Shown: piece by piece, positions 1 through 64,000 of the stretch
How positions within the stretch are numbered: position 1 is the first letter of the stretch
How the letters are laid out: each line of letters starts with the position of its first letter
Virus genome (UHGV): UHGV-1558314
Strand: one strand, 5' to 3'
Length of the DNA stretch: 64,000 nt
Origin: a virus
Program-made: the position numbers and the translations under genes
The notes under the pieces: generated by a model
What the model saw: the letters and a program-made list of their open reading frames with translations, nothing else
Databases searched by the model: none
Told to the model about the DNA's origin: nothing

Positions 1-1417
1 CATATTGTGTAGACGCTTTTTGACGTTCAACATCATTCTTGAAATTGTTTGTATTGAGCTTTGACATCACAGATGCAATGTCAGAGTCAAGCACCGACAT
101 TTCTTGCTGAACTGCTCGTTTTTGATTGTACAATGACAAAATTCGAGATTTGTCAGTGTTGTCAATCAAATGCGTGTTAAGCTGAATGACTTTGAATGCT
201 TCTGCAGACAATTGCAAACGATTTGGCTTAATTGCATATTGCGATGGCGCAAGCATATCAGTAGTCAATGCGGCAATATAAGTGCCAATTGATGCGTCGC
301 CATGTGACAACATATACGAGTTTGCATTGACAAGCTCATTTGTTGCAGTACGAATTGTAAGTGTTGCAGTGTCAATCAAAACTGCTGGGCTGTACTGAGC
401 TACTGTGTTATATGCATCATGCACAGGCGACAAGAACAACACGAATTTTTCAGAATGTCGAAGTGGTACTTCAATGACTTTTCGAACAATGGGCTCTACA
501 AAGACGAGGTCAGTGACTTCTACATTCAATGCATTCAAGCCTGCAGTACGCTGCAGTATACATGTTTGCGACAGTTTGTCAATCGAAACAATTTGCAGTA
601 ATACTGAACCAGTTGGGTCTGACAATGTGTCACCGACTTTCAATGTCAGTGAACCAGCAACTTTTGCGTCAATTGCATCATATACAATGCTGTCAAGTTT
701 GACAGCGATTGTGCCATTGTTCGCATTTTGCTTCTTGAGAATTTTGAAGCTGCCACTTGATGCTGCTCGTCGTGGTCGCAGATTAACTGTGAAGTCTTCA
801 AGAGTATAGTCATCATCAGTATGCCAGCCATGCGCATCAATTTCAGCAAGCAATGCAGCATGGCTCATTTCAATGCCTGTTTGTGTCACAATTTGCTGCA
901 ATGCAGCAAACATGACGTCTGAGCATATGTACTTTGTAACTTGACATTGTTTAAGATACGATGATGCTTGACCAGTCACATCAATTTGCACGTGCATACC
1001 AAGCGCTGTTGCGCGTTCAAGCATATCATTGCCAAGTGCGACAACATTGTTATCTTCTGCTATCGTGCCTTGCAAAGTTTTCAAAGTCTCAGGCTGATTC
1101 AACAAGCTCATATGCACCATTGTACGCATATTGTTGTTTGCATCTACAAGTTGTGCATACAACTGCTCGCCATTATTTAAGCCTATCAAGACTTTCATAT
1201 TTTGCTCAATGACAGTCATGCGACGTTGAATTGACGCAAAGCTTGGCACAGTAATGCTTGTTGTGTTGCCATCGTCATTTGTCAATGTTATTGTGACTGT
1301 ATCTTCTGATGATGACACTGCAGCTTGCAGCACATCAAGGTATTGCAGACTATTGTCATACAGTTGCTTAATGTCTGACAGCAATTGTTGCATTGCATTT
1401 GTTGAAACTTCTGACAT
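1..1417 (-). CDS. hypothetical protein, 3' end beyond window (at least 472 aa)
   Basis: Manual reverse translation: ATG at 1417-1415 opens a continuous frame (MSEVSTNAMQQLLSDIKQLYDN...) with no stop before position 1. Absent from ORF track because it has no stop in window. Antisense ORFs 405..809 etc. are low-complexity. Confidence 0.5.
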   Translation of the reverse strand, partial: MSEVSTNAMQQLLSDIKQLYDNSLQYLDVLQAAVSSSEDTVTITLTNDDGNTTSITVPSFASIQRRMTVIEQNMKVLIGLNNGEQLYAQLVDANNNMRTMVHMSLLNQPETLKTLQGTIAEDNNVVALGNDMLERATALGMHVQIDVTGQASSYLKQCQVTKYICSDVMFAALQQIVTQTGIEMSHAALLAEIDAHGWHTDDDYTLEDFTVNLRPRRAASSGSFKILKKQNANNGTIAVKLDSIVYDAIDAKVAGSLTLKVGDTLSDPTGSVLLQIVSIDKLSQTCILQRTAGLNALNVEVTDLVFVEPIVRKVIEVPLRHSEKFVLFLSPVHDAYNTVAQYSPAVLIDTATLTIRTATNELVNANSYMLSHGDASIGTYIAALTTDMLAPSQYAIKPNRLQLSAEAFKVIQLNTHLIDNTDKSRILSLYNQKRAVQQEMSVLDSDIASVMSKLNTNNFKNDVERQKASTQY

Positions 1418-1503
1418 ATGCTTAAAATGTGGTGTTTGAATATGTACAAACAAAAAGACTGCTGCAAATTATTGCAGCAGTCTTTGATAATTGCTTGTTT
1501 ATG

Positions 1504-2397
1504 CTATGTCAATGCAATAAAGACATCACCAGATTGCTCAGCCTCAAGCTCTTTTTCAACTGTCTGTTGCATTGTTTGACCTTTTGACGCAAGTCTATCA
1601 AAGTTAATGCGAACATTGCCGGGCAACTTGAAGTCATATGTGCCAATGATATCTGCAAGTTCTTGCATGCATTGACCAGTGCAGTATCTCAAGAAACGCC
1701 TGTCTTCATACAATGATTGCAGTGGCACTCTTACCCAACACATCAACACCAAATCAGACCCTTCATTGTCACCAAGAATGTTCAGCTTATGACTAAATCT
1801 GTTGAAGTTATACGTGATTGTTCGTTGCAGAATGCTTTCATACGTGCCAATTTCATACATTGTCACCCACAAGTCATCTGCAATTGATGCATTTTGAGAA
1901 CCTGCAGGCCCAGCGTAGTTAAATGACACACCATTTGCCTCACTGTAGAAATTGATTGAATTGCTAAGCAGTCGTTCAAGATAGAAATTTGCACGCCGCA
2001 TTGATAACTTATGCTGCGATTCAAGTAGCTGAACATCTGATACAGCCCAGATTTGTGGCGGCAATTTGACAATTTTGTTTGCGCCATCAGTCATGTCAAT
2101 ATCGCGAACAACAAACCAGCGCTCTTCAAGAGCAGACTCAGAATGTTCAAAGAACCATTCTGCACAAGTCTCAATGATTTGTGGCATACGAGTCTTCGGA
2201 ATTGCAAATGGCAATGCACAGCCTCGTGTGACTTCTTGTACAAGTCGCTCAATAAATCGCAAGTCTATGCTGTAGTCATATCGAGAATTGATATTTTCGA
2301 CTTCAGGCTTATTGCACGCAGTTGTTGTAGCACCTTCAACTTTCCAAGAAGTTGCACCATCATTAAATTCTGCTTGTGGTTTACGATTGACTTTCAT
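1504..2397 (-). CDS. hypothetical protein (297 aa), possibly virion-associated
   Basis: Long ORF in track, co-directional and tightly packed with neighbours; no recognised motif. Confidence 0.5.
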   Translation of the reverse strand: MKVNRKPQAEFNDGATSWKVEGATTTACNKPEVENINSRYDYSIDLRFIERLVQEVTRGCALPFAIPKTRMPQIIETCAEWFFEHSESALEERWFVVRDIDMTDGANKIVKLPPQIWAVSDVQLLESQHKLSMRRANFYLERLLSNSINFYSEANGVSFNYAGPAGSQNASIADDLWVTMYEIGTYESILQRTITYNFNRFSHKLNILGDNEGSDLVLMCWVRVPLQSLYEDRRFLRYCTGQCMQELADIIGTYDFKLPGNVRINFDRLASKGQTMQQTVEKELEAEQSGDVFIALT

Positions 2398-2846
2398 AGA
2401 GTTTGTCTTACAACAAGTTGAATGACCGGCATATTGTACACGTCCATTTTGAATATGTCTTCGCCTTCTGTCATTAGCAATGCATCAAGAACCGCATTGC
2501 CAATGGGTGAATTCATAAACATTGACGTGCTATTAAGTGCCAATTCAGCCAAATATGTAGAAATATCTACATTATCGCCAGGTCGCATTTCCTGACGTAT
2601 ATAATAAGGGTCGTTTGGATTATCCAAGTAATCATTCCAGCCAAAACCATCGGGCTGCTTAGTATAAGCAATATCAGTAAAACCAAGCTGTGCTCTTATC
2701 ATCTTATCATTGTCAAGTAACTTGTACCAAACTTGGCCATCAGCAGATACCATGTAATTTGATGGCACAGTTAAGTTGTACTTTGATTTTGCTTGTGCAG
2801 CAGTTAATACGCCGCTTTCAAATGTGAAGCCAGCTGTTGCATGCAT
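2394..2846 (-). CDS. hypothetical protein (150 aa)
   Basis: ORF track; 4-nt overlap with the downstream gene typical of phage operons. Confidence 0.5.
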   Translation of the reverse strand: MHATAGFTFESGVLTAAQAKSKYNLTVPSNYMVSADGQVWYKLLDNDKMIRAQLGFTDIAYTKQPDGFGWNDYLDNPNDPYYIRQEMRPGDNVDISTYLAELALNSTSMFMNSPIGNAVLDALLMTEGEDIFKMDVYNMPVIQLVVRQTL

Positions 2847-2915
2847 AGCATTTTGTGCTCTGTAATGTTATTGAGTTACACGTGACATATGAGTCTCAAT
2901 TTTATTGTGTTTGTT

Positions 2916-2985
2916 TATCTATCAACTTGTGATTATCTCTATCTATCAACTTATGATTGTCCATCTCTTATCAAAGTTGTGATGT
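2916..2985. repeat. imperfect direct repeats (about 23-28 bp period, unit TATCTATCAACTT[G/A]TGAT)
   Basis: tatctatcaacttgtgattatctc / tatctatcaacttatgattgtccatctc / ttatcaaagttgtgatgtcaacttatggtg read directly in the intergenic region upstream (minus sense) of gene 2394..2846. Confidence 0.5.
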
Positions 2986-2989
2986 CAAC

Positions 2990-3601
2990 TTATGGTGCAA
3001 CAATCGGTCCGCCACCAGGCAGACTTGAGCATGTTTGCATGTACGAGTACAACAAGTTGCCAATGTTCTGCATAATGTTTGCAAACATAAGTGCAATGCC
3101 TCGCAAATCTGCTTCGCCTTCAAATGTGTTGATAAATGCTTGCTGAGCGCATGCAAACATTACTGGCACAGTCGATGCACTTGTCATTGCTATCACAGGT
3201 CCACCAGGCGACAAGGGCAGCACCGGTGGTGATGCTGGCACAGTTAAGTTTGTTGGAATCCATGCTGCAACTGCTGCAGCATAGGGCTTAAAGCCATTGC
3301 CAAACTTTATTGCAATGTTCTTTGGGTCTGCTTCACCTTGAAAAGTTTCTATAAGTGCTTGTCTGCCTGCTTCAAATAGAGATTGCTCAAGTGTAGCAGT
3401 TGGACCTGCAGCTATTGGACCGCCGACAGGCAAACCTGTGCAAGTTGCAATGTAGCTTGCTACACCTGTAGCAAACAATTGACTGAATTTGTTGGCAAAC
3501 TTTGATGCAATTTGTGGTCTATCAAGCTCACCTTGAAAAGTTGCAGTGTATGCTTGATATGCAATTGGCTGCACAGCAGCTTGCAATGTAGCGCCTGACA
3601 T
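2990..3601 (-). CDS. hypothetical protein with three internal repeats of about 70 aa
   Basis: ORF 2990..3664 trimmed to internal Met (MSGATLQ...) so it does not overlap the upstream gene. Motif F-x-GE-x-D...IA-x-KFAN-x-F occurs three times (TFQGELDRPQIASKFANKF; TFQGEADPKNIAIKFGNGF; TFEGEADLRGIALMFANIM). Confidence 0.45.
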   Translation of the reverse strand: MSGATLQAAVQPIAYQAYTATFQGELDRPQIASKFANKFSQLFATGVASYIATCTGLPVGGPIAAGPTATLEQSLFEAGRQALIETFQGEADPKNIAIKFGNGFKPYAAAVAAWIPTNLTVPASPPVLPLSPGGPVIAMTSASTVPVMFACAQQAFINTFEGEADLRGIALMFANIMQNIGNLLYSYMQTCSSLPGGGPIVAP

Positions 3602-3602
3602 A

Positions 3603-3887
3603 TCAATCCAACAATTGAGCAGCAGCAACTGCGCCAAGTGCTGCAGATATGAATGATTGCGCAATGTATGATAAACTCCAGCAACGTTCTATTGCATAGA
3701 GTTTTGACAAGCCACATGCAATAATGTCAAGTGTTACTGAAAGTAACGTAACTACAAGCAAATGTGTTCGCAATGGCACTTCAATTGTGTCGTATGTCAT
3801 TAGTGTTGTTGCAAATGCAATGAATGCGATTATTACGCAGTGCAGCAGTGCAAACATCAAGCGTTCAATGAAATGTTGACTGTTCAT
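3603..3887 (-). CDS. small membrane protein (two predicted TM helices)
   Basis: ORF track; hydrophobic stretches LLHCVIIAFIAFATTLM and LLVVTLLSVTLDIIACGL. Confidence 0.45.
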   Translation of the reverse strand: MNSQHFIERLMFALLHCVIIAFIAFATTLMTYDTIEVPLRTHLLVVTLLSVTLDIIACGLSKLYAIERCWSLSYIAQSFISAALGAVAAAQLLD

Positions 3888-3889
3888 AT

Positions 3890-4768
3890 TTAGTCTTGGC
3901 CTTTATCAATTGTTGCGATTTTTGATAGTGTCTCAGGCAAAAAGTTTGAGTCTTTCTTATGTGTACTGTTTGATGGCTGCTGCACTTTTGTAGGATATGT
4001 TCCAAACACAGGTGCGAGTGGACTTGTGTATGGATTGCCTTGAGCTGTTGTCTGGAGCTGCTTCATGACTTCTGCAAGATTGTCAACAACTTCTTTCACA
4101 TAGTCAAGAACATTTTGATGCGCAGTTTTGTTGTCATCTCCAACTACACAAGGCTGTTCTGATTTATCTGTGCTGCCAAAGCTCAAATGACCATCAGCAG
4201 TCATATGAATGACTCCATTTTTGTCAGCATCAGTAGTCATATGAATTGACTTGTCCTTGCGCAAATTGATGTCTGTGCCATTGTAGTGAATATGCCAGCC
4301 TTGTTCAGGTGTCCACCAAATGCCAAACTTGCCCTCTGTGCCATATCGTTCAGCATCATCATAGACAACAATCTTTGCTTTGGCGTTTTCATCACCAATG
4401 ACATCTTTTGCGATATCTGAACGAGAATCAAGATGCATCCAAGTCATATTGTAAACACCTCGACTCAAATCAAGCATAACCCAGTCACCCACAATTGGCG
4501 CATCATACATGTTCATCATGCTGCTATCTGCATAGCACCATGGCAGCTTGTCTGTAGCAATTTCATTGTCAGCAAATCGAGTAAAGCCATCAATTTGACA
4601 GCGTATACGACATTGTAACATGTCATCATCAACATCAACAACTTCACCAATGAGCTTAACTGGCATACCCTCTGTCAAAGACCCAATTGATGATGCAGTT
4701 ATTGATGCATTGTATGCTGATATCTTTTCAAACAGCTCTTCTTGAGTAACAAGCAACATATCAGACAT
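3890..4768 (-). CDS. putative baseplate spike/hub protein (gpV/gp5-like OB-fold motif)
   Basis: ORF track; YDAPIVGDWVMLDLSRGVYN resembles the P-x-VGD-x-V...G motif of gpV/gp5 N-terminal domains. Remembered motif, not searched. Confidence 0.35.
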   Translation of the reverse strand: MSDMLLVTQEELFEKISAYNASITASSIGSLTEGMPVKLIGEVVDVDDDMLQCRIRCQIDGFTRFADNEIATDKLPWCYADSSMMNMYDAPIVGDWVMLDLSRGVYNMTWMHLDSRSDIAKDVIGDENAKAKIVVYDDAERYGTEGKFGIWWTPEQGWHIHYNGTDINLRKDKSIHMTTDADKNGVIHMTADGHLSFGSTDKSEQPCVVGDDNKTAHQNVLDYVKEVVDNLAEVMKQLQTTAQGNPYTSPLAPVFGTYPTKVQQPSNSTHKKDSNFLPETLSKIATIDKGQD

Positions 4769-6198
4769 TACATTGAATCTTCATACACATTGATACGACC
4801 AAGCTTTGGTAGTTTGCTTTGGTCTGGTTCATACACAGGATTTGCAAGTGCTTTCTGTGATAAGTTGTCATCATACTTTGTTACTGCAGACCCTTTGAGC
4901 AATTGCTTTGCTCTTGAATATGCAAACTGTGGATTTGTCAATGCTGCAATTTCAACAGAATTCAAGCCATAAACATTGCCAACAGTCTTGCCAACAAGTA
5001 TTCGACTTGCTTGCATATTGATTTCAGCCAACGCATTTGCTGCAGTAGACAAAGCAAACTCTTTTGCATATTCAAGCGCTTCTTTAGCCGCTTTATTGAC
5101 TGCGTCTTTGAGCAATTGTTTGACTGATTGACCTTTCATTGTCGACACAACTTGCTGTGTAATCTTGCCGTATTTGCTGTCTTTTGCAAGCTTGACAAAT
5201 TGCTGGCCGTACGTCTCTTTCTTTTTCTCAACTGTTTCTGATGTATCAGTGTCACTAAGAATTTTTTGAGACTGCACTACAAGGCCCTTATGGCTATCTT
5301 TCATTGCTGCAAATGCAGATGAAATTGACAATGTGCCATATGACACTTTGATGTTGTTTGTCGCCATTGTAGGCTCAGCAGTGTTGTCTATGTCTTGTAC
5401 AAAATTTGCGCCAGAATCGGGCATAAATGCACATTGCCCAAAATTGAAGAGCACATACTGACCAGCATTGATTACGACTGCAATGTCATCAGGTCTTGCC
5501 ATTTGAGTTGATGATGACACGCCTTCTATGCGTGCTTGCTGAATTGCTTTGATGTCTTCACCGTAGTTTGCAACTTCTGTTCTCGTATCACCAAAACTGT
5601 GCTCTGACATACCAAGCATTTGCTCAACTTCATTGTCAAGTTTTAATGACTTGTCATCTGCAAGTTCTTCTTGGAATATGCGAACTTCTGTTACATACAC
5701 AAACATATTGAAGCGTTGCAAGTTCAGTGGTAGCACATAGACCATGCGGTCGTAGTCATATAACACTTGCTTGAGCAGTGTGTTAATTGTCGCAAATCGC
5801 CAGTCAACGCTTTCTGTCACAGTAAGCCCAATGGTTTTGTCATTCAAAATGACTTCTTTCATTGTTCGCTTATATGCGTCAGCAAGTCCTTGAATGCCTG
5901 TAAAGCAATGAAACGCAGAGTCCTGAATTGCTTGCAGCATCTTTATGACAATTTCAAGCTGTGCATATCGTGTATCATCACCAATTCGCTTCAAATACGC
6001 CAATGCGCTGTTCTTAAACTTAGCATCTGCAAGTAAACCCATTTCAGAGTCAAAGTTAAAGAACACTCTGAATGTCAAATATGTTGGGTCTTGATATGCA
6101 TTGCACAACACACCATTTATGACCTCTGGGTCAAGTGACATGAACTGGTATACACCATTGAACATGTCTATGCGTGAAGTTGCGTGATTTGATGGCAT
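4768..6198 (-). CDS. hypothetical protein (476 aa), likely virion-associated
   Basis: Long ORF in track; no recognised motif. Confidence 0.5.
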   Translation of the reverse strand: MPSNHATSRIDMFNGVYQFMSLDPEVINGVLCNAYQDPTYLTFRVFFNFDSEMGLLADAKFKNSALAYLKRIGDDTRYAQLEIVIKMLQAIQDSAFHCFTGIQGLADAYKRTMKEVILNDKTIGLTVTESVDWRFATINTLLKQVLYDYDRMVYVLPLNLQRFNMFVYVTEVRIFQEELADDKSLKLDNEVEQMLGMSEHSFGDTRTEVANYGEDIKAIQQARIEGVSSSTQMARPDDIAVVINAGQYVLFNFGQCAFMPDSGANFVQDIDNTAEPTMATNNIKVSYGTLSISSAFAAMKDSHKGLVVQSQKILSDTDTSETVEKKKETYGQQFVKLAKDSKYGKITQQVVSTMKGQSVKQLLKDAVNKAAKEALEYAKEFALSTAANALAEINMQASRILVGKTVGNVYGLNSVEIAALTNPQFAYSRAKQLLKGSAVTKYDDNLSQKALANPVYEPDQSKLPKLGRINVYEDSM

Positions 6199-6304
6199 AT
6201 TGTGTATAGTTTGCTTTCTTAATTTTTGGATATATACACATGCTCAAACTGCACAAAAAACTTCGCATCAATAACTTGATGCGAAGTGTACTCAATGTAA
6301 TATG

Positions 6305-7966
6305 CTAACGACCGTAGCTGTATGCATTTGCTTTATCAGCATTTGCTTTACGTGCATTGTTTCGTTGAGTTTGACTACGAATTGCTTTCTTATTGCCAGA
6401 TGCTGCAAGTGCATCATTGTACTGCTTAACTGCTGCATTGAGCTCGTTCACAAATTGCTGTGTATTGCATTGTTCAAGCAACAGCATGTCAGATGTCAAT
6501 TGCGCTGACTCAGTATTATCATTGAGCTGCTCCAAATCACGACAATTGTAATATGTGGTGACGTCATCATCTGTAATGCTGACACAAGTTGATGCAAATG
6601 CCACTGTAGGCTTAGCAATGTTGCATTCATATTCATAGTATTTGACGTCTTGATAGTCATATCCACCACTCAAGCGCTTAACTTTGACATTATTGCGAAC
6701 TTGTTCTACTTTCTGAATGTTTGCTATCTGTGCAAGCTGTGCATACTTAGACGCATCAATGGTTGCAACTCCAAGTGATTCAGATGCTTTAATGTCTTCA
6801 AGCAATTCATAAATTGCTGCAGCAATGTTTGATTTGATGCCTACATAATTTGCTGTTAGCTGCTGAGGCGTACGAGCTTGTTCAACAATCTTTACATTTT
6901 GACGAAGCTTAGCAAAGTTGTCAGTGCTTGTTAGCAATGCATTGTAGAGCAAAGTGTCATTTGCAGGCTCACCACCGTATTTGGCGCATAATGCATCGTT
7001 GGGCTTGCCAAACACGTCTTCAATACGATTTGCGTAGATACCAGTTGGAATTCGTGCAGCACTTCTGTTTGTCACATAGATTTCATTACCAGATTCATCG
7101 CAAATTGCTAAGTAACTGTTGTCTTCTGTGTATACTCTGCAAGTTTTGCCTTTGATATTTTTGAGCTTATATTTGCGATTGTTACTGTCAAACCATACGC
7201 TGTCGCTTTTAATGACATTGCCATCAGTGTCATAATTTGCAAACCACTGAAAAGTTTTAGAATTGAAACTCTTAGACTGCACTGCATCATTAGGTTCCCA
7301 AGTTGCATTTGGCAGCTGACGAGCATGCGTAGTCAATTCATATCGTCCATCGTCAGCATTCCATGTTTTTGTAATGATATGCGCCTTTGTTTTGTCTGTC
7401 CATACAGTGCAAGTGCCATCAGATGTTCGCTCAGAATACATTTCGCCAATAGGACTGATTTCCCAAAAGATGTCACCAGTTTTGCCAGCAGTCTGTATAA
7501 ACTTGCGATTGTCTTCACCAGTGATTCTATCGATGCGACCAACAAGTTCATATTTGCTTACAGTGTATTCATAGCCATTGTCGTCATATGCAATAGTGTG
7601 TTTGAGTCTGCACTGATATTTGCCATTGTCGGTATACAACTCCTGATAAACTTCACGGCCTTTGCTGTCATATGACCACTTGCCTAACAGTTGACCAAGT
7701 GAATTGTATTCAAGCCAAGTGCCTGACTGCTTGCCATCATTGTCCCAAGTTCGAATCATAGCAAGTTGAGCGTTATCGAACCACTGTTCGTCTTTAATGA
7801 CGACGCCTGCAGCATTCGTAGTAGTTCTACTACGCAAGCATTTGTCTACAAGACTTCCGTCTTTAAGTGTTTGCCAATGCGTCGTCGTGACTTTTTGTGC
7901 GTCTGCGTTTACATGCATAAGCACACTTGCCGCTAATACAAGCAGCAACATTTTTAGTGTTTTCAT
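6305..7966 (-). CDS. secreted repeat protein with N-terminal signal peptide and MORN-like repeats
   Basis: N-terminus MKTLKMLLLVLAASVLMHVNADAQ has basic n-region, hydrophobic core and A-x-A-like site. Body has W/Y-x-Y-x-x-x-G repeats (TWLEYNSLGQLLGKWSYDSKGREVYQELYTDNGKY). Confidence 0.55.
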   Translation of the reverse strand: MKTLKMLLLVLAASVLMHVNADAQKVTTTHWQTLKDGSLVDKCLRSRTTTNAAGVVIKDEQWFDNAQLAMIRTWDNDGKQSGTWLEYNSLGQLLGKWSYDSKGREVYQELYTDNGKYQCRLKHTIAYDDNGYEYTVSKYELVGRIDRITGEDNRKFIQTAGKTGDIFWEISPIGEMYSERTSDGTCTVWTDKTKAHIITKTWNADDGRYELTTHARQLPNATWEPNDAVQSKSFNSKTFQWFANYDTDGNVIKSDSVWFDSNNRKYKLKNIKGKTCRVYTEDNSYLAICDESGNEIYVTNRSAARIPTGIYANRIEDVFGKPNDALCAKYGGEPANDTLLYNALLTSTDNFAKLRQNVKIVEQARTPQQLTANYVGIKSNIAAAIYELLEDIKASESLGVATIDASKYAQLAQIANIQKVEQVRNNVKVKRLSGGYDYQDVKYYEYECNIAKPTVAFASTCVSITDDDVTTYYNCRDLEQLNDNTESAQLTSDMLLLEQCNTQQFVNELNAAVKQYNDALAASGNKKAIRSQTQRNNARKANADKANAYSYGR

Positions 7967-8273
7967 TGTTTGTTGTTATTTGAGATGGTTTTGGGCAAGC
8001 TGCAAAGAATGGATTGCATTTGTAGTTGTTCAGTCGCAAATCATCATACTGTGACTTGTCAATGTATTGCACTGTGACTTTGTTAAACGCTAGTTTGACG
8101 CCAAATCGAGCAGCGCATTGGCCATATAACATATAACGATAATTGACGTTCTTACGAGATATGCTGCTGTCCTTATTAAAGGATATTTTTCGTGTGCTTA
8201 TGTATGCAAATGTAACATCGCCGTCAAGACATGTAAACTTGCGTGCATACACATATACTAGAACAGTTTTCAT
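7863..8273 (-). CDS. doubtful small ORF
   Basis: ORF 7863..8375 trimmed to internal Met; its 3' end overlaps the signal-peptide gene start by about 100 nt and it is Cys-rich. Confidence 0.2.
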   Translation of the reverse strand: MKTVLVYVYARKFTCLDGDVTFAYISTRKISFNKDSSISRKNVNYRYMLYGQCAARFGVKLAFNKVTVQYIDKSQYDDLRLNNYKCNPFFAACPKPSQITTNNENTKNVAACISGKCAYACKRRRTKSHDDALANT

Positions 8274-8277
8274 AGCA

Positions 8278-9543
8278 TTACCGATATTTGATGTGCCATG
8301 GCCGCATAAATGCGCATGCATTAATGCAGTTTGCATACACATATCGAAGCATTGCAATTGCATTGCTGACATCACTTACTGCAGCAGGCTCATAATTTGC
8401 ATGGCCGCCAATCTTAGCATTCAAAGCATCACGAGTAATTGGTGCAAGACTCCCATTTCTGAGTTCAGGCCATAACTGTGCTGCAAGTGATGCATTGTTT
8501 ACAATGGCTTGCTTATGAAATATTGCATTTTCTCGTGCGTTCTTTTTGCAATTTGACTGCCATATGCCATACACAAAGTATGGCTGATGCATAACCACAC
8601 AATTGCCAGACAGCTGCAAAATTGCATGCACAAAGTCGATTGCAGTGTCTGCATCAAGACCCTTTGTTTTGCAATCATTGTAATCGATATTGTACAACTT
8701 AAGCCACTCTGCATCGAACATCTCATATGGGTCATTGATGTAAATGTGCTTGAACCATAGCAATTCTGCATCAGAAGACATCACTGCAATGTCTACTTGT
8801 GCAATACGCTGCCAGTTGTCATCAAATATGCTGCTTGGGATGCTGTCATGCTTTACGCCACTGTAGCATGTCATTGCTGCAGTGCAATGCAGCATAGGCC
8901 AAACTTGAAGTCGCTTGCAGCATTCTGCAAAAACATCTGCGCATGCATTGACATCAGCAAGGGCGTCATGAGCAGATTCAAAGTCATGACCGAACAAACC
9001 TCGATATGCATCGACAAGTTTTGCAGACCCATTGCTCAAATGCTTTGCAAAGCCTTTGTACAGAAACTTTGTGTCAATGACGGGATATTGAGTCATGAAG
9101 TTTGCAGTTTTGCAACGCTGACATTCATAATCGAGAATCGTCAAGTCATATGGTGCGTTGTGTGCAATAAGATGCGTTACACCAAAACGCTCCAAGTCAA
9201 GTCTGAACTGGTCAAGCACTTTTTGCATTGGCTCTCCATGTTCATACAACTGCGCCATAGTATGACCATGCACAGCAAGAGCTTCTGCTGGCATATCATC
9301 AAAACTGCTGTTGAATCTGCCAAGTGGCATTACAAGCATGTTGTTTCGATGCAGTTCTATAATGTTGCCCGCATAGTCAAGTCTGAAGATTTTGTATGCA
9401 AGCTGAACTACAAATGACATCTCTTGCAAATCAATGACATCTTGCTTATGCCAGTAATCGACTGCTAACCCTGTTGACTCTACATCAAACGCTGCGCATA
9501 CAAGCTCTGTGATATGCTCTTTGCTTTTATTGATATGTTCCAT
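8278..9543 (-). CDS. DEDDh-type 3'-5' exonuclease (DnaQ/DexA-like) with C-terminal extension
   Basis: Exo motifs AFDVESTGL (D-x-E), LIAHNAPYDLTIL, SAHDALADVNAC (H-x4-D) in the N-terminal 200 aa. Confidence 0.65.
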   Translation of the reverse strand: MEHINKSKEHITELVCAAFDVESTGLAVDYWHKQDVIDLQEMSFVVQLAYKIFRLDYAGNIIELHRNNMLVMPLGRFNSSFDDMPAEALAVHGHTMAQLYEHGEPMQKVLDQFRLDLERFGVTHLIAHNAPYDLTILDYECQRCKTANFMTQYPVIDTKFLYKGFAKHLSNGSAKLVDAYRGLFGHDFESAHDALADVNACADVFAECCKRLQVWPMLHCTAAMTCYSGVKHDSIPSSIFDDNWQRIAQVDIAVMSSDAELLWFKHIYINDPYEMFDAEWLKLYNIDYNDCKTKGLDADTAIDFVHAILQLSGNCVVMHQPYFVYGIWQSNCKKNARENAIFHKQAIVNNASLAAQLWPELRNGSLAPITRDALNAKIGGHANYEPAAVSDVSNAIAMLRYVYANCINACAFMRPWHIKYR

Positions 9544-9545
9544 GC

Positions 9546-10178
9546 TTATAAGAATTTTTCTGCAATCAAGCCAGGTGTAAAATCAGGATGGAACTGCAGA
9601 GGCCCATTATCAATGACATTGATTTCGAGATGATTGCCATCGATGTCTATGACAGACGCTTTGTCAAAGCCTACAGGGCTATTGTAGATGTACGCATTGC
9701 CAGATTTGTCAATGACAATATCACCATGAACAAAGTATTCACGCTCAGTTACAGCAAAGCCTCCGCAAGTTGCAGTGTTGTCTGACTCTTGTTTGACATC
9801 GTAGTCAGCTTTCAATGCTTGTGCAAGCGTAATGACATCTTTGCTGTACTTTCTGCGGCCAATAGGCGTGTCAATCATATTGATGAGCGACGTAATTTTG
9901 TCTTGCGGCGACATGTTCATAGCAGCATATTGCAATGCTGACATACAATGTAGCAATTCGCATGTATCAGTTGTAATACGACAAATCTGACAAACGTCAC
10001 CAATTGCAATGTCATCAATGTTGTCGCATTTTATTGATGTCACCAATAACTTTACGTTGTCATGCATGCACGATACTACAATAGAACTGATGCTGTTATC
10101 ATAATAACGTTCAATTTTTGTCACGGTTGCAATGCGGTAATTGCTGCGCTCTATCATGCGATAATTTGTTTTATTCAT
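9546..10178 (-). CDS. hypothetical protein (start uncertain)
   Basis: ORF 9546..10277 trimmed to internal Met MNKTNYRMIERS to avoid overlap with the upstream small gene. Confidence 0.4.
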   Translation of the reverse strand: MNKTNYRMIERSNYRIATVTKIERYYDNSISSIVVSCMHDNVKLLVTSIKCDNIDDIAIGDVCQICRITTDTCELLHCMSALQYAAMNMSPQDKITSLINMIDTPIGRRKYSKDVITLAQALKADYDVKQESDNTATCGGFAVTEREYFVHGDIVIDKSGNAYIYNSPVGFDKASVIDIDGNHLEINVIDNGPLQFHPDFTPGLIAEKFL

Positions 10179-10392
10179 ATGTGTAAGTGTGAAGTTGTTC
10201 AAAAAGGTCTTCAATTGAGTTTGTTTCAAATGCAAACTCATCTTTTGATATGCAAGTGACCATATAAATGCCATCAATATTTACAATGCGGCAATCATGG
10301 CCATCTGGGCTGAACTTCTTGTCTTTGTACAGAATTTCAGCCATGATGAGTCGTTGGTTAAGCGTAAGTGGATTGCTATAGAATCGTTTCAT
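10171..10392 (-). CDS. hypothetical small protein (73 aa)
   Basis: ORF track; operon packing. Confidence 0.4.
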   Translation of the reverse strand: MKRFYSNPLTLNQRLIMAEILYKDKKFSPDGHDCRIVNIDGIYMVTCISKDEFAFETNSIEDLFEQLHTYTYE

Positions 10393-10396
10393 ATCA

Positions 10397-10618
10397 TTAA
10401 GCTTCTTTGAAATTCAAGCAATTATTGAACCAGAGTTCTTCTGCAATCGTAAGCTCCAGTTCAGAGCAGTTATTCTTAATGAAGTCAGTCGGGTCATAAT
10501 TGAAATACACATATTCACCTGAATAGTGAAAAGGCTGTTCCATAGCAATCAATGCGAACATTAAACTGTCGATGTCCCTTTTATTGCCATATGCTACGTA
10601 AACTTTAATCTGTTTCAT
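10397..10618 (-). CDS. hypothetical small protein (73 aa)
   Basis: ORF track; preceded by a conserved promoter motif and a 5' UTR (AACCTCTACAACA-ATG) shared with gene 43203..43514. Confidence 0.45.
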   Translation of the reverse strand: MKQIKVYVAYGNKRDIDSLMFALIAMEQPFHYSGEYVYFNYDPTDFIKNNCSELELTIAEELWFNNCLNFKEA

Positions 10619-10635
10619 TGTTGTAGAGGTTTTAT

Positions 10636-10664
10636 ATTATATATTGATATATTACAACATTTGT
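10636..10664 (-). promoter_or_regulatory. conserved phage promoter motif (ATGTTGTAATAT...TATAAT)
   Basis: Minus-sense AAATGTTGTAATATATCAATATATAATATAAAACCTCTACAACAATG; the -10 TATAAT lies about 20 nt before the ATG. Confidence 0.45.
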
Positions 10665-10710
10665 TGTCAATTTGCACAATTGTTGTTAACAAAATGCATT
10701 ACATTGACAA

Positions 10711-10744
10711 AAAAATAAAGGCTCAGTTTGTATAACTGAGCCTC
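10711..10744 (-). terminator. rho-independent terminator after thyA
   Basis: 10-bp stem AGGCTCAGTT/AACTGAGCCT with 5-nt loop, followed on the minus strand by TTTATTTTTTTG. Confidence 0.55.
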
Positions 10745-10763
10745 TTGAAATGACACGAACTTA

Positions 10764-11822
10764 TTACTGCTTCAAGCCTGTGAACAGTTCATACTTGAAT
10801 GCAGGCCCTGCTGTGTAAGCCTCAAAGTAGAAGTCACCAATATTGATGCTTGCAATAGCGTCATCGACAGCTTTCTTGTAGCCTACACGTTCAATTGTCT
10901 GCTTATCGCATTTACGCCAATATGTGCTGTGCATCATAAGCGTGGGTGATGCAGCATAGTCTACTGCAAGCTGTTGTTTTGCAGTGTCAATGTGATGTTC
11001 ATAGATGTGCACATCATTGCCAGTCCAAATGAACTCTCTTGCCGCACAGTTAGTCAATGTTGCAACAATATGTGTAAGCAATGCATATGATGCGATATTG
11101 ATGGGCACACCAAGACACATGTCACAACTACGCTGAGTAAGCGCACAGTCAAGCCACATGCTTGGTACTTGAGCAGAATCAAGGCATTCTGCAGAACAAT
11201 CATGCACAAGCATGCTATCATTAGCAATCTGAATTCGTTCTTCAAGAGTCATTGGCTGACAATTGAACTGAAACAGCATATGACATGGCGGCAATGCCAT
11301 CTGAGACATTTGTGCAGGATTCCATGCAGACACGACTTTGTAGCGGCCAGTTGGATTGATGACAATGTCTTTAATGCAAGTTGCAAGTTGGTCATATCCA
11401 CTGTCATTGAAGTTGCGCCACTGATACCCATAGATAGGTCCGCAATCACCATACTCAGGCTTGCTGAATTTTGTGTTATGCAGTTCTGTGCACCAAGTTT
11501 CAAAGTCGACATCTTCACCTGGATGCAGTTTACGCCAATGACGATATGCATCCTGATGCCAGAACTTTGTAATACCAAGCGTGTCAAGCGTTTTTACATT
11601 TGTATCACCTGACATAAACCACAGAAGTTCTCCAATGACACCCTTGACAAACATTCTCTTGGATGTCAACAGTGGAAAGCCTTTACGCAAATCAAATCGC
11701 ATTGATTCTACAAACAATGACTTTGTGCGAGGCATGTTTTCACGAGCAGGCTCCTTAAATCTGCCATGTTCAATAACATTGTTAAGTACTCTCAAGTACT
11801 CAGTGTCGTGTTTGATATTCAT
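10764..11822 (-). CDS. thyA: thymidylate synthase (ThyA family, with insertion)
   Basis: FPLLTSKR, VVSAWNPAQ, catalytic ALPPCHMLFQF, and LGVPINIASYALL with Asn at the base-specificity position (uracil-specific). Confidence 0.8.
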   Translation of the reverse strand: MNIKHDTEYLRVLNNVIEHGRFKEPARENMPRTKSLFVESMRFDLRKGFPLLTSKRMFVKGVIGELLWFMSGDTNVKTLDTLGITKFWHQDAYRHWRKLHPGEDVDFETWCTELHNTKFSKPEYGDCGPIYGYQWRNFNDSGYDQLATCIKDIVINPTGRYKVVSAWNPAQMSQMALPPCHMLFQFNCQPMTLEERIQIANDSMLVHDCSAECLDSAQVPSMWLDCALTQRSCDMCLGVPINIASYALLTHIVATLTNCAAREFIWTGNDVHIYEHHIDTAKQQLAVDYAASPTLMMHSTYWRKCDKQTIERVGYKKAVDDAIASINIGDFYFEAYTAGPAFKYELFTGLKQ

Positions 11823-12483
11823 GAATGGGATGTTTATGAGTGTCTAATGATATGTCTGAGAATTCATATGCATACTTTGATATTGCAACACCATTTGCAT
11901 CTTCAAATGCTTCTGTAAAGTTGCTATCAATCCATCGTTTGACAGACTTAACTCCGCCTAAATGACATGCTGCAAGCAATGACGCTTCGGTTATTGTAAA
12001 TGTGTTATCATTGTATGTCGCTTTACGCCCAATTGCGTCATAACAACCGTAGTGCTGCAGCAATTCTTGTTGACGTTCAAGTAGCATATGCTGCACCGCA
12101 ATCTGCTTTGTAGAATCTTTAGCAATTTCTTGCAGTGAACAAGTCAATCCTTTGTATCGTACCAAGTCATCATGAGCAATCTTTGTTAGCTGCCATCGAC
12201 CTGTTGCGCCAAATCGATTTGTGATATGCCAACGATTGCGAGATTCAAGATAGCCCAGCTTATCTAAGTATTCTGCAAAGCTGCAAGTTTCTGGTTCAGT
12301 GACGTCTAACAAGACGTGCACATTTGACAAATTTGCGACTGGCGCATATGTGACATGTTTTGTTGCAGTGCAATCACATAATGTCGGCCATGCAATGATA
12401 AAAGCAACACCAATTTTGATGAGCGATTCACATAATCTTATCATTTGTTTGAAATTAGTGAAGAGCACTTGCAGGCAGCTCAA
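11800..12483 (-). CDS. hypothetical protein (227 aa; start uncertain)
   Basis: ORF track; overlaps thyA start by 23 nt; no confident motif. Confidence 0.4.
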   Translation of the reverse strand: MSCLQVLFTNFKQMIRLCESLIKIGVAFIIAWPTLCDCTATKHVTYAPVANLSNVHVLLDVTEPETCSFAEYLDKLGYLESRNRWHITNRFGATGRWQLTKIAHDDLVRYKGLTCSLQEIAKDSTKQIAVQHMLLERQQELLQHYGCYDAIGRKATYNDNTFTITEASLLAACHLGGVKSVKRWIDSNFTEAFEDANGVAISKYAYEFSDISLDTHKHPIHEYQTRH

Positions 12484-12509
12484 TCTCCTGACAGTACACT
12501 GTCATGCAA

Positions 12510-14387
12510 TCAAAAGCCTGCAAAGAAATCAGCATCAGCAGCATCTTGCTGCGATGTTGACTCTTGTTCAATCACAAATCGACTGTGCAACTTTTGATTA
12601 TGTTTTATGTATGGCATAATGCGCCGGATTGATTCATCAATGACAAACGTTTCACACCAGTCATTTGCATGTCGAATGCCTCGACCAACTGACTGTACGA
12701 AGCTTTGATAGCACTTATTGCGATACCAGCTTTCGTGATTTGCAGCTTTTGTTTTGACTACGATATCACCAAGTGATTGCCAAGGTAATTTTGCAACAAT
12801 TTGACATCTACAACGATTGTCTGGTAAGTCAACGCCTTCAGTAATGCTAAAGCCTACAAGTACGTAGTTAGTGCCATCAGCAAGCATTGCAAGTTTGTTT
12901 TGTTTATCTTCAGCATTGACATATGTCAGCATTCTGCGTTTGTGCTTGCTGTTATTGATGATATAGTTTGCAATGTCTCGTGTTGATGTGTGTATGATAC
13001 AGTTGCAGTCATGCGTGTCAAGAATGCTGTCAATCTTCTCAACAAGTCGAGGCATATTTGCCGCTTTATTCTTGTAGCTCAATGACAACGCAGGCCTGCA
13101 CAGTACAATGGGGGATTTGCTAAAATCCCAATCAGGCTCCATGTAGAATGCTACATAGTTTTTGATGCCATTGAGTGCAGCAAATGTGTCGATGTCACCA
13201 ATTGTCGCTGACATCCACAATTGTGCGTGTGTAGCATCACTGTGATGCACCAGCGTATTTGCAAGAAGCTCATCATTGACACATTTGAATTGCAAGCTGT
13301 TTGTTGCAGCGTCAAGTACTACAAGCATGTCACCAGGTGATTGTTCAGTTGCATCAAGCATTGTAATGATTGAATATGACAACGTATCACAGCTGGCAAC
13401 AAAGCGAATGAACGCTTTCTCAAATTGACCAAGTATTTTACCAGAATCCTGAAGTTCACTTAGCTTGTCATATGCAGTATGCAAAAAGTCTACAAGTTCT
13501 GACAACTGCTGTGCAAGCACTCTTGCTTCTGCTCGCATTGTTGCAATGTCATATTGTGTTGTTGCAAGCTTAATGATTGCTTTGACTTGTGCAAACACAT
13601 TATTGCGAAGTTCTACATATTTATTCTGATTTTCAAGAGTCATGATACCTGCAATCAGTGACTCGGCCTTTGTGCAATTCTGAATGAATCGAGGACCAAT
13701 TGACGTGTAAAGAAAGCCTGACAAAATGTCATCAATCTTATGGCACTCATCGAATATTGTCAATTCACGAGGCCCAAATAAGTTTTTGACGCAATTGACT
13801 TGTATCAACCAGTATGCATAATTGAGCACAGTGCAATTTGCTGCTGCAGCCTTTTGACGAGTCTGCAAATATGCGCATTTAGGTCCGCATGGCAATGCAA
13901 GAGCTTTCTTTGATGACAGCCCGTCTTGCTGGCATTTGCCCATACTGAATGGCAGCCCATTGACATGACAAATGTAGTTGTCTCGACCTTTGAGCATTAC
14001 ACAACTTCTGAATGCTGAAGTAGTTGTATCTGCTTTAGCATTGTTGTCGTACAAATATTGCTGAATGAACTTGTCGTACTGGTCTTGCAGCAGTTTATCA
14101 GAAGTCAGTACATACGACTTAAAGAACGTTGCACAAAACATTGCAACCACAGATTTCCCCGTTCCAGTCGCGCCCTGCAACACAACATTTTGCCCATTTG
14201 CAATGCAACGAATGATGTCAATAATTAGTTGACGTTGAGTTGCGTCAAAACGTGCTTGGTCCCATTTGCATGTCTTTGATTGTGCAAGATATGCTGAGAA
14301 TTTGTCGATATGTGCTACAATGAGCTCATCAAGCTCTTGCTGAGACTGTTCTTCTGTCTTATGTTCTGTTGGTGTTAGTCTACCCAT
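12510..14387 (-). CDS. XPD/DinG-like (Rad3 family) SF2 DNA helicase with Fe-S Cys cluster
   Basis: Walker A VLQGATGTGKSVV, DECH box IFDECHKIDD, motif VI VQSVGRGIRHANDW, and four Cys between motifs I and II (ICH, KCQ, PCGPKC). Confidence 0.7.
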   Translation of the reverse strand: MGRLTPTEHKTEEQSQQELDELIVAHIDKFSAYLAQSKTCKWDQARFDATQRQLIIDIIRCIANGQNVVLQGATGTGKSVVAMFCATFFKSYVLTSDKLLQDQYDKFIQQYLYDNNAKADTTTSAFRSCVMLKGRDNYICHVNGLPFSMGKCQQDGLSSKKALALPCGPKCAYLQTRQKAAAANCTVLNYAYWLIQVNCVKNLFGPRELTIFDECHKIDDILSGFLYTSIGPRFIQNCTKAESLIAGIMTLENQNKYVELRNNVFAQVKAIIKLATTQYDIATMRAEARVLAQQLSELVDFLHTAYDKLSELQDSGKILGQFEKAFIRFVASCDTLSYSIITMLDATEQSPGDMLVVLDAATNSLQFKCVNDELLANTLVHHSDATHAQLWMSATIGDIDTFAALNGIKNYVAFYMEPDWDFSKSPIVLCRPALSLSYKNKAANMPRLVEKIDSILDTHDCNCIIHTSTRDIANYIINNSKHKRRMLTYVNAEDKQNKLAMLADGTNYVLVGFSITEGVDLPDNRCRCQIVAKLPWQSLGDIVVKTKAANHESWYRNKCYQSFVQSVGRGIRHANDWCETFVIDESIRRIMPYIKHNQKLHSRFVIEQESTSQQDAADADFFAGF

Positions 14388-14404
14388 TCTAAATGAGATT
14401 TAGA
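14388..14404 (-). promoter_or_regulatory. palindromic leader element TCTAAATGAGATTTAGA abutting the helicase start codon
   Basis: Perfect 7-bp inverted repeat with 3-nt spacer at positions -1 to -17 from the ATG; identical element at 21342-21358. Confidence 0.5.
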
Positions 14405-14626
14405 TTATGTTCGAATATATGAGAACATATATTATTTGTAAAGATATAATACTACAAACAGCACACATTTGCACTTTGACATAACTGATTGAGTATCAAT
14501 CAATTATGAGTTTATAAAAGTTTTTCAAAAGTAGGGTGTTGTTGTTTGAGTAGAGTGTTGTTAATGCTGTCAGCTGTCTTGTTAGCATTATCGATTGCTT
14601 GCAAACTATCAGCCGTCATAGAACAT

Positions 14627-14666
14627 CACAAAAGCAAGCAGACTACAATTGCAGTCTGCTTGCTTT
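14627..14666 (-). terminator. rho-independent terminator (13-bp stem) followed by TTTTGTG
   Basis: AAGCAAGCAGACT / AGTCTGCTTGCTT stem; near-identical palindrome at 30977-31004. Confidence 0.55.
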
Positions 14667-14687
14667 GACATATGTGTAGCATATAGC

Positions 14688-15044
14688 TTATTTGCACATA
14701 AACAATGCAGCAAACCAATTCACTGGCTTGTCAATAAGCTGCTTCCACATAGTCCAATTGTACATGCCATGTGCAAACATTGTAAGAGCAAACAGCAGCA
14801 TACACATTGATACAAGCCAATCAGCAAATGGCATATTGCCCCATCGAATGTACTCGAAAATGCCAACTTTAACAAGCTGAGCAAACAAAATGAGCATTAC
14901 AGCCATTGCAAGTCGCGTCCAGACTACATATTGCTGAGTCTTATCTACAAACTTTGCAATCAATGCTGGCACAAAGTACATAATGTATGCAAACAGCAGC
15001 AAGCAAAAGCCTGCATACAGCAGATTAGAAATAAAAGCTCCCAT
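14688..15044 (-). CDS. integral membrane protein (3-4 TM)
   Basis: ORF track; strongly hydrophobic segments (FCLLLFAYIMYFVPALIA, AMAVMLILFAQLV, LVSMCMLLFALTMF). Confidence 0.45.
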   Translation of the reverse strand: MGAFISNLLYAGFCLLLFAYIMYFVPALIAKFVDKTQQYVVWTRLAMAVMLILFAQLVKVGIFEYIRWGNMPFADWLVSMCMLLFALTMFAHGMYNWTMWKQLIDKPVNWFAALFMCK

Positions 15045-15047
15045 ATT

Positions 15048-15929
15048 CTATCGTTTGAATTTGATGAAGTGTTCAGCATCGAGGCCCTCAAATACATACG
15101 GGTCAAGAGTTTCCCAGAAGTTTGAGTATGTCGTTGTCTTTGCAATGCTTGTTTGCTTTGACAAGTTCATATTTGGGTAGCCAAGCATTGCATAGTGTCG
15201 CTCATATATGTGCATTGACGTCGCATTATGCACATATGCGCCAAGCTTAAGACCAAGTTCATTTGCGACAAGTTCTTGCAACAAAGTGAATGCAAACTGG
15301 TCGTTGCAAAAGCCCCAAATGACATCATTGCTTCGCATGTATGTTGTCAAGTACAGCTTATCACCACGAACATTGAAAACAAGATTCAATGTGCATGGCA
15401 TGTCTTTGCCAGTGTAGTTTGCATATTGCGGCTCATAAATGCTAATAACTGCTCGTCTTGTGCATTCATGATTTCGCAAACGTTCAATGACATCTGCAAT
15501 CTGCTTGTGCCAAATTGCGCCATACTGTGAATTGACATTGACACCATCGTCGCTGAATTGCTTCCAACGAGGCAAATAACGTTCAATGCATTCAACTGCA
15601 GGATTGGCTGTCATGTACCACGCAAATTCTGCAGCAGCATTGAGCTTTTTCCATGGTCGTACGTCAATCTTGATTTGCCGCTGTGAAGGGTCCTGAATAA
15701 CTACAGACACATTCAGCAATTCTTTTGTTCGAGTCACTGTTTGTGCATTGTTGCCCTTTGATTCTACAAACTCACCTCTACAATGAAGTTCATACAAAAT
15801 TGAGCGAAATGCTTCTGTTGCAGTGTTTTCAATGATTGTCGTCTGTTGATAACATAAATTTGACGACAATGCTTCAGCATCATTGTACTTTATGCTGTCA
15901 TTGTCATAAGGTGAATTTTTTGTGTGCAT
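15048..15929 (-). CDS. deoxycytidylate 5-hydroxymethylase (T4 gp42-like, ThyA fold)
   Basis: Catalytic Cys in DMPCTLNLVF; YMRSNDVIWGFCNDQFAF closely resembles gp42 NMRSNDVVFGFRNDYAW, with Asp at the position equivalent to ThyA Asn177 / gp42 Asp179. Confidence 0.7.
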   Translation of the reverse strand: MHTKNSPYDNDSIKYNDAEALSSNLCYQQTTIIENTATEAFRSILYELHCRGEFVESKGNNAQTVTRTKELLNVSVVIQDPSQRQIKIDVRPWKKLNAAAEFAWYMTANPAVECIERYLPRWKQFSDDGVNVNSQYGAIWHKQIADVIERLRNHECTRRAVISIYEPQYANYTGKDMPCTLNLVFNVRGDKLYLTTYMRSNDVIWGFCNDQFAFTLLQELVANELGLKLGAYVHNATSMHIYERHYAMLGYPNMNLSKQTSIAKTTTYSNFWETLDPYVFEGLDAEHFIKFKR

Positions 15930-15953
15930 ATTTTGGGATGTTTGTTTTTGTTA

Positions 15954-17048
15954 TCATACAACGACGGTATCTCGTTTGCAATCTGTTCTGTCGAATATCG
16001 AGCAACAATATGATGCAGATTGCTCTTTGATTGCAATAGCTTCGTCATTGTCAAGTGATGAAATACCATCTATGTATGCTTTTGTATTGCCAGCGATGTC
16101 ATCATTTGTTAGCAATGCTGCACGACGTTCAGTACCAAAGAAGCCAAAGCACAATTGACGCTGCAATGCTTCACGAGAAATCTTGTCATCAAACTCGGAT
16201 TTCATGTGTTGCATAAATTCGACAATATCATCAATGTCGCATTGAGTAAAGTCAATGTACAATTTATGCATGTACTTGAATCGTTTGTAGTCTGTTGCAA
16301 GAATTTCTGGGTGCACAATGAACAACGTCTTTTTGCTGTCTATTGGATTTGCAATGACTGACGCTTGAACATAATCAACAAGCACGCCAGATTCACGAAG
16401 TTGCTCAACTGTTTTGCCAAATATATGCCCAAACGTGTCATCAAACCACTTCAAGTATACTTCGTTGTCTTCATCTTTTGATGCGCCAACAATGTAAATC
16501 TCATTGACTCCAAGCGCTTTAAGACGAGTGTCAGATAGCATCGTGTTCAATTGATGCTGCACATACAGCATTGGGCTGCTATGCAAAACTGTTTTGACAA
16601 TCTCACAAGCAATGTCCATATATGCATAGTCAAGCTTTGCAGATTTTGACACATACACTGCACGTTGCTGCAATGGCTCAATTGCTGAGCATGTGGTCAC
16701 AAAGTTGCCAACACATTCTGCTACTGCAATGTCATGCAAGTCATCTGCAATGTACACAATACTTGACAAGTCATCAAATGTTTGAACAAGTTGCTGAAGC
16801 TTTGTTTTGTAATTGCAGAGCATCAATGACTTGATGTTGCAATTGCCAAGCATTGTCTTGATGAGTCGTTGACCTGCTTCAGTGCTGTCACCAGAAATGA
16901 CATGCACATCGCAGTCAAACCAGTTCAACATGTCGATTGCATGCCGAACGCCATATTGCATTTGTTTTGCGAACTTGCCAGATTCATTGAACAGCATTTC
17001 ACCTGACATAATGCCGTCAAAGTCACATACGATTTGAAGTCTGTCCAT
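15954..17048 (-). CDS. HAD-superfamily phosphatase domain protein with uncharacterised C-terminal domain
   Basis: N-terminal IVCDFDGIM matches the HAD motif I (D-x-D-G). Confidence 0.5.
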   Translation of the reverse strand: MDRLQIVCDFDGIMSGEMLFNESGKFAKQMQYGVRHAIDMLNWFDCDVHVISGDSTEAGQRLIKTMLGNCNIKSLMLCNYKTKLQQLVQTFDDLSSIVYIADDLHDIAVAECVGNFVTTCSAIEPLQQRAVYVSKSAKLDYAYMDIACEIVKTVLHSSPMLYVQHQLNTMLSDTRLKALGVNEIYIVGASKDEDNEVYLKWFDDTFGHIFGKTVEQLRESGVLVDYVQASVIANPIDSKKTLFIVHPEILATDYKRFKYMHKLYIDFTQCDIDDIVEFMQHMKSEFDDKISREALQRQLCFGFFGTERRAALLTNDDIAGNTKAYIDGISSLDNDEAIAIKEQSASYCCSIFDRTDCKRDTVVV

Positions 17049-17052
17049 GTTG

Positions 17053-17358
17053 CTACAATTTTGAAGTTAAGTCAATTCGAATTTTGTCTGCGTTGCTTTG
17101 GTCAACAAATCTGTCATCAAAGAAACATTCAACTACGACAAGCTTCTTTGAATTCACAAATTCGATTAGCGATTTTTGCATTGCATCAAGTTGCTTCATG
17201 CATTTACAAAAGCTGCTGTATGACATGATTTGCTTTGGTAACATATCAAATGCGTCTGCAATTCGCTGATGAGCAATCTTTTTTGATGTTGCAATAATGA
17301 CATCTGCTTTGTTGTCATTTGCATGATTGCCAAATATCGCAATATGGTAAACTTTCAT
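17053..17358 (-). CDS. hypothetical small protein
   Basis: ORF 17053..17385 trimmed to internal Met MKVYHIAIFG. Confidence 0.35.
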   Translation of the reverse strand: MKVYHIAIFGNHANDNKADVIIATSKKIAHQRIADAFDMLPKQIMSYSSFCKCMKQLDAMQKSLIEFVNSKKLVVVECFFDDRFVDQSNADKIRIDLTSKL

Positions 17359-17412
17359 TGTATGAGTGATTTTGCTGTTATACATTTATGTTATATATGC
17401 ACATTGTGCCAG

Positions 17413-20400
17413 TTAACAAATTGATGACGTGCCATCAGTATTTGCTACAACTGTCAATGCACTATCAAACTCATCTTGTTGCAATACATGGTCAACTATG
17501 AGTGTTTTGCGAATTGCAGAAAGCTTGGTAAGCAACTGCATCAACACTTGCTGATAATTGATATTGTTGACATCATGCTCAGCGCCAACAATCTGCCCAT
17601 TGCTAAGCTTGCCACTGATTTCGTCAATGAGCAAGATGTTGCCCACTTTGTTTAAGCGTTGAGTCAAAATGAGATGCACGATTGCAAGACCTGCGAAAGT
17701 TCCTTCCATGCCAGACATTTGACTTACACTTCGAATTGACTTCGAGCCCATCAAGTCAATCATCTTCAACACATTGTTGTCATTGATGTCAAAGAACACT
17801 CGGTAGTTCAATGAATCCAGCAAATCATTGAGCTGTGCATTCAGTGATGTTGCAATTGCTGCAAAGACATATGAAACTAAGCCTCGTTTGCTTGTGCACT
17901 GCTTATATGCATTGTACACCAAGTTTGCAATGTTCCACTTTTTCGAAGCTTGCAAATCTTTCTTGAGAGCTTCAATTCGCACATTGTTTGCTGATAAGTC
18001 TGCTTGCATTGTTGCAATTTCTGCATTGATGCTTAGCAGTTTTGAGTTCGCTTCAGTTTCATGCTGCTTAGCATCATCAATGTCGACTTGCAATGCAGCA
18101 TTTGTTGTAATATGCTGCTGAGTTTGCTGTGCATGTTCAAGTGCAAATGCTGCAGCAGTCTTATCAATCTCAAGTTGTTTAAGCGCAGACTCATATGTCG
18201 CTTTCTTATCATACTCTGCTTGAGCAATTTCAAGTTCAGCATTTATTGCAGCCAGTTCTGATTCTACTGTAGATTTTGATTGCAATACATCTTGCTTTGC
18301 TTGTTCAGCTTTACGTTTGATGTCTGCAAGTTGATTTGTGATATCTGCAATTTGCATTTTGACTGCTTCGACTTCAAGCAATGTTGCTGCAGTAGCCATT
18401 GGTTGTGCAATGAATGCATCTAAGTCTCTTTGCGCATTGACTACAGTTCTCTGCAAATCATTGAGCTTTTCTGCATGCATGTCATATGCTGCTTTGTGTG
18501 CTGGATTCAGTGCAGCAATTATTGCATTTGAATCTGTAACATCTATGATTGCTGCTTGCAGTTGCTCAATTTCATACTTCAAATTGCCAATTTTGACAAC
18601 ATTCTCATTGAATTGCTCTGTCTTTTGCGCACATTCTTGACGCAACTTAGCAAGCTCAGTTGACAACCACAGCTTGTATGCTTGTCCTGTGCCAGATGTC
18701 AAGTCATTTGTACATACAGGGCATTTGTCGTTTTCAAGTTGCTTTTGCTTGTCTATAACATTGTCGATGTTTGTTTTTGCAGCAGATATTTCTGTTCTAA
18801 GTGCATTTTGAACAGTGTTGATGTCTTCAATTTGCTTTTGCAAAGCATCTATTTTTGCCCGAGTGTTTGCATTGTACGACTTGCCAAGATTTATCAGCAC
18901 AGAATCAATGTGCTGCTTTGCTGCATCATATGCAAGCTTTGATTCATCAAGCTTTGTTCTGTACAATGACTCTGCATGCGCAACTTCTTTCTGCACTTTT
19001 GCAGATAGCTCATTCTGTTTTGTAAGCAGCTCAGCATATGTATTGTGCAGCTGTGAGCCAGATGCTATGACATTTGTGTATGCTGTATTAGCTTCATTGT
19101 CAATATTAGTGAGTTGCTGCTCAATCTGTGCTTTTGCTGTTTGCAACTTAGACATATCTTGCAATGCAAGTGCAGCAATGTCAAGCTCAACTTTGTGAAT
19201 CTTTGCAATGATGCCATCGATATTTGCTGTTGCATCTTCTATAGTTAAGATGTCTGCAGGAATTTGATGTAGTTTCTTTGAGAGCTCTTCTACTTTTGCA
19301 CGAGCTTTTGTAAGCTTCGCGGACCACTCTTTTTGATTATCTTGTCGTAACTGCAAAGAGTAATTGAGTTCATTGCAAGTTGTATTGAGAGACTCAAGTT
19401 CTGCTTTTATTGCAACATCAGTCAATGCGGGCTTACTAAGGCCATCAAACAATGCAGCCTTTGCAGCATCATTAGAATTGCCAAGCTGTACAAATGTATT
19501 GATGCCAAGAGTATCAAGTAGCCAGTCATTCAATGAATTTGAGTCCATTGCAATGATTTGGTCAAGTAGTGTCTGATTGATACAAACATATCGCGACAAT
19601 TCCCAGATAGAGCCAAAGATTGCATATAGCGTGTCTTTGATTTCATGCTGCGGCACTACGTAGTCATCTGACAATCTTACAAGCTGAACAGTCTCATTGA
19701 CTGCTGACACGTTATCTCGCCATGAGCCATCTGCATTTATTCGAGAACCTCGTTTGAATTTGCGTTCAAGTGTTCGAATCAATTTGTAGTGAACATTTTG
19801 ACCTGCTACTACATGCACAAAGACACAAGAAGCTTCAAGCTTATCATATGACTCATTGTCAATCAATTTGTCATTGAAGTATGTCAAAGCGTTCTGCTTT
19901 GTTGCTGCAGAAGACTGTTCAGCGTCAATAAAGCCAGTCAGCAGCCATTTGATAAGTCTGAAGATTGTAGTCTTGCCATTGCCATTGTTGCCTCTAACTT
20001 GTGTAAGCTGTGCAAGATTGTCAAAGCTGACATCAACATCTTTCAATGCCATGAACTGATTTGCTTTAACATTTTGAATGACATATTTTGCAACTTCAGT
20101 GTCAAAAGACAATTTATCAATTTGTTCATCAATCAATGACTTGAACATGTCAACAAACTGCTGAGCATCTTCAGTAGCAACTATGGCATTGCGTTCAATG
20201 TATGCATTGACCCAGTCAAGTGCAGCGTCTTTAAGCCATTCAGCAGTTTGAACCTTTTGCAGCAAATTGTCGCCATTTGCGTCTACAGCATTGATTGAAT
20301 CAATGACAGCAGAATCATACAGAATGTCAATTGCAGCAACAACATATGAACTTACAAGATTCTGTGCAATGCGCTCAACAATACCAGACAGTTCGGGCTT

Positions 20401-21339
20401 TGTGACCTTTGACTTGATTTTGATTTTATTGATGCGGCCAGGGTTGATGAGTGCAATCTTGTCTGTTTTGACATCATTATCAATTGTGATTGTATGATAA
20501 TGCACAAGCTGCTCAAGTGGATGCCACTCTACCACAATTCGCTTGTTGTCAATATCGATGTCAAGCAAGTTGTAGCCATGTTCTGCAGTACCATGCTGTA
20601 TTGCAGTGTCATTCAACAAATAGTCGCCTTCACCAAAATCTCTGACAATTGGCGAGCCGCAATATGTTAATGTCTTATCACCAGCAACCCATATTGCATG
20701 CTTATGAATGTCACCCATTGCAACAAAGTTGCTATTAAATTGCATTGCATCTATACGACTGTCATTGTCACCACGAACAATACAATCATCAAAGTTGACA
20801 CAATTCTTTACAGGGTCATGGAACAGCTCAATGACACACATTGATGACAATGCTGCAATCTGCGATTCATCAAGTGATGCCCAAGGCGAATATGTGCCAC
20901 CAGACCACTTCTCATTTTGAGCCCATACTGCAGCAGCAAAACCAGGTGCAAGCAGTTCAACTCTTGAACTGTTGATATACTTGATTCGCTTGTCATCAAT
21001 TGCAGTTACAAGCTTGTCAATGCTATCTGTCCACTGCATTTGTGAACCATCACCAGCATCAAATGTGTTATCACGTTGCTTCAAATCATGATTGCCAGCA
21101 GTAATGACAATTTGAAGCTTGTCATTGACTTCAAGCATGCCTTTGAGCAGCTTAACAAACAGCGACTCTTCAAGTGAATTGCTATTCCAATGCTCAAACA
21201 CGTCGCCGACAATGAATACAAACTCAACTGACTTTGCTTTGTCAATTAGTTGTTTGTTGATGTGCTCATATTCTACGAAACGTCGTAAATGACCTTGTCG
21301 AACATTATATTGAATGTCTGCTATGTGAAGTGCTTTCAT
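17413..21339 (-). CDS. fused Mre11/SbcD nuclease - Rad50/SbcC ATPase (1308 aa)
   Basis: N-terminal phosphoesterase motifs VFIVGDVFEHW, VITAGNHDL, GDIHKH; Walker A GNNGNGKTTIFRLIKWLL; coiled-coil with zinc hook DKCPVCTNDL; signature SGMEGTFAGLAIV; Walker B LLIDEISGKLS. One uninterrupted ORF. Confidence 0.75.
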   Translation of the reverse strand: MKALHIADIQYNVRQGHLRRFVEYEHINKQLIDKAKSVEFVFIVGDVFEHWNSNSLEESLFVKLLKGMLEVNDKLQIVITAGNHDLKQRDNTFDAGDGSQMQWTDSIDKLVTAIDDKRIKYINSSRVELLAPGFAAAVWAQNEKWSGGTYSPWASLDESQIAALSSMCVIELFHDPVKNCVNFDDCIVRGDNDSRIDAMQFNSNFVAMGDIHKHAIWVAGDKTLTYCGSPIVRDFGEGDYLLNDTAIQHGTAEHGYNLLDIDIDNKRIVVEWHPLEQLVHYHTITIDNDVKTDKIALINPGRINKIKIKSKVTKPELSGIVERIAQNLVSSYVVAAIDILYDSAVIDSINAVDANGDNLLQKVQTAEWLKDAALDWVNAYIERNAIVATEDAQQFVDMFKSLIDEQIDKLSFDTEVAKYVIQNVKANQFMALKDVDVSFDNLAQLTQVRGNNGNGKTTIFRLIKWLLTGFIDAEQSSAATKQNALTYFNDKLIDNESYDKLEASCVFVHVVAGQNVHYKLIRTLERKFKRGSRINADGSWRDNVSAVNETVQLVRLSDDYVVPQHEIKDTLYAIFGSIWELSRYVCINQTLLDQIIAMDSNSLNDWLLDTLGINTFVQLGNSNDAAKAALFDGLSKPALTDVAIKAELESLNTTCNELNYSLQLRQDNQKEWSAKLTKARAKVEELSKKLHQIPADILTIEDATANIDGIIAKIHKVELDIAALALQDMSKLQTAKAQIEQQLTNIDNEANTAYTNVIASGSQLHNTYAELLTKQNELSAKVQKEVAHAESLYRTKLDESKLAYDAAKQHIDSVLINLGKSYNANTRAKIDALQKQIEDINTVQNALRTEISAAKTNIDNVIDKQKQLENDKCPVCTNDLTSGTGQAYKLWLSTELAKLRQECAQKTEQFNENVVKIGNLKYEIEQLQAAIIDVTDSNAIIAALNPAHKAAYDMHAEKLNDLQRTVVNAQRDLDAFIAQPMATAATLLEVEAVKMQIADITNQLADIKRKAEQAKQDVLQSKSTVESELAAINAELEIAQAEYDKKATYESALKQLEIDKTAAAFALEHAQQTQQHITTNAALQVDIDDAKQHETEANSKLLSINAEIATMQADLSANNVRIEALKKDLQASKKWNIANLVYNAYKQCTSKRGLVSYVFAAIATSLNAQLNDLLDSLNYRVFFDINDNNVLKMIDLMGSKSIRSVSQMSGMEGTFAGLAIVHLILTQRLNKVGNILLIDEISGKLSNGQIVGAEHDVNNINYQQVLMQLLTKLSAIRKTLIVDHVLQQDEFDSALTVVANTDGTSSIC

Positions 21340-21341
21340 AT

Positions 21342-21358
21342 TCTAAATGAGATTTAGA
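21342..21358 (-). promoter_or_regulatory. palindromic leader element TCTAAATGAGATTTAGA just upstream of the Mre11-Rad50 start codon
   Basis: Same 17-bp palindrome as at 14388-14404, at -3 to -19 from the ATG. Confidence 0.5.
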
Positions 21359-21386
21359 TTATATGTTGATATTGTACAACATGCAA
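21358..21386 (-). promoter_or_regulatory. sigma-70-like promoter TTGCAT-N17-TATAAT with conserved TTGTACAA core
   Basis: Minus-sense TTGCATGTTGTACAATATCAACATATAAT, about 18 nt upstream of the ATG at 21339. Confidence 0.55.
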
Positions 21387-21418
21387 AATGCACTTGCATT
21401 TTGATACAACGTATGTCA

Positions 21419-21766
21419 TTATTTTGCAAGCATTTTGCTGATTGCATCTATCACAGTTTCACTGAGCAAGTAGTAGACAACGCTTATCAGCAATGATATC
21501 AGTACTGCAGCTGTGATAAATTGCAACGCATTCACAATTGCACGCACAAATGTTATCTGTGTGTTGTATGCAAGCACTATGCAGCATAGCACAATAATGA
21601 CACACCAGACTACAATTGCATATGCAGGCATCAATGAATTTGTCCATATGCAGTACAATACAGTAGTTAGCATCAAAAATGCTATTGCTCTGATGACTGA
21701 CACAATGATGTCTATGTAGAGCTTCATTACACGTAAATGAACTCTTGGCTTATGCGGTTTCATCAT
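21419..21766 (-). CDS. small membrane protein
   Basis: ORF 21419..21829 trimmed to internal Met; hydrophobic segments IIVSVIRAIAFLMLTTVLYCIW, AIVVWCVIIVLCCIVLAY, AAVLISLLISVVYYLL. Confidence 0.4.
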   Translation of the reverse strand: MMKPHKPRVHLRVMKLYIDIIVSVIRAIAFLMLTTVLYCIWTNSLMPAYAIVVWCVIIVLCCIVLAYNTQITFVRAIVNALQFITAAVLISLLISVVYYLLSETVIDAISKMLAK

Positions 21767-23001
21767 GACTTTATGTACAATTCTGCAAGTTGTCTGGTGT
21801 ACAATCGTGGATTGTGATATGCTTTCCAATATGCAGTAGACTTTATTGCAGCAAGAATCTCATCATAATGTTTGACTGCTTTTGCTACAACTTCATCAAG
21901 TACATGCAAATCTTCTACACTAACAAGCAGCCATTTTTCTACAATGTCAATGAATTCTTGATTGCAATTAAAGCCATATTTGTAGTTGCAAGTGTCAAGT
22001 ACAAGTGGGATGCAGTCATTTGTCAGTGCTTCAAAAAATCTACGAAGACTGAAACAATTCTCATCATATGATGGAATGCTTAATGTAAACTTGGCAGTCT
22101 TGATGAGTTGCAAATACTCTTCGTATGGAATCAGAGGACCATTGTGCTTCCACTGATTGTTATGTCGTCTTGTTGTGTACTTGAACAAAAACTTTGAACT
22201 GTCAAGCTCACAAAGATGGTCCATGCGTAAAATGTAGTTATAGCGGTCTCTTCTATCAGGCCAACTGTCAGTCATTGCAAACACAAAGTCTCTTTGCTTG
22301 TCACATTTTGCTGACATACCTCTATGCTGACACATGCAGTACCAATATTGCTGCGATGGACTGAACTCGAACTTTGAGTGATGCTCACTGCCATCTTTGC
22401 ATTGTTGAACGTAAATATTGTCAGGCACAAAGTGAAAGTAGAAATGTCGAATTTGCAAGCCGTCAATGTAGTCAAGCTTATGCTGCAATGGGTCCTCACA
22501 GAAATTGTAACACTGAATGCGTTTTGCTGCAGCATACTCAGCAACTATGAATGTGCACACCCATTGCAATGCGATGTCTTCACTCTTCAAAAAGTCAACA
22601 AGTGGCTCATTTGGATGCGCTTTGCATTCATTGAACATTTTGTACCACTTGCATTGCTCCATGTCATACTTGGAGACTGTATTGCCATTAAAAAATGACA
22701 CAGTATCAATTTTGAATGCCTCAAGTTGTTTATGCACAATGTCGATTGCTTGTGCATATGTGACAGTCTCATCAGACATTATTTGTGCAAACTTGATTGG
22801 ATGCGCATGCAAATTTGCAATTGTGTCTGCTGACATTTTGCGCTGTGTATGATAATCGACATACAAAAACTGACACTTGTCTGTAAGCAATTCAAGCATT
22901 GCTACAGATTTCCATCGAATTGCTTGAAAGAAATTGAAGTGCGCAGTTTGAAAAATGAGATGCGTAGGCTTGTCAGAATGAGTCAAAGTTTGCATGGACA
23001 A
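21763..23001 (-). CDS. putative DNA glycosyltransferase, GT-B-like (paralog A1)
   Basis: Paralogous to 26026..27582 (shared EDPLQHKL[D/N]YID, SPSQQYWY, IPSYDENCFSLRRFFEALTNDCIPLV). The C-terminal S-L-R-x-F-x-E...P-L-V patch resembles the catalytic region of phage beta-glucosyltransferase. Family assignment is from memory. Confidence 0.45.
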   Translation of the reverse strand: MSMQTLTHSDKPTHLIFQTAHFNFFQAIRWKSVAMLELLTDKCQFLYVDYHTQRKMSADTIANLHAHPIKFAQIMSDETVTYAQAIDIVHKQLEAFKIDTVSFFNGNTVSKYDMEQCKWYKMFNECKAHPNEPLVDFLKSEDIALQWVCTFIVAEYAAAKRIQCYNFCEDPLQHKLDYIDGLQIRHFYFHFVPDNIYVQQCKDGSEHHSKFEFSPSQQYWYCMCQHRGMSAKCDKQRDFVFAMTDSWPDRRDRYNYILRMDHLCELDSSKFLFKYTTRRHNNQWKHNGPLIPYEEYLQLIKTAKFTLSIPSYDENCFSLRRFFEALTNDCIPLVLDTCNYKYGFNCNQEFIDIVEKWLLVSVEDLHVLDEVVAKAVKHYDEILAAIKSTAYWKAYHNPRLYTRQLAELYIKS

Positions 23002-24158
23002 ATGTCGCAGTTATGTTGATGTTTGTGTTTATTTATGAAGTCATATGTCACTGCAAAAAAGTGCTTTGCAATGTCATATCGAGTTTTCAAATATGCTGCT
23101 TGTCGTTCACAAAATGCTGCATAAATATCTGGGTGTTGTTTGAATGCTGCAATGCGTTGCTGTACTTGTTCTGCAGAATGCACATATGACACTTTGCTCA
23201 AATATACATCATCTGCAAATAATCGTTTGTCTTTGTCAACTGCGCAATCAACAAAAGTTGCAATTCGTGCAACAATTGCTTCACCGACACGATTTGGTAT
23301 TAGCCCATATTGCTCATATTGCTGTTCGCCGATAGCAATGTGTGCTGCTGCATATGACATTGCATATGGCACACTATAAAATGGCACACTAAAATCAAAT
23401 GAACAATTTGACTGCAGCAATTGTGTTTGTGCATCAGACAATCTACTTGTCAAGTTGCCTGTATATTTGTGCTCACCAAGAAAACTTGAGCGACAGCCTG
23501 AATCTACATAGTATCGAATGACTTTGTTTATGCGACTGTCAGATAGCATATGCCAATCTCTTGTAGCATATATCAAGTCTACTGTTTTTGCGCCAATATG
23601 ACGAGGCTCTATCGCAACATTGCTGTATGTTGGCAGCATAAACAATGGCAGCCATTTGACATTGTTGAACACTGAATGCTCATTTGACAAATTCATGCAC
23701 TGGCTAAGTTCAAGTACTGGCTCATCATACACGCCATGTAGCTCAACTCTGCCTGCATGCACAAAGTTGACACGCTTAAATGGAAATCGCATATCAGTGC
23801 AAACTGTCATTCTTGCTGCAATAGACATTCGCCACATAGCATGCAGCTTAACAACTGCTTCTGCTTGAGGTCGAGGCAACATATTTAGCAAATCAATCCA
23901 GCCGCCCCACAAAATCCAAACATCATTTGAACAGATGTTGAATTGCAAACTCAATATGTCTTCTACTGTTGTAGCAATAATGTCATGCCCATTGATGCTT
24001 GCAAGGTGTTTTCGTTGATTTGCAATAATAATGACTTGACTGAATGGAGACTCTGGAAATGACACAAGCGCTTTTGCAAACAACACGGGTTCTTGCGACA
24101 CCAAGTTGTTTGAGTATGGGTCGATTATGCAATCAAGCTTGTGTATGAAGAGTCTCAT
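22983..24158 (-). CDS. hypothetical DNA-modification-associated protein (paralog B1)
   Basis: Paralogous to 27579..28745 (similar N-termini MRLFIHKLD / MSKLFILKFD; shared L[L/I]PNR[W/V]-x-E-x-[V/I] near C-terminus). Sits immediately upstream of A1, as B2 does of A2. Confidence 0.4.
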   Translation of the reverse strand: MRLFIHKLDCIIDPYSNNLVSQEPVLFAKALVSFPESPFSQVIIIANQRKHLASINGHDIIATTVEDILSLQFNICSNDVWILWGGWIDLLNMLPRPQAEAVVKLHAMWRMSIAARMTVCTDMRFPFKRVNFVHAGRVELHGVYDEPVLELSQCMNLSNEHSVFNNVKWLPLFMLPTYSNVAIEPRHIGAKTVDLIYATRDWHMLSDSRINKVIRYYVDSGCRSSFLGEHKYTGNLTSRLSDAQTQLLQSNCSFDFSVPFYSVPYAMSYAAAHIAIGEQQYEQYGLIPNRVGEAIVARIATFVDCAVDKDKRLFADDVYLSKVSYVHSAEQVQQRIAAFKQHPDIYAAFCERQAAYLKTRYDIAKHFFAVTYDFINKHKHQHNCDICPCKL

Positions 24159-24889
24159 TTTGCAGATGATTCAAAAAATTTGTAGACATCGCAGTTAGCA
24201 ATGTGGTCATTCCAAGCATCTTCAGAGTCTGCAACAAAGCCACAATGACAGCGTTTTGGCTGCCAAACTGGTTCAACTACTGCAGGCATTGCTTCTTCAA
24301 TAGTGTTTGCAGGTTCATTATCTGCTGGCAATACTTCAACGTCTTCAACTTGTGCTGCATCTTGTTGTGCACGCTGCTCAATGACATTGCCCTCAAAGTC
24401 AAACTGAATGCCAGCTTGTTCTGCTTTTGTACGATTATTACGAGCTACGAACAAATACGCAAAGATGAATTCGACAAGCGCTATGGCAAGTGACTTCAGT
24501 GCATTGACAAGAAGCATGATGCCTGTTGATAAATGGCCGTCAAAGCTCAAAAACACGAACACACATGTAAAGCATGACATAAACACTGCAATCAGTGGAA
24601 TGTTCTTGTATTTTGGCAACAAATCAGAGTTGACTGATGTAAGCAACACAACGAATTGATAACCTATTGCAAGCCAATAGTCGCCAAACACTGCATAGAT
24701 ATGCGTAGTGATGCCAATAAGAAATGTGATAGTCACAATCATAATGAGCAACACACTTGTCAGAAAGTCTGCAATAGAATTGCTGAGCTTGTCATACCAG
24801 TGTTTGTTGACAATTGACGTGTTGGCTACGCGCACTTTACTAAGTGCATCTATGCCGCTTTTGATATTTGATTGTGCTTTCATACACAT
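24155..24889 (-). CDS. membrane protein with C-terminal Cys/His cluster
   Basis: Four hydrophobic segments; C-terminal RCHCGFV...HIANCDVY could bind zinc. Confidence 0.45.
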   Translation of the reverse strand: MCMKAQSNIKSGIDALSKVRVANTSIVNKHWYDKLSNSIADFLTSVLLIMIVTITFLIGITTHIYAVFGDYWLAIGYQFVVLLTSVNSDLLPKYKNIPLIAVFMSCFTCVFVFLSFDGHLSTGIMLLVNALKSLAIALVEFIFAYLFVARNNRTKAEQAGIQFDFEGNVIEQRAQQDAAQVEDVEVLPADNEPANTIEEAMPAVVEPVWQPKRCHCGFVADSEDAWNDHIANCDVYKFFESSAK

Positions 24890-25030
24890 ATAACGTTATA
24901 TCATATCTACACACAAAGCAAATGCTACTGCAAGTGCAGCCATAATTGCATATACGACTATCGATGCAGTATAATCTGATTCAGGATTCCACTTATCAGG
25001 TGTGTTAAGCTTGTGATACTTGTCTCGTCT

Positions 25031-25082
25031 CATCTTGAGTCAAAAAATGATGGCTGCTGCTACATTTTGTGAAATCATGTGC
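25031..25082 (-). promoter_or_regulatory. hairpin plus U-tract (possible attenuator or terminator) between promoter and gene 24155..24889
   Basis: 12-bp inverted repeat GATGGCTGCTGC / GCAGCAGCCATC with 20-nt loop, followed on the minus strand by TTTTTT. Confidence 0.4.
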
Positions 25083-25124
25083 AGCAGCCATCTGGCAGGT
25101 TTCTTGCTTTGTAAAGCTTGGATA

Positions 25125-25153
25125 GAGGATGGATTTTATATGTTGATATTGTA
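25125..25153 (-). promoter_or_regulatory. sigma-70-like promoter TTGCAT-N17-TATAAA (second copy of conserved motif)
   Basis: Minus-sense TTGCATGTTGTACAATATCAACATATAAA; spacer identical to the copy at 21358-21386. Confidence 0.5.
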
Positions 25154-25195
25154 CAACATGCAAAATGTATTTGCATTTTGATACAACATATATTG

Positions 25196-25411
25196 TCATT
25201 TTGCACAGTCTGATGCAATTAAATCTTTGTCAAAGCATTCATCTATAATGTCTTCAATAAGATACGCTTCGACATTGTTAAGCTTCAAGATATCTACGAG
25301 TTTTGCTTTGATATCGCAAGCTAATGCAGATTCGACTGTATGCAATATGACTGATGATACGACATGCTTGTCTGTCATCATTTGTAATTGCTGTGGTGTT
25401 ACTCTACTCAT
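25196..25411 (-). CDS. hypothetical small protein (71 aa)
   Basis: ORF track; 4-nt overlap with the upstream kinase gene. Confidence 0.35.
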   Translation of the reverse strand: MSRVTPQQLQMMTDKHVVSSVILHTVESALACDIKAKLVDILKLNNVEAYLIEDIIDECFDKDLIASDCAK

Positions 25412-25980
25412 GCGCCAAGTTCAGCTAAGCATTTCAACACATTGTCTTGCAGACTTGCATTGTTGTCAATTTCGACAATATGCAATGGTGAGTTCTTTCG
25501 CCACTCATCATATGCAGCAATCATTTCATTGCGTTTGCTGACATCAATGTTGACATCACCGCAAAAATTATCGACAAAATCTGGCACAACATCACGCTTG
25601 CATAAGAACACTACGTGCGGCAATGTTGCAAGCTTCTTTTCATATGCTTCAAAGAATGCTTGATGCTTATCAGTGTGCAGCTCTTTGTAAAGCGTTGTGT
25701 TGAAGATTTGATGCGTGATGAATGAACGGTCACACAAAAACGTTGCTTTGCCAAAGCCTTGAGAGTCATTTCCAATGAACTCTAAGAAGAAGCGCCAATC
25801 ATAAAAGAACGCTTCATTGAGGTCCCAAGGTTCGGGCATTGGGTCATCACCTGACTCATGCTGCTGCCACCAAGAACGAGATGTTCGTTTGCAATTGATA
25901 AACCATGGGCGCCACTTCATCAATTCATTGATGAGTGTTGTTTTGCCTGAAGCTTCTACACCTTCAAATATCGCTATCAT
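25408..25980 (-). CDS. P-loop deoxynucleoside monophosphate kinase (thymidylate kinase-like)
   Basis: N-terminal IAIFEGVEASGKTTLI (Tmk-type P-loop) and CDRSFITHQ (DR[Y/S]-like motif). Confidence 0.6.
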   Translation of the reverse strand: MIAIFEGVEASGKTTLINELMKWRPWFINCKRTSRSWWQQHESGDDPMPEPWDLNEAFFYDWRFFLEFIGNDSQGFGKATFLCDRSFITHQIFNTTLYKELHTDKHQAFFEAYEKKLATLPHVVFLCKRDVVPDFVDNFCGDVNIDVSKRNEMIAAYDEWRKNSPLHIVEIDNNASLQDNVLKCLAELGA

Positions 25981-26025
25981 TGTGTATTATGTTTGATTTT
26001 TGATTACAGTACAACGTAGTTATGC

Positions 26026-27582
26026 TCATTGCACTTCTACGAATGGCTCTTTCAACACAAAGCTGTCACCATTGCAACATGCGGCTGAGCCATCGTCTGC
26101 ATCAAGTGCGCATGACATATCAGACTTGCAGAACTTGCAATATGAACATGACCATGCATGACTCATAAAGTTGTTTGCTTCACAAATTACACAGCGCTCA
26201 TGTGAAAGTGTATTGTCGCAATTGTCACAAGACTTCTTGATTGGCACATCTTTATTGATATATGCAAGATGCAATGCAATATCATACACAAAGTCACCCG
26301 TATATTGCTGAATGAAATCAGTGTGCCACAACTCTTTTAACAATTGTGTATGTCTATATGGCTGAACAATGTCTTCAAGATGCTGCAAGTCATCATCGCT
26401 AACCATGAGCTTCTTAATGACAAACTGTTTGAACTGCGGCCATCTGTCAAACATATAGAGTTTGCATGAGTTGTGCACAAGTGGAACACAGCCAAGCACA
26501 ATGCTTTCACAGAATCTACGCAAACTAAAACAGTTTGCATCATATGACGGCACAATCAATGTGAATCTGCTATGCTTGATGAGTTCAAGGTATGTGTCAT
26601 ATGGCAGTAGCTTGTCTGACAATGGCTGCTGTTGCTTGTCCCTGCTGAAAAATCTGAACACAATGCCTTTATCAATTGCATCTTGATTGTGCAGATGCAT
26701 GAGTTTGTTGATGAGTTCTGTGCGTTCAGTTTTGTCTCGCCAAGTATTCGTCAATGCAAATGCAAAATTCAGTCGCTTGTCATCAAACGTCGCTTCAATG
26801 TCATCCCAAGTTTTGTCATGCAAATACCAGTATTGCTGTGATGGGCACCATCCATAATATGCAATAGCGTCTTGTTCTGCTGTAACGTCATACACATATG
26901 CAGAATTGTATTCAAGGCCAAGCCCTTTGACATTGTTGCAGTCATGAAAGTACCAATGCTGCACTTTGAATATCTTTGATGCACTGAATGCGCTTTCATA
27001 TGGCCCTGAATAGCGATAGTCAATGTAATTGAGCTTGTGCTGCAATGGGTCTTCGACAAAGTTGTTTATGACTGTGCCTTGTTGTTTGCCATTAGTCTTG
27101 CGAGCATTCAATGCAATATTGTACTGCATAATGACTGACAGCATCTCATACACTACATACATGAGTGCTTTGTAGACTGAGCCTGCTGCGTCAATTAGCG
27201 GCAAATCACGTTTGACTGATGCAGTACCAAATGTCTTGCAATATGCAGAAAATGTATCAAGTTCTGCCTGTTGAAATGAATTGCATGCGCCATTGAATAT
27301 GTTGAATGTTGCAATGTAGCTCATATTACAAGATGTCATTGACATATCAAGACGCTTCATAATGTCAGCAATGCGACATTGAGCAAAATCTGACACATCA
27401 ACATATTTGACATGATGACCTGATGCAGTCAAGCCAACTGCGACTTCTTTCATTTGTGGCACAAAGCCTACTACAATGAACAAGTCATCTTTGTTTGCTC
27501 GTTCAAACATTGCTGCACTTTTCCAAGTCAATGAATTGAAAAAGTCTATGTAGCCAGTCTGTGTGATGATATGTGTTCTCAT
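26026..27582 (-). CDS. putative DNA glycosyltransferase, GT-B-like (paralog A2) with Cys-rich C-terminal tail
   Basis: Paralog of 21763..23001 (VEDPLQHKLNYID, CPSQQYWY, VPSYDANCFSLRRFCESIVLGCVPLV). Extra C-terminal Cys cluster (CDNCDN...CVICE...CSYCKFCK). Confidence 0.45.
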   Translation of the reverse strand: MRTHIITQTGYIDFFNSLTWKSAAMFERANKDDLFIVVGFVPQMKEVAVGLTASGHHVKYVDVSDFAQCRIADIMKRLDMSMTSCNMSYIATFNIFNGACNSFQQAELDTFSAYCKTFGTASVKRDLPLIDAAGSVYKALMYVVYEMLSVIMQYNIALNARKTNGKQQGTVINNFVEDPLQHKLNYIDYRYSGPYESAFSASKIFKVQHWYFHDCNNVKGLGLEYNSAYVYDVTAEQDAIAYYGWCPSQQYWYLHDKTWDDIEATFDDKRLNFAFALTNTWRDKTERTELINKLMHLHNQDAIDKGIVFRFFSRDKQQQPLSDKLLPYDTYLELIKHSRFTLIVPSYDANCFSLRRFCESIVLGCVPLVHNSCKLYMFDRWPQFKQFVIKKLMVSDDDLQHLEDIVQPYRHTQLLKELWHTDFIQQYTGDFVYDIALHLAYINKDVPIKKSCDNCDNTLSHERCVICEANNFMSHAWSCSYCKFCKSDMSCALDADDGSAACCNGDSFVLKEPFVEVQ

Positions 27583-28745
27583 GATTTGAATGTTTGTTCA
27601 AGAATTGTGTAACACTGCACAATCATTACTGCAAGAGCTTTTTGCTGTGCTTGTTTGCAATCATCAAAATTTGTGGGCGCAGTGCGTACGCGTGTTTTGC
27701 TATTAAGTGTCGCAAATGTCGCGTAGTCATCGAAGCCTATAATGTCAGCAAATAGGGCAATTGGCTTATAATCTACAAGTATGTTGCAGCAATTTGCAAG
27801 TACGCCTTCAACCCATCGATTTGGCAGCAAGTCTGCTTGCACATACAATGAATCACCAACTACAAGATTGTATGCCGACTGTGACATTACACGCGGCATT
27901 GCATCGTATGTGACTTTGTATTTAAGTGTAAAGTTTGGTGCTGCTGATTTAATCGCAGACAAAATTGTGTCATCAAGATATGATGTTATGAGACACGTGT
28001 CGCACATATGTATGACAAATTGTTCAATCACACTTCTACGATACTCGTCAAGATATGTGAAACCTGCACAACTTGCACAGCATGCATATTGCTGCTTTAT
28101 GTCAGCAAAGCTACGCACATGAGCTTCAATTGCATTTTGCATCGTTACTTGTAGTTTAAGCAATCTTGGCTCTTTAATGTATTGAAGCTTCAATGCATTG
28201 ACTGCTGCAATGATTTGCAATGGGGCAAACACACATTGAGACTCATCAAGCCAAGCGTATTTGAGATTTTTGTGCTGGCATAGATGCGTAATGTTGTCTT
28301 TTTGTGATTCTAAGTACTCTTTGTAATTGTGCAATCGCTTTGTCAATGTGCATTCTTTATCAAAGTCGAATCGCAAATCAGTTGTTAGTGTAAATTTGCG
28401 AGCGTTTGACAAACACCATGTTTTGAATGCATTCCACAGAACATCTTGCTGAAATTCTGAGCAATGTTCAAGAGCAGCCTTTGAACCTTGCCAGAATATT
28501 GCGCAATCATCTGATTTTGCGCACTTCAGCATATCTTGCCATGCATGTATGTTATTGATAATATGCACATTATCATACACAAGCTCATCAAGTATTGCAT
28601 GCTTGTTCTCAGGGTCGCCAAACACATATACAGCATCAAACATTGTCTGCACAAAACCTGCAAATGCAATAGGTTCTGTATGCTTAAGATGCTGTACGTC
28701 TGAACGCACGCATGTGTCAAATTTCAAAATGAATAGTTTGCTCAT
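27579..28745 (-). CDS. hypothetical DNA-modification-associated protein (paralog B2)
   Basis: Paralog of 22983..24158; same position relative to its A partner. Confidence 0.4.
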   Translation of the reverse strand: MSKLFILKFDTCVRSDVQHLKHTEPIAFAGFVQTMFDAVYVFGDPENKHAILDELVYDNVHIINNIHAWQDMLKCAKSDDCAIFWQGSKAALEHCSEFQQDVLWNAFKTWCLSNARKFTLTTDLRFDFDKECTLTKRLHNYKEYLESQKDNITHLCQHKNLKYAWLDESQCVFAPLQIIAAVNALKLQYIKEPRLLKLQVTMQNAIEAHVRSFADIKQQYACCASCAGFTYLDEYRRSVIEQFVIHMCDTCLITSYLDDTILSAIKSAAPNFTLKYKVTYDAMPRVMSQSAYNLVVGDSLYVQADLLPNRWVEGVLANCCNILVDYKPIALFADIIGFDDYATFATLNSKTRVRTAPTNFDDCKQAQQKALAVMIVQCYTILEQTFKS

Positions 28746-29442
28746 ATACTTTGCAATTATCTATTACATGTTGATATTGTACTTCATCTATGATGTGATT
28801 TGCAATGACACCATATGAGGCGTCATACATTGGCATCTTCTCATATGACAATGCTGCGTCAAGATTGCATATCACATAATTGCAATGCACAATGTCATCT
28901 ACATTGTCACTAACTGCTACGATATTGACACACTTTGCAAGAAATGCATCATCAAAGTCTACTTGATTGCATGCAACCTCATAATCTGCTGCGCTTCTTG
29001 GGTACCAATATAACTCAATGCCAGCACTACTAAGTAGTCGCAAGCCATCTATGTGATGATACAAGTCAACAAAATGCACTTGCTTAACGCCTGCTTGCAA
29101 AATAAGCTTTGCGCAATCAATGCATGGACTGTATGTTACATACAGCACTGCGTCATTTGCGGTCGCATTGCCATATTTGCACAGCTTCATCAATGCGTTT
29201 GATTCTGCATGCAAAACTTCTTTGTTGGTTTTGATACCTGCCGATGTTGCATGCTCACAACAATTTGACATGCCAGTTGGCATGCCATTGTAGCCATCTG
29301 AAATTATGCAACCATTTTTTACAAGCAATGCGCCAACTTTTGCTCGCTGAGCATATGAATTTAATGACCAAAGCTCAGCCATTTTAAGATATATGAGATT
29401 TCGTTGAAACTGCTTTGTTTCAGACCAAGTTAGCCATTTCAT
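28717..29442 (-). CDS. dCMP deaminase (zinc-dependent cytidine/deoxycytidylate deaminase family)
   Basis: Zinc-ligand motifs LHAESNAL (H-A-E) and YSPCIDCAKL (P-C-x-x-C). Confidence 0.8.
   Translation of the reverse strand: MKWLTWSETKQFQRNLIYLKMAELWSLNSYAQRAKVGALLVKNGCIISDGYNGMPTGMSNCCEHATSAGIKTNKEVLHAESNALMKLCKYGNATANDAVLYVTYSPCIDCAKLILQAGVKQVHFVDLYHHIDGLRLLSSAGIELYWYPRSAADYEVACNQVDFDDAFLAKCVNIVAVSDNVDDIVHCNYVICNLDAALSYEKMPMYDASYGVIANHIIDEVQYQHVIDNCKVYEQTIHFEI
28763..28791 (-). promoter_or_regulatory. partial copy of conserved promoter motif inside the 3' end of the dCMP deaminase gene
   Basis: Minus-sense GAAGTACAATATCAACATGTAAT, about 18 nt upstream of the B2 start codon at 28745. Confidence 0.35.
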
Positions 29443-29446
29443 ATGC

Positions 29447-30829
29447 TTACAGTGAGTTTATAATTTTGATAAAGTCTGTTACAATGTTTGTATGCAACTC
29501 AATGAGATAGTTGTCTTGTAATGTCATAAGCTCATCAAGTTCATCTACACTTAATGACTTGAAGACTTCTGCACAATGCTTGGCATTTTTGATGTGTGCG
29601 ACTTTATGATACTTGATAAAGTCAGGACACACACAATTATTCACGTACATACAAGGCAAGCCTGCAAGCATTGATTCAGTTGCTCTGAATGTAATTGCGT
29701 TGCATTGTTTCATATTCTCTTCACACACAATGTATGCAAAGTCGAACTGCGACAAGTATGTTAACATGTCAAAATACTTGATTGTGCCATTATAGACATG
29801 TGGCATATCAATGTCGATATTGCCGACAACATGAGTTTCGATGTCTGCGCAGCCAAGCAAATCAATGACTTCTTGTTTGCGTTCAGCGCACATGTCATTC
29901 CAAGCAACCATCGGCATTGCAGTAGTCAACTTGCCTGATTGCAATTTTGCTAAACGTTTTTCGTTATGTGATGCATACAATGGAATGCCTTCAAGTCTTG
30001 CATGCTGAATTGTGTTGACATTGATTTCTGTCAGCATTGACAACGCATTATGCATGTTCTGTGCTTGTGTGACAACTGTCATCTTTTTGCAGCGCAATCT
30101 AAAGTTTGCAATGTGTGGCACGAGTCGTAAATCATACCACAGCCATACAATGTCACCCTTCCATGACTCAATAAGCTGCTTGTGCTGTTTGTAGATGACT
30201 GACTGACTCATCAAGTCATTCATTGCTGAGCATACAATGTACAACACACCATATTTGTCAATTGAGTGCTGCACATAGTCAACTGAGCAGCATAGCACAT
30301 CTTTGTCGAAAAGTTTTGGGTCATGCACTTCTGCATCATCTACAATAAGATGTGCCTTGTATTGATGCTGCTTTGTTGCATCAATGATGCGAGCAATTGC
30401 AAAGCATTCTCTACTTTGAATGTCTGTCTTATCTTGTCGTGGTTGGTCTTGTGTTCGTACAGGATATGCAGGCTTAAGTATTACAGGCACAAAATGTGTT
30501 TTTGCAGAATATGGTGCATCTACTGCAGCAAACTCCGCGTTGCATCGTTGTGAATGCAGATGTCGTGCATATGATTGCAACAATTCATGAATCATTGCAA
30601 TGTACTCTTTCAATTCAAACAGCTCGTGTACAGTTGCGTTTGTTATGTCGACTACGACAGTTTGTCGCACAATTGGATACACACAAATAACGTAATCATT
30701 ATATGATAGTGGAATGCCTATAAATGCTGAGCATCTGTTTCGAAGCCATGCAATGCAATCAGCGTCAAACACAATTTCATATTGCTGCTGCAAAGCATTT
30801 AATTGCGCTATAATCAAATCATTGTGCAT
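29447..30829 (-). CDS. putative glycosyltransferase-like protein (family C)
   Basis: C-terminal ITFRATESMLAGLPCMYV resembles the GT-B acceptor/donor motif (R-x-x-E...G-x-P). Confidence 0.4.
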   Translation of the reverse strand: MHNDLIIAQLNALQQQYEIVFDADCIAWLRNRCSAFIGIPLSYNDYVICVYPIVRQTVVVDITNATVHELFELKEYIAMIHELLQSYARHLHSQRCNAEFAAVDAPYSAKTHFVPVILKPAYPVRTQDQPRQDKTDIQSRECFAIARIIDATKQHQYKAHLIVDDAEVHDPKLFDKDVLCCSVDYVQHSIDKYGVLYIVCSAMNDLMSQSVIYKQHKQLIESWKGDIVWLWYDLRLVPHIANFRLRCKKMTVVTQAQNMHNALSMLTEINVNTIQHARLEGIPLYASHNEKRLAKLQSGKLTTAMPMVAWNDMCAERKQEVIDLLGCADIETHVVGNIDIDMPHVYNGTIKYFDMLTYLSQFDFAYIVCEENMKQCNAITFRATESMLAGLPCMYVNNCVCPDFIKYHKVAHIKNAKHCAEVFKSLSVDELDELMTLQDNYLIELHTNIVTDFIKIINSL

Positions 30830-30845
30830 ATTCGTATTGTTTTAT

Positions 30846-30874
30846 CATATATGAATATATTGTACAACATGTAT
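30846..30874 (-). promoter_or_regulatory. conserved promoter motif (ATACAT-N17-TATATG variant)
   Basis: Minus-sense ATACATGTTGTACAATATATTCATATATG, 16 nt upstream of the ATG at 30829. Confidence 0.45.
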
Positions 30875-30970
30875 TGAGCTTTTGCACAACATATGTTGTT
30901 AAAATATCATCATTGTACAACATAAAGCGCATATTTGCACGTTGTGTTGCTAAAAATATTGTTATTGTAC

Positions 30971-31004
30971 ACAAAACAAGCAGACTGCAATTGCAGTCTG
31001 CTTG
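30971..31004 (-). terminator. rho-independent terminator (perfect 28-bp palindrome) followed by TTTTGT
   Basis: CAAGCAGACTGCAATTGCAGTCTGCTTG; stem near-identical to the hairpin at 14632-14666. Confidence 0.55.
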
Positions 31005-31051
31005 CACTTGTTATTAACCCTTAAAATCAATGACACTATGTCAATGTCATT

Positions 31052-31597
31052 TTAGTTTGCGTCCGCTTCCTGCGATTCAGCTTCAGCAGACTTTTCAGCA
31101 AGTTCTGCTTGCTTGCGTTTGTCAATTTCCTGCAAGCAAGTATCAAGTGCAGTAGCATTTTCACGATACTGCTCGTCGAACTTCTGTACTTCTGCTGCAG
31201 GTGCCTCAAGCAGATTGTTGAGCGAATCCAGTGCTGCAGCAACCTGAGCACCCTTGAACTTCGTTGTAGATACTGCACGAACAATGTACTTGAACTCGAA
31301 GATGCCCATGGTGCTTCGTCCTTTTGCAGCGTCAGTAGCCCATGCAGCAAATGCGACAACATCACGCATAAGTCGCATATCAAACTCAAGCTGCGGCAAA
31401 ACAAGTTCGCACACATTACGTGCAACAGACTTGAGCAATTCGCCATCAGTCGTGACAATCATCTGCATTGACTGCGATTTGTCTTCGAGTTCTTTTCGAG
31501 CTTCACTGAGCAACTTTTCAAGTGCTTTCAGCTGCTCCATTGTCATGTCTTTGAGTTCAGTTGCAGGCTTTGCTGCAACAGCATTTTTCTTTGCCAT
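31052..31597 (-). CDS. hypothetical protein (181 aa), predicted helical with acidic C-terminus
   Basis: ORF track; charged, Ala/Lys/Glu-rich sequence. Confidence 0.45.
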   Translation of the reverse strand: MAKKNAVAAKPATELKDMTMEQLKALEKLLSEARKELEDKSQSMQMIVTTDGELLKSVARNVCELVLPQLEFDMRLMRDVVAFAAWATDAAKGRSTMGIFEFKYIVRAVSTTKFKGAQVAAALDSLNNLLEAPAAEVQKFDEQYRENATALDTCLQEIDKRKQAELAEKSAEAESQEADAN

Positions 31598-31610
31598 ATG
31601 AATAAATGTG

Positions 31611-32171
31611 TTATGAGATGATTTTGATGATTGCTAATGCTAATGTTGCTAAGCACAATGCGCTTAACAGAATCTTCCATATTGTGGCAGAATATCTTAA
31701 CAATCGTAAGGGCTGTTCTTCTGCATATGCAAGATATTCGAGTTCAGCAACATTTGACATCACTGTTCTAATGATGCCATTGCCAGTGTAGTTATGTCGA
31801 AGTGTTACGACATCAAGCAGATTGTTTTGCACAAGTTGATTGAAGACAGGTTCCATGCGTTCATGCATGATGTGCTCAACAATTGCGACTGAGTCAAGTG
31901 CTTCAAATTCTGTGCCCTGTATTGTTGCAATGACTTCAGCAGGGAGCTGCGTATGCACAATGAGACATCGTTGTTCATTGAACAATGCAAATCCACTGTT
32001 CTTCAAAAATGTCAAAAAGTACTCATGCTCAGGGTCATTAAGATAGTCAAGCAGATATTGATGCCACTTGTTAGCTTCTGCATCAAGCTTGTTTAGACGT
32101 CGAATGACACCAAATGGCCATAGAGCCAATTTGGTATTGTGGAGGACGGTTTTATATTTCATATGCATCAA
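31611..32171 (-). CDS. hypothetical protein with C-terminal membrane anchor
   Basis: ORF track; C-terminal ILLSALCLATLALAIIKII. Confidence 0.45.
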   Translation of the reverse strand: MMHMKYKTVLHNTKLALWPFGVIRRLNKLDAEANKWHQYLLDYLNDPEHEYFLTFLKNSGFALFNEQRCLIVHTQLPAEVIATIQGTEFEALDSVAIVEHIMHERMEPVFNQLVQNNLLDVVTLRHNYTGNGIIRTVMSNVAELEYLAYAEEQPLRLLRYSATIWKILLSALCLATLALAIIKIIS

Positions 32172-33166
32172 TGTTCAAGATGACATGCACCATTCTGACA
32201 GCCCGCATTGCCATCTGACATGCTTGCAAGATTTGCATTGCTGTCACCACCAGCAGCTTGACCAATATTACCAGATGAGCCAACAATGCTTATGAGTCTG
32301 CTGTCAGACATTGCAGAGCCTGCATTAGCCGAACCTGATTTGCTTGGCAATGATATTCTGGCTTCATCATAGTTGCCACCAAAAGTGATGTTCAAGTCAA
32401 GTGTAGAATCATCACCATCAATATCAATGTTGTGCTCGTAGTCTGTGATGATGTCATCGCCAGCCCATATATTATCGCCAGAATTAATTGCAGGATATTG
32501 CAAGTGTAATGTCAATGGAAGCTTGATGACTGCATCAATGTCTTCTTTGCCATGCGCAATTGTATGCTGAGCATCCATAGAAGACACATCGAATTCATAT
32601 GACGCGCCATGCATAGTGCCCGCCCAGACAAAACCATACATGTTCAACTGATACAGCTTGCTAAGCAGATACTCGTAAGTCTCAAGCGCAGTTAGCCAAT
32701 CTGTTGAAAACACTTGAACATTGATTGCAAAATCTACTGGTATTCGTCTCATTGTGCTATACAATGCAGCAGGCACGCTGTCAATTGTAGCAATCAAACG
32801 AATCTGTGTATCTTGCATGCCAAGCGCTTGTTTGTTGATTCGAGGCGACTCTACTTCAACAACGCATCGCGGCACAGTTTGAACAAAGTTCTTCGCGTCA
32901 ACAAATGCATTTTCAAGTGAATTTGTTGGTGTATTGCCAACTGGGCTTGAGCCTTTACCAACAAGTTCACCTGACCAATATCGTTGGTCGCCAGTGCTCA
33001 GCATGTATGTAGGCATATTCAGACGAGCATACAAATCAGACAGCAGGCCAATAAATGCATTACGAAAGAAGTGCTGAAATGTCACGTCTTTTGCATTGAC
33101 TTGCTGTTTGATTGCAGCTTGAGCTGATTTCAGCTCAGCCGAGCCTCTGTTCAGTGAATCTTTCAT
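32168..33166 (-). CDS. hypothetical protein (332 aa)
   Basis: ORF track; Gly/Ser-rich C-terminal tail. Confidence 0.45.
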   Translation of the reverse strand: MKDSLNRGSAELKSAQAAIKQQVNAKDVTFQHFFRNAFIGLLSDLYARLNMPTYMLSTGDQRYWSGELVGKGSSPVGNTPTNSLENAFVDAKNFVQTVPRCVVEVESPRINKQALGMQDTQIRLIATIDSVPAALYSTMRRIPVDFAINVQVFSTDWLTALETYEYLLSKLYQLNMYGFVWAGTMHGASYEFDVSSMDAQHTIAHGKEDIDAVIKLPLTLHLQYPAINSGDNIWAGDDIITDYEHNIDIDGDDSTLDLNITFGGNYDEARISLPSKSGSANAGSAMSDSRLISIVGSSGNIGQAAGGDSNANLASMSDGNAGCQNGACHLEH

Positions 33167-33597
33167 TGGTCAAGCATATCATTAGCAGCTTTTTGCTGCA
33201 TAACGAGTTTTAGCAAAGCGTCATTGCCCTGTGATTCAAGCATGTTTTTAGCTATGATGAGCTTGTTTGTGTATGACAACTGGTCCCAACAAAGCTTTGT
33301 GTCAAGCTCATAGTATGTGTTGATTGCATCAAACACATCGATAAGCTGCAAAGCGTTTTTTGTTAACGCAGCGCATTTTGCAATGCACTCATTGTACTTT
33401 GTAGGTTCAATGAACTTATATTTGCGAAGTCTTATTCTAATGTACCTGTGATACGAAGACTTTTGCAAAAACTGTTCTATTGTAGATGTTGCTAATGCTA
33501 CTACAGTGTCGTCATTGATTGAAAGCTTGTCGTATTTGATTTCAAACCGCTCAAGTTCCGTAGATAGCCATTCATTGTCAAATATCGACTTACCCAT
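33163..33597 (-). CDS. hypothetical protein (144 aa)
   Basis: ORF track; operon packing. Confidence 0.45.
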   Translation of the reverse strand: MGKSIFDNEWLSTELERFEIKYDKLSINDDTVVALATSTIEQFLQKSSYHRYIRIRLRKYKFIEPTKYNECIAKCAALTKNALQLIDVFDAINTYYELDTKLCWDQLSYTNKLIIAKNMLESQGNDALLKLVMQQKAANDMLDQ

Positions 33598-33621
33598 AGT
33601 GTATGAACTGCTTGTAGCGTG

Positions 33622-33939
33622 TTATTGCATATTGTCGACAATCAGTTGTTCAAGTGCAATAGCTGACAATGCACCAGTTGCACGACCAGCTTCAATGCAA
33701 TCACGAAAGACAATTGTCGTTGGTACTGAACGAACATTATGAGTGCTATCAAGCTCATCGCACTCTTCAACATTCACTTCAGCAAATGTCACCTTGCCAT
33801 TGAATTTCTTTTCAGTTGACTCGAAAATTGGTGCATAGCCTTGACAAGGCACGCACCATGGCGCACTGAACTTCACTACAACGAGTTGATTGTTTGCAAG
33901 TGCTCGAGCCATTTCGGCTTTATGTTTGAGTTGCAACAT
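33622..33939 (-). CDS. thioredoxin
   Basis: Active-site APWCVPCQ (W-C-x-P-C) in a 105-aa protein of thioredoxin size. Confidence 0.75.
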   Translation of the reverse strand: MLQLKHKAEMARALANNQLVVVKFSAPWCVPCQGYAPIFESTEKKFNGKVTFAEVNVEECDELDSTHNVRSVPTTIVFRDCIEAGRATGALSAIALEQLIVDNMQ

Positions 33940-33981
33940 ATCTTTTTATGTTTGTTTGTTGACAATATATGTATATTTGCA

Positions 33982-34437
33982 TTACTCATCATCTTCTACA
34001 GCAAGAACAGCTTCAAGCAATCTTGCGGTGCCTTTGCTAATGTTCTTGTCTTTGACGTTGGTGAGCTTTTTAAGGTCATACTGCATGATGCGCTCAAGCT
34101 TCTTTGCAGACTTGACTATGTCAACATCTTCAGCACGCATTGCTTTTGCAATTTGTGCAGCAAAGATGCACTTGTAGATATCAAGTTCTACGAAATCTGC
34201 TGCTTTGATGTCCTGTTCTTTGTACAGCTCAGTCAATGCTAAGCCAAACTGATTTGACGCTCTGTCAAAATCAACTTTTGTTGCGGGCTGTTGTGTTGCA
34301 TTTGCTACAGCTTGAATTCGCTTTGTGACAAGCAAATAAGTGTCAAACACACCTTTGAGGTCTCGCTGCTCAACTATAGGCCGCAGCATTTCTTTGATTT
34401 CAGTAGAATTGAACGGTTGCATATTGTTTATTAGCAT
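33982..34437 (-). CDS. hypothetical protein (151 aa)
   Basis: ORF track. Confidence 0.45.
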   Translation of the reverse strand: MLINNMQPFNSTEIKEMLRPIVEQRDLKGVFDTYLLVTKRIQAVANATQQPATKVDFDRASNQFGLALTELYKEQDIKAADFVELDIYKCIFAAQIAKAMRAEDVDIVKSAKKLERIMQYDLKKLTNVKDKNISKGTARLLEAVLAVEDDE

Positions 34438-34455
34438 TTATATTGATAATGTACA

Positions 34456-36051
34456 TCAAAGTTTGAATTTTTGCACTTTTGCATCTACTGGCATCTTTTC
34501 AGCGTCATAGATTCGTTTTCGAGCAGCAAAGTGTTGCATGTCATAATTGCAGTAGCAGTAGCCTTTGCGAAGCTTGACAAGCATATCACTGTGAATTGTA
34601 AGCTTATGTGCAATATCAATAATGATTGCTTTCTGCTTAAGTGGATGCTTACGCAACAGTCGCCCAATTGACTGCAATGTTACGTTGTCAGATTTGCCAA
34701 TCATCAAGAATGCAGCATAAAACCAAGCATGCACAGATACGCCTGTAGATAATGTGCCAGTTGTTGCAATCATGATGTGTCTATCAGGCTCTGCTTCCAT
34801 CATTGCAAGCATGTCTTTGCGTTCATGCAAGGGTACATCACCTCTAATGATGTGAACAACCTTGTCAACACCAGACTGCTGTATGAATGTTTGACATGCA
34901 TCATAGATGTTCTGCACATGGTCTCGTCGTTTGCAAAGCACAAGAGCATTTTTGTCAAGCGAACAAATGATTTTTGCAATGAGCTTGTTAGCATCGACGT
35001 AGTTCATGCAATGATGTTGTTCTGCTGGAAGCAGTCTTGCAGTGTTATCAAACACTTCAGGATGCTCTTCAAGATACTGCACAAATGACGCATCATATTC
35101 TGCTGAATGCTCAATGACTACTCGTTTAATTTCAAAGTCAGACACGATGTTCTTTTCGAGTGCTTGAGCTACACCAAATGTACCCAATATTGGCCCAATG
35201 TAAGATTCAATTGTCAAACGAGCTGCAGTGTGCTCAAGTGGCAATGAACCAGAAACTCCAAGACGATAATGAGCTTTTGTGCAATGACTGAAGATTTCAC
35301 GAATTGATGCTGCAGGTGCACCATGAGCTTCATCAGTTACAATGAAGTCGAACTGTTCGAAAAAATCTGCTGGCATATTAACAAGACTTTGATATGTGCC
35401 GACAACCATATCTGCATCTTGCATCTTGTACTCATTGCGAACGCCTGAATGGATTTTGTAGAGCTTGTAGTTCTTGTTTGCTAAATCTGACTCATTTTGT
35501 TGATAGCTGACAACAATATCGTCAAATGCTTGTGACACGAGATGCACCGAGGGCACAATCATAAGTGTTTTGCCATTGATTCTCTTGCTATCTTTTAAGA
35601 AGCGACTAATTACATAAACAAGAGCTGTTTTGCCATAAGAAGTCGCAAGGCGTAAACAGCATTTCTTGAATTTGCAAGCAGTCAAAATAAACTTGAGCTG
35701 GTCGTCACGCATGTCAAATGGCATGTCAAGACATTCTGCCCATTGCTCAAGTTCTTCAAGCGACACAATGCGGTCAAAGTTGTCAATGAGGCCCTCAATC
35801 TTGACTTCGTATGGAATTGGCTTACGCAATTGTAAGTCCCAAATACGCTTCCATAAGCCAAATGGTAGGTATATGCCATTAAACACATAGCAAATTTGCC
35901 CATTCCAATCTGTTTTGCGCCCTTTGCGCTTATTGACTGCTGCTGCAACAAAGTTTGGCACTTCTGCAGTAGCTTCAGCGTATAATTGCTTGGCTTCCAA
36001 ATCATTTGCTTCGACAATCTGAAGCAAATCACCTATGACTTTGAGTCTCAT
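34456..36051 (-). CDS. SF2 DEAH-box DNA helicase (UvsW-like)
   Basis: Walker A LATSYGKTALVYVI, DEAH box FIVTDEAHGAPAA, motif VI LQSIGRLLRKHP. Confidence 0.65.
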   Translation of the reverse strand: MRLKVIGDLLQIVEANDLEAKQLYAEATAEVPNFVAAAVNKRKGRKTDWNGQICYVFNGIYLPFGLWKRIWDLQLRKPIPYEVKIEGLIDNFDRIVSLEELEQWAECLDMPFDMRDDQLKFILTACKFKKCCLRLATSYGKTALVYVISRFLKDSKRINGKTLMIVPSVHLVSQAFDDIVVSYQQNESDLANKNYKLYKIHSGVRNEYKMQDADMVVGTYQSLVNMPADFFEQFDFIVTDEAHGAPAASIREIFSHCTKAHYRLGVSGSLPLEHTAARLTIESYIGPILGTFGVAQALEKNIVSDFEIKRVVIEHSAEYDASFVQYLEEHPEVFDNTARLLPAEQHHCMNYVDANKLIAKIICSLDKNALVLCKRRDHVQNIYDACQTFIQQSGVDKVVHIIRGDVPLHERKDMLAMMEAEPDRHIMIATTGTLSTGVSVHAWFYAAFLMIGKSDNVTLQSIGRLLRKHPLKQKAIIIDIAHKLTIHSDMLVKLRKGYCYCNYDMQHFAARKRIYDAEKMPVDAKVQKFKL

Positions 36052-36065
36052 GACATGACTTGTTA

Positions 36066-36105
36066 AATGAAAAGAGGCTCAGACAAACAATGTCTGTCTG
36101 AGCCT
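36066..36105 (-). terminator. rho-independent terminator after the SSB gene
   Basis: 12-bp stem GAGGCTCAGACA / TGTCTGAGCCTC, followed on the minus strand by TTTTCATTT. Confidence 0.55.
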
Positions 36106-36131
36106 CGAGCATCTTTGATGCGCTTGTACTG

Positions 36132-37265
36132 CTACTTGAGCCCATTGATGAATGCTTCAGTTTCAGCATCCATCGTTGCTGCTGCAGGTGCTGCTGCTGG
36201 AGCTGCTGCAGGTGCAGGCTCTGCTGCAGGTGCTGAAGCTGCTGCAAACGGGTCAATAGCTGTCTGAGCTGCTGGTGCAGTAGCAGGCGCAGCTGCCGGA
36301 GCTGCTGCAGGTGCAGGCTGAGTAGTCTGTGCCTGCTGAGCTGCTGACGAATTGATGACAATGTCAGGCCAGATATCCGACACATCCTTGTAGTTAGCAA
36401 GGCGCATCTTAACCTGACGCTTGATGTCATCAGAAGCTTCGTGGTAGCCCCACTCCTTTTCGACATTCGGGTACTCCTTGAGCATGTCGACAATCTGCTG
36501 CATGATTTGCTGCTTGTATGCAGGGTCAGTGTCATACTTCGCCTGGTCAACAAGGCTGCCATCTGCAAGCAGCATCGACGATACGTTGGGCGAAATCGTC
36601 GAAGTCTCGTAGTCACGCATTTCAACGCCATTGACGTCTTTAAGCGTAATCTTCAAGAGAATGTCGTGGCCCTTAACAGGATGGAACATGTCCATAGGCT
36701 GAGCGCCCATTTGGATGTCTTCGTCGGTCGGCTTCATTGAGCTCAGCATTCTTTTATACAATGCAGCAGGGAGTCGATATGGGAGTACTTTCCCAACGTT
36801 CTCAGGGTGCACTGAATCAGCTTTGATTTGCACGAGGCAAGTGTACTGACTCTGCATACTGAACTCTCGCTTTGCAAGCGCTTCCTGCTGAGCATCCTTG
36901 GTATTGATGAGTTCCCAGTAGAACGCCGAAATGGGGCACCAACCGTAGGGTTTCATCAAATTTTCCGGATTTTCAGGATGCGGATTAGGCGAGCTCGGCG
37001 AATTGTAGCGGAAGCCCTGATTATGGCCAGTTGCAAACCAGTAATAACGAACGATTGAAATCGGTACTGCTGGGTCTGCTAAATTCGGCAATACGCGAAT
37101 AACTGCACGATAAACTTTGTCCTTTGGCGAATCCTGCGGCTTAGGATTGAAGAACTCAGGTCCTGCAGAACGTTCCGGCTTAGCAAAGCTTGCTACATTG
37201 TCCGGCTGGACATCAAAGATTGACAGCGGCTGATTACCGGTCTGTCCATTTTCAATTTGTGACAT
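36132..37265 (-). CDS. single-stranded DNA-binding protein (T4 gp32-like) with Ala/Pro-rich linker
   Basis: RAVIRVLPN and HPENVGKVLPYRL resemble gp32 core segments (AVIRFLPS; APENEGKVFKYRF), recalled from memory. Codon usage is visibly G/C-richer than neighbours. Confidence 0.55.
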   Translation of the reverse strand: MSQIENGQTGNQPLSIFDVQPDNVASFAKPERSAGPEFFNPKPQDSPKDKVYRAVIRVLPNLADPAVPISIVRYYWFATGHNQGFRYNSPSSPNPHPENPENLMKPYGWCPISAFYWELINTKDAQQEALAKREFSMQSQYTCLVQIKADSVHPENVGKVLPYRLPAALYKRMLSSMKPTDEDIQMGAQPMDMFHPVKGHDILLKITLKDVNGVEMRDYETSTISPNVSSMLLADGSLVDQAKYDTDPAYKQQIMQQIVDMLKEYPNVEKEWGYHEASDDIKRQVKMRLANYKDVSDIWPDIVINSSAAQQAQTTQPAPAAAPAAAPATAPAAQTAIDPFAAASAPAAEPAPAAAPAAAPAAATMDAETEAFINGLK

Positions 37266-37337
37266 CGCAATAAATTTTTAGAAAGTTTAACAAAAAGTTT
37301 GAAATGAACTCTTCAGAAAATCTTCAGAAGTTTATTT

Positions 37338-37398
37338 GTTATTTGTATATGTATTGTGCAACATGCATATTCATATTGTATATGAATATGATACAACA
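37338..37398 (-). promoter_or_regulatory. two tandem copies of the conserved promoter motif upstream of the SSB gene
   Basis: Minus-sense TTCGCATGTTGTATCATATTCATATACAAT and ATATGCATGTTGCACAATACATATACAAAT. Confidence 0.45.
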
Positions 37399-37416
37399 TG
37401 CGAATATCATTTGCAC

Positions 37417-38553
37417 TTATCTTGCATGACCGCAATCGTACACTGCAACATAACCAGCATCAATCATAGTCTGTTCATCTTGACCACAGTCTTCAATGTG
37501 CTCTTTTGTCTTCAAATGACACCAGTGCTTACGAATTGTTGACTTGTCATCTGACAGTTGCGGATTGAGCACAAAATCAGTTGAGTCTACTTGTTCACCT
37601 GCAAGATGCTTTCTAATGGCGTCAATGACTTCGTTGTCATCCATCCATTCGAATATTGTAATGCAAGTGTAGCCATGTTTGAGAGCAAGTTGAGCTTTGT
37701 CGAAGTGGTAGAATTTGCCAACTGGCTTATTGTGTTTTGTGCGCCCAGTTAAATATGCAAAGCCATATGTTGCATTGTGTGACCAAAGAGGATTAACTTC
37801 AATCAAAAGTTTGCAGTGTTCATTACAATAATCAAGGTCATATGACCATCGTCCAAGATTGACATTATCAAGCCCGCAATCAATACCAAGTTCTTGCAGC
37901 AATTTGTCATGCCACCAATGGTTTGTTTGCGATTTTATATGACCTTGAGCATTACGGCATTTAGTAGTCATACAAAACCATGGCACACCATGTCGTTCCA
38001 TATTGACTTCTTGAACGCGTTCAAGATTGCCGCTCTTATTGCCATAACGTTGCTGTTTTGTTTGCAATGCAGCATCAATATTGCCCCATGCATTGCCATA
38101 TCGTTTTACAACAGTTTGTCTACGTTTTTCAACATCACAGCACTTATTGCCATATTTACGCAATTTAGTGTCAAATGCTTTTTGTGTATTGCCTACGCCA
38201 CGTTTGACCCATTTGCGCTCTTTGCCTTGTTGACATCGTTCTTGGTTACCCCATGTGCTGCCATATCGTTCTAAATTTGTTTGTCTACGTTTTTCAACAT
38301 TGCCTGCTTTGCATCCATATCGTGCTAAATTTGTTTGTTGTTGTTTAGCTACGCAATCTTTGTTACGTGCAGGAAATTCAACGCCTAATGAACGTAGACA
38401 GCCAATTCTACGATTATAATTACGTTTAATATTGCCGTGTGATGTTTTACAAGGCCCATATCTTACAAACTCAGTTGTTCTCAACAACTCATCTCGCTCT
38501 TGCTCAAGCTCTGCAATGCGCTTCTCAAGAGCTTCACCAGTTAGTGGCGTCAT
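37417..38553 (-). CDS. basic tandem-repeat protein with C-terminal restriction-endonuclease-like domain (putative homing-type nuclease)
   Basis: Five to six tandem repeats of about 22 aa with consensus [K/Q]-x-QTN-L-x-RYG-x-x-x-GN; C-terminal DLDYCNEHCKLLIEVNPLWSHN resembles the D...l-IEV-[D/N]-G...H patch of Vsr/DUF559-type nucleases. Tentative. Confidence 0.4.
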   Translation of the reverse strand: MTPLTGEALEKRIAELEQERDELLRTTEFVRYGPCKTSHGNIKRNYNRRIGCLRSLGVEFPARNKDCVAKQQQTNLARYGCKAGNVEKRRQTNLERYGSTWGNQERCQQGKERKWVKRGVGNTQKAFDTKLRKYGNKCCDVEKRRQTVVKRYGNAWGNIDAALQTKQQRYGNKSGNLERVQEVNMERHGVPWFCMTTKCRNAQGHIKSQTNHWWHDKLLQELGIDCGLDNVNLGRWSYDLDYCNEHCKLLIEVNPLWSHNATYGFAYLTGRTKHNKPVGKFYHFDKAQLALKHGYTCITIFEWMDDNEVIDAIRKHLAGEQVDSTDFVLNPQLSDDKSTIRKHWCHLKTKEHIEDCGQDEQTMIDAGYVAVYDCGHAR

Positions 38554-39305
38554 TTCACTTCAGGTTTTGCTTGCTTGGCCAACTCAGCTTCAGCATTGAA
38601 CTCTTTGCCCTCAGCTTTCATTGTTTCAGCATAAGTCTTTTCATCAGTGTAACGTTCTACGTCATCACCAAGCAGTTTTGCAACTTCATCATCTGCTTCA
38701 AACAATGGCTGTGGATTGTCATCATTGTCATCTTTGAGTTGCTCAAATGTGCTGTTATGCTTTTCTGCAATTTTGATGAGGTCAACGATTGAACGAGTTA
38801 CGAGTTCACCATTGATGCCTGACTGTTGTTCAGATTGACCAGAGCCTTGTTGCAATTCTGCTTGAGTTGCTCGAACATTATTATTGAGTGATGCAAGTAC
38901 ATTGGGAAGAGTTCGACAATATGATATATACTGCTGAACCAACGACATTGCATCATTCTGCAGTTTGATGAGAAATGCAAACTCACCCATGCCTCCGCCT
39001 TGTGCATCAATGCGCTCGAATACTGAATCAAGTGCATGCATTGCATAGAACACTTGTTTGCAAAGTAAATTGATGTTTGTCTTCTCCATCTCGATTGATG
39101 CATCGATAAACGGTGACTTAACATCTGCTGCTATGCACAATTTGCGAACTTCGTCAACATATTTTGAACACTTGTCAAGTGTCTTGTCAAGTTTGCTTCG
39201 GTCAAACTGCTTGTAAACTTCTAATGCATCGCTTACTTCTGCAGCATCCAATATTGCATTTGCTGCAGCCAATTCTGATTCTCTGCTCATCTCAAAATGG
39301 TCCAA
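38550..39305 (-). CDS. hypothetical protein (251 aa)
   Basis: ORF track. Confidence 0.45.
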   Translation of the reverse strand: MDHFEMSRESELAAANAILDAAEVSDALEVYKQFDRSKLDKTLDKCSKYVDEVRKLCIAADVKSPFIDASIEMEKTNINLLCKQVFYAMHALDSVFERIDAQGGGMGEFAFLIKLQNDAMSLVQQYISYCRTLPNVLASLNNNVRATQAELQQGSGQSEQQSGINGELVTRSIVDLIKIAEKHNSTFEQLKDDNDDNPQPLFEADDEVAKLLGDDVERYTDEKTYAETMKAEGKEFNAEAELAKQAKPEVK

Positions 39306-39901
39306 GCTTCAATGATTGCTGAAAAATCTTCAAAGGGCATTGTAGTGTAGCCGGAATCACCCCAAGATATACCCCAGCTATTCTTGATGATGAATGAGTC
39401 TTTTGTATAGCCGACAATTGACACTGCATGACCACCAAAATTGCCATCGCCTTTCCAAAAATGCTCAGCATCAATGTCTTTTACGAGCATACCAACAAAG
39501 ACAGGCCCATTTGCTACAACAGCAGATTTGATTTCATCAATTGTGTAGCAACGTCTGTATGCAGTTATTGGCAATTGCTCTGAGCCCTTTGACATTTTGA
39601 TTGGCTGTGCTTTGAGTAGCTTAAAGACGTCACGTGGAATCATGCCCTCTTGAGGCTTATTTGAACGACGCTCATACAATGCTTTGATGTCAAGCTTGCC
39701 TTGCATAGACAGCACAGAAGACCACCAGTCAATCATTGTTGCTGCTGTGTAAGCTGCACACATTGATGTACTGCCTTGGTCTTCTACTTGAAGCTGAGCA
39801 AGCTTATATGCAAGTGGCAAGTCGGTTTTTGCGTCAAAGCGCAAGTCTCTGTCATCTTGTGGTGACTGGATGTAGCCCAGTCCATATGTCATCTGTTTCA
39901 T
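39287..39901 (-). CDS. papain-like (C1 family) cysteine peptidase
   Basis: Catalytic motifs in order: QGSTSMCAAYTAA (Gln...Cys), GGHAVSIVGY (His), KNSWGISWGDSGY (Asn-Ser-Trp). Confidence 0.6.
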   Translation of the reverse strand: MKQMTYGLGYIQSPQDDRDLRFDAKTDLPLAYKLAQLQVEDQGSTSMCAAYTAATMIDWWSSVLSMQGKLDIKALYERRSNKPQEGMIPRDVFKLLKAQPIKMSKGSEQLPITAYRRCYTIDEIKSAVVANGPVFVGMLVKDIDAEHFWKGDGNFGGHAVSIVGYTKDSFIIKNSWGISWGDSGYTTMPFEDFSAIIEAWTILR

Positions 39902-39916
39902 ATCAGATAGTGTATA

Positions 39917-40213
39917 TCATTGTTCATGCCAGTGTCCTGTCAAGTCAAACATTGCTTCACGTTGTGCCTTTGTGCATTTTGCAATGTCGTCAATAATCCA
40001 ACGCGGAGTGCTTCCCCAGTTGCAATATCGAATATAGCCTAATTGCTCAAGTTCTGCAACTGGGTCATACGCAAGACTAATTGGCATATTGTATGCATCA
40101 AACAGTTCTGGTTTGAGCTTTTGCAACAATATGTCAGCAGTTTTGTTATGTTCAGCAAAGCCACAGTAGGTGACTTGACCTGATGAGCTTAACCAGCAAG
40201 ATTGCATTGTCAT
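39917..40213 (-). CDS. hypothetical protein (98 aa)
   Basis: ORF track. Confidence 0.4.
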   Translation of the reverse strand: MTMQSCWLSSSGQVTYCGFAEHNKTADILLQKLKPELFDAYNMPISLAYDPVAELEQLGYIRYCNWGSTPRWIIDDIAKCTKAQREAMFDLTGHWHEQ

Positions 40214-40572
40214 TCATTTGGTTGAGGCTCAATTCGCATCACTACACGCACAGAATCTCTATAAGGATAAACTGACGCAACAATCAAATACCAACGTTTG
40301 TCGTCGACTTCGCCATTTGACTTGATGTATGGCGCAGAAGTAGTAATGTATCGAGCATGTTTGAATGTCGTATCTACTCTTGCAGCAAGACAGGTAGAAT
40401 CAGTCGTTTGAGCATGCCACACATCAATTTCTGGTAAATACGTGTTATGAGCATTGCATACACTATCAACAAATTCTCGTGGTTGCAAAGTGACAGTTGA
40501 CACATATATTGGCTTAACTGCAGCGCATGCAATGCATGCAATTGCAATGAACAACAATGTAAATCGTTTCAT
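40210..40572 (-). CDS. small secreted or lipoprotein-like protein
   Basis: N-terminus MKRFTLLFIAIACIACAA is a signal peptide with Cys near the predicted cleavage region. Confidence 0.45.
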   Translation of the reverse strand: MKRFTLLFIAIACIACAAVKPIYVSTVTLQPREFVDSVCNAHNTYLPEIDVWHAQTTDSTCLAARVDTTFKHARYITTSAPYIKSNGEVDDKRWYLIVASVYPYRDSVRVVMRIEPQPNE

Positions 40573-40576
40573 ATTC

Positions 40577-40846
40577 TTAGACGTTTTGTAGTTCTACAAT
40601 ATCATATCGCTTATGCAATTCAGACCAGTCACGAACGTAGCCTGTCATAAAGACATGCAACATGTATGGCTTGCTGTCAACATACTTGACTGCACCTGCA
40701 GCATCTTTGATTTGCTTGGCAGTTAGCCAAACTTCTGCGTTGTTACTTGTGTATACGCAATGATACACAGGCTCTGACAATTCAGTCACTGTGATTTTCT
40801 TGCCATTGCGCAATATGCATCGTACTTGTTTGCCCATTGCTTGCAA
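40577..40846 (-). CDS. small hypothetical protein (paralog of 41180..41476)
   Basis: Shared segments VTELSEPVYHCVY / ITELAQPVFPCFVY and GYVRDWSEL / GYVRGWTEL. Confidence 0.4.
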   Translation of the reverse strand: MQAMGKQVRCILRNGKKITVTELSEPVYHCVYTSNNAEVWLTAKQIKDAAGAVKYVDSKPYMLHVFMTGYVRDWSELHKRYDIVELQNV

Positions 40847-40886
40847 TTTATGATATTGTTAAGATATCTACAAAAAGCAATGCACT

Positions 40887-41183
40887 CTACAAAAAGCAAT
40901 GCACCATAAAACCCAAGAACATAATTATTGCAGGCTGCATGATGCAATACATAAAGAACTGTGCAGCAATCGGCAATTCATTGAACTTGTTGACTGTGTC
41001 ATGATTCTTGAACAATGCCAGTACAAATGATATCCCAATTGCATGCTTAAGCGATAACGCAGTCAATGCGGGCCACACAGGCATCACAAACCACTCCCAG
41101 AAGTTCATAATAATGCAGCCATTCAGAATATAGCCTAACAGCATGAACATAATGCATGCAACAGTTGTCAGAAAGTTTTTCAT
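40887..41183 (-). CDS. small membrane protein (3 TM; holin-like candidate)
   Basis: ORF track; three hydrophobic segments in a 98-aa protein. Confidence 0.4.
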   Translation of the reverse strand: MKNFLTTVACIMFMLLGYILNGCIIMNFWEWFVMPVWPALTALSLKHAIGISFVLALFKNHDTVNKFNELPIAAQFFMYCIMQPAIIMFLGFMVHCFL

Positions 41184-41476
41184 ATACGCTCAAGTTTTAT
41201 GATGTCAGTTCTTAATGATTTGTATACAGCAAATAATTCAGTCCAGCCTCGTACATAACCAACGCCAATTACATGCAATGCATGTGCATCTGGTTTTGTA
41301 TGGCAATGTCTTGCATGAGGCTGCTGTTCAAGTTCTGCTTGTGTAAGATAGACCTTTGATGTGTCATCATACACAAAACATGGAAATACTGGCTGTGCAA
41401 GTTCTGTTATGTCAATGTCTTGACCATTAGATAGCTTTGCAAGATATAATGTATTGGATTGCATATTAGCTTGCAT
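41180..41476 (-). CDS. small hypothetical protein (paralog of 40577..40846)
   Basis: See 40577..40846. Confidence 0.4.
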   Translation of the reverse strand: MQANMQSNTLYLAKLSNGQDIDITELAQPVFPCFVYDDTSKVYLTQAELEQQPHARHCHTKPDAHALHVIGVGYVRGWTELFAVYKSLRTDIIKLERI

Positions 41477-41477
41477 A

Positions 41478-42401
41478 TTACATTGAGATGTTAAGAATTC
41501 GCTTGACTACAGAATCGATATCATTGTTTGCAGCATTGCACAGTTCCATGCGAACATTAGAATCAATGAACAAGTTATGAAACGTTGACGCAGCTTGAAC
41601 AAGATGACACCAGATTGCTCGTCTACACATTGCAAGTTCTCTGTCAGCTTTGCTGCATTGCATGAGATACGAGTTTGCTCTATCACTGTAATATGACTGA
41701 GCATACTTGCATTGACGTTCAGCGTCATTTACAATGTACATGTATGGAGTCTTGACGTCAAAGTAAATTTTGCAATACAATGACTTGTCATCAATTGCAA
41801 AGTCATCAATATTGACAGTCAAATCTGTCATTGCATACGTCAAACCTCTGTCATGCAAATATGCAAACATTGCAGTATAGCATTGATGCAATGTAGCAAT
41901 CAATTCACATTTGTCAGTTGACTGAACAACTTTGTATGCTGCTTTGATTGCCTTTGCATATATGAGCTGCAAACACAGCTCTTTGCGACGCAATGCTTTG
42001 CGTTCAAATTGTCGCTCATATTTGATGTGCTTACGTATGCGTTTGCGTTCTGTAAGCAATTTCGACAAGTCAATACGAATGTATTTTGATACATTTGTAA
42101 CAGCGGTGTCAATACTGTGCCACTGTTCAATGTCGTCAATGTCAAGTTCATGCGCAAGTGAATGTGACACTCTGCCGTACATGTATAAGACTTTGCAGTT
42201 GTCATCGCATAATGCATACATACACCATGATGACAGTTCAATGTCATGCTCAAATGTGGCAAAATCAACTTCTACTGCAATATTTGCGTTTGTGCATATG
42301 CATTTTTGAATGTCAATGTCACTTAAGTACCACTTGAAAAATGAATCGACTTCTGCAGAATGTTGACTTATGATGCGCTTGAACAGCTTGTTCGATTTCA
42401 T
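41478..42401 (-). CDS. hypothetical protein (307 aa)
   Basis: ORF track. Confidence 0.45.
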   Translation of the reverse strand: MKSNKLFKRIISQHSAEVDSFFKWYLSDIDIQKCICTNANIAVEVDFATFEHDIELSSWCMYALCDDNCKVLYMYGRVSHSLAHELDIDDIEQWHSIDTAVTNVSKYIRIDLSKLLTERKRIRKHIKYERQFERKALRRKELCLQLIYAKAIKAAYKVVQSTDKCELIATLHQCYTAMFAYLHDRGLTYAMTDLTVNIDDFAIDDKSLYCKIYFDVKTPYMYIVNDAERQCKYAQSYYSDRANSYLMQCSKADRELAMCRRAIWCHLVQAASTFHNLFIDSNVRMELCNAANNDIDSVVKRILNISM

Positions 42402-42688
42402 GCTCGTATAAGTTTGATGACACAGTGCCTACAAGTAGCAAAAGTACTCAATATTGTTTCTACTTTGACACTGTACTGCACATCAATGACACGATATGTG
42501 CCACACAATGCAGACATTTCTTGACGACGTTCTGCAGGTACATTGACACTGTCTGTCAAATTGATGATTGCACCAATCTGCATAGATGACATGACTGCAA
42601 ATTGTTCTGGACCTACTTCTGCTTTGCGATATGCGACTTGTTTGTTGTTTTCGCAAATACTGAATGCTACTGTATAATCTGGTGTCAT
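42398..42688 (-). CDS. hypothetical protein (96 aa)
   Basis: ORF track; 4-nt overlap. Confidence 0.4.
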   Translation of the reverse strand: MTPDYTVAFSICENNKQVAYRKAEVGPEQFAVMSSMQIGAIINLTDSVNVPAERRQEMSALCGTYRVIDVQYSVKVETILSTFATCRHCVIKLIRA

Positions 42689-42700
42689 GATAGTCGCGTT

Positions 42701-43180
42701 TTATTCATTATCGTCATCATATCCCATGCAATCTTCAAGACTTGCAAAGTCATCATCAAAGTCATCGAATTCAGGCTCTTTATTGCACCATTTGTAAGGT
42801 GGATTGTTGAGCAATTCAAGCTCTATTGCATTTGACTGTGCAGAAATCGGAACATATTCGAATGCTTCGACTGACATATCAAATTTGATGCAATGCAGCC
42901 ACGGAAACATATCAGTGTCCTCATGCACAATGGGCTGACGAACGTAGTCTTTCATTGCAATGAACTTGCTGCTGTTGTCCCAGTCTTCAATAGGAATTTC
43001 AAACTGTGATATGGTCGTATGACAATCGTCAAAGAAATTGCAGGATACGCCTACAATAACGTGCGTGTCTGTACGTTGACGTTCTATTGCAAGAAAGTCG
43101 TGTTTCTTGGAAAGATGAACTTCTCCATGCTTCTCTAAAAAGATTTTAAGAAGCTCTTTGTTAATGTCATTGATATTCAT
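42701..43180 (-). CDS. hypothetical acidic protein (159 aa)
   Basis: ORF track; acidic C-terminus. Confidence 0.4.
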   Translation of the reverse strand: MNINDINKELLKIFLEKHGEVHLSKKHDFLAIERQRTDTHVIVGVSCNFFDDCHTTISQFEIPIEDWDNSSKFIAMKDYVRQPIVHEDTDMFPWLHCIKFDMSVEAFEYVPISAQSNAIELELLNNPPYKWCNKEPEFDDFDDDFASLEDCMGYDDDNE

Positions 43181-43202
43181 TGCTGTAGAGATTTTATGAT
43201 GT

Positions 43203-43514
43203 TTAATACTGAGTTTTTGCAGATATAGCTACTTTAATTGCTGCTTTAATTTGTTCGATTGCATCTTGTGAGAACAATTCTGGCACTGCTAAATAGTGAT
43301 ACCATGATGTTGGCGCTGCCTGCATATCAGTTCGTTTAATTGCGAACCGAAGTTCTTTTGGTGAACCAAGGCAACCCATATATTGGCAGCTTATTAGCTT
43401 AACTTGCACATTGTTAATGCTGCTATGAATAGCAAGATGAGACAGATTTATTCTGTCATAGAATTTTAGATGCTTGAGTTGTTTTTCAATTGCTTTGAAT
43501 GCGTTTGTATTCAT
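43203..43514 (-). CDS. hypothetical protein (103 aa)
   Basis: ORF track; promoter/5' UTR (AAACCTCTACAACA-ATG) near-identical to that of gene 10397..10618. Confidence 0.4.
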   Translation of the reverse strand: MNTNAFKAIEKQLKHLKFYDRINLSHLAIHSSINNVQVKLISCQYMGCLGSPKELRFAIKRTDMQAAPTSWYHYLAVPELFSQDAIEQIKAAIKVAISAKTQY

Positions 43515-43587
43515 TGTTGTAGAGGTTTGTATACTATATTGATATATGATAATTGTACTACAAATTTATCAAATTTGCACTGATTTA

Positions 43588-43696
43588 ATATATAATATGT
43601 CAATAAATTTCACATATAAAGTCTTTTCGCTTATGAAAACTACTCAACTCTGGTTTGAACGCCAGCAGTCAATCGCGGGGGGGCTCTTCGTGACAC
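43588..43696. repeat. left arm of a near-perfect inverted repeat of about 109 bp
   Basis: tatataatatgtcaataaatttcacatataaagtcttttcgcttatgaaaactactcaactctggtttgaacgccagcagtcaatcgcgggggggctcttcgtgacac; its reverse complement occurs at 46611-46721 with one small indel. Confidence 0.85.
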
Positions 43697-43749
43697 AGGC
43701 ATGCGCATATACGTGCGTGACAATGCTGATAACATTGTTAATGGGCTAA
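43633..43749 (+). other. short leader ORF (MKTTQLWFERQQSIAGG...) containing a G7 tract, in the +1 frame relative to downstream gene 43701..44333
   Basis: ATG at 43633; G7 at 43677-43683. The gene A frame is open from 43659 through the G tract, so a -1 shift or one extra G fuses leader and gene. Confidence 0.5.
43677..43683 (+). repeat. homopolymeric G7 tract (candidate slippage site)
   Basis: cgcgggggggctc read directly. Confidence 0.9.
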
Positions 43750-44333
43750 CTTGCTATTTGCACTGTATTGAAACAGGTCGAACACTTCAAAGAGACTTGC
43801 ACACAAGCAATAATGGTGATGGCGTCACATTTTACATAACTGGTGATGACTATAAGCAATTAGTCGGCTCAACAAAAGACGCACAATTTTATCTTATTGA
43901 CACGCCTGATGCTGCAGATATGTCTTGGTCATCTGCAGCATTTACACTTAGATATGGCGCAGATATAGTTAACAACACACTAAATGTCAATATTGAAGCG
44001 TTCAAATCATGCGAAGTAACAATAACTAACAGTGGCAATACATGCAGTTGCACCGCAATGCTTGAATCTGCATTGCCAGTGGCAATTAAACTGTCAACAA
44101 TTTGCAATACATCAGTAGCATCTAATGTCGATGTGTCAGTTAACATAGCTGCAAATAGCTTGACTGCTAATTTTAGAGTTGGCAATAGCTTATCTGCAAA
44201 ATTGACGCATGTCGGCATATGGTCTATTGCTAATGCTTCTTATGTTTCACCAATATATGAGGGTGCTATAATTGTGAAAACACTGAACGACATATTTCAC
44301 GTGTTCATAACAGATAAGACAACACTTGGCTAA
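43701..44333 (+). CDS. cassette gene A (210 aa), candidate variable fibre or receptor-binding protein
   Basis: ORF track; first plus-strand gene after the strand switch; starts 5 nt after the IR. Confidence 0.5.
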   Translation: MRIYVRDNADNIVNGLTCYLHCIETGRTLQRDLHTSNNGDGVTFYITGDDYKQLVGSTKDAQFYLIDTPDAADMSWSSAAFTLRYGADIVNNTLNVNIEAFKSCEVTITNSGNTCSCTAMLESALPVAIKLSTICNTSVASNVDVSVNIAANSLTANFRVGNSLSAKLTHVGIWSIANASYVSPIYEGAIIVKTLNDIFHVFITDKTTLG

Positions 44334-44368
44334 GTGTACATATCTTACAACATTCAAACATATAGCAT

Positions 44369-44425
44369 ATGAAAACTCCACAATTTTGGTTTGAGCGTCA
44401 ACAAGGGCTAGCGGGGGGGCTCTAA
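44369..44425 (+). other. leader ORF copy B (MKTPQFWFERQQGLAGGL, 18 aa) with G7 tract
   Basis: Diverged at nucleotide level from the IR copy but conserved as peptide. Stop immediately after the G tract, while the gene B frame opens immediately before it. Confidence 0.5.
44413..44419 (+). repeat. homopolymeric G7 tract
   Basis: gcgggggggctc read directly. Confidence 0.9.
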
Positions 44426-44462
44426 ATTAGTCTACCTGCAACTTGTTATTGGCGACGCTTCG

Positions 44463-44891
44463 TTGTACAACTTTGGCACTACTGAAACAATGGCGATACA
44501 AGGTACAATATCGCTTGACAATGTCACAGTTAACATACCAACGTCAGGCTTTCCTATCAAAATGATGGAATGCCGCGGTGGTGAAACTCATGCAATTGGT
44601 GCGTTAATGATGCCAAAAGCTTATGACTACTCAAACTTTGCTGCAAAAATTGGTTTTGGCTGCTATGCAGCAGATGGTCGTGGCACTGGCAACGTTTACA
44701 ACATCAATGTGTATGCCAACATTAACAACACAAGCCCTGGTGGTAATCCCATACTGTTAACTTCTATGGCATGGCAATATCCATTAGGCGTTGGTGATAA
44801 GCTTACATTGCCAATGTCAAATCCATCTGTCAAAGTTAACAATGGAGATATCGTGTCAATCATACTTAAGAATGCAAGGAAAGTCAGCTAA
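44463..44891 (+). CDS. cassette gene B (142 aa; start uncertain)
   Basis: ORF track uses a TTG start; in-frame ATG at 44490. The frame is open upstream to the G7 tract (RGGSKLVYLQLVIGDASLYNFGTTET...). Confidence 0.45.
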   Translation: MYNFGTTETMAIQGTISLDNVTVNIPTSGFPIKMMECRGGETHAIGALMMPKAYDYSNFAAKIGFGCYAADGRGTGNVYNINVYANINNTSPGGNPILLTSMAWQYPLGVGDKLTLPMSNPSVKVNNGDIVSIILKNARKVS

Positions 44892-44975
44892 CTGACAGAT
44901 GCATCACATATAAGCAATGCTCCACTGAGAAATCTCAGTGGAGCATTTTTTGTGCTGTTTGGCAATTTTAGACAT

Positions 44976-45386
44976 CTATATGCTATAGTATGCCCTATTG
45001 ACAAGCAACACATAGTCACCACACAGTAATGCAGCGTACGACATCATGCAATCATCTTGCGGCGCACTGACATCTGCATATCCTTTTGCGTACATAACCA
45101 TGTTGTTGTGCACAAAGTCAACTTTAGCATTTGCATAAATTGCATCAGTGCCACGGTCAACTATAAATGATTCACCGCGTTCAAGCGCATTTGCATTAAT
45201 TGTCACGGTAGATGTACCAGCATTAATGCTGTACAATGTATTTGGCACAGCATTAATGCTGGTACTTGATACCGTCATAAACTTAGCAGCAAATATGCTA
45301 TCAACCAAATCACCAAATTGTGCTGAGGTGGGTTTATCTCCGGTTTCAAAATACGTTTTGAGTACCGAACGTGTTTGAACTGCCAT
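44976..45386 (-). CDS. tail-fibre-like protein (cassette gene D, 136 aa)
   Basis: N-terminal LKTYFETGDKPTSAQFGDLVDSIF resembles a motif I recall from phage tail fibre/collar proteins. Not searched. Confidence 0.45.
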   Translation of the reverse strand: MAVQTRSVLKTYFETGDKPTSAQFGDLVDSIFAAKFMTVSSTSINAVPNTLYSINAGTSTVTINANALERGESFIVDRGTDAIYANAKVDFVHNNMVMYAKGYADVSAPQDDCMMSYAALLCGDYVLLVNRAYYSI

Positions 45387-45404
45387 ATGTTTCGATGTTT
45401 TAAG

Positions 45405-45587
45405 TTATGCAATGTGACATGAAAGCAACACTGCAAACTTTTCATCGAATGCAATGTCACCTACGTTATAACAAGAGATTGAGCCAGATATGTGACCCCC
45501 CCAATTCAATTTGAATGTCATAAAGCTTATGAGTTTGTAAATGTTTGTTTTGTTTATATATTTTGACTGCCCATATGTACATATCAA
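45405..45587 (-). other. small upstream ORF (60 aa) containing a G7 tract, in frame with and 6 codons upstream of gene D
   Basis: ORF track; ...FKLNWGGHISG... spans the G7 tract. Confidence 0.3.
45496..45502 (-). repeat. homopolymeric G7 tract (C7 on plus strand)
   Basis: gtgaccccccccaatt read directly. Confidence 0.9.
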
Positions 45588-45658
45588 AACAACATCTTAG
45601 TTGTTTTGCATCTTGCATCAAAACAACATCTTAGTTGTTTTGCATCTTGCATCAAAAC
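45583..45658. repeat. tandem direct repeat (34-bp unit, 2.2 copies), each unit containing a 9-bp-stem hairpin
   Basis: atcaaaacaacatcttagttgttttgcatcttgc repeated; CAAAACAAC / GTTGTTTTG inverted repeat inside each unit. Confidence 0.8.
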
Positions 45659-45895
45659 TCATAGGCATTGCATTCAAAGATGAAGATTTTACAGCAGACA
45701 TTGCACTTGATAACGCGTCATTTTATGATGGCCAAACTGCATGGCTAACTGGAAAGCTTCTGGCAGCATTGTGTTAAGTATAAAACAGTTACATTGAAAG
45801 CTAACACAACAGTAAACATCGCCATTTAATGCACATCAAAAACTCCACTGAACAATTAAGTTCAGTGGAGTTTTTGATGTGTAGTGTGCAAAATA

Positions 45896-46549
45896 CTACA
45901 ACATATTCCAGTTTGTTATGTCATACATGTTGAAGCTGAACGCTGATGTGATGTATCCAAGAGTAGTCAAGATGTCCACACCAACTACAGGGTCATTTGC
46001 AATAAGCAAAATACAGTTAGTGACAGACGTATCGACCATATTGTCTGCTTGAAAATCATTGTGCATCAACCAGTCAGCAAAGCAGATGTCATAGTACACA
46101 GGATTGCCTGCAAATACTTTATCATTTCCAAATGCTTCTGATGGGTGCGACAATGTAGATGCAAGCAGTTGAATGTCTTCATCTGTGCAAGACGATTTAA
46201 TGTCATCAAGCACAATTGCTACACGCTGCTCATTTGTCTCTGAATCACCTCTATGAATTTCATGAATCCAAGGCAAGCATGCAAGTGCATCACCACATGT
46301 CAAATTGACATTATCAAGTGTCTCGCCTTGACCTGCGTAGCAATATAAAGTGGAGCCAGTGCCATAACGTAGACAGTCATTTATGCTGACATTATCAAGA
46401 TACACTGAACAAATTGACAATGCACCTGCACCAAGCCTGTTTGCAGGAATTGTCAACTTATATGTTGGCACGCCATTTGACTGCACTGTAATAGGCGAGC
46501 CCGCTAATAATTCACCAGTGTCAGCATCATAGCATTCGACTTCTTGCAT
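45896..46549 (-). CDS. cassette gene C (217 aa), candidate variable fibre or receptor-binding protein
   Basis: ORF track; its frame is open upstream through the IR G7 tract (TPAVNRGGALRDTIISGTINKADGSLLEAAYAT-MQEVECYD...). Confidence 0.5.
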   Translation of the reverse strand: MQEVECYDADTGELLAGSPITVQSNGVPTYKLTIPANRLGAGALSICSVYLDNVSINDCLRYGTGSTLYCYAGQGETLDNVNLTCGDALACLPWIHEIHRGDSETNEQRVAIVLDDIKSSCTDEDIQLLASTLSHPSEAFGNDKVFAGNPVYYDICFADWLMHNDFQADNMVDTSVTNCILLIANDPVVGVDILTTLGYITSAFSFNMYDITNWNML

Positions 46550-46610
46550 AGTCGCATATGCAGCTTCAAGTAGTGAACCATCTGCTTTGTTGATAGTGCC
46601 GCTGATAATA

Positions 46611-46721
46611 GTGTCACGAAGAGCCCCCCCGCGATTGACTGCTGGCGTTCAAACCAGAGTTGAGTAGTTTTCATAAGCGAAAAGACTTTTTGTATGTGAA
46701 ATTTATTGACATATTATATAT
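46611..46721. repeat. right arm of the inverted repeat (reverse complement of 43588-43696)
   Basis: Direct comparison of both arms; includes the leader ORF start (ATG at 46674, minus) and a G7 tract. Confidence 0.85.
46624..46630 (-). repeat. homopolymeric G7 tract (C7 on plus strand)
   Basis: gagcccccccgcg read directly. Confidence 0.9.
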
Positions 46722-46734
46722 CAGGCAGCAATAT

Positions 46735-46775
46735 GCACAAAAAAGAAGAGCATCGGTTAAAAACCGATGCTCTTT
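46735..46775 (-). terminator. rho-independent terminator after BACON-like gene
   Basis: Stem GAAGAGCATCGGTT / AACCGATGCTCTTT, followed on the minus strand by TTTTTTGTG. Confidence 0.55.
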
Positions 46776-46822
46776 CAAGTTCTGCTGTGAACTGTTCAAT
46801 AGTGTAATCTTGTTGTACTCGA

Positions 46823-47437
46823 TTACGATACAGTCCACGGGCAGTTTGCGGTAACCGTAACCGTAACGGCAGGAGTACCGGCCTGAGGAATCGTGATTTC
46901 CTGCTTGTCGAGTACCAGCGTCGGGTCACCAGCAGCCTGAACGATTGCAATCTGAGCAGTCTGGGCACCGTTGGCAGTTACCAAAATCGATGTCGTGCGC
47001 TCGTTAATCGTCAAGTTGGCAGGAATGTCAAGCTCAATGCTGAAAGCAAACTCGGCGTTGGCACCAGGGTCACCAGTGATTGCTACGCCATTGTTGGTTT
47101 CTACACCAGCAACTGCGTACTTTTTAGGCAGTTCGATAACAAACTCGCCGCCCTCAACGATGCTGAACGTCAGCTTCGATGAGTTAGATACACCGGTTAC
47201 GGTAAGAGTACCGCCAGCTTTAGGAGCTGACATCTCTGAGCCGTTGTCAAATGACACGAACTCAGCCTTTGCAGTCTGCTGTACATTGTACGTTGAAGGC
47301 GCTGCAATACCAGCACCCTGAACGGTTACAACACCAGTACGTGCAATACGACCAGTGTGGGCGTCAGCAGAGTTGGAAATTGAACCATTACCCGAACCAG
47401 ATGTCGGGCTAAGTTTCAACCATGCGGGTTTAGCCAT
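46823..47437 (-). CDS. BACON/Ig-like domain protein (204 aa)
   Basis: N-terminus MAKPAWLKLSPTSGSGNGSISNSADAHTGRIARTGVVTV fits the BACON pattern (W-L...SP-x-SG-x-G...R-x-G-x-VTV) and ends ...VTVTANCPWTVS. Codon usage is G/C-richer than its neighbours. Confidence 0.5.
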   Translation of the reverse strand: MAKPAWLKLSPTSGSGNGSISNSADAHTGRIARTGVVTVQGAGIAAPSTYNVQQTAKAEFVSFDNGSEMSAPKAGGTLTVTGVSNSSKLTFSIVEGGEFVIELPKKYAVAGVETNNGVAITGDPGANAEFAFSIELDIPANLTINERTTSILVTANGAQTAQIAIVQAAGDPTLVLDKQEITIPQAGTPAVTVTVTANCPWTVS

Positions 47438-47495
47438 TGTTCAAAATTGTTATTAAGTGAGTGTATATGTTTAACACAAATTCGATGATTGCTCA

Positions 47496-48095
47496 TCAAA
47501 GAATTTTCCAAGAAGCGTTTGATGTCAAATTCATTGTGATTGTCGTGCCATCATCATCAACTGTCACAGATTCTGTACTCAGCACAAGAGTTGCTGCAGC
47601 AGCTGCTTGAGTAATGCTAACATTCAATGATTTGCCACCAGGAGTTGTCACTGTCAATACAAATGATTTCTGTTCAATTGTCAAATTTTGCGGTATTGTA
47701 GCTTCAATTGACCATGCAAACTTTGCAATATATCCAGGGTCATTTGCAATTGCTGTGTCATTTGTTGCAGCGACGCCATTTGCTGTGTACGCAGTCGGAA
47801 TGCTAAGATTCGGATTTGTAGTTGCAAACTTAAGTTTTGCTGCGTTAGACTCACCAGAAACAACAATTTTTGTGGTTGCCGCAGAAACATTGTATGATGT
47901 TGTGCCAGATACAAATTCTGCAAGAGCAGCTTGGTTGATTGTTGCTTGCTTTGTAACTGTTGGTGTGGTCTTCGTTTGCACAGTCGCAATTGTGCTACGA
48001 ATGCCTCTGCCGGTATGAGCTCCTGCAGTAAATGCCAGGATATCATTACCCTCACCAGACATTGGTGAACACTGTGCCCATATAGCTTTTGCCAT
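47496..48095 (-). CDS. BACON/Ig-like domain protein (199 aa), paralog
   Basis: N-terminus MAKAIWAQCSPMSGEGNDILAFTAGAHTGRGIRSTIATV parallels 46823..47437 and 48167..52495. Confidence 0.5.
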   Translation of the reverse strand: MAKAIWAQCSPMSGEGNDILAFTAGAHTGRGIRSTIATVQTKTTPTVTKQATINQAALAEFVSGTTSYNVSAATTKIVVSGESNAAKLKFATTNPNLSIPTAYTANGVAATNDTAIANDPGYIAKFAWSIEATIPQNLTIEQKSFVLTVTTPGGKSLNVSITQAAAAATLVLSTESVTVDDDGTTITMNLTSNASWKIL

Positions 48096-48166
48096 TGTTA
48101 CTGTGCAATTTTTAATTGTTTGACATGATATTTATATGCATTGCTTAAGCAATGTTGAATTGACAT

Positions 48167-51100
48167 TTATCGAACAAGGAATGATGTACCAACAACCATA
48201 TTCGGGATTGCCAAGCCATTGCCAGACTGGCTTACTGCAACTGTGCCACTTGTGTAGCCTGACAATGCAGCAGTAATTGTTGCCGACCTGCTGTTATCTG
48301 AACCCCAGTTGTTTGCAGCTGACAATGTCGAACCGCTGATTGTGAATGCACCATTGTTCGATGAGTACGTTGGAGTAACCGCAGCATCTGATGTTGTAGA
48401 CTGACCTGTCGTGTACTTTGTGACAGTTCGACCTGTCGTAGACAATGTTGCAGTGCCACCAGCAGCCCCAAAGCTTGTAACAGTTGAGCTGACAATCAGA
48501 GTCTTCGTAGTCGAAGTCACACTGTTGGCTTCCTGTGTAGCAGTGATTGCTTTTGAGCCAGTTTGACCATTCAACGCAACCGTCATATTGACTGTAGCGG
48601 TTCTTGCAGAACCAGCAGTTGTGCCACGATTTGCAGCAGTCAATGAACCGGTTGTACTACTGTTAAGCGTAAAGCCAGTAGTTGTAGCCATACTGTATGA
48701 AATTGTACCGCCAGATGTAATAGTAGTTTTTGAACCACTTGTGTACGTTGCTGTCTGCGAGTATGCTGGCGTGCCTGTTGGAGTCTTTGTTGCACCTGCT
48801 GCAGCAAATGTTGCATATGATGTTGCTGTAGTAACTGTGACTGCGCTGTATGATACACTGTTAGCTGCTTGATAAACATCAAGAGCTTTTGTAGCAGTCT
48901 TAGACCCTTCACCAGTAGCAGTTGCAGTCAAAGTGCCAATCTTTGTACGAGCTTTGACTGTAGTGCCAAGCGATGATGCGCTGACTTTTGTGCTATACGC
49001 AATGCTAACTGAACCTGGCCTTGTGCTGCCAGACGTATATGTAATTGTCTGTGATGCACTGATGCCAGACATTGATGCAACTTCACCGCCACCAGCAGGA
49101 ATATCTGACACAGTTCCACCAGAAATTGTAACCGCGCCATATGTCGTAATTGCATTTGCAGCTTGGTACACATCGACTGCTTTTGTTCCAGATTTGCCAT
49201 TGACTGTTACTGTAACAGTAGATGTTGTAATCTTTGTGCGGGCTTTAGCAGTAGTGCCAAGTGAACTACCAGACACTGCGCCAGTAGACGTTGTTACACC
49301 AGTGCCAGACCATGATTTGCTGCCACCAGACGTAACTGTCTGTGTTGAGCCACTTGACCACATAACTGATTGACTGAATGACACTGAAGGCGTAACTGAG
49401 CCACCCTTTGCAGGAACATCGCTATAAGTCATCGAAACTGTGGGCGTACCATATGTAGCAGCATTAGCATTTTGAGATGCAGTAGCAGTCTTTGTTCCAC
49501 TGATGGCTTTTGTGCCTGCAGCATTGTATGACGCAGTAGGCGTCCATGTAGCTGTTACAGTCTTTGTGACTGTCAGCGATGTAGTTGCGCCACTTGCAGT
49601 AGTGCCTTTTGATGATGCGGTTATAGCACCAGTAGATGTATTGAGTGCAGTGAACAATCCTGATGCGCCTGGCCAACTATATGATGTTGTAGTTGACAAT
49701 GAACCATACGTAGATGCTGGCGCAGTAGTTGAAGTACTGCCACTACTAAAATGGTATGTTACTGTGTTTGCACCATTTGACGGTGTAGATGTTCCGCCAC
49801 CTGCAGCAATTGCAGGATATGACATCGAACCAACTGCAATATTGAGTGCAGTCACATAGTTGCCTGCCTGATAAATCGTGGCAGACTTGCTGGCAGATTT
49901 GCCATTCATTGTGACTTTAACAGTCAGTGTGCCTGCAGTAGTCTGGTTAGATATTGCGGTGTCTTTTGATTGCGCAGTGACTGTTGACGTATACTCAATT
50001 GTTCCGCCGCTTGTCAGTGTTTCTGTCGTCTTTTCACCAGTAGCATATGTCGTAGTTTTGACCTGCGAGTAAGTTACTGTGCCAGATTTTACAGAACCTC
50101 CGCTTGCTGCAATGATAGTTGCAGACGGCGTCAAGTTAACTGTGATATCGCTATATGTAACTGTGCCAGCAGATTGAGCTGCTTGATAAACATCTGCAGC
50201 TTTTGATGCAGACTTGCCATTGAGTGCTACTGTGACAGTCAATGTGCCAATCTTTGTTCGTGGCTTAACTGTTGTGCCAAGTGATGATGCAGTGATACCT
50301 GCTGCTGGACTGTATGAAATTGTTGCACCAGTAGTGATGTTCTGTGTTGAAGTTGATGTGTATGTTGCAGTCTGCGAATATGACACATTGCCGCTCTTAA
50401 TTGTACCACCAGTTACAGGAATATCTGCTACAGTGAAGCTTGAAATTGTAACTGCGCCATATGACACAGTGTTTGCAACTTGCTTGACTGTGCAAGAACC
50501 AGTTTTTGTAACACCGCCCTCAGTATATGAGCCAGAAATTGTAATGCTGCGTTCTGCGCCTACGACTGTTGTGCGATTTGCTGCAGTTACTGTAGCAGTC
50601 GACAATGTAAAGCCAGTTGCTGAACCGCTAAGTGTTGCAGATACTGCAGCAGATGACGTTGAGCCTGATGCATATGTGTATGACGCTGTTGAAGTGATTG
50701 TAGTTGAACCGCCACCAGCTGCCAATGTTGCAGCGCCAGGTGTCAATGTCAAGCCATTCAGCGTCTTTGAGTTTGCAGTTTGTGTTGCAGTAGCAGTTTT
50801 TGTAGCAGACTTGCCATTGATTGCTACCGTAACTGTGACAGCATTTGAAGCATCAGTAGAGCCTACATATGATGTGCCCATTGACGTTACAGTCAATGCG
50901 CCACTTGTCGTATTCAATGTCCAGCGTGACTTAGCAGTCATTGCATAAGACAATGTAGCGCCACTTGTCAATGTGCCACCTGAGCCAGCTACGCCATTCC
51001 AAGTCCAAACTTGTGAATATGAAACAGTTGGGTTTGATGTACCACCAGCAGGAGCAATGTTAGCATATGAGAATGTTCCAATGACAGGCGTTGCATAGAC

Positions 51101-52495
51101 TTTAGCACCTGCAGCTTGGTTGAACGTAATATCTTTTGATGCAGACTTACCATTTGCAGTGACTGTCAAGGTGACAACAAACCCATTACGTGCAACAGTA
51201 GAATTGTTGTTTGTCACTGTGACATTCAAGCCAGACAAGCTGTAGCCTGTTGCAGCAGTTTTGACGGCAGCAGTCCATATGCCGCCTGACGTGTTACTAT
51301 CAGTTGAGCCGCTGCTGTATGTCATTGACTGCGTAAATGTTGCAGATGCATTAGCTGCAACAGTTTGACCTGCTACTGCAAGAGCAACTGGTGTTGTCTT
51401 TGTAATGACTGGTGTGCCGTATGTAATGCTGTTGGCTGCTTGTGTAATTGATACAGTAGCAGTTGCATTGCCATATGACGCTGTGCCGCTAAATGACCGA
51501 GCATCACCGACAGTCTTACCACGATTTGCAGATGTTACAGAATTTGCAGATATTGTAAAGCCTGTTGCAGTGCCTGTAATTGTTGGCTTGACATTTGTTT
51601 CAGTAGATGTAACAACACCGTTCCATGTCACAGTGTACGTACCAGTGATGGTTGATGTTCCACCTGCTGCAGTATGACTTGTTGAATATGTGTTCAAAGC
51701 AAGTTTGTACACAACTGAACCTGCAGCTTGTGAGCATTTAACGGTCTTCGATAATTCATGACCACTTACAGTCAGTGTTGGTGTAACTGCTGCAGTTGAC
51801 GTGTTGTTCGGTGTATTGACAGTGATTGTTGCAGGACCTGTGCCAGATGCTTTTGAGACTGACCAACCTGCAGGTACGCCCGAAATTGTCCATGCAAAGT
51901 CAGGATTACAAGAAATTGCGAATGTCTTCGATTCACCCTTTGCAACAAATGACAAAGTTTCTGGTGATACTGCCAATGTTGCACTTGCACCAGCTTGATT
52001 TACTGTAAATGTTGCAGACTTGCCACCAGGCGTTGACAATGTGAAAGTGAATGCCTTTGCAGCGATTGCAGTATGTGCAGCAATCTGCACTCGTACAATG
52101 ACTTCAAATTCTGCATTGACACCAGGGTCATTGTCAAAATTTGTATTAAGCGCATAATCTTTGCTTGCAACAGTTACGCCAAGCACTGTGCCACTTGCAG
52201 TACCGCCAGTACTGCCAAGCACAAGTTTTTGTGCATTTGTGACACATTTCAATGTTGCAATAGTGCCACCATTTGACGCAATGTTTGTAGATGCAACTGT
52301 AGCTCGTATAGTTTCACCAGGAGACTCTTGCAATACTGCACAGTTTTCAGTTACTACTGGTGAACCTGTAGTTGTTTGCGCAGTAAAGCTGCCAGACCTG
52401 TTATTTCGACCAGTATGCACAGATGCTTTGACAGACAACTGTGAGTTGCCTGTGCCAACATCAGGTGTAACTGTCAACCAAGTAGGCTTTGCCAT
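48167..52495 (-). CDS. giant Ser/Thr/Gly-rich fibre or adhesin-like protein (1442 aa) with N-terminal BACON-like domain and about eight tandem Ig-like repeats
   Basis: N-terminus MAKPTWLTVTPDVGTGNSQLSVKASVHTGRNNRSGSF; repeated T[L/V]TV-x-x-NGKS-x-[ST]K...YQAAN modules of about 100 aa. Plus-strand ORFs here are antisense artefacts. Confidence 0.65.
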   Translation of the reverse strand: MAKPTWLTVTPDVGTGNSQLSVKASVHTGRNNRSGSFTAQTTTGSPVVTENCAVLQESPGETIRATVASTNIASNGGTIATLKCVTNAQKLVLGSTGGTASGTVLGVTVASKDYALNTNFDNDPGVNAEFEVIVRVQIAAHTAIAAKAFTFTLSTPGGKSATFTVNQAGASATLAVSPETLSFVAKGESKTFAISCNPDFAWTISGVPAGWSVSKASGTGPATITVNTPNNTSTAAVTPTLTVSGHELSKTVKCSQAAGSVVYKLALNTYSTSHTAAGGTSTITGTYTVTWNGVVTSTETNVKPTITGTATGFTISANSVTSANRGKTVGDARSFSGTASYGNATATVSITQAANSITYGTPVITKTTPVALAVAGQTVAANASATFTQSMTYSSGSTDSNTSGGIWTAAVKTAATGYSLSGLNVTVTNNNSTVARNGFVVTLTVTANGKSASKDITFNQAAGAKVYATPVIGTFSYANIAPAGGTSNPTVSYSQVWTWNGVAGSGGTLTSGATLSYAMTAKSRWTLNTTSGALTVTSMGTSYVGSTDASNAVTVTVAINGKSATKTATATQTANSKTLNGLTLTPGAATLAAGGGSTTITSTASYTYASGSTSSAAVSATLSGSATGFTLSTATVTAANRTTVVGAERSITISGSYTEGGVTKTGSCTVKQVANTVSYGAVTISSFTVADIPVTGGTIKSGNVSYSQTATYTSTSTQNITTGATISYSPAAGITASSLGTTVKPRTKIGTLTVTVALNGKSASKAADVYQAAQSAGTVTYSDITVNLTPSATIIAASGGSVKSGTVTYSQVKTTTYATGEKTTETLTSGGTIEYTSTVTAQSKDTAISNQTTAGTLTVKVTMNGKSASKSATIYQAGNYVTALNIAVGSMSYPAIAAGGGTSTPSNGANTVTYHFSSGSTSTTAPASTYGSLSTTTSYSWPGASGLFTALNTSTGAITASSKGTTASGATTSLTVTKTVTATWTPTASYNAAGTKAISGTKTATASQNANAATYGTPTVSMTYSDVPAKGGSVTPSVSFSQSVMWSSGSTQTVTSGGSKSWSGTGVTTSTGAVSGSSLGTTAKARTKITTSTVTVTVNGKSGTKAVDVYQAANAITTYGAVTISGGTVSDIPAGGGEVASMSGISASQTITYTSGSTRPGSVSIAYSTKVSASSLGTTVKARTKIGTLTATATGEGSKTATKALDVYQAANSVSYSAVTVTTATSYATFAAAGATKTPTGTPAYSQTATYTSGSKTTITSGGTISYSMATTTGFTLNSSTTGSLTAANRGTTAGSARTATVNMTVALNGQTGSKAITATQEANSVTSTTKTLIVSSTVTSFGAAGGTATLSTTGRTVTKYTTGQSTTSDAAVTPTYSSNNGAFTISGSTLSAANNWGSDNSRSATITAALSGYTSGTVAVSQSGNGLAIPNMVVGTSFLVR

Positions 52496-52550
52496 TTTAT
52501 GTCGTTTTGTTATTTTCTGTGATATTTACACACACAATGTAACTTGCATT

Positions 52551-54479
52551 TTATCGAACATGCCAAAGAGTGTTCGACTTCACATTGACAGAGCTCTTAA
52601 AGTTATTATGACTACATAGCCAAACATGCGACTTATCAAGTTCTGCATAGGCATCTGACTTTAAGAATGCTTCAGAAGATTTGCTTGTCTGTTGCTTTGT
52701 CATTGATGCATCGCCTACAAGCATTGCAGTAGAGCCTTTGTACACTTGTTGCGCGTCATCTGCAATCAATGTAGCTTCAAACGGCTGTTGCTGCATAAGC
52801 AATGCAAGCGTAGACCTACATGCATCTTTGTCTACTCGTATATGTGTGATTTTGCCAGCAAAGCCATACAGCTGAACAATGTCTGAGTCATTTGACCAGT
52901 CATGCAAAATTGATGTAGACTTAACAACTTCTGTCAAGATTTGCATGTCATTGACTATGGTCGATGTTGACAAACTCAGTACAAGTTCAACGTCACCATT
53001 GTTAAGATTGCGTTGTCTAATGACTACGCCGTTCCAGCTCTTGCAAATCTTATCATCTACGCTTGCTAAGCTTTCGCCAGTTTTGACATCAAGCACATGT
53101 AACAAGCCAGATGACACTGCAAGCATCAATCTGCCAAGTCGCATCAGTTGCCATGATGCTGCTTGAGCTTTTGCATTGTCTTCAAGCATAAACAAGCAAC
53201 ATGCAGACCAATCTGACGTATCAAGTGATTTGACATACTCAACTGCAATGTCATTGCCAACTGCATTCATATCATAATATGCAGCAGACACTGGCACATA
53301 TTTGAACGACAGCGGTGATTCATTTACACTGACTGCTTTATGAATGAATCTACGATTAGTTTCGTACATGCTCAAGTCGACATGCATGTCATTAACAAAC
53401 ATATTGAGAGCAATGTCTTCGACTTGTTCAGTTGCAACTTTGTCTGCATCAAAAGTATCGAATGTTTTTGTGAGCTCGTCCAAATTAAGTATCTCTTTCA
53501 CATCATCAGCAACTTGCATCTTAGACTCGTCACGATATTCAGGTCGATGCTCATATGACTTCAATGTTAGCTCATAATATGGCGTTGATAACATAATGCC
53601 ATTTGGATGCTGCACAGATGCGACTTCAAGCATTCGATTTGCTATTGGCACGTAGCAATAGTCAAATTGCTGCGGCTGCTTGCCAATGCCAAATACTCGT
53701 TCATATTCTGCTTTTGGCACATGAGCTGTTATGCATTGTTCAAAATCAATGTCAAATGCGTCATATGTGACTTTGTTCGTGCTAAATTCATTGTCAACGA
53801 CCATCAACTTCAGCCACTTAACTGCGCCAGTATGAATCAAATCATATGCACGCAATGATGCAACACGATGTTCATCTGACACTTCATGACTAAACCAGAT
53901 AACAACATGACCAAGCTGACGATTCACAGCATTTACAATGTTGTCTTGCAATGCTATAGCATCTTGCATGTGCGTGTATGGATTGTACAGATGATTGTCT
54001 GATTCAATGACAATTGATGCTTGTTTTGCTGGTGCAAAAATCTCGTCAGCATATGTGACATTGTCAACAGACTCTTCATTGACTTTGATGTCTTCAAGCA
54101 CGTATGAGTCATGACGAACATTTGCTGCATCTGTCCATTGCTTGCGCCATGCAATATCAACAATCATAATGAACTTGACATACACTGGTTCGTCCGCAGT
54201 TGCATATGCAAGTACAAACTCATTCAAATGCGTTGCAGCATCATACACAGACCCAGGCTCAGACCACGTCTTGCCTACATCTACAGACCATTTGAACTGC
54301 ACATTGAGCATTGCATGACATTGCTCAGCATTGTCGACAAGCTCAATGTTATTCAATGAGCCTTTGATATCTGCAGCAAATTCAAGATACAGCGTAGAAT
54401 CTTGTCTTACGATGATGCAATCGTCATCAGCCCTTTGTGACACTGACTGCTTTGTTGATTCGTTTGATGACTTTGCCAT
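52551..54479 (-). CDS. hypothetical virion structural protein (642 aa)
   Basis: Long ORF directly upstream of the fibre genes; no confident motif. Confidence 0.45.
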   Translation of the reverse strand: MAKSSNESTKQSVSQRADDDCIIVRQDSTLYLEFAADIKGSLNNIELVDNAEQCHAMLNVQFKWSVDVGKTWSEPGSVYDAATHLNEFVLAYATADEPVYVKFIMIVDIAWRKQWTDAANVRHDSYVLEDIKVNEESVDNVTYADEIFAPAKQASIVIESDNHLYNPYTHMQDAIALQDNIVNAVNRQLGHVVIWFSHEVSDEHRVASLRAYDLIHTGAVKWLKLMVVDNEFSTNKVTYDAFDIDFEQCITAHVPKAEYERVFGIGKQPQQFDYCYVPIANRMLEVASVQHPNGIMLSTPYYELTLKSYEHRPEYRDESKMQVADDVKEILNLDELTKTFDTFDADKVATEQVEDIALNMFVNDMHVDLSMYETNRRFIHKAVSVNESPLSFKYVPVSAAYYDMNAVGNDIAVEYVKSLDTSDWSACCLFMLEDNAKAQAASWQLMRLGRLMLAVSSGLLHVLDVKTGESLASVDDKICKSWNGVVIRQRNLNNGDVELVLSLSTSTIVNDMQILTEVVKSTSILHDWSNDSDIVQLYGFAGKITHIRVDKDACRSTLALLMQQQPFEATLIADDAQQVYKGSTAMLVGDASMTKQQTSKSSEAFLKSDAYAELDKSHVWLCSHNNFKSSVNVKSNTLWHVR

Positions 54480-55977
54480 TTCGAGGATTTATGATTGCAA
54501 GTTCAATATCATAGTCGCCGATATGACGAAAATGATGTCTAAAAAGATATTTGTCAGATGTAGCTTCAATGACTCCACCAGATATTGCATTGCGATATGT
54601 GCATGTCCATTTGATGTCATGTGGAGCATAAGCATATGACAGCTCATCTGGGAAGCAGCACACTTGACTACCAACTGTCACAGTTGCGCCATTGTCAATC
54701 TTGCAAAACCTTGTATCATTTGGTCTACGTTGCACTGCATAGTGATGTTGACATTCAAACATATCTGATTTGATTGACAAAGTTTGCCAAGGTGATTCAA
54801 TGAGATATCGAGGCTTTTGAGACTCTTCACTTACAAGTTTACAATGTAACCCAAGATTTTCAAGCTCTTCAACAAGTTGAGTGTTTGCAATGTGTAGGGT
54901 GTAGTGTTTGTCATTTGTGTGTATTTCCACATCATGCTCAGTAGCATCAACGACATCTGCAATGATTGTCGCAGGCCAATTGCCAGTCAGCTCAAAGTCA
55001 TCAAATGAGAAATGCAAATCTGTTTTGACATGCAATTGTGCTCTGCTCATAGGCTCTTTGCTGTACGCATACAATGCCCATTGCATTGAATTGTCAAGCA
55101 TCTGAATTTCTTGCACAGACCATGTAAACTTCACAAATTGTGAATCTGCTTGCAATTCACAGTAGTCATTGATTTGCTTGAGCAAGTCTTTAACATCTGT
55201 GTATGCAATGTTGACTTCATCTGCGTCAACTTGAACGCCATCGACATCGACAAACTCAGACATCGACATTGCAAACGTGCCAGCACCTTCAATATCAATT
55301 TGCATGTTCAGATATGTTGAGCCGTACTGCAACAATCGCATGCAATCAGAATCAATAAGTTTGATGTCATTCAAATGGTCAAGCCATAGAACATTTGATT
55401 GCGCCTTGTCAAGATTGTAGAGCCATTTTATGATTGAGCCGTCTTTTTTGACATTTTCTGGGTCAAATACGTTAGGGTCTGGGTAGCTCATGAAATCTGG
55501 CACACCCAATGCTTTGCGTGTGCTATAGAACAATGTAGCATTGTTCATGCCTGCAATGTCAATAGACTCATCAGGCTCTTGAAGCTTTGCAGCAATTTGA
55601 GACAATGAATTGCCAGCATATGACTGCTCAAGTGAATGTAGTTTGCAGTCTGCAATAGCAATGACGAAGTTTGCTTGCAATTCTACGATGTTCAGTGTGC
55701 GTTTGAACACTTGCACTTGACCATAGCAATCTTTGAGAGTCAACACAAGTTCATATGCACCTGCAGTTGTTATGCCAAGCTTAAGATGCTGTTGAACATC
55801 AAGATACGTTCTGTCAAACACAAGCTTGCCAGATTCATCATAGATTTCATATGTAGCTTCTCTACAATTTTGTATGAGCGCAGATAAGTCTGCGTCTTTT
55901 GATGACCATGCTGCAATTGAAATGTCTATAATTGCTACATTGTCTCTGTAAAAAAGCCCTATAGGTTGCGGATTCAT
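54427..55977 (-). CDS. hypothetical virion structural protein (516 aa)
   Basis: ORF track. Confidence 0.45.
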   Translation of the reverse strand: MNPQPIGLFYRDNVAIIDISIAAWSSKDADLSALIQNCREATYEIYDESGKLVFDRTYLDVQQHLKLGITTAGAYELVLTLKDCYGQVQVFKRTLNIVELQANFVIAIADCKLHSLEQSYAGNSLSQIAAKLQEPDESIDIAGMNNATLFYSTRKALGVPDFMSYPDPNVFDPENVKKDGSIIKWLYNLDKAQSNVLWLDHLNDIKLIDSDCMRLLQYGSTYLNMQIDIEGAGTFAMSMSEFVDVDGVQVDADEVNIAYTDVKDLLKQINDYCELQADSQFVKFTWSVQEIQMLDNSMQWALYAYSKEPMSRAQLHVKTDLHFSFDDFELTGNWPATIIADVVDATEHDVEIHTNDKHYTLHIANTQLVEELENLGLHCKLVSEESQKPRYLIESPWQTLSIKSDMFECQHHYAVQRRPNDTRFCKIDNGATVTVGSQVCCFPDELSYAYAPHDIKWTCTYRNAISGGVIEATSDKYLFRHHFRHIGDYDIELAIINPRNGKVIKRINKAVSVTKG

Positions 55978-55988
55978 TATATTGCAGT

Positions 55989-56438
55989 CTATTGATGATT
56001 GTTGTTATCGCACTTATTGAGCAACTGGTCATAATACGTTTGCTCTGTCTTACGCTGCTGTTCTATCAAAATGATGATTTGTTCCATCTGAATTTCAAAC
56101 GCGGCGTTTTTGCGAACAAGTGCCTTATGTTGCTCAGCAGTCAATGATGCGTCAAGAATATCCAACATATCTGCATAATATGCAGCAATAATTTTGTTGT
56201 ATTGCTGCATTGCAGTTTGCAATGACTCAAATGACTGGTCAGATAATGTTGACAAAATCTGAACATGCATTTTGTCTGTCAAGCCAATTTTTGCTTGCAG
56301 CAAATCACGTTCTGCTGAATGCTTTCTGTCAATGTTGATGATAAACATCATCAAAATCATCAATACAAAAGCTATAACAGTCTTGTAGTTCTTGTCATCA
56401 ATGAATCGCAGCAAAAATATGTCTAAAAACTTTTCCAT
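55989..56438 (-). CDS. hypothetical protein with N-terminal TM segment (149 aa)
   Basis: ORF track; VIAFVLMILMMFIINI hydrophobic segment. Confidence 0.4.
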   Translation of the reverse strand: MEKFLDIFLLRFIDDKNYKTVIAFVLMILMMFIINIDRKHSAERDLLQAKIGLTDKMHVQILSTLSDQSFESLQTAMQQYNKIIAAYYADMLDILDASLTAEQHKALVRKNAAFEIQMEQIIILIEQQRKTEQTYYDQLLNKCDNNNHQ

Positions 56439-56440
56439 TG

Positions 56441-57790
56441 TTACTCTGCGATTTCCCAGATTCGTGTTCGTTTATTTGCTATGCTTCGTACAACAGCATC
56501 ATCACCTATGTGAACATCCAATGCTCGATTTGACGTCAATGTGATGTTCTTTGTGCCACCAGGCTGCTCAAATGACAAGTTAGCTTTGTCAAGTTCAAGC
56601 AATGGGGCCAAGTCCATGCTTTGGTCAATAAGCCAATCAAAGTACTCAGCGTCAATTTGTGTCGTGTCAATGTCTGCTTCAGTTACTACAAAAATGTCAT
56701 TAAGCTTGTTTGGTCTAACAGTGTCACCAATTGGCTCAAATGCAGTGCTTGACAGAAGCATTGTATGTGGACGAATGTAAATGATGTCTTCATCTACAAA
56801 TGCATTCATATCTTTGACGACAATTTGTGCTGCAGGAGTGTATGGCTTTGACGTCACAATTTCTGCATTGTCTGAGCCATACAAATACCGAGCCATGTAG
56901 GATGCAAAAACATCAATGCTGACATCTGCAAAATGAATGTGCTCTGGCAAAAAGACATCTTCAAGAATCATGACAAGATACTGCAGCTTCAGCAACAAAT
57001 CTTGATTGTCTGCCATGTTCTTGACAAATTCAGGCATGCCACAATTCAGATATTTGCCAGACGCTTCATTGTATTCATAGGTCAATTGCAGCAAATTTGT
57101 GCGTTTGTACATGCCTGCGTATGGCGAAATGTCATCTTGCAATGACAATAATGTTCTGTTGTTGCCATCAAGTGATTTGAGCACTTCATAGATGCGAACA
57201 GCTTCACTGTAGCCAAGCCAGTCTAATGCAGCATGCAACCCATTGTATGTACCAAGCTTACTGTCAATGTCATCTCGTCGTATGAGCCACTCTCTTGCTT
57301 TGCTATTCTGCAATATGAAGTCAACGACATCTTGTCGAATGTCATTCAGCATCAATGCTTTGTTGTAGTACTCAAGATAGTCATGACCCATATTAGACAT
57401 CATGACAAGCAAGCGTTCATCTGCGTCAACGACTGTAGCAGTCACATTGACATGCAATGCAATGCCATCAACGACAACTTCAATTGCACAAACATTATTG
57501 CCAACATCAACAGCGTTGAATATGATGTTTGCAATCATATCATTGTTGACAAGATGTCGAGTAGTCTTATCTACAAGCAGCAATTCATTGTTCTCGTCAA
57601 CTGCAAAGAAACTCAATGCAGATGATAGCAATCTGACTGTGCATTCAACATTGTCTGAAAACAATGATGCAATGTTATATGTGCCCTTTGACACATTGCC
57701 AAGCTCTATGTTAGCGCCGTCATAGATGCGCTTGCCGAATCTGTCAAAAATGTTTATTGCAGCCATGTTACAGTTTCTTATCGATGTCAA
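56441..57790 (-). CDS. hypothetical virion structural protein (449 aa)
   Basis: ORF track. Confidence 0.45.
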   Translation of the reverse strand: MTSIRNCNMAAINIFDRFGKRIYDGANIELGNVSKGTYNIASLFSDNVECTVRLLSSALSFFAVDENNELLLVDKTTRHLVNNDMIANIIFNAVDVGNNVCAIEVVVDGIALHVNVTATVVDADERLLVMMSNMGHDYLEYYNKALMLNDIRQDVVDFILQNSKAREWLIRRDDIDSKLGTYNGLHAALDWLGYSEAVRIYEVLKSLDGNNRTLLSLQDDISPYAGMYKRTNLLQLTYEYNEASGKYLNCGMPEFVKNMADNQDLLLKLQYLVMILEDVFLPEHIHFADVSIDVFASYMARYLYGSDNAEIVTSKPYTPAAQIVVKDMNAFVDEDIIYIRPHTMLLSSTAFEPIGDTVRPNKLNDIFVVTEADIDTTQIDAEYFDWLIDQSMDLAPLLELDKANLSFEQPGGTKNITLTSNRALDVHIGDDAVVRSIANKRTRIWEIAE

Positions 57791-58010
57791 AGTATGACGT
57801 AAAGCGATTCACAAATTCAACAAACAAAATCGACAATGCATCACACATGCCAATGAGAGTTGACACGCCAAAATACGCTGCAACTCTTGTGCTCTTATTG
57901 AACACTACTCTACTATATACGCCACTCTGCCATGATGGCTTTGCGGTGACAAGCATTGATTGCTTGATTTTGTCTCTTGTTGTGAAATTCGATTGCATAT
58001 TTGTGAATCA

Positions 58011-59621
58011 TCAACATTCTACATACGAGCCATCAGTGTTTTCAACAAGCACTTTGATGCTCAAGCCCACATCTGTGCCTTGCTGACTTCTTATCAATGG
58101 CACAATGTTTTTTGATTGTGGTGCAATGTTGCCCATATTGTCAATGTGCTCGTCATTGCCAATAAACTGTACATCCACTGATTTGATGACATCAAGCTCT
58201 TCAAGTTTTGCAATTGCAGCAGAACGACTAACGAATGTCGATGCATTTGACCATGAGTCTTCTACAAATGTTTTTGCAGCATCAAGCAATTGCTGCTTGA
58301 CGTCTTCTATATTTTGCAGTACTGCGGTCTTTTTGACAAGAATGAGCATCTGATAAAATTCAAGTTGCACAGTGTCAAATTGTACATCAGTTAGCAGCAC
58401 ATAGTCACCAGTGTTTTCAATAGCATTGTTCAGATATTGTCTATCTATAGAGTCAATCGTAAATTCTGCTATTGGCAATGACCAGTAGTCATACACTATT
58501 GAGCCTGCTTTGACATACTTGTCTGCAATGTTGGGCACCAGTACAACATGAATTGTCTGAGTCTCTGTATTTGACCAGACATCAAGTATCTTATACTGGC
58601 CAAAACGTGACATGAATGCTCTGATTGAATCTGCTGAGTGCAACACAAGTGCCCTGTTAATTGAGCCTGCATGTGAACGTATCGATTCGATGTCTTCACC
58701 ATTGTAACCACCTACAATGTCTGTCAACTGTTCAATGACTAATACACCCTTTGGGCTTACAGCAGTAGTGTTTGCATCATACATGCCATTGACCCATTCA
58801 AATGTTGCATCATTGTCAATCAAAATGTTTCCTGCATAGCCCTCACATGCAGTGTATTCTACATTGACGACTGCATTTTGTGCAGGAATTTGACCAGCAG
58901 TACCATTGCCAAACACAATCTGTAGTTTGCCATCATATGACCAGCGTTCAATGTACCCCTTGCTGTATCGGTCCATTTCATCAAACCCTGCATAGCAAGT
59001 CCACAGCTCATTGCCAACTGTGACAGTCAATGAATCCTCAGACACAATCAAGTTGCGCTCTTCGATAGTGAATGTTGTCATTGACTCACCATCAGAAATA
59101 TATTGCTGAGACTTGCGTTCACCTTGTCTAACTGCGAATTCATATCGTACACCCGTCAACTCATTGTTGATGTTGAGTTGCGCAAAGTCTTGATGCATGT
59201 CGATGTAGTACATCAGCGAGTTCTCTTTGCATTTAATTGCAGCATATCGCTTAATGAACACAGTCGGGCCAAGCTCTTTAACTGCGTCATATGAAAAACT
59301 TAATGCAATTTTGCCTGATGCTGCAATGCCACCAACACATTTGTAGCATGCAAGCTGCGCAAGACCTCGTACAGATGCAGTTTGTTCTGCAGTAAGCAAG
59401 TTGTTTTCTTTTGTGCCTACTACAATTTGCGTAAAGATGAGTGACGCAAGTTCTCTGAAACTCTGAACAAGAATTCCAAAAATTGTATATTTGCCATACT
59501 GCTTCTTTGTAGAGTTCAGCAAATTCTGCAGCCAAGTATCTATAGACTGTGACACGCCTGAATATGACATTTGCATTTTCTGCATCCATGTCATATTGTC
59601 ACGAGTGTTATTTGTGCGCAT
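58011..59621 (-). CDS. hypothetical virion structural protein (about 536 aa; start reassigned)
   Basis: ORF 58011..59723 begins by translating the tandem DNA repeats (MCAYSKRLILICAHSKR...), so the start is moved to an internal Met (MRTNNTRDNMTWMQKM...). Confidence 0.4.
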   Translation of the reverse strand: MRTNNTRDNMTWMQKMQMSYSGVSQSIDTWLQNLLNSTKKQYGKYTIFGILVQSFRELASLIFTQIVVGTKENNLLTAEQTASVRGLAQLACYKCVGGIAASGKIALSFSYDAVKELGPTVFIKRYAAIKCKENSLMYYIDMHQDFAQLNINNELTGVRYEFAVRQGERKSQQYISDGESMTTFTIEERNLIVSEDSLTVTVGNELWTCYAGFDEMDRYSKGYIERWSYDGKLQIVFGNGTAGQIPAQNAVVNVEYTACEGYAGNILIDNDATFEWVNGMYDANTTAVSPKGVLVIEQLTDIVGGYNGEDIESIRSHAGSINRALVLHSADSIRAFMSRFGQYKILDVWSNTETQTIHVVLVPNIADKYVKAGSIVYDYWSLPIAEFTIDSIDRQYLNNAIENTGDYVLLTDVQFDTVQLEFYQMLILVKKTAVLQNIEDVKQQLLDAAKTFVEDSWSNASTFVSRSAAIAKLEELDVIKSVDVQFIGNDEHIDNMGNIAPQSKNIVPLIRSQQGTDVGLSIKVLVENTDGSYVEC

Positions 59622-59648
59622 ATCAGTTAATTTGTTTGTATATGTATT

Positions 59649-59722
59649 CGAATGTGCACACATGAGAATAGGTCTCTTCGAATGTGCACATATGAGAATA
59701 AGTCTCTTCGAATATGCGCACA
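59649..59722. repeat. tandem direct repeat (30-bp unit, about 2.5 copies) with TGTGCACA palindromes
   Basis: cgaatgtgcacacatgagaataggtctctt / cgaatgtgcacatatgagaataagtctctt / cgaatatgcgcaca; related atttgtgcgcatatc at 59611-59625. Confidence 0.8.
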
Positions 59723-59752
59723 AAAAGAAGAGCTTGCATATGCAAGCTCTTC
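59719..59752 (-). terminator. rho-independent terminator (26-bp perfect palindrome) followed by TTTTTGTG
   Basis: GAAGAGCTTGCATATGCAAGCTCTTC, downstream of gene 59795..60178. Confidence 0.55.
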
Positions 59753-59794
59753 CATCGCCAAAACCTATCTAATTATGGAAACACCTCTGAAAGG

Positions 59795-60178
59795 TCAAAT
59801 TATGAATCGTTTTGTGATTGGCCTGAAGTCTTCTGGCAAATCATAACGTTTTGTGATTGTTACATCGCAAACAAGCAAATCGTTCATTTGTGTAGCAGAT
59901 TTTGTAATGAAACAGTTGACAGACCATTCAAACAAATGCTGCGTAACGCTATAGTTTTTGAGTGCAGTAATGATATGTGATTGAATTGTTGCTGTCGAAA
60001 TGCTTCTGTGATAAAGCGCAGCATCAATCTTCTCGACATCAAACATAATGTCAATTTCATTCAAAAAGACACGCAATGAATCTGTTGTTTGCAATTCATC
60101 ATCTTCTTGAGTTTCTACAAAGTCAATACCTTGTAGCTCTTGTGACATTTGTGATGTATCGAAACGATTATCTGACAT
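59795..60178 (-). CDS. hypothetical protein (127 aa)
   Basis: ORF track. Confidence 0.4.
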   Translation of the reverse strand: MSDNRFDTSQMSQELQGIDFVETQEDDELQTTDSLRVFLNEIDIMFDVEKIDAALYHRSISTATIQSHIITALKNYSVTQHLFEWSVNCFITKSATQMNDLLVCDVTITKRYDLPEDFRPITKRFII

Positions 60179-60184
60179 GATATG

Positions 60185-61495
60185 CTATGCTGTTTGTTGA
60201 ACATTGACAGTCACAAGCACCTGTTTACCAGGCTCCTGCGATTTCATTTGACGTGACACTTCAATGAATGCATCAAGCAATTGCGCAGGTGAAACAGTCA
60301 TGCCTTGCTCCATAAGCTGCTTACGCAATGCTGCGATTTGCTGACTTGCATTTTGGTCATTGCCAATTGACAACATTAGTGAATCAAGTCGACGTCCAAG
60401 TTCTGCAACTTTAAGTTGAATTGACTGCAATTGCGATGCTGAATCTGCAAGTTGACTGATAGCTTGCATGTACAAATCAAGCGACACGCCATCAATGTTC
60501 GACACTTCAATTGGTGCAAGGCCGACATTGCATGAGCTTACTCGAGTGCAAATGCGAAATGCGATTGCATTTGCAGAGCCATCATCAGACATTGCTTTCT
60601 TAACAAAGCGTTGCATGCTATAGCCTCTGCCACCTGATTCTTCATATCGATTGACAAAGAACAATGAGTGCAAGCATCGTGTTTTGATAGATGGATTTGA
60701 CTGCAGCCAAACATCACAATACAATGCAATGCAATTGAATTCAATGTCTTCATTGAATGTTTCATAATCTGAGAACTGCAGCTTCAATCTGTCAACTGCA
60801 CGGCTCAAACTGTATCGACTTGCAGGTTCTACGACATCTGCATTGTCATAGATTGCTTTTGTGAATGTCGTGTCGCCATCTTCAAGACCTTGCGCGTTTT
60901 CTTGAAATGTTTCTGGCACATAGCCAACTTCAATGTCTGGATATGTTGCAGCAGTCCACTTTGCATTGCATCGCTTTGCATTTGCAGGTATGTACAGATA
61001 CTGTTCTGTGTATGACATGCCGTTAAGCTCAACTACACCAAAATCTATCGCATTGCCAATGTATGTAACAAGCGGCTGCCAATCTGAACGTTGCACGAAT
61101 GCTGCGCCATCTGCAGTAGACTCAAGTTCAAGAGCAGAAGCCTTTTGAAACATCTTCCACAACGCAGATTCTGTGAATGTTTCATTGGCAGACTCCAGCA
61201 ATGACGTTGCAAGCAATGAGCAGTTGTCGAGGTAGTTTTGACACAATGCTGGCACAAGAGCATTGGCGTCTTCGACCATCGTAGTGTCATTGAACTCTGA
61301 TGGATGCACAAAGAACTTTTGCCCATTGTGCTCAGCGTCATTGTACCAATCTGGAATGTTCAAACAAGCAAACACAGATGGTGACACGACAATGTCGTGA
61401 TTTAATGTCGCATTTGTCAGTAGCGTATTTGTGTCAGTGAACACAAGTACAGTGCCTTGTGTTAACTTTAACGGGTCGAAAACGGAAACTCTCAT
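60185..61495 (-). CDS. hypothetical virion structural protein (436 aa)
   Basis: ORF track. Confidence 0.45.
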   Translation of the reverse strand: MRVSVFDPLKLTQGTVLVFTDTNTLLTNATLNHDIVVSPSVFACLNIPDWYNDAEHNGQKFFVHPSEFNDTTMVEDANALVPALCQNYLDNCSLLATSLLESANETFTESALWKMFQKASALELESTADGAAFVQRSDWQPLVTYIGNAIDFGVVELNGMSYTEQYLYIPANAKRCNAKWTAATYPDIEVGYVPETFQENAQGLEDGDTTFTKAIYDNADVVEPASRYSLSRAVDRLKLQFSDYETFNEDIEFNCIALYCDVWLQSNPSIKTRCLHSLFFVNRYEESGGRGYSMQRFVKKAMSDDGSANAIAFRICTRVSSCNVGLAPIEVSNIDGVSLDLYMQAISQLADSASQLQSIQLKVAELGRRLDSLMLSIGNDQNASQQIAALRKQLMEQGMTVSPAQLLDAFIEVSRQMKSQEPGKQVLVTVNVQQTA

Positions 61496-61497
61496 TG

Positions 61498-61932
61498 TTA
61501 TAAAATTGTCAATCGATGCTCTGCATCAGTTTGCTCACTGTTAAATGTCACTGTCACTGAGTGCTCAGTGTCATTGAAACTTGCAATGCATTCATGCTCA
61601 ATGCCTGCAATTCGCAAATGCACATCAGCAAAAGTCTTGTCAATTGTTGATTTGATGACATACACATATTGCGGTGCTTGTGATTCAAGTCGAGTAACAG
61701 TCACATACTGATTGTCTACTTGCTCTTCACTATTTACAAGCTCAGTCAATGTTGGCTTTACTACACTGACATGTGCAAACTGCAATGCTTTAAGTACTGC
61801 TTTGCTTCTTGAATCTACTTGTTGCTGATTTGACACCAGCAGTTTGATTGCAGAGTATGGTGTCTCTACATTAGCATCAATAGTATTGAGTGCAATAGGC
61901 TTTACAGTAGCCAAAAATTCTGCAAGTGTCAT
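61498..61932 (-). CDS. hypothetical protein (144 aa)
   Basis: ORF track. Confidence 0.4.
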   Translation of the reverse strand: MTLAEFLATVKPIALNTIDANVETPYSAIKLLVSNQQQVDSRSKAVLKALQFAHVSVVKPTLTELVNSEEQVDNQYVTVTRLESQAPQYVYVIKSTIDKTFADVHLRIAGIEHECIASFNDTEHSVTVTFNSEQTDAEHRLTIL

Positions 61933-61933
61933 A

Positions 61934-62464
61934 TTATGAAAGCTGAGCCGTAGTGTACCAAGTTAAGTCAGATTCATTGTACGTCAATGCAATTGTAAGA
62001 GCTTGACCAAGTTGCTGTGACAATTGCTTACATGAATCAATGAATGCTTGCATATCTGCATATGACTTTGTGTAGAACATGCCCCATTCTGTTGTATTGA
62101 CTGCGACATTATGAACATCTGCAAGATGACAGACTTCTACAGATGATACATTAAAGTCTGAGCCATCTTCATCAACATGATGCACATTGTTTGCGCACCA
62201 ATACTGATACAAACGAGCTTTGTCTGATGCAGTCATGTCAAACTGCATGCGTTGAGCAATTGATTCATCGACATTATCAATGAATTGCTTTGCTGACTTT
62301 GATTCAAGCATCGCATGATGCAGTGTATGATTTGCATGCCAGTCTGGAGTGCCGATTGCTACGCTAAGCTGATTTTCAAACACAAATTGTTGTGCTTGAG
62401 CTTCTTCGTAGCATTGTGTCCATGTCTTTGTCATGTTGTTTATCTTAAGTTTGTATATGTACAA
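61934..62464 (-). CDS. hypothetical protein (176 aa)
   Basis: ORF track. Confidence 0.4.
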   Translation of the reverse strand: MYIYKLKINNMTKTWTQCYEEAQAQQFVFENQLSVAIGTPDWHANHTLHHAMLESKSAKQFIDNVDESIAQRMQFDMTASDKARLYQYWCANNVHHVDEDGSDFNVSSVEVCHLADVHNVAVNTTEWGMFYTKSYADMQAFIDSCKQLSQQLGQALTIALTYNESDLTWYTTAQLS

Positions 62465-62490
62465 ATAATGTTGATGTTGTATTGAAGCAT

Positions 62491-62533
62491 CGCAAAATAA
62501 GGCCAGACTACTCGGTTGAGCTTGCCTGGCCTT
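62491..62533 (-). terminator. putative terminator after sigma factor gene
   Basis: 8-bp stem AAGGCCAG / CTGGCCTT with long loop, followed on the minus strand by TTATTTTG. Confidence 0.35.
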
Positions 62534-62551
62534 TCAAATGCATTTTGCTTA

Positions 62552-63448
62552 TTACAGTGTTCCGCAAAGCAATTCACGTAAATCCATGCCGGCTTGTGTA
62601 CTGTACTGAGCAATAAGATTACGTTCTGAATCAGACATACTCCAATAAATCTTATGCAGAGCTCTACGAATAATAGTATGAATGCCAGATGTGCTACAAT
62701 TGAACTTCTTTGCAAGTTCTGCATGAGTTAACAAATCAGCATCGCCAAGGCCATACACATGTGTGAGTACAAGCTTTTCATTTTGAGTGAGTTGTTCAAA
62801 TGCTCTTTGCAGAATCTTTGTGATACGTTTGTGAGCATCTTCGATTTCAAGAACTTCTTGGCCTGTTTTGAAGTCTGACCTCAAATCATTCTGAACTGGT
62901 GACCATGCGTCACCATCTTTGTCAAGTGTAGTGTCATCCTTGCTGATGAATTGCTTGCCTTCAAGAGCTCTTTCATATGCTCCACGAATACCAGTAGATA
63001 ATTGTTGACTTGTCAGATTGAGTTCGTCAAGCACATATTTCTTAATCCAAGGATATGCATATGTGCTAAACTTTGCTTCACGAACTCCTGCAGGCAATAC
63101 GCCTTCTACGTAATTCTTGGCTGCTATTGACAATCCAAGATTGCCTGCTTGAATGACGTCATCAAATGGAACCGAGCGTTTGCCAGATGCGAACCATAAG
63201 CTTCGTGCAACTGATATGACCAATCTTAAACAAGATTTGATAAGAGCTTCACGATTTTCTTGAGTCTTCTTGAATCGAGTAACATCACAATATCGCTTTG
63301 CAGTAGCCAGCGATTTGACTTCTTCAGGAGTAAGCTCATTCTCCATCCTCATTTGCTTGAGCTCTTCCTTTGTGTATAGACGTTCTCTTGTGATTCTACC
63401 TACGTCCTTTACGTAGCCTTGATTGATTTGTGAATTTGAACCTGCCAT
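62552..63448 (-). CDS. sigma-70-family RNA polymerase sigma factor (regions 2 and 4)
   Basis: Region 2: DDVIQAGNLGLSIAAKNY and FSTYAYPWIKKYV; region 4 HTH: LTQNEKLVLTHVYGLGDADLLTHAELAKKFNCSTSGIHTIIRRALHKI. Confidence 0.7.
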   Translation of the reverse strand: MAGSNSQINQGYVKDVGRITRERLYTKEELKQMRMENELTPEEVKSLATAKRYCDVTRFKKTQENREALIKSCLRLVISVARSLWFASGKRSVPFDDVIQAGNLGLSIAAKNYVEGVLPAGVREAKFSTYAYPWIKKYVLDELNLTSQQLSTGIRGAYERALEGKQFISKDDTTLDKDGDAWSPVQNDLRSDFKTGQEVLEIEDAHKRITKILQRAFEQLTQNEKLVLTHVYGLGDADLLTHAELAKKFNCSTSGIHTIIRRALHKIYWSMSDSERNLIAQYSTQAGMDLRELLCGTL

Positions 63449-63581
63449 GGTTGTGTAACTTATTTAGTTTTAATTTGTTATATAAATTTAATCATTTTTT
63501 GTCACATATGAAAATGTTTTGCACATTATTGTCACATAAAGTGTAAAAAAGTTATGAACATTTTGTTAACACATGTAGACA

Positions 63582-64000
63582 TCAAACCATTTCATTCAAC
63601 TTGTCGACGTTCTTTTTAGCGTCTGCACTTTGTACAAATGCATAGACATTATCATAGACTTTGCTAATTGCTGCATCTGTGTAATCATAGAAGCTGTGTC
63701 GAGTTCTTGAAGTTCTGCCACCTTTGATGCCAAGTGATGCTTTGTCAGAATCTGATGGTTTCCAATATGTTCGTCCAAACCCCGTAGATAGAATCATACT
63801 TTCCACGCCAGACCTATCTCGTGGCATAGCATGTTTCAAATGGCAAGTTACAATGAAGTCAGTTGGAAAGTCATCATAGCCAAGCTCACTTGATGCAGGT
63901 TGAATGTCAGTCTTCGTTAAGATAAGATTGCCAATGCTTGCTATGGGTCGAAGTGGGTTTCCTAATAGCAAGTGCCATTCGCCGATGGCGTCGCCCTTCA
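63582..64000 (-). CDS. hypothetical protein, 5' end beyond window; weak calcineurin-like phosphoesterase resemblance
   Basis: Frame is open to the window edge (…KGDAIGEWHLLLGNPLRP…); the listed ORF start at 63971 is a TTG. GD-x-x-G...LLLGN loosely recalls the GD...GNH[DE] metallophosphatase motif. Confidence 0.35.
   Translation of the reverse strand, partial: KGDAIGEWHLLLGNPLRPIASIGNLILTKTDIQPASSELGYDDFPTDFIVTCHLKHAMPRDRSGVESMILSTGFGRTYWKPSDSDKASLGIKGGRTSRTRHSFYDYTDAAISKVYDNVYAFVQSADAKKNVDKLNEMV

What the first reader, a model, noticed from the sequence alone, without database searches (positions are those of the whole stretch)
25031..25153. Promoter followed by a hairpin and U6 tract before a membrane-protein gene: possible attenuator
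The promoter copy at 25125-25153 is followed about 40 nt downstream (minus sense) by a 12-bp-stem hairpin with TTTTTT, yet the next start codon (24889) is a further 140 nt away. Either the hairpin ends the upstream operon and the promoter serves another purpose, or it is a conditional terminator in the 5' UTR of gene 24155..24889.
Basis: seen in the sequence. Interest (0 to 1): 0.4.

Follow-up and report, generated by a model that had tools for sequence, protein, structure and literature searches.

The report
Terminator hairpin just downstream of phage promoter
An uncultured gut phage carries a strong, conserved stop-signal hairpin about 55 bases after a repeated promoter-like element and 8 bases before an overlooked small membrane-protein gene, so it most likely throttles transcription into the next five genes; this is an ordinary kind of gene control and no sensing device was found.

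Summary
A strand-specific promoter-like motif (GTGCAAA-N10-ATGTTGTACAAT; 10 copies, all minus strand, about 0.8 expected) occurs in tandem at 25206-25148. It is followed 55 nt later by the most stable hairpin + T-run of the window (25092-25049, -26.1 kcal/mol, T6 at 25047-25042). This is the only place in the window where the order is promoter then terminator. The layout is conserved in eight relatives, including one with only 62% identity in the neighbouring protein. Stem, T-run and leader are under purifying selection; the loop is not.

I found no antiterminator fold, no conserved leader peptide, no Rfam match and no reiterated nut/put-like box, so "conditional" is unsupported. No other copy of the promoter motif lies before 21429, so the five downstream genes appear to depend on read-through.

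Best reading: a fixed, partly leaky or factor-bypassed intrinsic terminator that acts as attenuator and insulator and releases a ~100-nt RNA. Rivals are a stand-alone sRNA gene and a Q-like antitermination switch. It is a new member of a known kind, of modest interest.

The parts
25178..25206 (-). Distal promoter-motif unit GTGCAAA-N10-ATGTTGTATCAA. It overlaps the TGA stop (25198-25196) of the 71-aa gene. This unit is absent in L007 and L020 and is duplicated further in L001.
25148..25176 (-). Proximal promoter-motif unit ATGCAAA-N10-ATGTTGTACAAT (12/12 in the 3' box; TACAAT at 25153-25148). It is present in all eight relatives (in L008 as GTGCAAC-N10-ATGTAGTATCAT).
25158..25176 (-). Weak A/T-rich stem-loop ATGCAAA-TACAT-TTTGCAT inside the promoter unit, placed as in PeSL cassettes. 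It has no T-run.
   Evidence: read from the sequence; compared with PMC2839356
25093..25147 (-). Leader of 55 nt, largely unstructured. It shows 0-2 substitutions against relatives that are 11-13% diverged at 4-fold sites. It includes the box AACCTGCCA (25101-25093), which is also kept in L008.
25049..25092 (-). Terminator hairpin: 5' arm 25092-25077, loop 25076-25066, 3' arm 25065-25049 (bulged A at 25061). Both arms are invariant in the ~95% relatives. The loop varies in length and sequence.
25042..25047 (-). T6 tract (U6 in RNA), one base after the stem. It is kept in all relatives.
24896..25033 (-). Probable gene for a 45-aa single-pass membrane protein (MRRDKYHKLNTPDKWNPESDYTASIVVYAIMAALAVAFALCVDMI).
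24155..24889 (-). 244-aa membrane protein with about 4 TM segments and a C-terminal Cys/His motif. It is the first large gene downstream. Homologues sit beside GT-like genes in Chryseobacterium phages MA9V-1 and MA9V-2.
21371..21429 (-). Second copy of the tandem promoter block. It is the next promoter-motif site downstream, lies directly before the 1308-aa SbcC-like gene, and has no terminator after it.

Best explanation
The hairpin + U6 at 25092-25042 is a genuine intrinsic terminator placed inside a long minus-strand early/middle transcription unit. It lies about 50 nt downstream of the start site of a tandem, copy-number-variable promoter cassette and 8 nt upstream of a small membrane-protein gene. 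It stops most RNA polymerases arriving from the upstream operon (dCMP deaminase, two GT-like genes, kinase, 71-aa gene). It also stops most polymerases that start at the adjacent promoter, releasing an RNA of about 100 nt. The fraction that reads through is the only visible source of mRNA for the next five genes (45-aa, 244-aa membrane protein, 391-aa and 410-aa GT-like proteins, 115-aa). It therefore acts as a fixed attenuator and insulator that sets a low level for this module, and the promoter placed just before it (1-3 units in different strains) tops up the input. Shown here: the anatomy, the strength, the conservation, the absence of cis-sensing elements and the absence of another motif copy downstream. 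Inferred: promoter activity, termination efficiency and read-through.
For: The hairpin is the strongest of 12 hairpin + T-run sites, against 0-1 per shuffle, with z = -4.77. The promoter motif family is strand-specific and over-represented. It normally lies about 30 nt before an ATG and after a terminator, so the 25-kb site is the only promoter-then-terminator case in the window. The layout is kept in win, L001, L005/6, L007, L019, L020, L021 and in L008, the 62% relative. The stem (0/33), the T-run to ATG stretch (0/15) and the leader (0-2/55) are conserved against 11-13% divergence at 4-fold sites, while the loop shows 3/11 changes plus indels. There are 8 nt between T-run and ATG, and no motif copy above background between 25049 and 21429. 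The downstream genes are under purifying selection (2-3% amino-acid against 11-13% synonymous divergence), so they must be expressed. No antiterminator fold, leader peptide or Rfam family was found. The ~50% relatives have the usual terminator-then-promoter order, and L011 and L013 have another strong hairpin before the membrane-protein gene, so a boundary at this module recurs.
Against: There is no expression data of any kind. Promoter activity is inferred, and the motif fits neither the sigma-70 nor the Bacteroidota consensus (PMC7366714). A -26 kcal/mol stem with U6 may terminate so efficiently that simple leakiness would not suffice, which favours a trans factor. There are no compensatory changes in the stem (0 of 16 pairs), and one variant (L020) has an uncompensated A.C mismatch. 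Purifying selection on the whole 55-nt leader is not required by a plain attenuator and hints at an additional function. A promoter of an unrecognised class inside the small ORF cannot be excluded for the 244-aa gene and beyond.
Confidence: 0.5

Rival explanations
1. Stand-alone small-RNA gene. The promoter, the 55-nt leader and the terminator form a unit whose ~100-nt product is the functional molecule, for example a base-pairing regulator of host or phage mRNAs. Read-through into the downstream genes is incidental.
For: A start site plus an intrinsic terminator is the signature used for canonical intergenic sRNAs in Bacteroides (PMC7366714). The unstructured 5' leader followed by a terminal hairpin + U6 has the usual sRNA shape. 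The leader is under purifying selection within the close clade. No ORF overlapping the leader is conserved.
Against: The 5' part of the leader is not conserved in L008, where only AACCTGCCA and the hairpin are kept. No antisense target in the window exceeds chance, since 37 of 100 shuffled leaders pair at least as well with the translation-initiation regions. There is no Rfam match. The unit abuts a gene 8 nt downstream that has no other promoter. Host targets could not be tested.
Confidence: 0.2
2. Factor-dependent antitermination switch, analogous to lambda pR'-tR' with Q, or to N/put systems. Early in infection, transcripts stop at the hairpin. Later a phage protein, or a modification of RNA polymerase, lets polymerase read through and turns on the membrane-protein/GT module as a delayed class.
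For: A promoter followed closely by a strong terminator before the genes it serves is the defining layout of Q-type control (own knowledge). The terminator looks too strong for simple leakiness. The leader and the AACCTGCCA box next to the stem are conserved, as a loading or recognition site would be. A second -10-like element (CATATAA) follows TACAAT, which recalls sigma-dependent pause signals.
Against: That downstream element is present in all copies of the promoter, including those with no terminator. AACCTGCCA is not reiterated at other promoters. None of the 30 window proteins scanned against Pfam, about 30 of roughly 70 ORFs, matches a Q, NusG, ANTAR or sigma family, although only about a third of the genome is in the window. 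The leader has no conserved RNA structure such as put.
Confidence: 0.15
3. Plain operon-end terminator with an incidental or inactive promoter copy. The mobile promoter cassette was inserted by recombination upstream of an existing terminator and is not used productively. The downstream genes are transcribed from an unrecognised promoter or by a terminator-insensitive polymerase.
For: The cassette is repeated and highly plastic, with 1, 2 or 3 units in strains that are at least 93% identical. This resembles the recombinogenic PeSL cassettes of T4-type phages (PMC2839356, PMC4122927). The structural-gene region seems to use a different upstream motif (by eye).
Against: The proximal unit and its spacing to the hairpin are kept in all eight relatives, including the 62% one, and the leader is under purifying selection. 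There is no room for any promoter between the T-run and the small ORF.
Confidence: 0.15

Closest known systems
Lambda late promoter pR' with terminator tR' (6S RNA) and antiterminator Q (own knowledge)
   Same: A phage promoter is followed at short range by a strong intrinsic terminator before the genes it serves. The default product is a short terminated RNA, and downstream expression needs read-through.
   Different: No Q-like protein or Q-binding element was identified. The same promoter motif is used elsewhere without a terminator. The genes served are a membrane-protein/glycosyltransferase-like module, not late genes. The host is probably a Bacteroidota species with a different RNA polymerase holoenzyme.
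PeSL (promoter-early stem-loop) cassettes of T4-type phages (PMC2839356; PMC4122927)
   Same: Both are short, repeated intergenic cassettes that combine a promoter with a stem-loop, start at the upstream stop codon, and are hot spots of indels between close strains. Here the unit number is 1-3, and an A/T-rich stem-loop sits between the two promoter boxes. In relative L009 a terminator hairpin overlaps the GTGCAAA box.
   Different: In PeSLs the stem-loop lies between -35 and -10, or over -10, so it stops upstream transcription only. Here the strong hairpin lies at about +50 to +100 of the cassette's own transcript. The phage is not T4-type and the motif is not sigma-70-like.
Internal partial terminators (attenuators) within operons, e.g. 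the rplL-rpoB attenuator of E. coli (own knowledge)
   Same: An intrinsic terminator inside a polycistronic unit lowers the level of distal genes by a fixed fraction, without a sensor.
   Different: Here a dedicated promoter sits immediately upstream of the terminator, and the efficiency is unknown.
Canonical intergenic and 5'-UTR-derived sRNAs of Bacteroides (PMC7366714)
   Same: Own promoter plus intrinsic terminator, about 100 nt, with an unstructured 5' part and a terminal hairpin.
   Different: No target, no conserved seed beyond the close clade, no expression evidence, and phage-borne.

Membership tests
Intrinsic (Rho-independent) terminator | Stable G+C-rich stem-loop | tested here: met
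   16-bp stem, -26.1 kcal/mol, the strongest in the window; z = -4.77
Intrinsic (Rho-independent) terminator | U-tract within 0-2 nt of the stem on the transcribed strand | tested here: met
   One A, then T6 at 25047-25042. L008 has T6 directly after the stem
Intrinsic (Rho-independent) terminator | Causes transcript release | not testable with these tools
   Needs Term-seq or in vitro transcription
Cis-sensing attenuator / riboswitch | Terminator lies between a promoter and the first ORF | tested here: met
   Promoter motif ends at 25148, hairpin at 25092-25049, ATG at 25033
Cis-sensing attenuator / riboswitch | Mutually exclusive antiterminator structure of comparable energy | tested here: not met
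   With the 3' arm blocked, the best fold is 14-21 kcal/mol worse in all four lineages and shares no helix
Cis-sensing attenuator / riboswitch | Sensor: leader peptide or ligand/tRNA/protein-binding aptamer | tested here: not met
   The ATG in the 5' arm is lost in L008 and frame-shifted in L007 and L021. There is no Rfam family. The leader is only 55 nt and unstructured. A protein-binding site cannot be excluded.
Q-type promoter-proximal antitermination | Promoter followed by a terminator ahead of the regulated genes | tested here: met
Q-type promoter-proximal antitermination | Antiterminator protein encoded by the phage | tested here: inconclusive
   No Q, NusG or ANTAR family among the 30 window proteins scanned against Pfam, about 30 of roughly 70 ORFs. 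The window holds only about a third of a ~175-kb genome, and most proteins have no family.
Q-type promoter-proximal antitermination | Promoter-specific loading site or pause signal | tested here: inconclusive
   A -10-like CATATAA follows TACAAT, but in all promoter copies. AACCTGCCA is unique to this site.
PeSL-type mobile promoter/stem-loop cassette | Repeated intergenic cassette with promoter and stem-loop; indels between close strains | tested here: met
   70-nt repeat at 25.2 and 21.4 kb; 1-3 units among relatives; an internal A/T stem-loop
PeSL-type mobile promoter/stem-loop cassette | Stem-loop placed within or just before the promoter, so it acts only on upstream transcription | tested here: not met
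   The strong hairpin lies 55 nt downstream of the -10-like box (PMC2839356)
Canonical intergenic sRNA | Own start site plus intrinsic terminator | tested here: inconclusive
   The sequence signature is present, but the start site is not mapped
Canonical intergenic sRNA | Conserved seed with complementary target | tested here: not met
   The 5' leader is not conserved in L008. Targets in the window are at chance level. Host targets are untestable.

The most novel reading that the evidence does not exclude
The promoter-leader-hairpin unit is more than a passive attenuator. Either its ~100-nt product is a functional phage small RNA, or the conserved leader and AACCTGCCA box are the recognition site of a phage antitermination factor that times expression of a membrane-protein/glycosyltransferase-like module. 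Either would be a processive-antitermination or sRNA system in a phage that probably infects Bacteroidota. As far as I know, neither has been described for such phages; I ran no literature search on this point.
Probability: 0.25. Interest if true: 0.5.

Novelty: new member of a known kind. Interest (0 to 1): 0.25.

Why it matters
If the reading is right, it gives a concrete, conserved example of how a large uncultured gut phage, probably infecting Bacteroidota, sets the dose of a membrane-protein plus glycosyltransferase-like module that sits inside its nucleotide-metabolism/DNA-modification cluster. It also provides a defined promoter motif, a set of terminators and a 100-nt candidate RNA that can be checked against metatranscriptomes. 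The work adds an unannotated small membrane-protein gene. It shows that the promoter cassettes of this phage group are copy-number-variable repeats, much like the PeSL cassettes of T4-type phages. None of this overturns current ideas. The value is in annotation and as a lead for transcription studies in phages of Bacteroidota, where promoters and regulators are poorly known.

Tried and rejected
- Leader-peptide attenuation. The ATG at 25091 in the 5' arm opens 28 codons through the terminator. It is lost in L008, frame-shifted in L007 and L021, and not conserved. Rejected.
- Longer overlapping ORFs (64 aa on the minus strand, 53 aa on the plus strand). They are broken by the +17-nt, -30-nt and -1-nt indels and by loss of the ATG in relatives. 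Rejected.
- Riboswitch or alternative-fold attenuator. There is no competing helix and no Rfam hit. Rejected.
- Covariation support for the hairpin. None was found: 0 compensatory pairs. Support rests on stability and conservation only.
- sRNA target search inside the window. The result is at chance level.
- Reiterated nut/put-like box. AACCTGCCA is unique to this site.
- Replication-origin idea (a promoter without an ORF). There is no skew change at 25 kb and a gene follows 8 nt after the T-run. Dropped.
- dN/dS for the small ORF. It is weak (12 synonymous, 24 non-synonymous, about 0.6) and no better than the other frames, so 'probable gene' rests on positional homology, an in-frame indel and the TM pattern.
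- DNA search against cultured phages gave no match. The nearest cultured phages (Chryseobacterium MA9V-1 and MA9V-2) are too distant for regulatory comparison.
- Two pattern scans were wasted because I allowed only 0-2 nt between the stem and the T-run when the window has 3. The corrected scans found only close relatives.
- The search with the 71-aa protein returned only close relatives.

Full report
**What the window is.** The 64-kb window is phage-like. It has 40.8% G+C, and almost all ORFs are on the minus strand and tightly packed.
- Positions 8-44 kb hold replication and nucleotide-metabolism genes: helicases, an SSB, an SbcC-like 1308-aa protein, dCMP deaminase and thioredoxin.
- Baseplate and head genes lie beyond 47 kb.
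- There is no DNA match to cultured phages.
- The nearest cultured relatives, at about 29% amino-acid identity in a helicase, are large phages of Chryseobacterium and Tenacibaculum, and Sphingomonas phage PAU.
- Start codons are not preceded by Shine-Dalgarno sequences (by eye), as in Bacteroidota (PMC7366714).
- Close relatives come from metagenome assemblies, and one record name reads 'gut.metagenome'.
- A Bacteroidota host is therefore an inference, not a result.

**The observation.** In minus-strand sense the 306-nt gap between the 71-aa gene (stop at 25196) and the 244-aa gene (start at 24889) reads as follows:
- the stop codon, embedded in GTGCAAA;
- two tandem units of a motif GTGCAAA-N10-ATGTTGTA(c/t)(a/c)A(t/a), at 25206-25178 and 25176-25148;
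- a 55-nt leader;
- the hairpin at 25092-25049;
- one A, then T6 (25047-25042);
- 8 nt;
- an ATG at 25033.

The hairpin is a 12-bp G+C-rich stem extended by 4 more pairs past a bulged A, with an 11-nt loop.
- The 116-nt fragment folds at -31.6 kcal/mol, z = -4.77, with 0/200 shuffles as good.
- A uniform scan of the window for hairpin + T-run sites gives 12 on the minus strand at -15 kcal/mol or below, 11 of them intergenic. Dinucleotide shuffles give 0-1 per shuffle and never below -18.
- This hairpin is the strongest (-26.1 kcal/mol) and the only one with a loop longer than 6 nt.
- The tool's own terminator scan missed it because of its loop limit of 8 nt.

**The 'promoter'.**
- The underlying motif has 10 hits, all on the minus strand and all between 10 and 44 kb, against about 0.8 in shuffles.
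- Copies lie about 30 nt before start codons.
- At 10.7 and 30.9 kb the motif lies 30-40 nt downstream of a hairpin + T-run terminator. At 14.5 kb a weaker copy lies further downstream of one.
- This placement is what promoters do, but activity is inferred. The motif is not picked up by the sigma-70 scan and does not fit the Bacteroidota -7 TAnnTTTG consensus (PMC7366714).
- The 25-kb site is the only one in the window where the order is promoter then terminator.

An ORF of 45 codons starts 8 nt after the T-run (25033-24896).
- It encodes a basic N-terminus followed by one hydrophobic segment (residues 20-45).
- It is open in 7 of 8 related sequences.
- The one indel (in L005) is in frame.
- In the 62% relative L008 a 49-codon ORF at the same place shares KW..SDY.ASIV.Y.I and the TM segment (44% identity over 34 aa, E about 1e-5 against the session's loci). 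Its stop overlaps the next gene's ATG.
- The substitution pattern is only weakly purifying (12 synonymous, 24 non-synonymous).
- One low-coverage contig (L019) has TGG>TGA at the conserved Trp codon.
- I therefore call it a probable gene.
- Either way, the 140-nt 'empty' 5' UTR of the finding is not empty.

**Comparative evidence.** The 244-aa protein has 41 homologues in the large protein database: 95%, 93%, 91% (a fragment), 62%, and a large group at 45-53%. I fetched contigs for ten of these, plus the IMG/VR relative and two further variants.
- The layout 71/72-aa gene, promoter motif, 42-55 nt, hairpin + T6, 8-16 nt, small ORF is present in the window, L001, L005/6, L007, L019, L020, L021 and L008.
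- Against L005 and L007, which differ from the window at 11.4% and 13.0% of 4-fold degenerate sites, the pattern is clear. The two hairpin arms have 0/33 changes and the T-run to ATG stretch has 0/15. The leader has 2/55 and 0/55. The 11-nt loop has 3 substitutions plus indels in each.
- So the stem, the U-tract and also the leader are constrained, and the loop is free.
- In L008 the leader is different, but AACCTGCCA, TGGCTGCTG...CAGCAGCCA and T6 are kept, with a 4-nt loop.
- There is no covariation: 13 of 16 pairs never vary and none changes on both sides. L020 carries one uncompensated A.C mismatch.
- The number of promoter units varies: 1 in L007 and L020; 2 in the window, L019 and L021; 2 of a different make in L005; 3 in L001. 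The proximal unit is constant.
- In the ~50% relatives the order is the usual terminator then promoter, upstream of a longer operon. L011 and L013 have another very strong hairpin, without a proper T-run, just before the membrane-protein gene.

**Is it conditional?** I looked for each known kind of cis sensor and found none.
- Alternative fold: with the 3' arm blocked, the best structure is 14-21 kcal/mol worse and shares no helix among lineages. The leader is essentially unpaired.
- Leader peptide: the ATG in the 5' arm (28 codons) is lost in L008 and shifted in L007 and L021. The longer ORFs on both strands are also broken by the indels.
- Known RNA families: none locally at E up to 10 that comes near a gathering score, and none in the whole window.
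- Reiterated nut/put-like site: AACCTGCCA occurs at chance level elsewhere and not near other promoters.
- Trans factor: none of the 30 window proteins scanned against Pfam, about 30 of roughly 70 ORFs, matches a Q, NusG, ANTAR or sigma family. This says little, because most have no family and two thirds of the genome lie outside the window.

**Why read-through must happen.** Only 8 nt separate the T-run from the ATG, so no promoter fits there. Between 25049 and the next promoter block (21429/21399) only background-level motif matches occur, all inside coding sequence. The five genes in between are well conserved at the protein level (2-3% amino-acid against 11-13% synonymous divergence), so they are presumably expressed. 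Their mRNA must therefore cross the hairpin, unless a promoter of an unrecognised class lies inside the small ORF. That exception could serve the 244-aa gene onward, but not the small ORF.

**Most likely mechanism (confidence 0.5).** The element is a fixed intrinsic terminator acting as attenuator and insulator. It ends the six-gene upstream unit and most transcripts from the adjacent promoter, giving a ~100-nt RNA from about 25141 to about 25044. It lets a fraction through, which sets a low dose for a module that begins with two membrane proteins. The promoter units just upstream add input, and their varying number among strains would tune the output.

**Rivals.**
- A stand-alone sRNA gene (0.2). 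For it: the start-site-plus-terminator signature and the constrained leader. Against it: no conserved seed in L008 and no target above chance.
- A Q-like or other factor-dependent antitermination switch (0.15). For it: the strength of the terminator and the conserved leader and box. Against it: no factor and no promoter-specific signal.
- A plain operon-end terminator with an incidental promoter copy (0.15). For it: the cassette's mobility. Against it: conservation of the arrangement out to the 62% relative.

**Comparison with known systems.**
- The architecture works like lambda pR'-tR' or like internal operon attenuators (own knowledge).
- The repeated, plastic promoter cassette resembles the PeSL elements of T4-type phages (PMC2839356, PMC4122927). 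In PeSLs, however, the stem-loop sits within or before the promoter. Here the strong hairpin is inside the cassette's own transcript, so that membership feature is not met.
- It meets the sequence definition of an intrinsic terminator and fails the tested definitions of a cis-sensing attenuator or riboswitch.

**Verdict.** This is a real, conserved regulatory element of a familiar kind in a poorly known phage group. The novelty class is 'new member of a known kind', with modest interest (0.25). The constrained leader leaves room, about 0.25, for a more interesting sRNA or antitermination function.

Noticed in passing
window 43588-43696 and 46611-46721 (partial third copy at 44365-44423): An inverted repeat of about 110 nt, 97% complementary, flanks a 2.9-kb segment that contains the only plus-strand genes in the 10-64 kb part of the window (43701-44333 and 44490-44891). 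Each arm carries a C7/G7 run and a promoter-like stretch. It could be an invertible segment or a mobile element.
   Followed up: partly
window 21763-24158 and 26026-28745: There are two paralogous pairs of glycosyltransferase-like genes: 388 aa with 391 aa (24% identity) and 518 aa with 410 aa (30% identity; weak GT47 and beta-glucosyltransferase-like hits). They lie beside a dCMP deaminase (28717-29442) and a P-loop kinase (25408-25980). This looks like a DNA-modification or sugar-transfer cluster, duplicated on either side of the element.
   Followed up: partly
window 25148-25206; L001, L005, L007, L020, L021: The promoter unit shows copy-number polymorphism (1, 2, a different 2, or 3 tandem units of 17-30 nt) among strains that are at least 93% identical. 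The gap before the SbcC-like gene also changes length (79 nt in the window, 153 nt in L005).
   Followed up: partly
window about 21362-21340 and about 14410-14388; also about 10635-10619 and about 43531-43515: Identical short 5'-leader cassettes sit directly before start codons of unrelated genes. One is ATAATCTAAATCTCATTTAGAAT, itself a small hairpin. The other is AACCTCTACAACA.
   Followed up: no
window 31004-30977 and 14663-14634: Two terminator hairpins 16 kb apart are nearly identical in sequence (GCAAGCAGACTGCAATTG[C/T]AGTCTGCTTG). They bracket the long unit that contains the element.
   Followed up: no
L019 about 823 (small ORF); L021 about 2301 (71-aa gene) and 2840-2880 (244-aa gene): Relatives carry in-frame stop codons or disruptions: TGG>TGA at the conserved Trp of the small ORF (2.7x coverage contig), TAT>TAG in the 71-aa gene, and an insertion that splits the 244-aa gene. 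These could be assembly errors or natural knock-outs. The window itself uses TGA as a stop.
   Followed up: no
L011 3885-3945; L013 3855-3975: In the 52% relatives a hairpin of about 22 bp, without a proper T-run, lies just upstream of the membrane-protein gene. In L013 its loop is expanded by a tandem repeat (AAAGAATTTAGCAAT x2).
   Followed up: no
L009 1872-1921: A composite terminator/promoter: the 3' arm of a hairpin + T-run is itself the GTGCAAA box of the promoter motif. This is the arrangement described for PeSL cassettes.
   Followed up: no
window 45590-45660, 2880-2960, 59654-59730: Short tandem direct repeats occur in intergenic gaps: GATGCAAGATGCAAAACAACTAAGATGTTGTTTT x2; ATAATCACAAGTTGATAGATA-like x3; GCACATTCGAAGAGAC.TATTCTCAT x2.
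   Followed up: no
window 47438-48166, 52496-52550, 62435-62551, 6199-6304, 1213-1503: Genes in the structural region and at the left end are preceded by a different upstream motif, roughly TGT(G/A)(T/C)A.ATAT about 30-40 nt before the ATG. This may be a second (late?) promoter class. It was seen by eye only.
   Followed up: no

What the first reader, a model, noticed from the sequence alone, without database searches (positions are those of the whole stretch)
28763..28791. Internal promoter-like motif embedded in the 3' end of the dCMP deaminase coding sequence
A partial copy of the conserved promoter core (GTACAATATCAACATGTAAT) lies inside the deaminase gene, about 18 nt upstream of the overlapping start of paralog B2 (28745). 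The second glycosyltransferase module may therefore be transcribed independently of the deaminase.
Basis: seen in the sequence. Interest (0 to 1): 0.35.

Follow-up and report, generated by a model that had tools for sequence, protein, structure and literature searches.

The report
Probable internal promoter inside deaminase gene
A real, weaker copy of this uncultivated gut phage's own repeated promoter-like motif lies inside the end of its dCMP deaminase gene, correctly placed to start a separate transcript for the next two sugar-transferase-like genes; internal promoters like this are an ordinary feature of phage operons, and this one has not been tested by experiment.

Summary
GTACAATATCAACATGTAAT lies at 28763..28782 on the minus (coding) strand, in codons 221-227 of the 241-codon dCMP deaminase, 18 nt before the B2 start (28745).

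It belongs to a phage-specific two-block motif, (g)TGCAAA-N16-TGwwG-TAnnnT-ATCAAyATATAAT. That motif sits before nine other gene starts in the window and before three in a distant relative. The intragenic copy also has a -35-like TTGCAAA (28805..28799).

- **Motif score:** a matrix trained without its two near-identical copies gives it 26.4 bits. The next unrelated site in the window scores 19.0, and none of 300 shuffles reach 26.4.
- **Position:** its -10-like hexamer is 30 nt before the ATG, as in three intergenic copies (29-31 nt).
- **Conservation:** in nine lineages 4-8% apart, no third-codon position varies from the -35 to the B2 start (21 codons). The run is 1, 7 and 7 codons at neighbouring junctions.

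Against a working promoter: the spacer is 17 nt rather than 16, the upstream half is degenerate, the only distant relative lacks the motif here, and there is no transcript data.

Most likely (about 0.6) it is a weak internal promoter, with a start near 28769 rather than 28755. This is a new member of a known kind and of low to moderate interest.

The parts
28799..28805 (-). -35-like element TTGCAAA of the intragenic copy
   Evidence: All 12 reference copies have TGCAAA/TGCAAG/TGCATA here. It is invariant in nine lineages.
28782..28798 (-). 17-nt spacer TCACATCATAGATGAAG, ending in TGAAG where the family has TGTTG, TGTAG or TGATG
   Evidence: The spacer is 16 nt in all 12 reference copies. It holds the only substitutions between the -35 and 28749 in nine lineages (L129: 28788 and 28785, both nonsynonymous).
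28776..28781 (-). -10-like hexamer TACAAT
   Evidence: All 12 reference copies have TAnnnT at this position. The sigma-70 consensus scan reports TTGCAA-18-TACAAT with 9 of 12 matches. Invariant in nine lineages.
28763..28775 (-). Conserved block downstream of the -10, ATCAACATGTAAT. The predicted transcription start is near A28769. An ATG-TAA start-stop pair lies at 28769..28764.
   Evidence: Twelve of 13 bases match copy 21358. The start site is inferred from the usual spacing of 7 nt after a -10 hexamer; it has not been measured.
28743..28745 (-). ATG of B2, with 30 nt between the -10-like hexamer and the ATG
   Evidence: The same gap is 29, 30 and 31 nt for the copies before 30829, 10618 and 21339.
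28717..29442 (-). dCMP deaminase with a C-terminal extension of about 90 aa. The motif occupies codons 213-227.
   Evidence: Pfam dCMP_cyt_deam_1 on residues 19-124. The extension and the ...IHFEI* end are conserved in L113.
27579..28745 (-). B2, a probable GT-B-type glycosyltransferase and the first gene of the proposed internal transcript
   Evidence: It is a paralogue of 22983..24158, which matches the PHROG beta-glucosyltransferase family at E 1.4e-7. A low-confidence model (pLDDT 52.9) has GT-B enzymes, including T4 BGT, as best PDB matches, all at TM about 0.35. The assignment is weak.
26026..27582 (-). GT47/exostosin-like gene, the second gene of the proposed internal transcript
   Evidence: Pfam Exostosin_GT47 at E 9.7e-6, below the curated cut-off. 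It is a paralogue of 21763..23001.
30841..30939 (-). Tandem intergenic promoter copies (TGCAA at 30939 and 30886) that head the operon containing the deaminase
   Evidence: They are preceded by a terminator-like hairpin at 31005..30976. L120 and L130 fuse the two copies through a 53-nt deletion.
25130..25205 (-). Intergenic promoter copy of the same sub-type (18 of 20 bases in the core), ahead of the paralogous B1/GT47 module
   Evidence: families D1 and D15.
21353..21428 (-). Intergenic promoter copy of the same sub-type (19 of 20 bases), ahead of the 1308-aa SbcCD-like gene
62552..63448 (-). Phage-encoded sigma-70-family factor, a candidate reader of the two-block motif
   Evidence: PHROG sigma factor at E 3.8e-26. 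Pfam Sigma70_r2 and Sigma70_r4 both score above their cut-offs. The link to the motif is inference only.

Best explanation
The segment 28805..28763(-) is a weaker, intragenic member of this phage's own class of two-block promoters: TGCAAA at -35 and TAnnnT at -10. It is embedded in the last 30 codons of the dCMP deaminase gene. RNA polymerase would start near A28769 and make a transcript with a leader of about 24 nt that covers B2, the GT47-like gene and probably the 190-aa kinase-like gene. The polymerase would be directed either by the phage's sigma-70-family factor (62552..63448) or by a host sigma; which one is not shown. This transcript would add to read-through from the tandem promoters at 30939 and 30886. 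The glycosyltransferase pair could then be expressed at a level or time different from the deaminase, and similar to the paralogous module behind the near-identical promoter at 25175. Shown here: family membership, geometry and nucleotide-level constraint. Inferred: promoter activity, the start site and the sigma factor involved.
For: (1) Motif score. A two-block weight matrix trained without the two near-identical copies scores the site at 26.4 bits. Leave-one-out scores of the intergenic copies range from 15.5 to 42.9. The next unrelated site in the window scores 19.0. None of 300 dinucleotide shuffles of the 64-kb window reach 26.4; the maximum is 24.3. (2) Placement. It is the only high-scoring site wholly inside a long ORF, it is on the coding strand, and it has 30 nt between the -10 and the ATG, compared with 29-31 nt for three intergenic copies. 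(3) Constraint. In nine lineages 4-8% divergent, 0 of 20 third-codon positions vary across 28746..28805, against 21.9% gene-wide (binomial 0.007). The longest run of invariant third positions in the gene, 31 codons from 28807 to 28717, begins at the -35. Upstream of the next ATG the run is 21 codons here and 1, 7 and 7 codons at the three neighbouring junctions. The three variable sites in the element are all nonsynonymous (Fisher 0.033), and the two that lie between the -35 and 28749 are both in the spacer. Orthologous intergenic promoter 30939 likewise varies in its spacer (and in the sixth base of its -35 block) while its -10 block stays fixed. (4) Sub-type. The core is the same sub-type as the promoter ahead of the paralogous B1/GT47 module. 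(5) Relative. L113 uses the same motif between genes. It also has weaker copies inside the 3' ends of the B2-like gene (18.7 bits, before GT47) and the GT47 gene (17.2 bits). Embedded copies at shifting junctions therefore recur in this cluster. (6) Sigma factor. The phage encodes a sigma factor with regions 2 and 4, which fits a -10/-35 architecture.
Against: The spacer is 17 nt where all 12 reference copies have 16. T replaces G/A before TGCAAA. TGAAG replaces TGTTG, and L129 has TAAAG. The downstream TATAAT is TGTAAT. As a result it scores in the lowest third of the family. The motif is absent at the same junction in the only distant relative, which keeps the 29-nt overlap; B2 can therefore be expressed without it there, presumably by read-through and translational coupling. 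Runs of 27-31 invariant third positions also occur three times elsewhere in the neighbouring genes, so the constraint signal is suggestive rather than unique. Codon usage in the segment is unremarkable, at the 18th percentile. No start sites have been mapped for any copy of the family.
Confidence: 0.6

Rival explanations
1. The site is an inactive or negligible look-alike. It is a degenerate copy with no meaningful promoter activity. B2 would be made only from the polycistronic transcript started at 30939/30886, by translational coupling through the 29-nt overlap.
For: The site deviates in the spacer and the upstream half. L113 has the same overlap without the motif. Other long runs of frozen synonymous sites exist without any motif.
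Against: A score of 26.4 bits is never reached in 300 shuffles. The frozen run starts exactly at the -35 and is three times longer than at neighbouring junctions. The -10 to ATG distance matches the modal value of the family.
Confidence: 0.25
2. The nucleotide constraint serves another function on the long mRNA or on the DNA. Candidates are a translation-initiation or coupling region for B2 in a host without Shine-Dalgarno sequences, or a binding site for a regulator that also recognises the shared 15-mer GTACAATATCAACAT. Transcription would not start here.
For: No Shine-Dalgarno sequences precede genes in this window. The block downstream of the -10 is conserved across the family and would lie in the 5' leaders. 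ATGTTG-N8-CAACAT is a perfect inverted repeat in copies 21398 and 25175.
Against: The constraint reaches 60 nt upstream of the ATG and includes the -35-like and -10-like blocks. Other junctions freeze only 1-7 codons. The inverted repeat is broken in this copy (ATGAAG) and in most family members. No RNA structure stands out: z = -1.16 for the long fold and +0.16 for the short one.
Confidence: 0.1
3. The site is a recombination scar. The core would have been pasted in by exchange with another promoter copy, or would be a leftover of a cassette-mediated insertion of the B2/GT47 module. It would persist without being selected as a promoter.
For: Promoter copies in this phage do recombine. A 53-nt deletion fuses 30939 and 30886 in L120 and L130. 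A 30-nt duplication of the upstream half is present in some lineages and absent in others. Terminator-plus-promoter cassettes are repeated at 14631..14663 and 30973..31005. Comparable cassettes (PeSLs) drive module shuffling in T4-type phages (PMC2839356, PMC4122927).
Against: Gene order, the 29-nt overlap and the deaminase tail are shared with L113, so no module insertion happened at this site since the two diverged. Identity to the other copies stops abruptly outside the core. A neutral scar does not explain the frozen synonymous sites.
Confidence: 0.05

Closest known systems
Intragenic (internal) promoters of phage operons, as described for T4 middle and late promoters that lie within upstream coding sequences (from my own knowledge of T4 biology)
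   Same: A promoter-like element embedded in the 3' end of the upstream gene, on the coding strand, a few tens of nt before the next start codon. It would add a transcript to read-through from upstream.
   Different: This phage is uncultivated and no start sites have been mapped. The consensus (TGCAAA-N16-TAnnnT with TGwwG) is not that of T4 early, middle or late promoters.
Sigma-70-type -35/-10 promoters
   Same: Two blocks at the canonical distance. TTGCAA-18-TACAAT matches the consensus at 9 of 12 positions. TAnnnT is kept in every family member. A sigma factor with regions 2 and 4 is encoded in the window.
   Different: The family carries far more conserved sequence than a generic sigma-70 promoter (30-45 bits). 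The -35 reads TGCAAA rather than TTGACA. Which sigma factor reads it is unknown.
PeSL promoter/terminator cassettes of T4-type phages (PMC2839356, PMC4122927)
   Same: Highly similar promoter copies are scattered through the replication and nucleotide-metabolism region, some paired with a repeated stem-loop. There is evidence of recombination between copies.
   Different: The intragenic copy has no stem-loop and no indel polymorphism at its position. The phage is related to the PAU/MA9V/PTm1 phages, at about 29% helicase identity, rather than to T4.
Bacteroidota housekeeping promoters (-33 TTTG / -7 TAnnTTTG; from my own knowledge)
   Same: The host is probably a member of Bacteroidota, as judged from the absence of Shine-Dalgarno sequences and from the nearest cultured relatives. 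One motif of that general look precedes the sigma gene at 63481..63514.
   Different: The candidate and its family contain no TAnnTTTG element.

Membership tests
This phage's own promoter-like motif family (TGCAAA-N16-TGwwG-TAnnnT-ATCAAyATATAAT) | -35-like TGCAAA block | tested here: met
   TTGCAAA lies at 28805..28799. The preceding base is T where 9 of 12 copies have G and 3 have A. A T also occurs in an orthologous intergenic copy (L117 17285).
This phage's own promoter-like motif family (TGCAAA-N16-TGwwG-TAnnnT-ATCAAyATATAAT) | Exactly 16 nt between TGCAAA and the TAnnnT hexamer | tested here: not met
   The spacer is 17 nt in the candidate and 16 nt in all 12 reference copies.
This phage's own promoter-like motif family (TGCAAA-N16-TGwwG-TAnnnT-ATCAAyATATAAT) | TAnnnT hexamer preceded by TGwwG | tested here: met
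   The candidate has TGAAG-TACAAT. Reference copies have TGTTG, TGTAG or TGATG (one has AGTTG), so TGAAG combines variants already seen. L129 has TAAAG.
This phage's own promoter-like motif family (TGCAAA-N16-TGwwG-TAnnnT-ATCAAyATATAAT) | Overall score separable from background | tested here: met
   26.4 bits with the reduced model. The next unrelated site scores 19.0. None of 300 shuffles reach 26.4.
This phage's own promoter-like motif family (TGCAAA-N16-TGwwG-TAnnnT-ATCAAyATATAAT) | Intergenic position, on the strand of the downstream gene and upstream of it | tested here: not met
   Strand and distance are right (30 nt to the ATG), but the element lies wholly inside the deaminase ORF. It is the only family member in the window that does.
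Functional bacterial or phage promoter | A transcription start site a few nt downstream of the -10 element | not testable with these tools
   No transcript data are available. The phage is known only from metagenomic contigs.
Functional bacterial or phage promoter | Purifying selection on the nucleotide sequence beyond what the protein needs | tested here: met
   0 of 20 third-codon positions vary, against 21.9% gene-wide. The invariant run upstream of the ATG is 21 codons, against 1, 7 and 7 at neighbouring junctions. This rests on nine lineages only, and similar runs occur elsewhere.
Functional bacterial or phage promoter | Conservation at the same position in distant relatives | tested here: not met
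   L113 (B2 44% identical) lacks the motif at this junction.
PeSL-type promoter/stem-loop cassette (T4-type phages) | Promoter coupled to a terminator stem-loop | tested here: not met
   There is no hairpin next to the candidate. Other copies do follow a repeated hairpin (14631..14663 and 30973..31005).
Bacteroidota -33/-7 promoter | TAnnTTTG at -7 | tested here: not met
   No such element is present in the candidate or in its family.

The most novel reading that the evidence does not exclude
The TGCAAA/TAnnnT motif family is the regulon of the phage-encoded sigma-70-family factor (62552..63448). That factor's own gene sits behind a different, host-type motif shared with Chryseobacterium phage MA9V-1. 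The result would be an early-to-middle transcription cascade in an uncultivated gut phage of Bacteroidota. The intragenic copy would split the DNA-hypermodification operon, so that both paralogous glycosyltransferase modules are driven by the same promoter sub-type, separately from the enzymes that make the modified nucleotide.
Probability: 0.3. Interest if true: 0.45.

Novelty: new member of a known kind. Interest (0 to 1): 0.3.

Why it matters
If active, the site shows how this phage separates production of the nucleotide precursor (deaminase) from sugar transfer onto DNA (B2 and the GT47-like enzyme). It would also tie the two duplicated transferase modules to the same promoter sub-type. 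More broadly, the motif family gives a ready-made promoter set, and a candidate sigma factor, for a group of gut phages that cannot yet be grown. An internal promoter is not in itself surprising.

Tried and rejected
- **Close phage relatives by DNA:** a megablast of 27000..31000 against GenBank phages found no match.
- **More distant relatives:** I searched with B2, with the L113 homologue, with a B2 alignment, and with a conserved 23-mer in viral and metagenome contigs. Only one species-level cluster plus L113 exist, so no lineages of intermediate divergence are available.
- **RNA structure around the B2 start:** not significant, on either the long or the short transcript.
- **Codon-usage bias in the segment:** unremarkable.
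- **Rfam:** no family match anywhere in the window.
- **Homology between the deaminase tail and the 244-aa protein that precedes B1:** none.
- **The 64-aa ORF 25005..25199:** it reads VQYQHI across promoter copy 25135 in the same frame as the deaminase. It overlaps an intergenic promoter and a hairpin, so I judged it spurious.
rejected. Only the upstream hexamer fits TAnnnT in all copies.
- **B2 structure:** the model has low confidence (pLDDT 52.9), so the glycosyltransferase assignment remains weak.

Full report
**What is at the coordinates.** Every gene in this part of the window is on the minus strand. On that strand, 28782..28763 reads GTACAATATCAACATGTAAT. It lies in codons 221-227 of ORF 28717..29442, a 241-aa protein. 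Residues 19-124 of that protein match Pfam dCMP_cyt_deam_1 at E 5.5e-21; the last 90 or so residues are an extension. The next ORF, 27579..28745 (388 aa, 'B2'), starts 18 nt downstream of the motif and overlaps the deaminase by 29 nt. B2 is followed by a GT47/exostosin-like ORF at 26026..27582.

B2 and the GT47-like protein have paralogues at 22983..24158 (24% identity, E 8e-14) and 21763..23001 (30%, E 5e-47). The B1 paralogue weakly matches the PHROG family of T4 beta-glucosyltransferase. A low-confidence B2 model has GT-B glycosyltransferases as its best PDB matches. The surrounding genes form a nucleotide-metabolism and DNA-modification cluster: two thymidylate-synthase homologues, helicases, a gp32-like single-strand DNA-binding protein and an SbcCD-like nuclease.

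**The motif family.** The 20-mer recurs with one mismatch at 21358..21377 and two mismatches at 25135..25154, both between genes; 0.00 matches are expected by chance. Repeat finding and pattern scans place these three in a larger family on the minus strand, with TGCAA starting at 10676, 14473, 21398, 25175, 30886, 30939, 34475, 37415 and 43579.

- **Consensus.** Aligned, the copies read (g)TGCAAA, then 16 nt ending in TGwwG, then TAnnnT, then an AT-rich block of the form ATCAAyATATAAT.
- **Position.** All nine lie between genes, point toward the downstream gene, and in several cases follow a terminator-like hairpin.
- **Distance to the ATG.** The gap between the hexamer and the next ATG is 10, 29, 30, 31, 37, 58, 82, 114 or 122 nt.
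- **Likely function.** This layout, with two blocks at sigma-70 spacing and an invariant TAnnnT, is that of a promoter. No copy has been tested.
- **Gene class.** The family precedes replication, nucleotide-metabolism and modification genes and does not precede the structural genes at 48-62 kb, so it looks like an early or middle class.

**Is the intragenic copy a family member?** It carries TTGCAAA (28805..28799), a 17-nt spacer ending in TGAAG, TACAAT (28781..28776) and ATCAACATGTAAT.

- A two-block weight matrix trained on ten copies, excluding the two near-identical ones, scores it at 26.4 bits.
- Leave-one-out scores of the intergenic copies run from 15.5 to 42.9, mostly 30-43.
- The best unrelated site in the window scores 19.0.
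- None of 300 dinucleotide shuffles of the window reach 26.4; the maximum is 24.3.
- It is the only high-scoring site wholly inside a long ORF.
- Its 30-nt gap to the B2 ATG matches the most common class of the family.

Its defects are the extra spacer base (all 12 reference copies have 16), T instead of G/A before TGCAAA, TGAAG instead of TGTTG, and G for A in the downstream TATAAT. It is therefore a genuine but sub-consensus copy.

**Comparative evidence.** The phage is known only from metagenomes. B2 homologues fall into one species-level cluster plus one distant contig. I assembled nine distinct lineages that differ by 4-8% over 4.8 kb: the window, L114, L117, L118, L120, L123, L126, L129 and L130.

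- **Invariance.** The -35-like block, the -10-like block and everything down to 28749 are identical in all nine. The only changes between the -35 and 28749 are two nonsynonymous substitutions in the spacer of L129.
- **Third-codon positions.** 0 of 20 vary across 28746..28805, against 21.9% for the gene (binomial 0.007).
- **Longest frozen run.** The longest run of invariant third positions in the deaminase is 31 codons, from 28807 to 28717. It starts at the -35.
- **Neighbouring junctions.** Upstream of the next start codon the invariant run is 21 codons here but 1, 7 and 7 codons at the three neighbouring junctions. This argues against a generic translation-initiation constraint.
- **Caveat.** Three other runs of 27-31 codons occur in the neighbouring genes, so the signal is suggestive and not unique.
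- **Control.** Orthologous intergenic promoter 30939 varies in its spacer and in the sixth base of its -35 block while its -10 block stays fixed; promoter 30886 does not vary at all in the lineages that carry it.

**The distant relative.** L113 (B2 44% identical) keeps the gene order, the deaminase tail (...IHFEI*) and the 29-nt overlap. It uses the same motif between genes, scoring 32.9 and 31.1 bits. It has nothing at the deaminase/B2 junction. It does have weaker copies inside the 3' end of its B2-like gene, 44 nt before the GT47 ATG (18.7 bits), and in the GT47 3' end (17.2 bits). The window also has a weak copy overlapping the GT47 stop codon (14.8 bits). Embedded copies at gene ends therefore recur in this cluster, but their positions change. 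The copy at 28804 is specific to one lineage.

**How it most likely works.** TACAAT is the -10 element, because TAnnnT is kept there in every copy whereas the downstream hexamer is not. The start site should therefore be near A28769, not 28755. That gives a leader of about 24 nt for B2.

The window encodes a sigma-70-family factor with regions 2 and 4 (62552..63448). Its nearest relatives are in Chryseobacterium phages MA9V-1 and MA9V-2, Sphingomonas phage PAU and Tenacibaculum phage PTm1, and the same phages are nearest by helicase. The sigma gene is preceded not by the TGCAAA family but by a 34-nt motif. That motif matches, with no mismatch, a degenerate consensus I derived from repeated upstream motifs of MA9V-1.

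A cascade is therefore plausible: host polymerase transcribes the phage sigma gene, and the phage sigma then reads the TGCAAA promoters. This is inference only. Under this model the intragenic copy would add a separate, probably weaker, transcript for the glycosyltransferase pair. Its core is the same sub-type as the promoter ahead of the paralogous module at 25175.

**Rivals.** Three alternatives remain: an inactive look-alike with B2 expressed by read-through and coupling (0.25); a constraint serving translation or a DNA-binding regulator (0.1); and a recombination scar (0.05). Promoter copies do recombine here, as shown by a 53-nt deletion fusing 30939 and 30886 in L120 and L130 and by a polymorphic 30-nt duplication. 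This resembles the PeSL cassettes of T4-type phages (PMC2839356, PMC4122927). However, the junction itself is syntenic with L113, and a neutral scar would not freeze synonymous sites. RNA folding gives no support for a structural element.

**Verdict.** Internal promoters are routine in phage operons, so this is a new member of a known kind, and I rate its interest at 0.3.

Noticed in passing
window 62552..63448(-) and 63481..63514(-): The phage encodes a sigma-70-family factor with regions 2 and 4. Its gene is preceded by TTTTCATATGTGACAAAAAATGATTAAATTTATA. This sequence matches, with no mismatch, a degenerate consensus built from about eight repeated upstream motifs of Chryseobacterium phage MA9V-1 (L132). 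It is the only such site in the window. It may be a host-type early promoter, which would suggest a sigma cascade.
   Followed up: partly
window 25046..25092(-): Promoter copy 25175 is followed about 40 nt downstream by a strong hairpin plus a T-run (GATGGCTGCTGC...GCAGCAGCCATC ATTTTTTG), before the next ORF start at 25033. This could be a short transcript, an attenuator or a small RNA. Rfam has no match.
   Followed up: no
window 14631..14663 and 30973..31005: A 33-nt terminator-like hairpin is repeated at 94% identity, each time just upstream of promoter copies. These terminator-plus-promoter cassettes are reminiscent of T4 PeSLs.
   Followed up: partly
window 30859..30939(-); L120 and L130: Two lineages carry a 53-nt deletion with breakpoints in the repeated ATGTTGTACAAT. 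It fuses the tandem promoters 30939 and 30886 into one hybrid copy. This is direct evidence of recombination between promoter copies.
   Followed up: yes
window 21371..21428 and 25148..25205(-); L117 13541 and 17285; L114 17335: A 30-nt tandem duplication of the upstream promoter half (TGCAAA...GTTGTA) is present in both window copies but absent from the orthologous copies in some lineages.
   Followed up: partly
window 48096..48140 and 52496..52545(-): The upstream regions of two structural genes share ...TAAATATCA... (CATATAAATATCA and GTGTAAATATCA). This may be a separate late-type promoter motif.
   Followed up: no
window 10764..11822, 15048..15929, 21763..30829(-): The region looks like a DNA-hypermodification cluster. 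It holds two thymidylate-synthase homologues, a dCMP deaminase with a 90-aa C-terminal extension, two beta-glucosyltransferase-like paralogues, two GT47-like paralogues and a kinase-like 190-aa protein.
   Followed up: partly
window 28717..28745(-); L113 10001..10029: The 29-nt deaminase/B2 overlap and the following bases (ATTCATTTTGAAATTTGAYACATG) are almost identical at the DNA level between relatives whose B2 proteins are only 44% identical. The stretch is coded in two reading frames.
   Followed up: partly
window 29648..29738, 30272..30350 and 26989..27073(-): Three other runs of 27-31 codons have invariant third positions across nine lineages, and none contains a motif hit. They are unexplained; possible causes are other embedded elements or recent recombination tracts.
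   Followed up: no
L132 (MA9V-1) upstream of locus positions 17808 and 34116: MA9V-1 has a second repeated upstream motif, CGTAAACGC-N21-TATATT, preceded by GTTG or TGTG. The part next to the -10 resembles the TGTTGTAnAAT of the window family, but the upstream block differs.
   Followed up: no

What the first reader, a model, noticed from the sequence alone, without database searches (positions are those of the whole stretch)
36132..37265. Codon-usage island in the gp32-like SSB gene and in one BACON-like gene
Genes 36132..37265 and 46823..47437 use visibly more G/C-ending and CG-containing codons (ccg, gcg, ctc, ggc) than their neighbours, including the paralogous BACON gene 47496..48095. This is either translational optimisation of very highly expressed genes or recent horizontal acquisition. 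The SSB also carries an Ala/Pro-rich low-complexity linker (APAAAPAAAPATAPAA...) before a short C-terminal tail.
Basis: seen in the sequence. Interest (0 to 1): 0.45.

Follow-up and report, generated by a model that had tools for sequence, protein, structure and literature searches.

The report
Codon-tuned genes for abundant phage proteins
The two GC-richer genes are real outliers, and they use the same special codon set as the capsid and tail-sheath genes of this phage lineage. They are most likely codon-tuned genes for very abundant proteins, which is a known phenomenon, and not recently imported DNA.

Summary
Of 65 ORFs in the window, only the gp32-type SSB gene (36132..37265) and the small BACON gene (46823..47437) deviate strongly in synonymous codon use. 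Their GC3 z-scores, conditional on amino acids, are +7.0 and +5.1; all other genes are at or below 2.6.

Three details need correcting:
- In the SSB the bias lies in the folded core. The Ala/Pro linker uses the phage's ordinary codons.
- The deviation is codon-specific, not a plain GC shift.
- The rest of the genome carries an extreme DNA-level dinucleotide signature (CC/GG 0.47, CA/TG and GC about 1.7, no GATC), and the two genes largely lack it.

Recent horizontal transfer is not supported for the SSB. The gene is syntenic, and its divergence tracks its neighbours'. It is an outlier in five relatives down to 57-60% identity, although synonymous sites there are nearly saturated.

In a 95-99% identical relative, the major capsid gene (z +10.3), the tail sheath (+4.2) and a tube-like gene (+2.2) show the same codon preferences. 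Their correlations with the SSB and BACON1 are r 0.68 and 0.84; control genes give about 0.

Best reading: selection on codons of very highly expressed genes. This predicts that BACON1 is an abundant virion protein. It is a known phenomenon seen in a new phage lineage.

The parts
36132..37265 (-). gp32-family single-stranded-DNA-binding protein gene (377 aa); codon-usage outlier
   Evidence: Pfam PF08804 gp32 scores 59.3 bits against a cut-off of 26.8. phrog_224 SSB, E 1.6e-16. T4 gp32 core 1gpc, E 5e-7. GC3s z +7.0.
36357..37265 (-). SSB core (codons 1-303). This part carries the codon bias and the relaxed dinucleotide signature.
   Evidence: GC3s 0.526 against 0.335 expected, z 7.2. Symmetrised rho is CC 0.83, CA 1.19, GC 1.28, against 0.48, 1.72 and 1.70 in the rest of the window. 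Codon-junction CC is 0.93 against 0.26.
36132..36356 (-). Ala/Pro-rich low-complexity linker and short conserved C-terminal tail (TMDAETEAFINGLK) of the SSB. Codon use and dinucleotide signature are native.
   Evidence: GCA 23/33 and CCT 7/11; z 1.3. rho CC 0.44, CA 1.96, GC 1.99. In relatives the linker varies in length and sequence while the tail keeps a conserved T..A.F..G motif.
36074..36106 (-). Intrinsic-terminator-like hairpin plus T-run directly after the SSB stop codon
   Evidence: 15-bp stem with 8 G-C pairs, followed by TTTTCATTT. It is one of only four hairpins with at least 12 pairs in 30001-50000; the sequence was read.
37266..37416 (-). AT-rich leader upstream of the SSB gene. 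It holds two copies of TTCTGAAGA (about 37309-37331) that are conserved in relatives.
   Evidence: GC is about 0.30. The repeats are conserved in W, L001, L005, L002 and L004, with spacers of variable length. Their function was not tested.
46823..47437 (-). BACON1: a 204-aa all-beta protein with an N-terminal BACON domain; codon-usage outlier. The bias lies in codons 52-204 (46826-47284).
   Evidence: PF13004 BACON scores 34 bits against a cut-off of 25. GC3s z +5.1. z per 50-codon block is 0.1, 3.0, 3.2 and 4.2. AlphaFold2 model pLDDT 93.9, all beta. Codon log-odds correlate with the lineage's capsid gene at r 0.84.
46746..46774 (-). Intrinsic-terminator-like hairpin plus T-run after BACON1
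   Evidence: 13-bp stem followed by CTTTTTTGTG; the sequence was read.

Best explanation
The two genes are the window's members of a small class of very highly expressed genes in this T4-like phage of a Bacteroidota-type host. Selection on synonymous codons, for efficient and accurate translation, holds these genes at a distinct codon set. That set favours TTC, TAC, ATC, CAG, AAG, CCG, TCG, ACC/ACG and CGT, and in late genes also GGT, GCT/GCC, GTT/GTA, AAC, GAC and CTG. It avoids ATA, ACA, CCA, CAA, TCA, CTA and AGA.

This selection works against a strong, lineage-wide DNA-level bias that shapes every other gene and the intergenic DNA: CC/GG depletion and CA/TG and GC excess. The SSB is needed in stoichiometric amounts to coat single-stranded DNA. 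The capsid-grade bias of BACON1 implies that it too is made in very large amounts, most likely as a virion surface protein.

Shown: the deviation, its codon specificity, its sharing with the capsid, sheath and tube-like genes, and its persistence in diverged relatives. Inferred: that expression level is the driver, that the host tRNA pool sets the preferred codons, and the role of BACON1.
For: 1. Only two of 65 ORFs deviate (z +7.0 and +5.1), and the deviation is codon-specific.
2. The two genes' codon log-odds correlate with each other at r 0.61.
3. In the 95-99% identical relative IMGVR_UViG_3300045988_152288 (L029), three more genes show the same deviation. The major head protein (phrog_138/28442) has GC 0.513 and z +10.3, with r 0.68 to the SSB and 0.84 to BACON1. 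The tail sheath has z +4.2 and a tube-like gene z +2.2.
4. About 66 kb of further sequence from that contig, outside the window-equivalent stretch, holds no other strong positive outlier.
5. Sheath genes of more distant clade members are also outliers (L021 z +5.6, L026 z +7.8). Their log-odds correlate with the window's SSB at r 0.41-0.73, while five control genes of the window give r from -0.11 to 0.14.
6. The SSB core is an outlier against its own neighbours in all five relatives (z 3.2-8.6, same codons). Identical-codon fractions at conserved residues are close to the saturation expectation (0.435 against 0.409, 0.443 against 0.410). A decaying relic cannot explain the +0.19 GC3s excess.
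7. SSB divergence tracks the neighbours' divergence: 60/57, 62/58 and 74/70 % identity.
8. Two-fold pyrimidine-ending codons shift to C. The preferred set overlaps the optimal codons listed for Bacteroides, Parabacteroides and Porphyromonas by Hershberg and Petrov 2009 (PMC2700274). Fop z is 5.2-5.6 for the SSB and 3.9-5.0 for BACON1, the top two of 65 genes.
9. Both genes lack GATC and CTAG, like the rest of the genome, which fits long residence.
10. Each gene is followed by a strong terminator.
11. The phenomenon is documented for head and tail genes of other phages (Lucks et al. 2008, PMC2266997).
Against: - No expression data exist, and the host is unknown.
- Among G/C-ending codons, the SSB does not prefer the codon listed as optimal for Bacteroides (z -0.8 to -2.7), so host-tRNA matching is not shown beyond GC3 and the two-fold codons.
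- An Akashi-type test in the SSB core, asking whether preferred codons sit at invariant residues, is not significant (OR 1.36, p 0.26).
- The SSB differs from BACON1 and the capsid gene for Asn (AAT), Gly (GGC) and Ala. Explaining this needs an early/late difference or noise.
- The sheath is less biased than BACON1, although sheath proteins are abundant.
- In the cultured distant relative Chryseobacterium phage MA9V-2, neither the SSB nor the sheath is an outlier.
- The BACON1 family occurs in unrelated phages, so it has moved horizontally at some time.
- The capsid, sheath and tube-like evidence comes from a near-identical relative, not from the window's own contig.
Confidence: 0.78

Rival explanations
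1. Recent horizontal acquisition: both genes were imported from a genome of about 50% GC and have not yet ameliorated.
For: Composition is atypical at all three codon positions and in the dinucleotide signature. A homing-endonuclease-like gene lies next to the SSB. The BACON1 family has more than 1150 homologues in unrelated phages, some of them in contigs of about 49% GC with GC3 0.655.
Against: SSB: it has only 7 homologues among 5.8 billion proteins. All five with a readable context sit at the same place next to the UvsW-like helicase or the 251-aa gene. Its identity tracks the neighbours'. The island is present in every relative although synonymous sites are nearly saturated. The endonuclease-like gene has the opposite bias (z -4.0) and is absent from L002 and L004, where the island persists.

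Both genes lack GATC and CTAG. Both share their codon set with the capsid and sheath genes.
Confidence: 0.04
2. Old horizontal acquisition of BACON1 only. A cosmopolitan BACON-family gene entered the lineage before the split of the window's lineage from L013, and it is still partly unameliorated.
For: BACON1 is 60-67% identical to homologues in unrelated phages but only 38% identical to its tandem neighbour BACON2. Identical-codon retention between the window and L013 is 0.526 against 0.439 at saturation, so roughly 40% of an ancestral excess could survive in each lineage. That is compatible with a donor like L015.
Against: The codon-level pattern of BACON1 is not a plain GC shift: GGT, GTA/GTT and GCT go up while GTC/GTG and GGC go down. 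It matches the lineage's own capsid gene at r 0.84. The BACON2-BACON1 tandem and BACON1's GC3 excess are kept in L013. A 200-aa BACON protein in clade member L021 shows the same trend.
Confidence: 0.1
3. Selection on mRNA structure or stability rather than on decoding. One example would be a structured coding region that limits binding of the SSB to its own message, as in T4 gene 32 autoregulation.
For: The SSB core RNA folds better than its shuffles: z -4.2. In W, L002, L003 and L004 the values are -3.2, -4.7, -2.4 and -1.9. The SSB and BACON1 rank 2nd and 3rd of 37 genes.
Against: Control genes reach similar values: 45896..46549 gives -3.3 and L003 UvsW gives -3.3. BACON1 reaches only -1.3 to -1.9. 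The relaxation is strand-symmetric, with CA and TG falling together. The same codon set appears in capsid and sheath genes, which have no such autoregulation.
Confidence: 0.06
4. Local exemption from, or reversal of, the lineage's mutational process. Examples are transcription-coupled repair, or GC-biased gene conversion at recombination hot spots created by neighbouring homing endonucleases.
For: Endonuclease-like genes flank both the SSB (window) and the capsid gene (L029). The relaxation also affects codon junctions: CC 0.93 and 1.04 against 0.26.
Against: The SSB island is equally present in L002 and L004, which lack the endonuclease gene. BACON1 has no such neighbour. The deviation is codon-specific, with some A/T-ending codons favoured. 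The SSB linker inside the same transcript is fully native.
Confidence: 0.03

Closest known systems
Translational selection for host-preferred codons in phage head and tail genes (Lucks, Nelson, Kudla and Plotkin 2008, PMC2266997)
   Same: A few abundantly made phage proteins (capsid, sheath, tube-like) differ from the rest of the genome in GC3 and codon choice. The same class here also includes the SSB and BACON1.
   Different: The host, and therefore the host-preferred codons, are unknown. A non-structural early gene (the SSB) is as biased as the capsid gene. The background against which the bias stands out is an unusually extreme DNA-level dinucleotide signature.
T4 gp32 single-stranded-DNA-binding protein (Pfam PF08804; PDB 1gpc)
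   Same: Family membership is shown by profile and by match to a solved structure. The gene lies in a replication/recombination module next to a UvsW-like helicase. The protein ends in a flexible C-terminal region, as expected for a region that contacts partner proteins (own knowledge of gp32).
   Different: Identity to T4 gp32 is only about 25%. The C-terminal region is an Ala/Pro-rich linker of about 60 residues plus a short tail, not T4's acidic domain. The zinc ligands were not examined.
BACON-domain proteins of gut Bacteroidota and their phages; T4 Hoc-type Ig-like capsid decoration proteins (functional analogy only)
   Same: The protein has an N-terminal BACON domain and an all-beta, multi-domain Ig-like model. 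Its best fold matches are uncharacterised or BACON-annotated proteins of crAss-like and other gut phages, with TM 0.72-0.81.
   Different: No member of this roughly 200-aa family has a tested function. A location on the capsid is inferred only from the capsid-grade codon bias. The gene's position, at the end of the baseplate/fibre module, would also fit a fibre-associated protein.
Amelioration model of horizontally transferred genes (Lawrence and Ochman; own knowledge)
   Same: The genes have atypical GC at all codon positions and an atypical dinucleotide signature inside an otherwise homogeneous genome.
   Different: The SSB excess does not decay with divergence, and the gene's phylogeny is congruent with its neighbours'.

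Membership tests
gp32-type SSB (PF08804) | Profile match above the curated threshold | tested here: met
   59.3 bits against a cut-off of 26.8, covering residues 54-282. phrog_224, E 1.6e-16.
gp32-type SSB (PF08804) | Sequence relationship to the solved gp32 core | tested here: met
   1gpc E 5.2e-7; 8gme E 1.2e-6; residues 53-218.
gp32-type SSB (PF08804) | Zinc-binding His/Cys ligands of the T4 core | not tested
   H96, C110, C143 and H153 are invariant in the seven relatives, but they were not mapped onto the T4 ligands.
gp32-type SSB (PF08804) | Cooperative binding to single-stranded DNA | not testable with these tools
   This needs biochemistry.
BACON domain proteins (PF13004) | Profile match above the curated threshold | tested here: met
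   BACON1 scores 34.0 bits against a cut-off of 25, residues 4-54. BACON2 has no Pfam hit but is 38% identical to BACON1.
BACON domain proteins (PF13004) | Beta-sandwich fold resembling known BACON modules | tested here: met
   pLDDT 93.9, all beta. Foldseek hits include the BACON-bearing B. ovatus GH5 (3zmr) and BvGH123, with low TM, and phage BACON proteins with TM 0.72-0.81.
Translationally selected (highly expressed) gene class | Synonymous codon use differs from the genome after controlling for amino acids | tested here: met
   z +7.0 and +5.1; chi-square 192 and 247 on 41 df.
Translationally selected (highly expressed) gene class | The same preferred codons occur in independently recognisable abundant proteins | tested here: met
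   Capsid z +10.3, with r 0.68 to the SSB and 0.84 to BACON1. Sheath z +4.2, +5.6 and +7.8 in three clade members. Controls give r about 0.
Translationally selected (highly expressed) gene class | Bias maintained over time spans that saturate synonymous sites | tested here: met
   The SSB core gives z 3.2-8.6 in five relatives. Identical-codon fractions are close to the saturation expectation.
Translationally selected (highly expressed) gene class | Preferred codons match the host's tRNA pool or optimal codons | tested here: inconclusive
   The host is unknown. Against the published Bacteroidales optimal codons, Fop z is 5.2-5.6 and 3.9-5.0. Among G/C-ending codons, however, the SSB shows no preference for the listed optimum. 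The window holds no tRNA genes.
Translationally selected (highly expressed) gene class | Preferred codons concentrated at conserved residues (Akashi test) | tested here: inconclusive
   OR 1.36, p 0.26, in the SSB core.
Translationally selected (highly expressed) gene class | Measured high expression | not testable with these tools
   There are no transcriptome or proteome data for this uncultured phage.
Recently transferred genomic island | Phylogeny or divergence incongruent with flanking genes | tested here: not met
   SSB against neighbour identity: 60/57, 62/58, 74/70 and 87/80 %.
Recently transferred genomic island | Absent from, or at another place in, relatives | tested here: not met
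   The SSB sits at the same place in L001-L005. The BACON2-BACON1 tandem is kept in L006 and L013.
Recently transferred genomic island | Carries motifs that the resident genome has purged | tested here: not met
   Neither gene contains GATC or CTAG. CCGG is enriched, with 7 of the window's 16 sites, but that follows from the relaxed CC/GG bias.

The most novel reading that the evidence does not exclude
The lineage-wide purge of CC/GG, together with the total absence of GATC and the near-absence of CTAG, may be an adaptive DNA-level signature, for example evasion of host nucleases or a link to a DNA modification. On this reading, the few genes for very abundant proteins are the only places where codon selection outweighs it, so they concentrate the avoided motifs. 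The capsid-grade codon bias of BACON1 would then mark it as a capsid-copy-number surface protein: a BACON-type counterpart of T4 Hoc that lets a gut myovirus stick to glycans.
Probability: 0.15. Interest if true: 0.55.

Novelty: new member of a known kind. Interest (0 to 1): 0.25.

Why it matters
The finding itself is ordinary. Codon bias in a few highly expressed phage genes is textbook, and here it is simply very visible because the rest of the genome is so skewed.

It has two practical uses. First, in uncultured phages of this clade, codon bias can be used to pick out the most abundantly made proteins. It flags the uncharacterised, very widespread roughly 200-aa BACON protein family as a probable major virion component that is worth a structural and glycan-binding study. 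Second, it warns against reading compositional islands in phage genomes as horizontal transfer without checking relatives.

The unusual background signature (CC/GG depletion, no GATC) is the less expected observation and deserves its own follow-up.

Tried and rejected
1. Nucleotide search of 34000-40000 against cultured phages found no match. The closest cultured relatives are Chryseobacterium phages MA9V-1/2 at about 30% protein identity. In MA9V-2 neither the SSB (z -1.5) nor the sheath (z -0.6) is a GC3 outlier, so it gives no help on mechanism.
2. tRNA scan of the window: none found.
3. A pure GC3-shift model was rejected because the residual G is far above that of other genes.
4. RNase or motif avoidance on the mRNA (for example ACA) was rejected. 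The depletion is strand-symmetric, with CA and TG falling together, and it also appears out of frame only as a by-product of codon choice.
5. The Akashi test in the SSB core was not significant.
6. RNA folding z-scores are suggestive for the SSB, but control genes overlap them.
7. A link between the homing endonuclease and the island was rejected, because the island is present in relatives that lack the endonuclease gene.
8. Walking along the IMG/VR contig from the baseplate side yielded only fibre, terminase and replication genes and no outlier. The capsid/sheath block was reached only through an alignment of sheath proteins from clade relatives.
9. Sequence search of BACON1 against solved structures found nothing useful. 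NCBIfam gave no hits.
10. The match to Bacteroidales optimal codons does not go beyond GC3 and the two-fold codons.
Full report
WHAT THE WINDOW IS. Almost all ORFs lie on the minus strand. The region around the finding is the replication/recombination module of a large T4-like myovirus. It holds a gp32-family SSB (36132..37265; PF08804 59.3 bits against a cut-off of 26.8; 1gpc E 5e-7) and a UvsW-like helicase (34456..36051). It also holds a metallophosphoesterase/SbcC-like protein, a thymidylate-synthase-like protein and helicases. Further along is a baseplate/fibre module that ends with a 1442-aa protein carrying an N-terminal BACON domain and two small BACON proteins. No cultured phage is close at the DNA level. 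The nearest cultured relatives are Chryseobacterium phages MA9V-1/2, at about 30% protein identity and with similar gene order.

- GC jumps to 0.505 in 36001-37000, against about 0.40 elsewhere.
- Of 65 ORFs, the SSB and BACON1 (46823..47437) have GC 0.506 and 0.515 and GC3 0.496 and 0.480, against a mean GC3 of 0.371.
- I conditioned on each gene's amino-acid sequence and used the other genes as the codon table. The GC3s z-scores are then +7.0 and +5.1. The next gene is +2.55, and the paralogue BACON2 is -1.3. Chi-square is 192 and 247 on 41 df, against about 40 typically.

REFINEMENTS TO THE OBSERVATION.
- In the SSB the bias is confined to the folded core (codons 2-303, z 7.2). The Ala/Pro linker and tail use the phage's ordinary codons (GCA, CCT; z 1.3), so their high GC is purely an amino-acid effect.
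- The first 50 codons of BACON1 are native-like.
- The deviation is codon-specific. CAG, AAG, CCG, TCG, ACC/ACG, ATC, TTC, TAC and CTC go up, and ACA, CCA, CAA and ATA go down.
- BACON1 additionally favours GGT, GTA/GTT, GCT/GCC, AAC and GAC, while GTC, GTG and GGC go down.
- A one-parameter GC3 shift leaves a residual G of 115 and 168, against a median of 43 and a maximum of 82 in other genes.
- The two genes' codon log-odds correlate at r 0.61.

AN UNEXPECTED BACKGROUND. The rest of the window carries an extreme dinucleotide signature.
- Symmetrised rho is CC/GG 0.47, CA/TG 1.72, GC 1.71, CG 0.62 and TA 0.57.
- The signature is a DNA-level property. It is the same in intergenic DNA (CC 0.42, CA 1.68, GC 1.81) and at codon junctions (CC 0.26, GG 0.27, CA 1.98, GC 2.26).
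- GATC is absent from all 64 kb (195 expected), and CTAG occurs three times (107 expected).
- The signature is shared by all relatives of the lineage. It is absent from unrelated phages that carry BACON1 homologues.
- The SSB core and BACON1 largely lack it: CC 0.83 and 0.81, CA 1.19 and 1.25, GC 1.28 and 1.13. No 900-nt window elsewhere exceeds CC 0.80 or falls below CA 1.39. The SSB linker has the signature in full.
- Both genes nevertheless lack GATC and CTAG.
So the "codon island" is better described as two genes that escape a lineage-wide DNA-level bias.

IS IT HORIZONTAL TRANSFER? THE SSB.
- The SSB has only seven homologues among 5.8 billion proteins.
- The five with a readable context (97, 95, 76, 60 and 58% identity) all sit at the same place, next to the UvsW-like helicase or the 251-aa gene.
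- SSB identity tracks neighbour identity: 60 against 57, 62 against 58, 74 against 70, and 87 against 80 %.
- In every relative the SSB core is an outlier against its own neighbours (z 3.2-8.6) with the same codons and the same relaxed dinucleotide signature, while the linker is native.
- At conserved residues, the fraction of identical codons between the window and L003 or L004 is 0.435 and 0.443. The expectation at full saturation is 0.409 and 0.410.
- Most synonymous sites have therefore turned over, yet the excess (+0.19 GC3s in the window) persists. A decaying relic cannot give this; the bias is actively maintained.
- The homing-endonuclease-like gene upstream (37417..38553, phrog_3339) has the opposite bias (z -4.0). 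It is absent from L002 and L004, where the island persists.

IS IT HORIZONTAL TRANSFER? BACON1.
- The family is cosmopolitan. It has more than 1150 homologues of about 202 aa at about 60-66% identity, in at least three unrelated phage contexts with genome GC of 24-49%. In most of those phages the gene follows the local composition.
- BACON1 is only 38% identical to its neighbour BACON2.
- The BACON2-BACON1 tandem and BACON1's GC3 excess are conserved in a 77%/68%-identical relative (L013).
- A simple amelioration calculation does not exclude an old transfer for BACON1.

THE DECISIVE COMPARISON. I looked for genes whose products are known to be abundant.
- In clade members that share the dinucleotide signature, the tail sheath (phrog_34521, E 3e-130) is a GC3s outlier: L021 z +5.6, L026 z +7.8, L028 z +1.7.
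- The sheath's codon log-odds correlate with the window's SSB at r 0.41-0.73. Five control genes of the window give r from -0.11 to 0.14.
- An alignment of these sheath proteins retrieved the head/tail block of the 95-99% identical relative IMGVR_UViG_3300045988_152288 (L029).
- In L029 the major head protein (571 aa; phrog_138 and phrog_28442) is the strongest outlier of all. It has GC 0.513, GC3s 0.532 against 0.337 expected, and z +10.3. Its rho values are CC 0.73, CA 1.33 and GC 1.22, and its junction CC is 1.04. Its codon log-odds correlate at r 0.68 with the SSB and r 0.84 with BACON1.
- In the same locus the sheath has z +4.2 and a tube-like 191-aa gene z +2.2.
- The capsid gene's choices (GCT, GGT, GTT, CGT, AAC, GAC, TTC, ATC, AAG, CAG, CTG, TCG) follow the pattern generally seen in highly expressed bacterial genes. 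They are nearly the same as BACON1's.
- No other strong positive outlier occurs in the roughly 66 kb of that contig examined outside the window-equivalent stretch.
The set of deviant genes is therefore capsid, SSB, BACON1, sheath and tube-like. These are the proteins a T4-like phage makes in the largest amounts (own knowledge of T4), plus one uncharacterised protein.

MECHANISM.
- The best-supported explanation is selection on synonymous codons in very highly expressed genes. This selection is strong enough to override the lineage's context-dependent DNA-level bias.
- The override is graded: full in the capsid gene and the window's SSB, partial in the sheath and in the SSBs of L002-L004.
- The weakly constrained SSB linker drifts to the genomic equilibrium.
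- Shown: the deviation, the shared codon set, the membership of the class, and the persistence through synonymous saturation.
- Inferred: that expression level drives it, and that the host's tRNA pool defines the preferred codons.
- The preferred set overlaps the optimal codons published for Bacteroides, Parabacteroides and Porphyromonas (PMC2700274). The SSB and BACON1 rank first and second in Fop. Among G/C-ending codons the match is not specific, and the host is unknown.
- An Akashi test was not significant.
- Each of the two genes is directly followed by one of only four strong terminator hairpins in 20 kb. This fits discrete, stable transcripts but is not proof.
- The phenomenon matches the report by Lucks et al. 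2008 of host-preferred codons in phage head and tail genes (PMC2266997).

WHAT BACON1 IS. An AlphaFold2 model built on 47 family members is confident (pLDDT 93.9) and all beta, with Ig-like/BACON-type domains. Solved structures give only generic BACON/Ig matches. The best viral matches are uncharacterised or BACON-annotated proteins of crAss-like and other gut phages, with TM 0.72-0.81. Its codon bias equals that of the capsid gene and exceeds that of the sheath. I therefore infer an abundant late virion protein, possibly a capsid decoration protein. The gene's position at the end of the fibre module would also fit a fibre-associated role. This is a prediction, not a result.

RIVALS.
- Recent transfer is rejected for the SSB and unnecessary for BACON1.
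- Selection for mRNA structure has weak support. The SSB folding z is -1.9 to -4.7 in four lineages, but control genes overlap these values.
- Endonuclease-driven conversion or repair-based exemption does not fit the relatives that lack the endonuclease gene, nor the native linker inside the same gene.

VERDICT. This is a new instance of a known phenomenon, made conspicuous by an unusual genomic background. That background (CC/GG purge, no GATC) and the predicted abundance of a cosmopolitan BACON protein are the more interesting by-products.

Noticed in passing
whole window 1-64000; also L001-L006, L013, L016-L018, L020, L021, L026, L028, L029: An extreme, lineage-specific dinucleotide signature at the DNA level. 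Symmetrised rho is CC/GG 0.47, CA/TG 1.72, GC 1.71, CG 0.62 and TA 0.57. It is the same in intergenic DNA and at codon junctions. It is absent from unrelated phages that carry BACON1 homologues. The cause is unknown: mutational bias, nuclease avoidance and a link to DNA modification are all possible.
   Followed up: partly
whole window 1-64000: GATC does not occur at all (195 expected from dinucleotide-preserving shuffles). CTAG occurs 3 times (107 expected), at 8090, 8258 and 44408. Close relatives are likewise nearly free of both. The more distant L002 has 18 GATC in 6.8 kb.
   Followed up: partly
window 37417-38553 (-); L029 14316-15707 and 18968-20050: A homing-endonuclease-like gene (phrog_3339; repeated RYGN..GN modules) lies directly upstream of the SSB. 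It is the most negative GC3 outlier of the window (z -4.0) and is absent from relatives L002 and L004. Endonuclease-like genes also flank the capsid gene in the close relative. Of these, 14316-15707 has z -3.9 and 18968-20050 has z -1.2. The unannotated gene between them and the capsid gene, 17859-18920, has z -4.6.
   Followed up: partly
window about 37309-37331 (-), within the leader 37266-37416: Two copies of TTCTGAAGA lie upstream of the SSB start. They are conserved in W, L001, L005, L002 and L004, with a variable spacer, and are followed by an A/T-rich leader. They are a candidate operator or promoter element. A palindrome, CATATTCATATACAATATGAATATG, lies further upstream.
   Followed up: partly
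window 46823-47437 and loci L007-L015: The roughly 202-aa BACON1 family has more than 1150 homologues at about 60% identity. They occur in phages of very different type and GC (24-49%), often beside fibre-like genes. It is a cosmopolitan, uncharacterised gut-phage protein.
   Followed up: partly
window 48167-52495 (-): A 1442-aa protein with a weak N-terminal BACON match and very unusual composition (GC2 0.643, GC3 0.297), which suggests a Gly/Ala/Thr/Ser-rich fibre.
   Followed up: no
window 31052-31597 (-) and 30976-31005: A 181-aa ORF of unknown function with raised GC (0.467, GC1 0.62). Its GC3 z of +1.7 is within the normal spread, as is its Fop z of +2.2 (rest sd about 1.15). It is followed by one of the four strong terminator hairpins in 30001-50000. 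It may be a moderately expressed member of the same class.
   Followed up: no
window 40887-41183 (-) and 41180-41476 (-): Two adjacent 98-aa ORFs with opposite GC3 deviations (z +2.55 and -3.15).
   Followed up: no
window 36357-37265 (-): The SSB core RNA folds more stably than dinucleotide shuffles: z -4.2 here, and -1.9 to -4.7 in three diverged relatives. Some control genes reach similar values.
   Followed up: partly
window 10764-11822, 22983-24158; L005 8845-9498: A long thymidylate-synthase-like protein (352 aa), a glucosyltransferase-like protein and a dCMP-deaminase-like protein. These hint at modified DNA bases, which might be connected with the odd dinucleotide signature.
   Followed up: no
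window upstream of 46823-47437, 48167-52495, 6305-7966, 2394-2846, 33163-33597; L029 upstream of the capsid and tube-like genes: The motif AATAACA occurs 14-29 nt before five start codons. That is 5 of its 15 minus-strand copies, inside about 4% of the sequence. It also lies before the capsid and tube-like genes of the relative. It may be a leader or late-promoter element.
   Followed up: partly
window 36296-37240 and 46878-47196: Seven of the window's 16 CCGG sites lie in the two outlier genes, which make up 2.7% of the sequence.
   Followed up: yes
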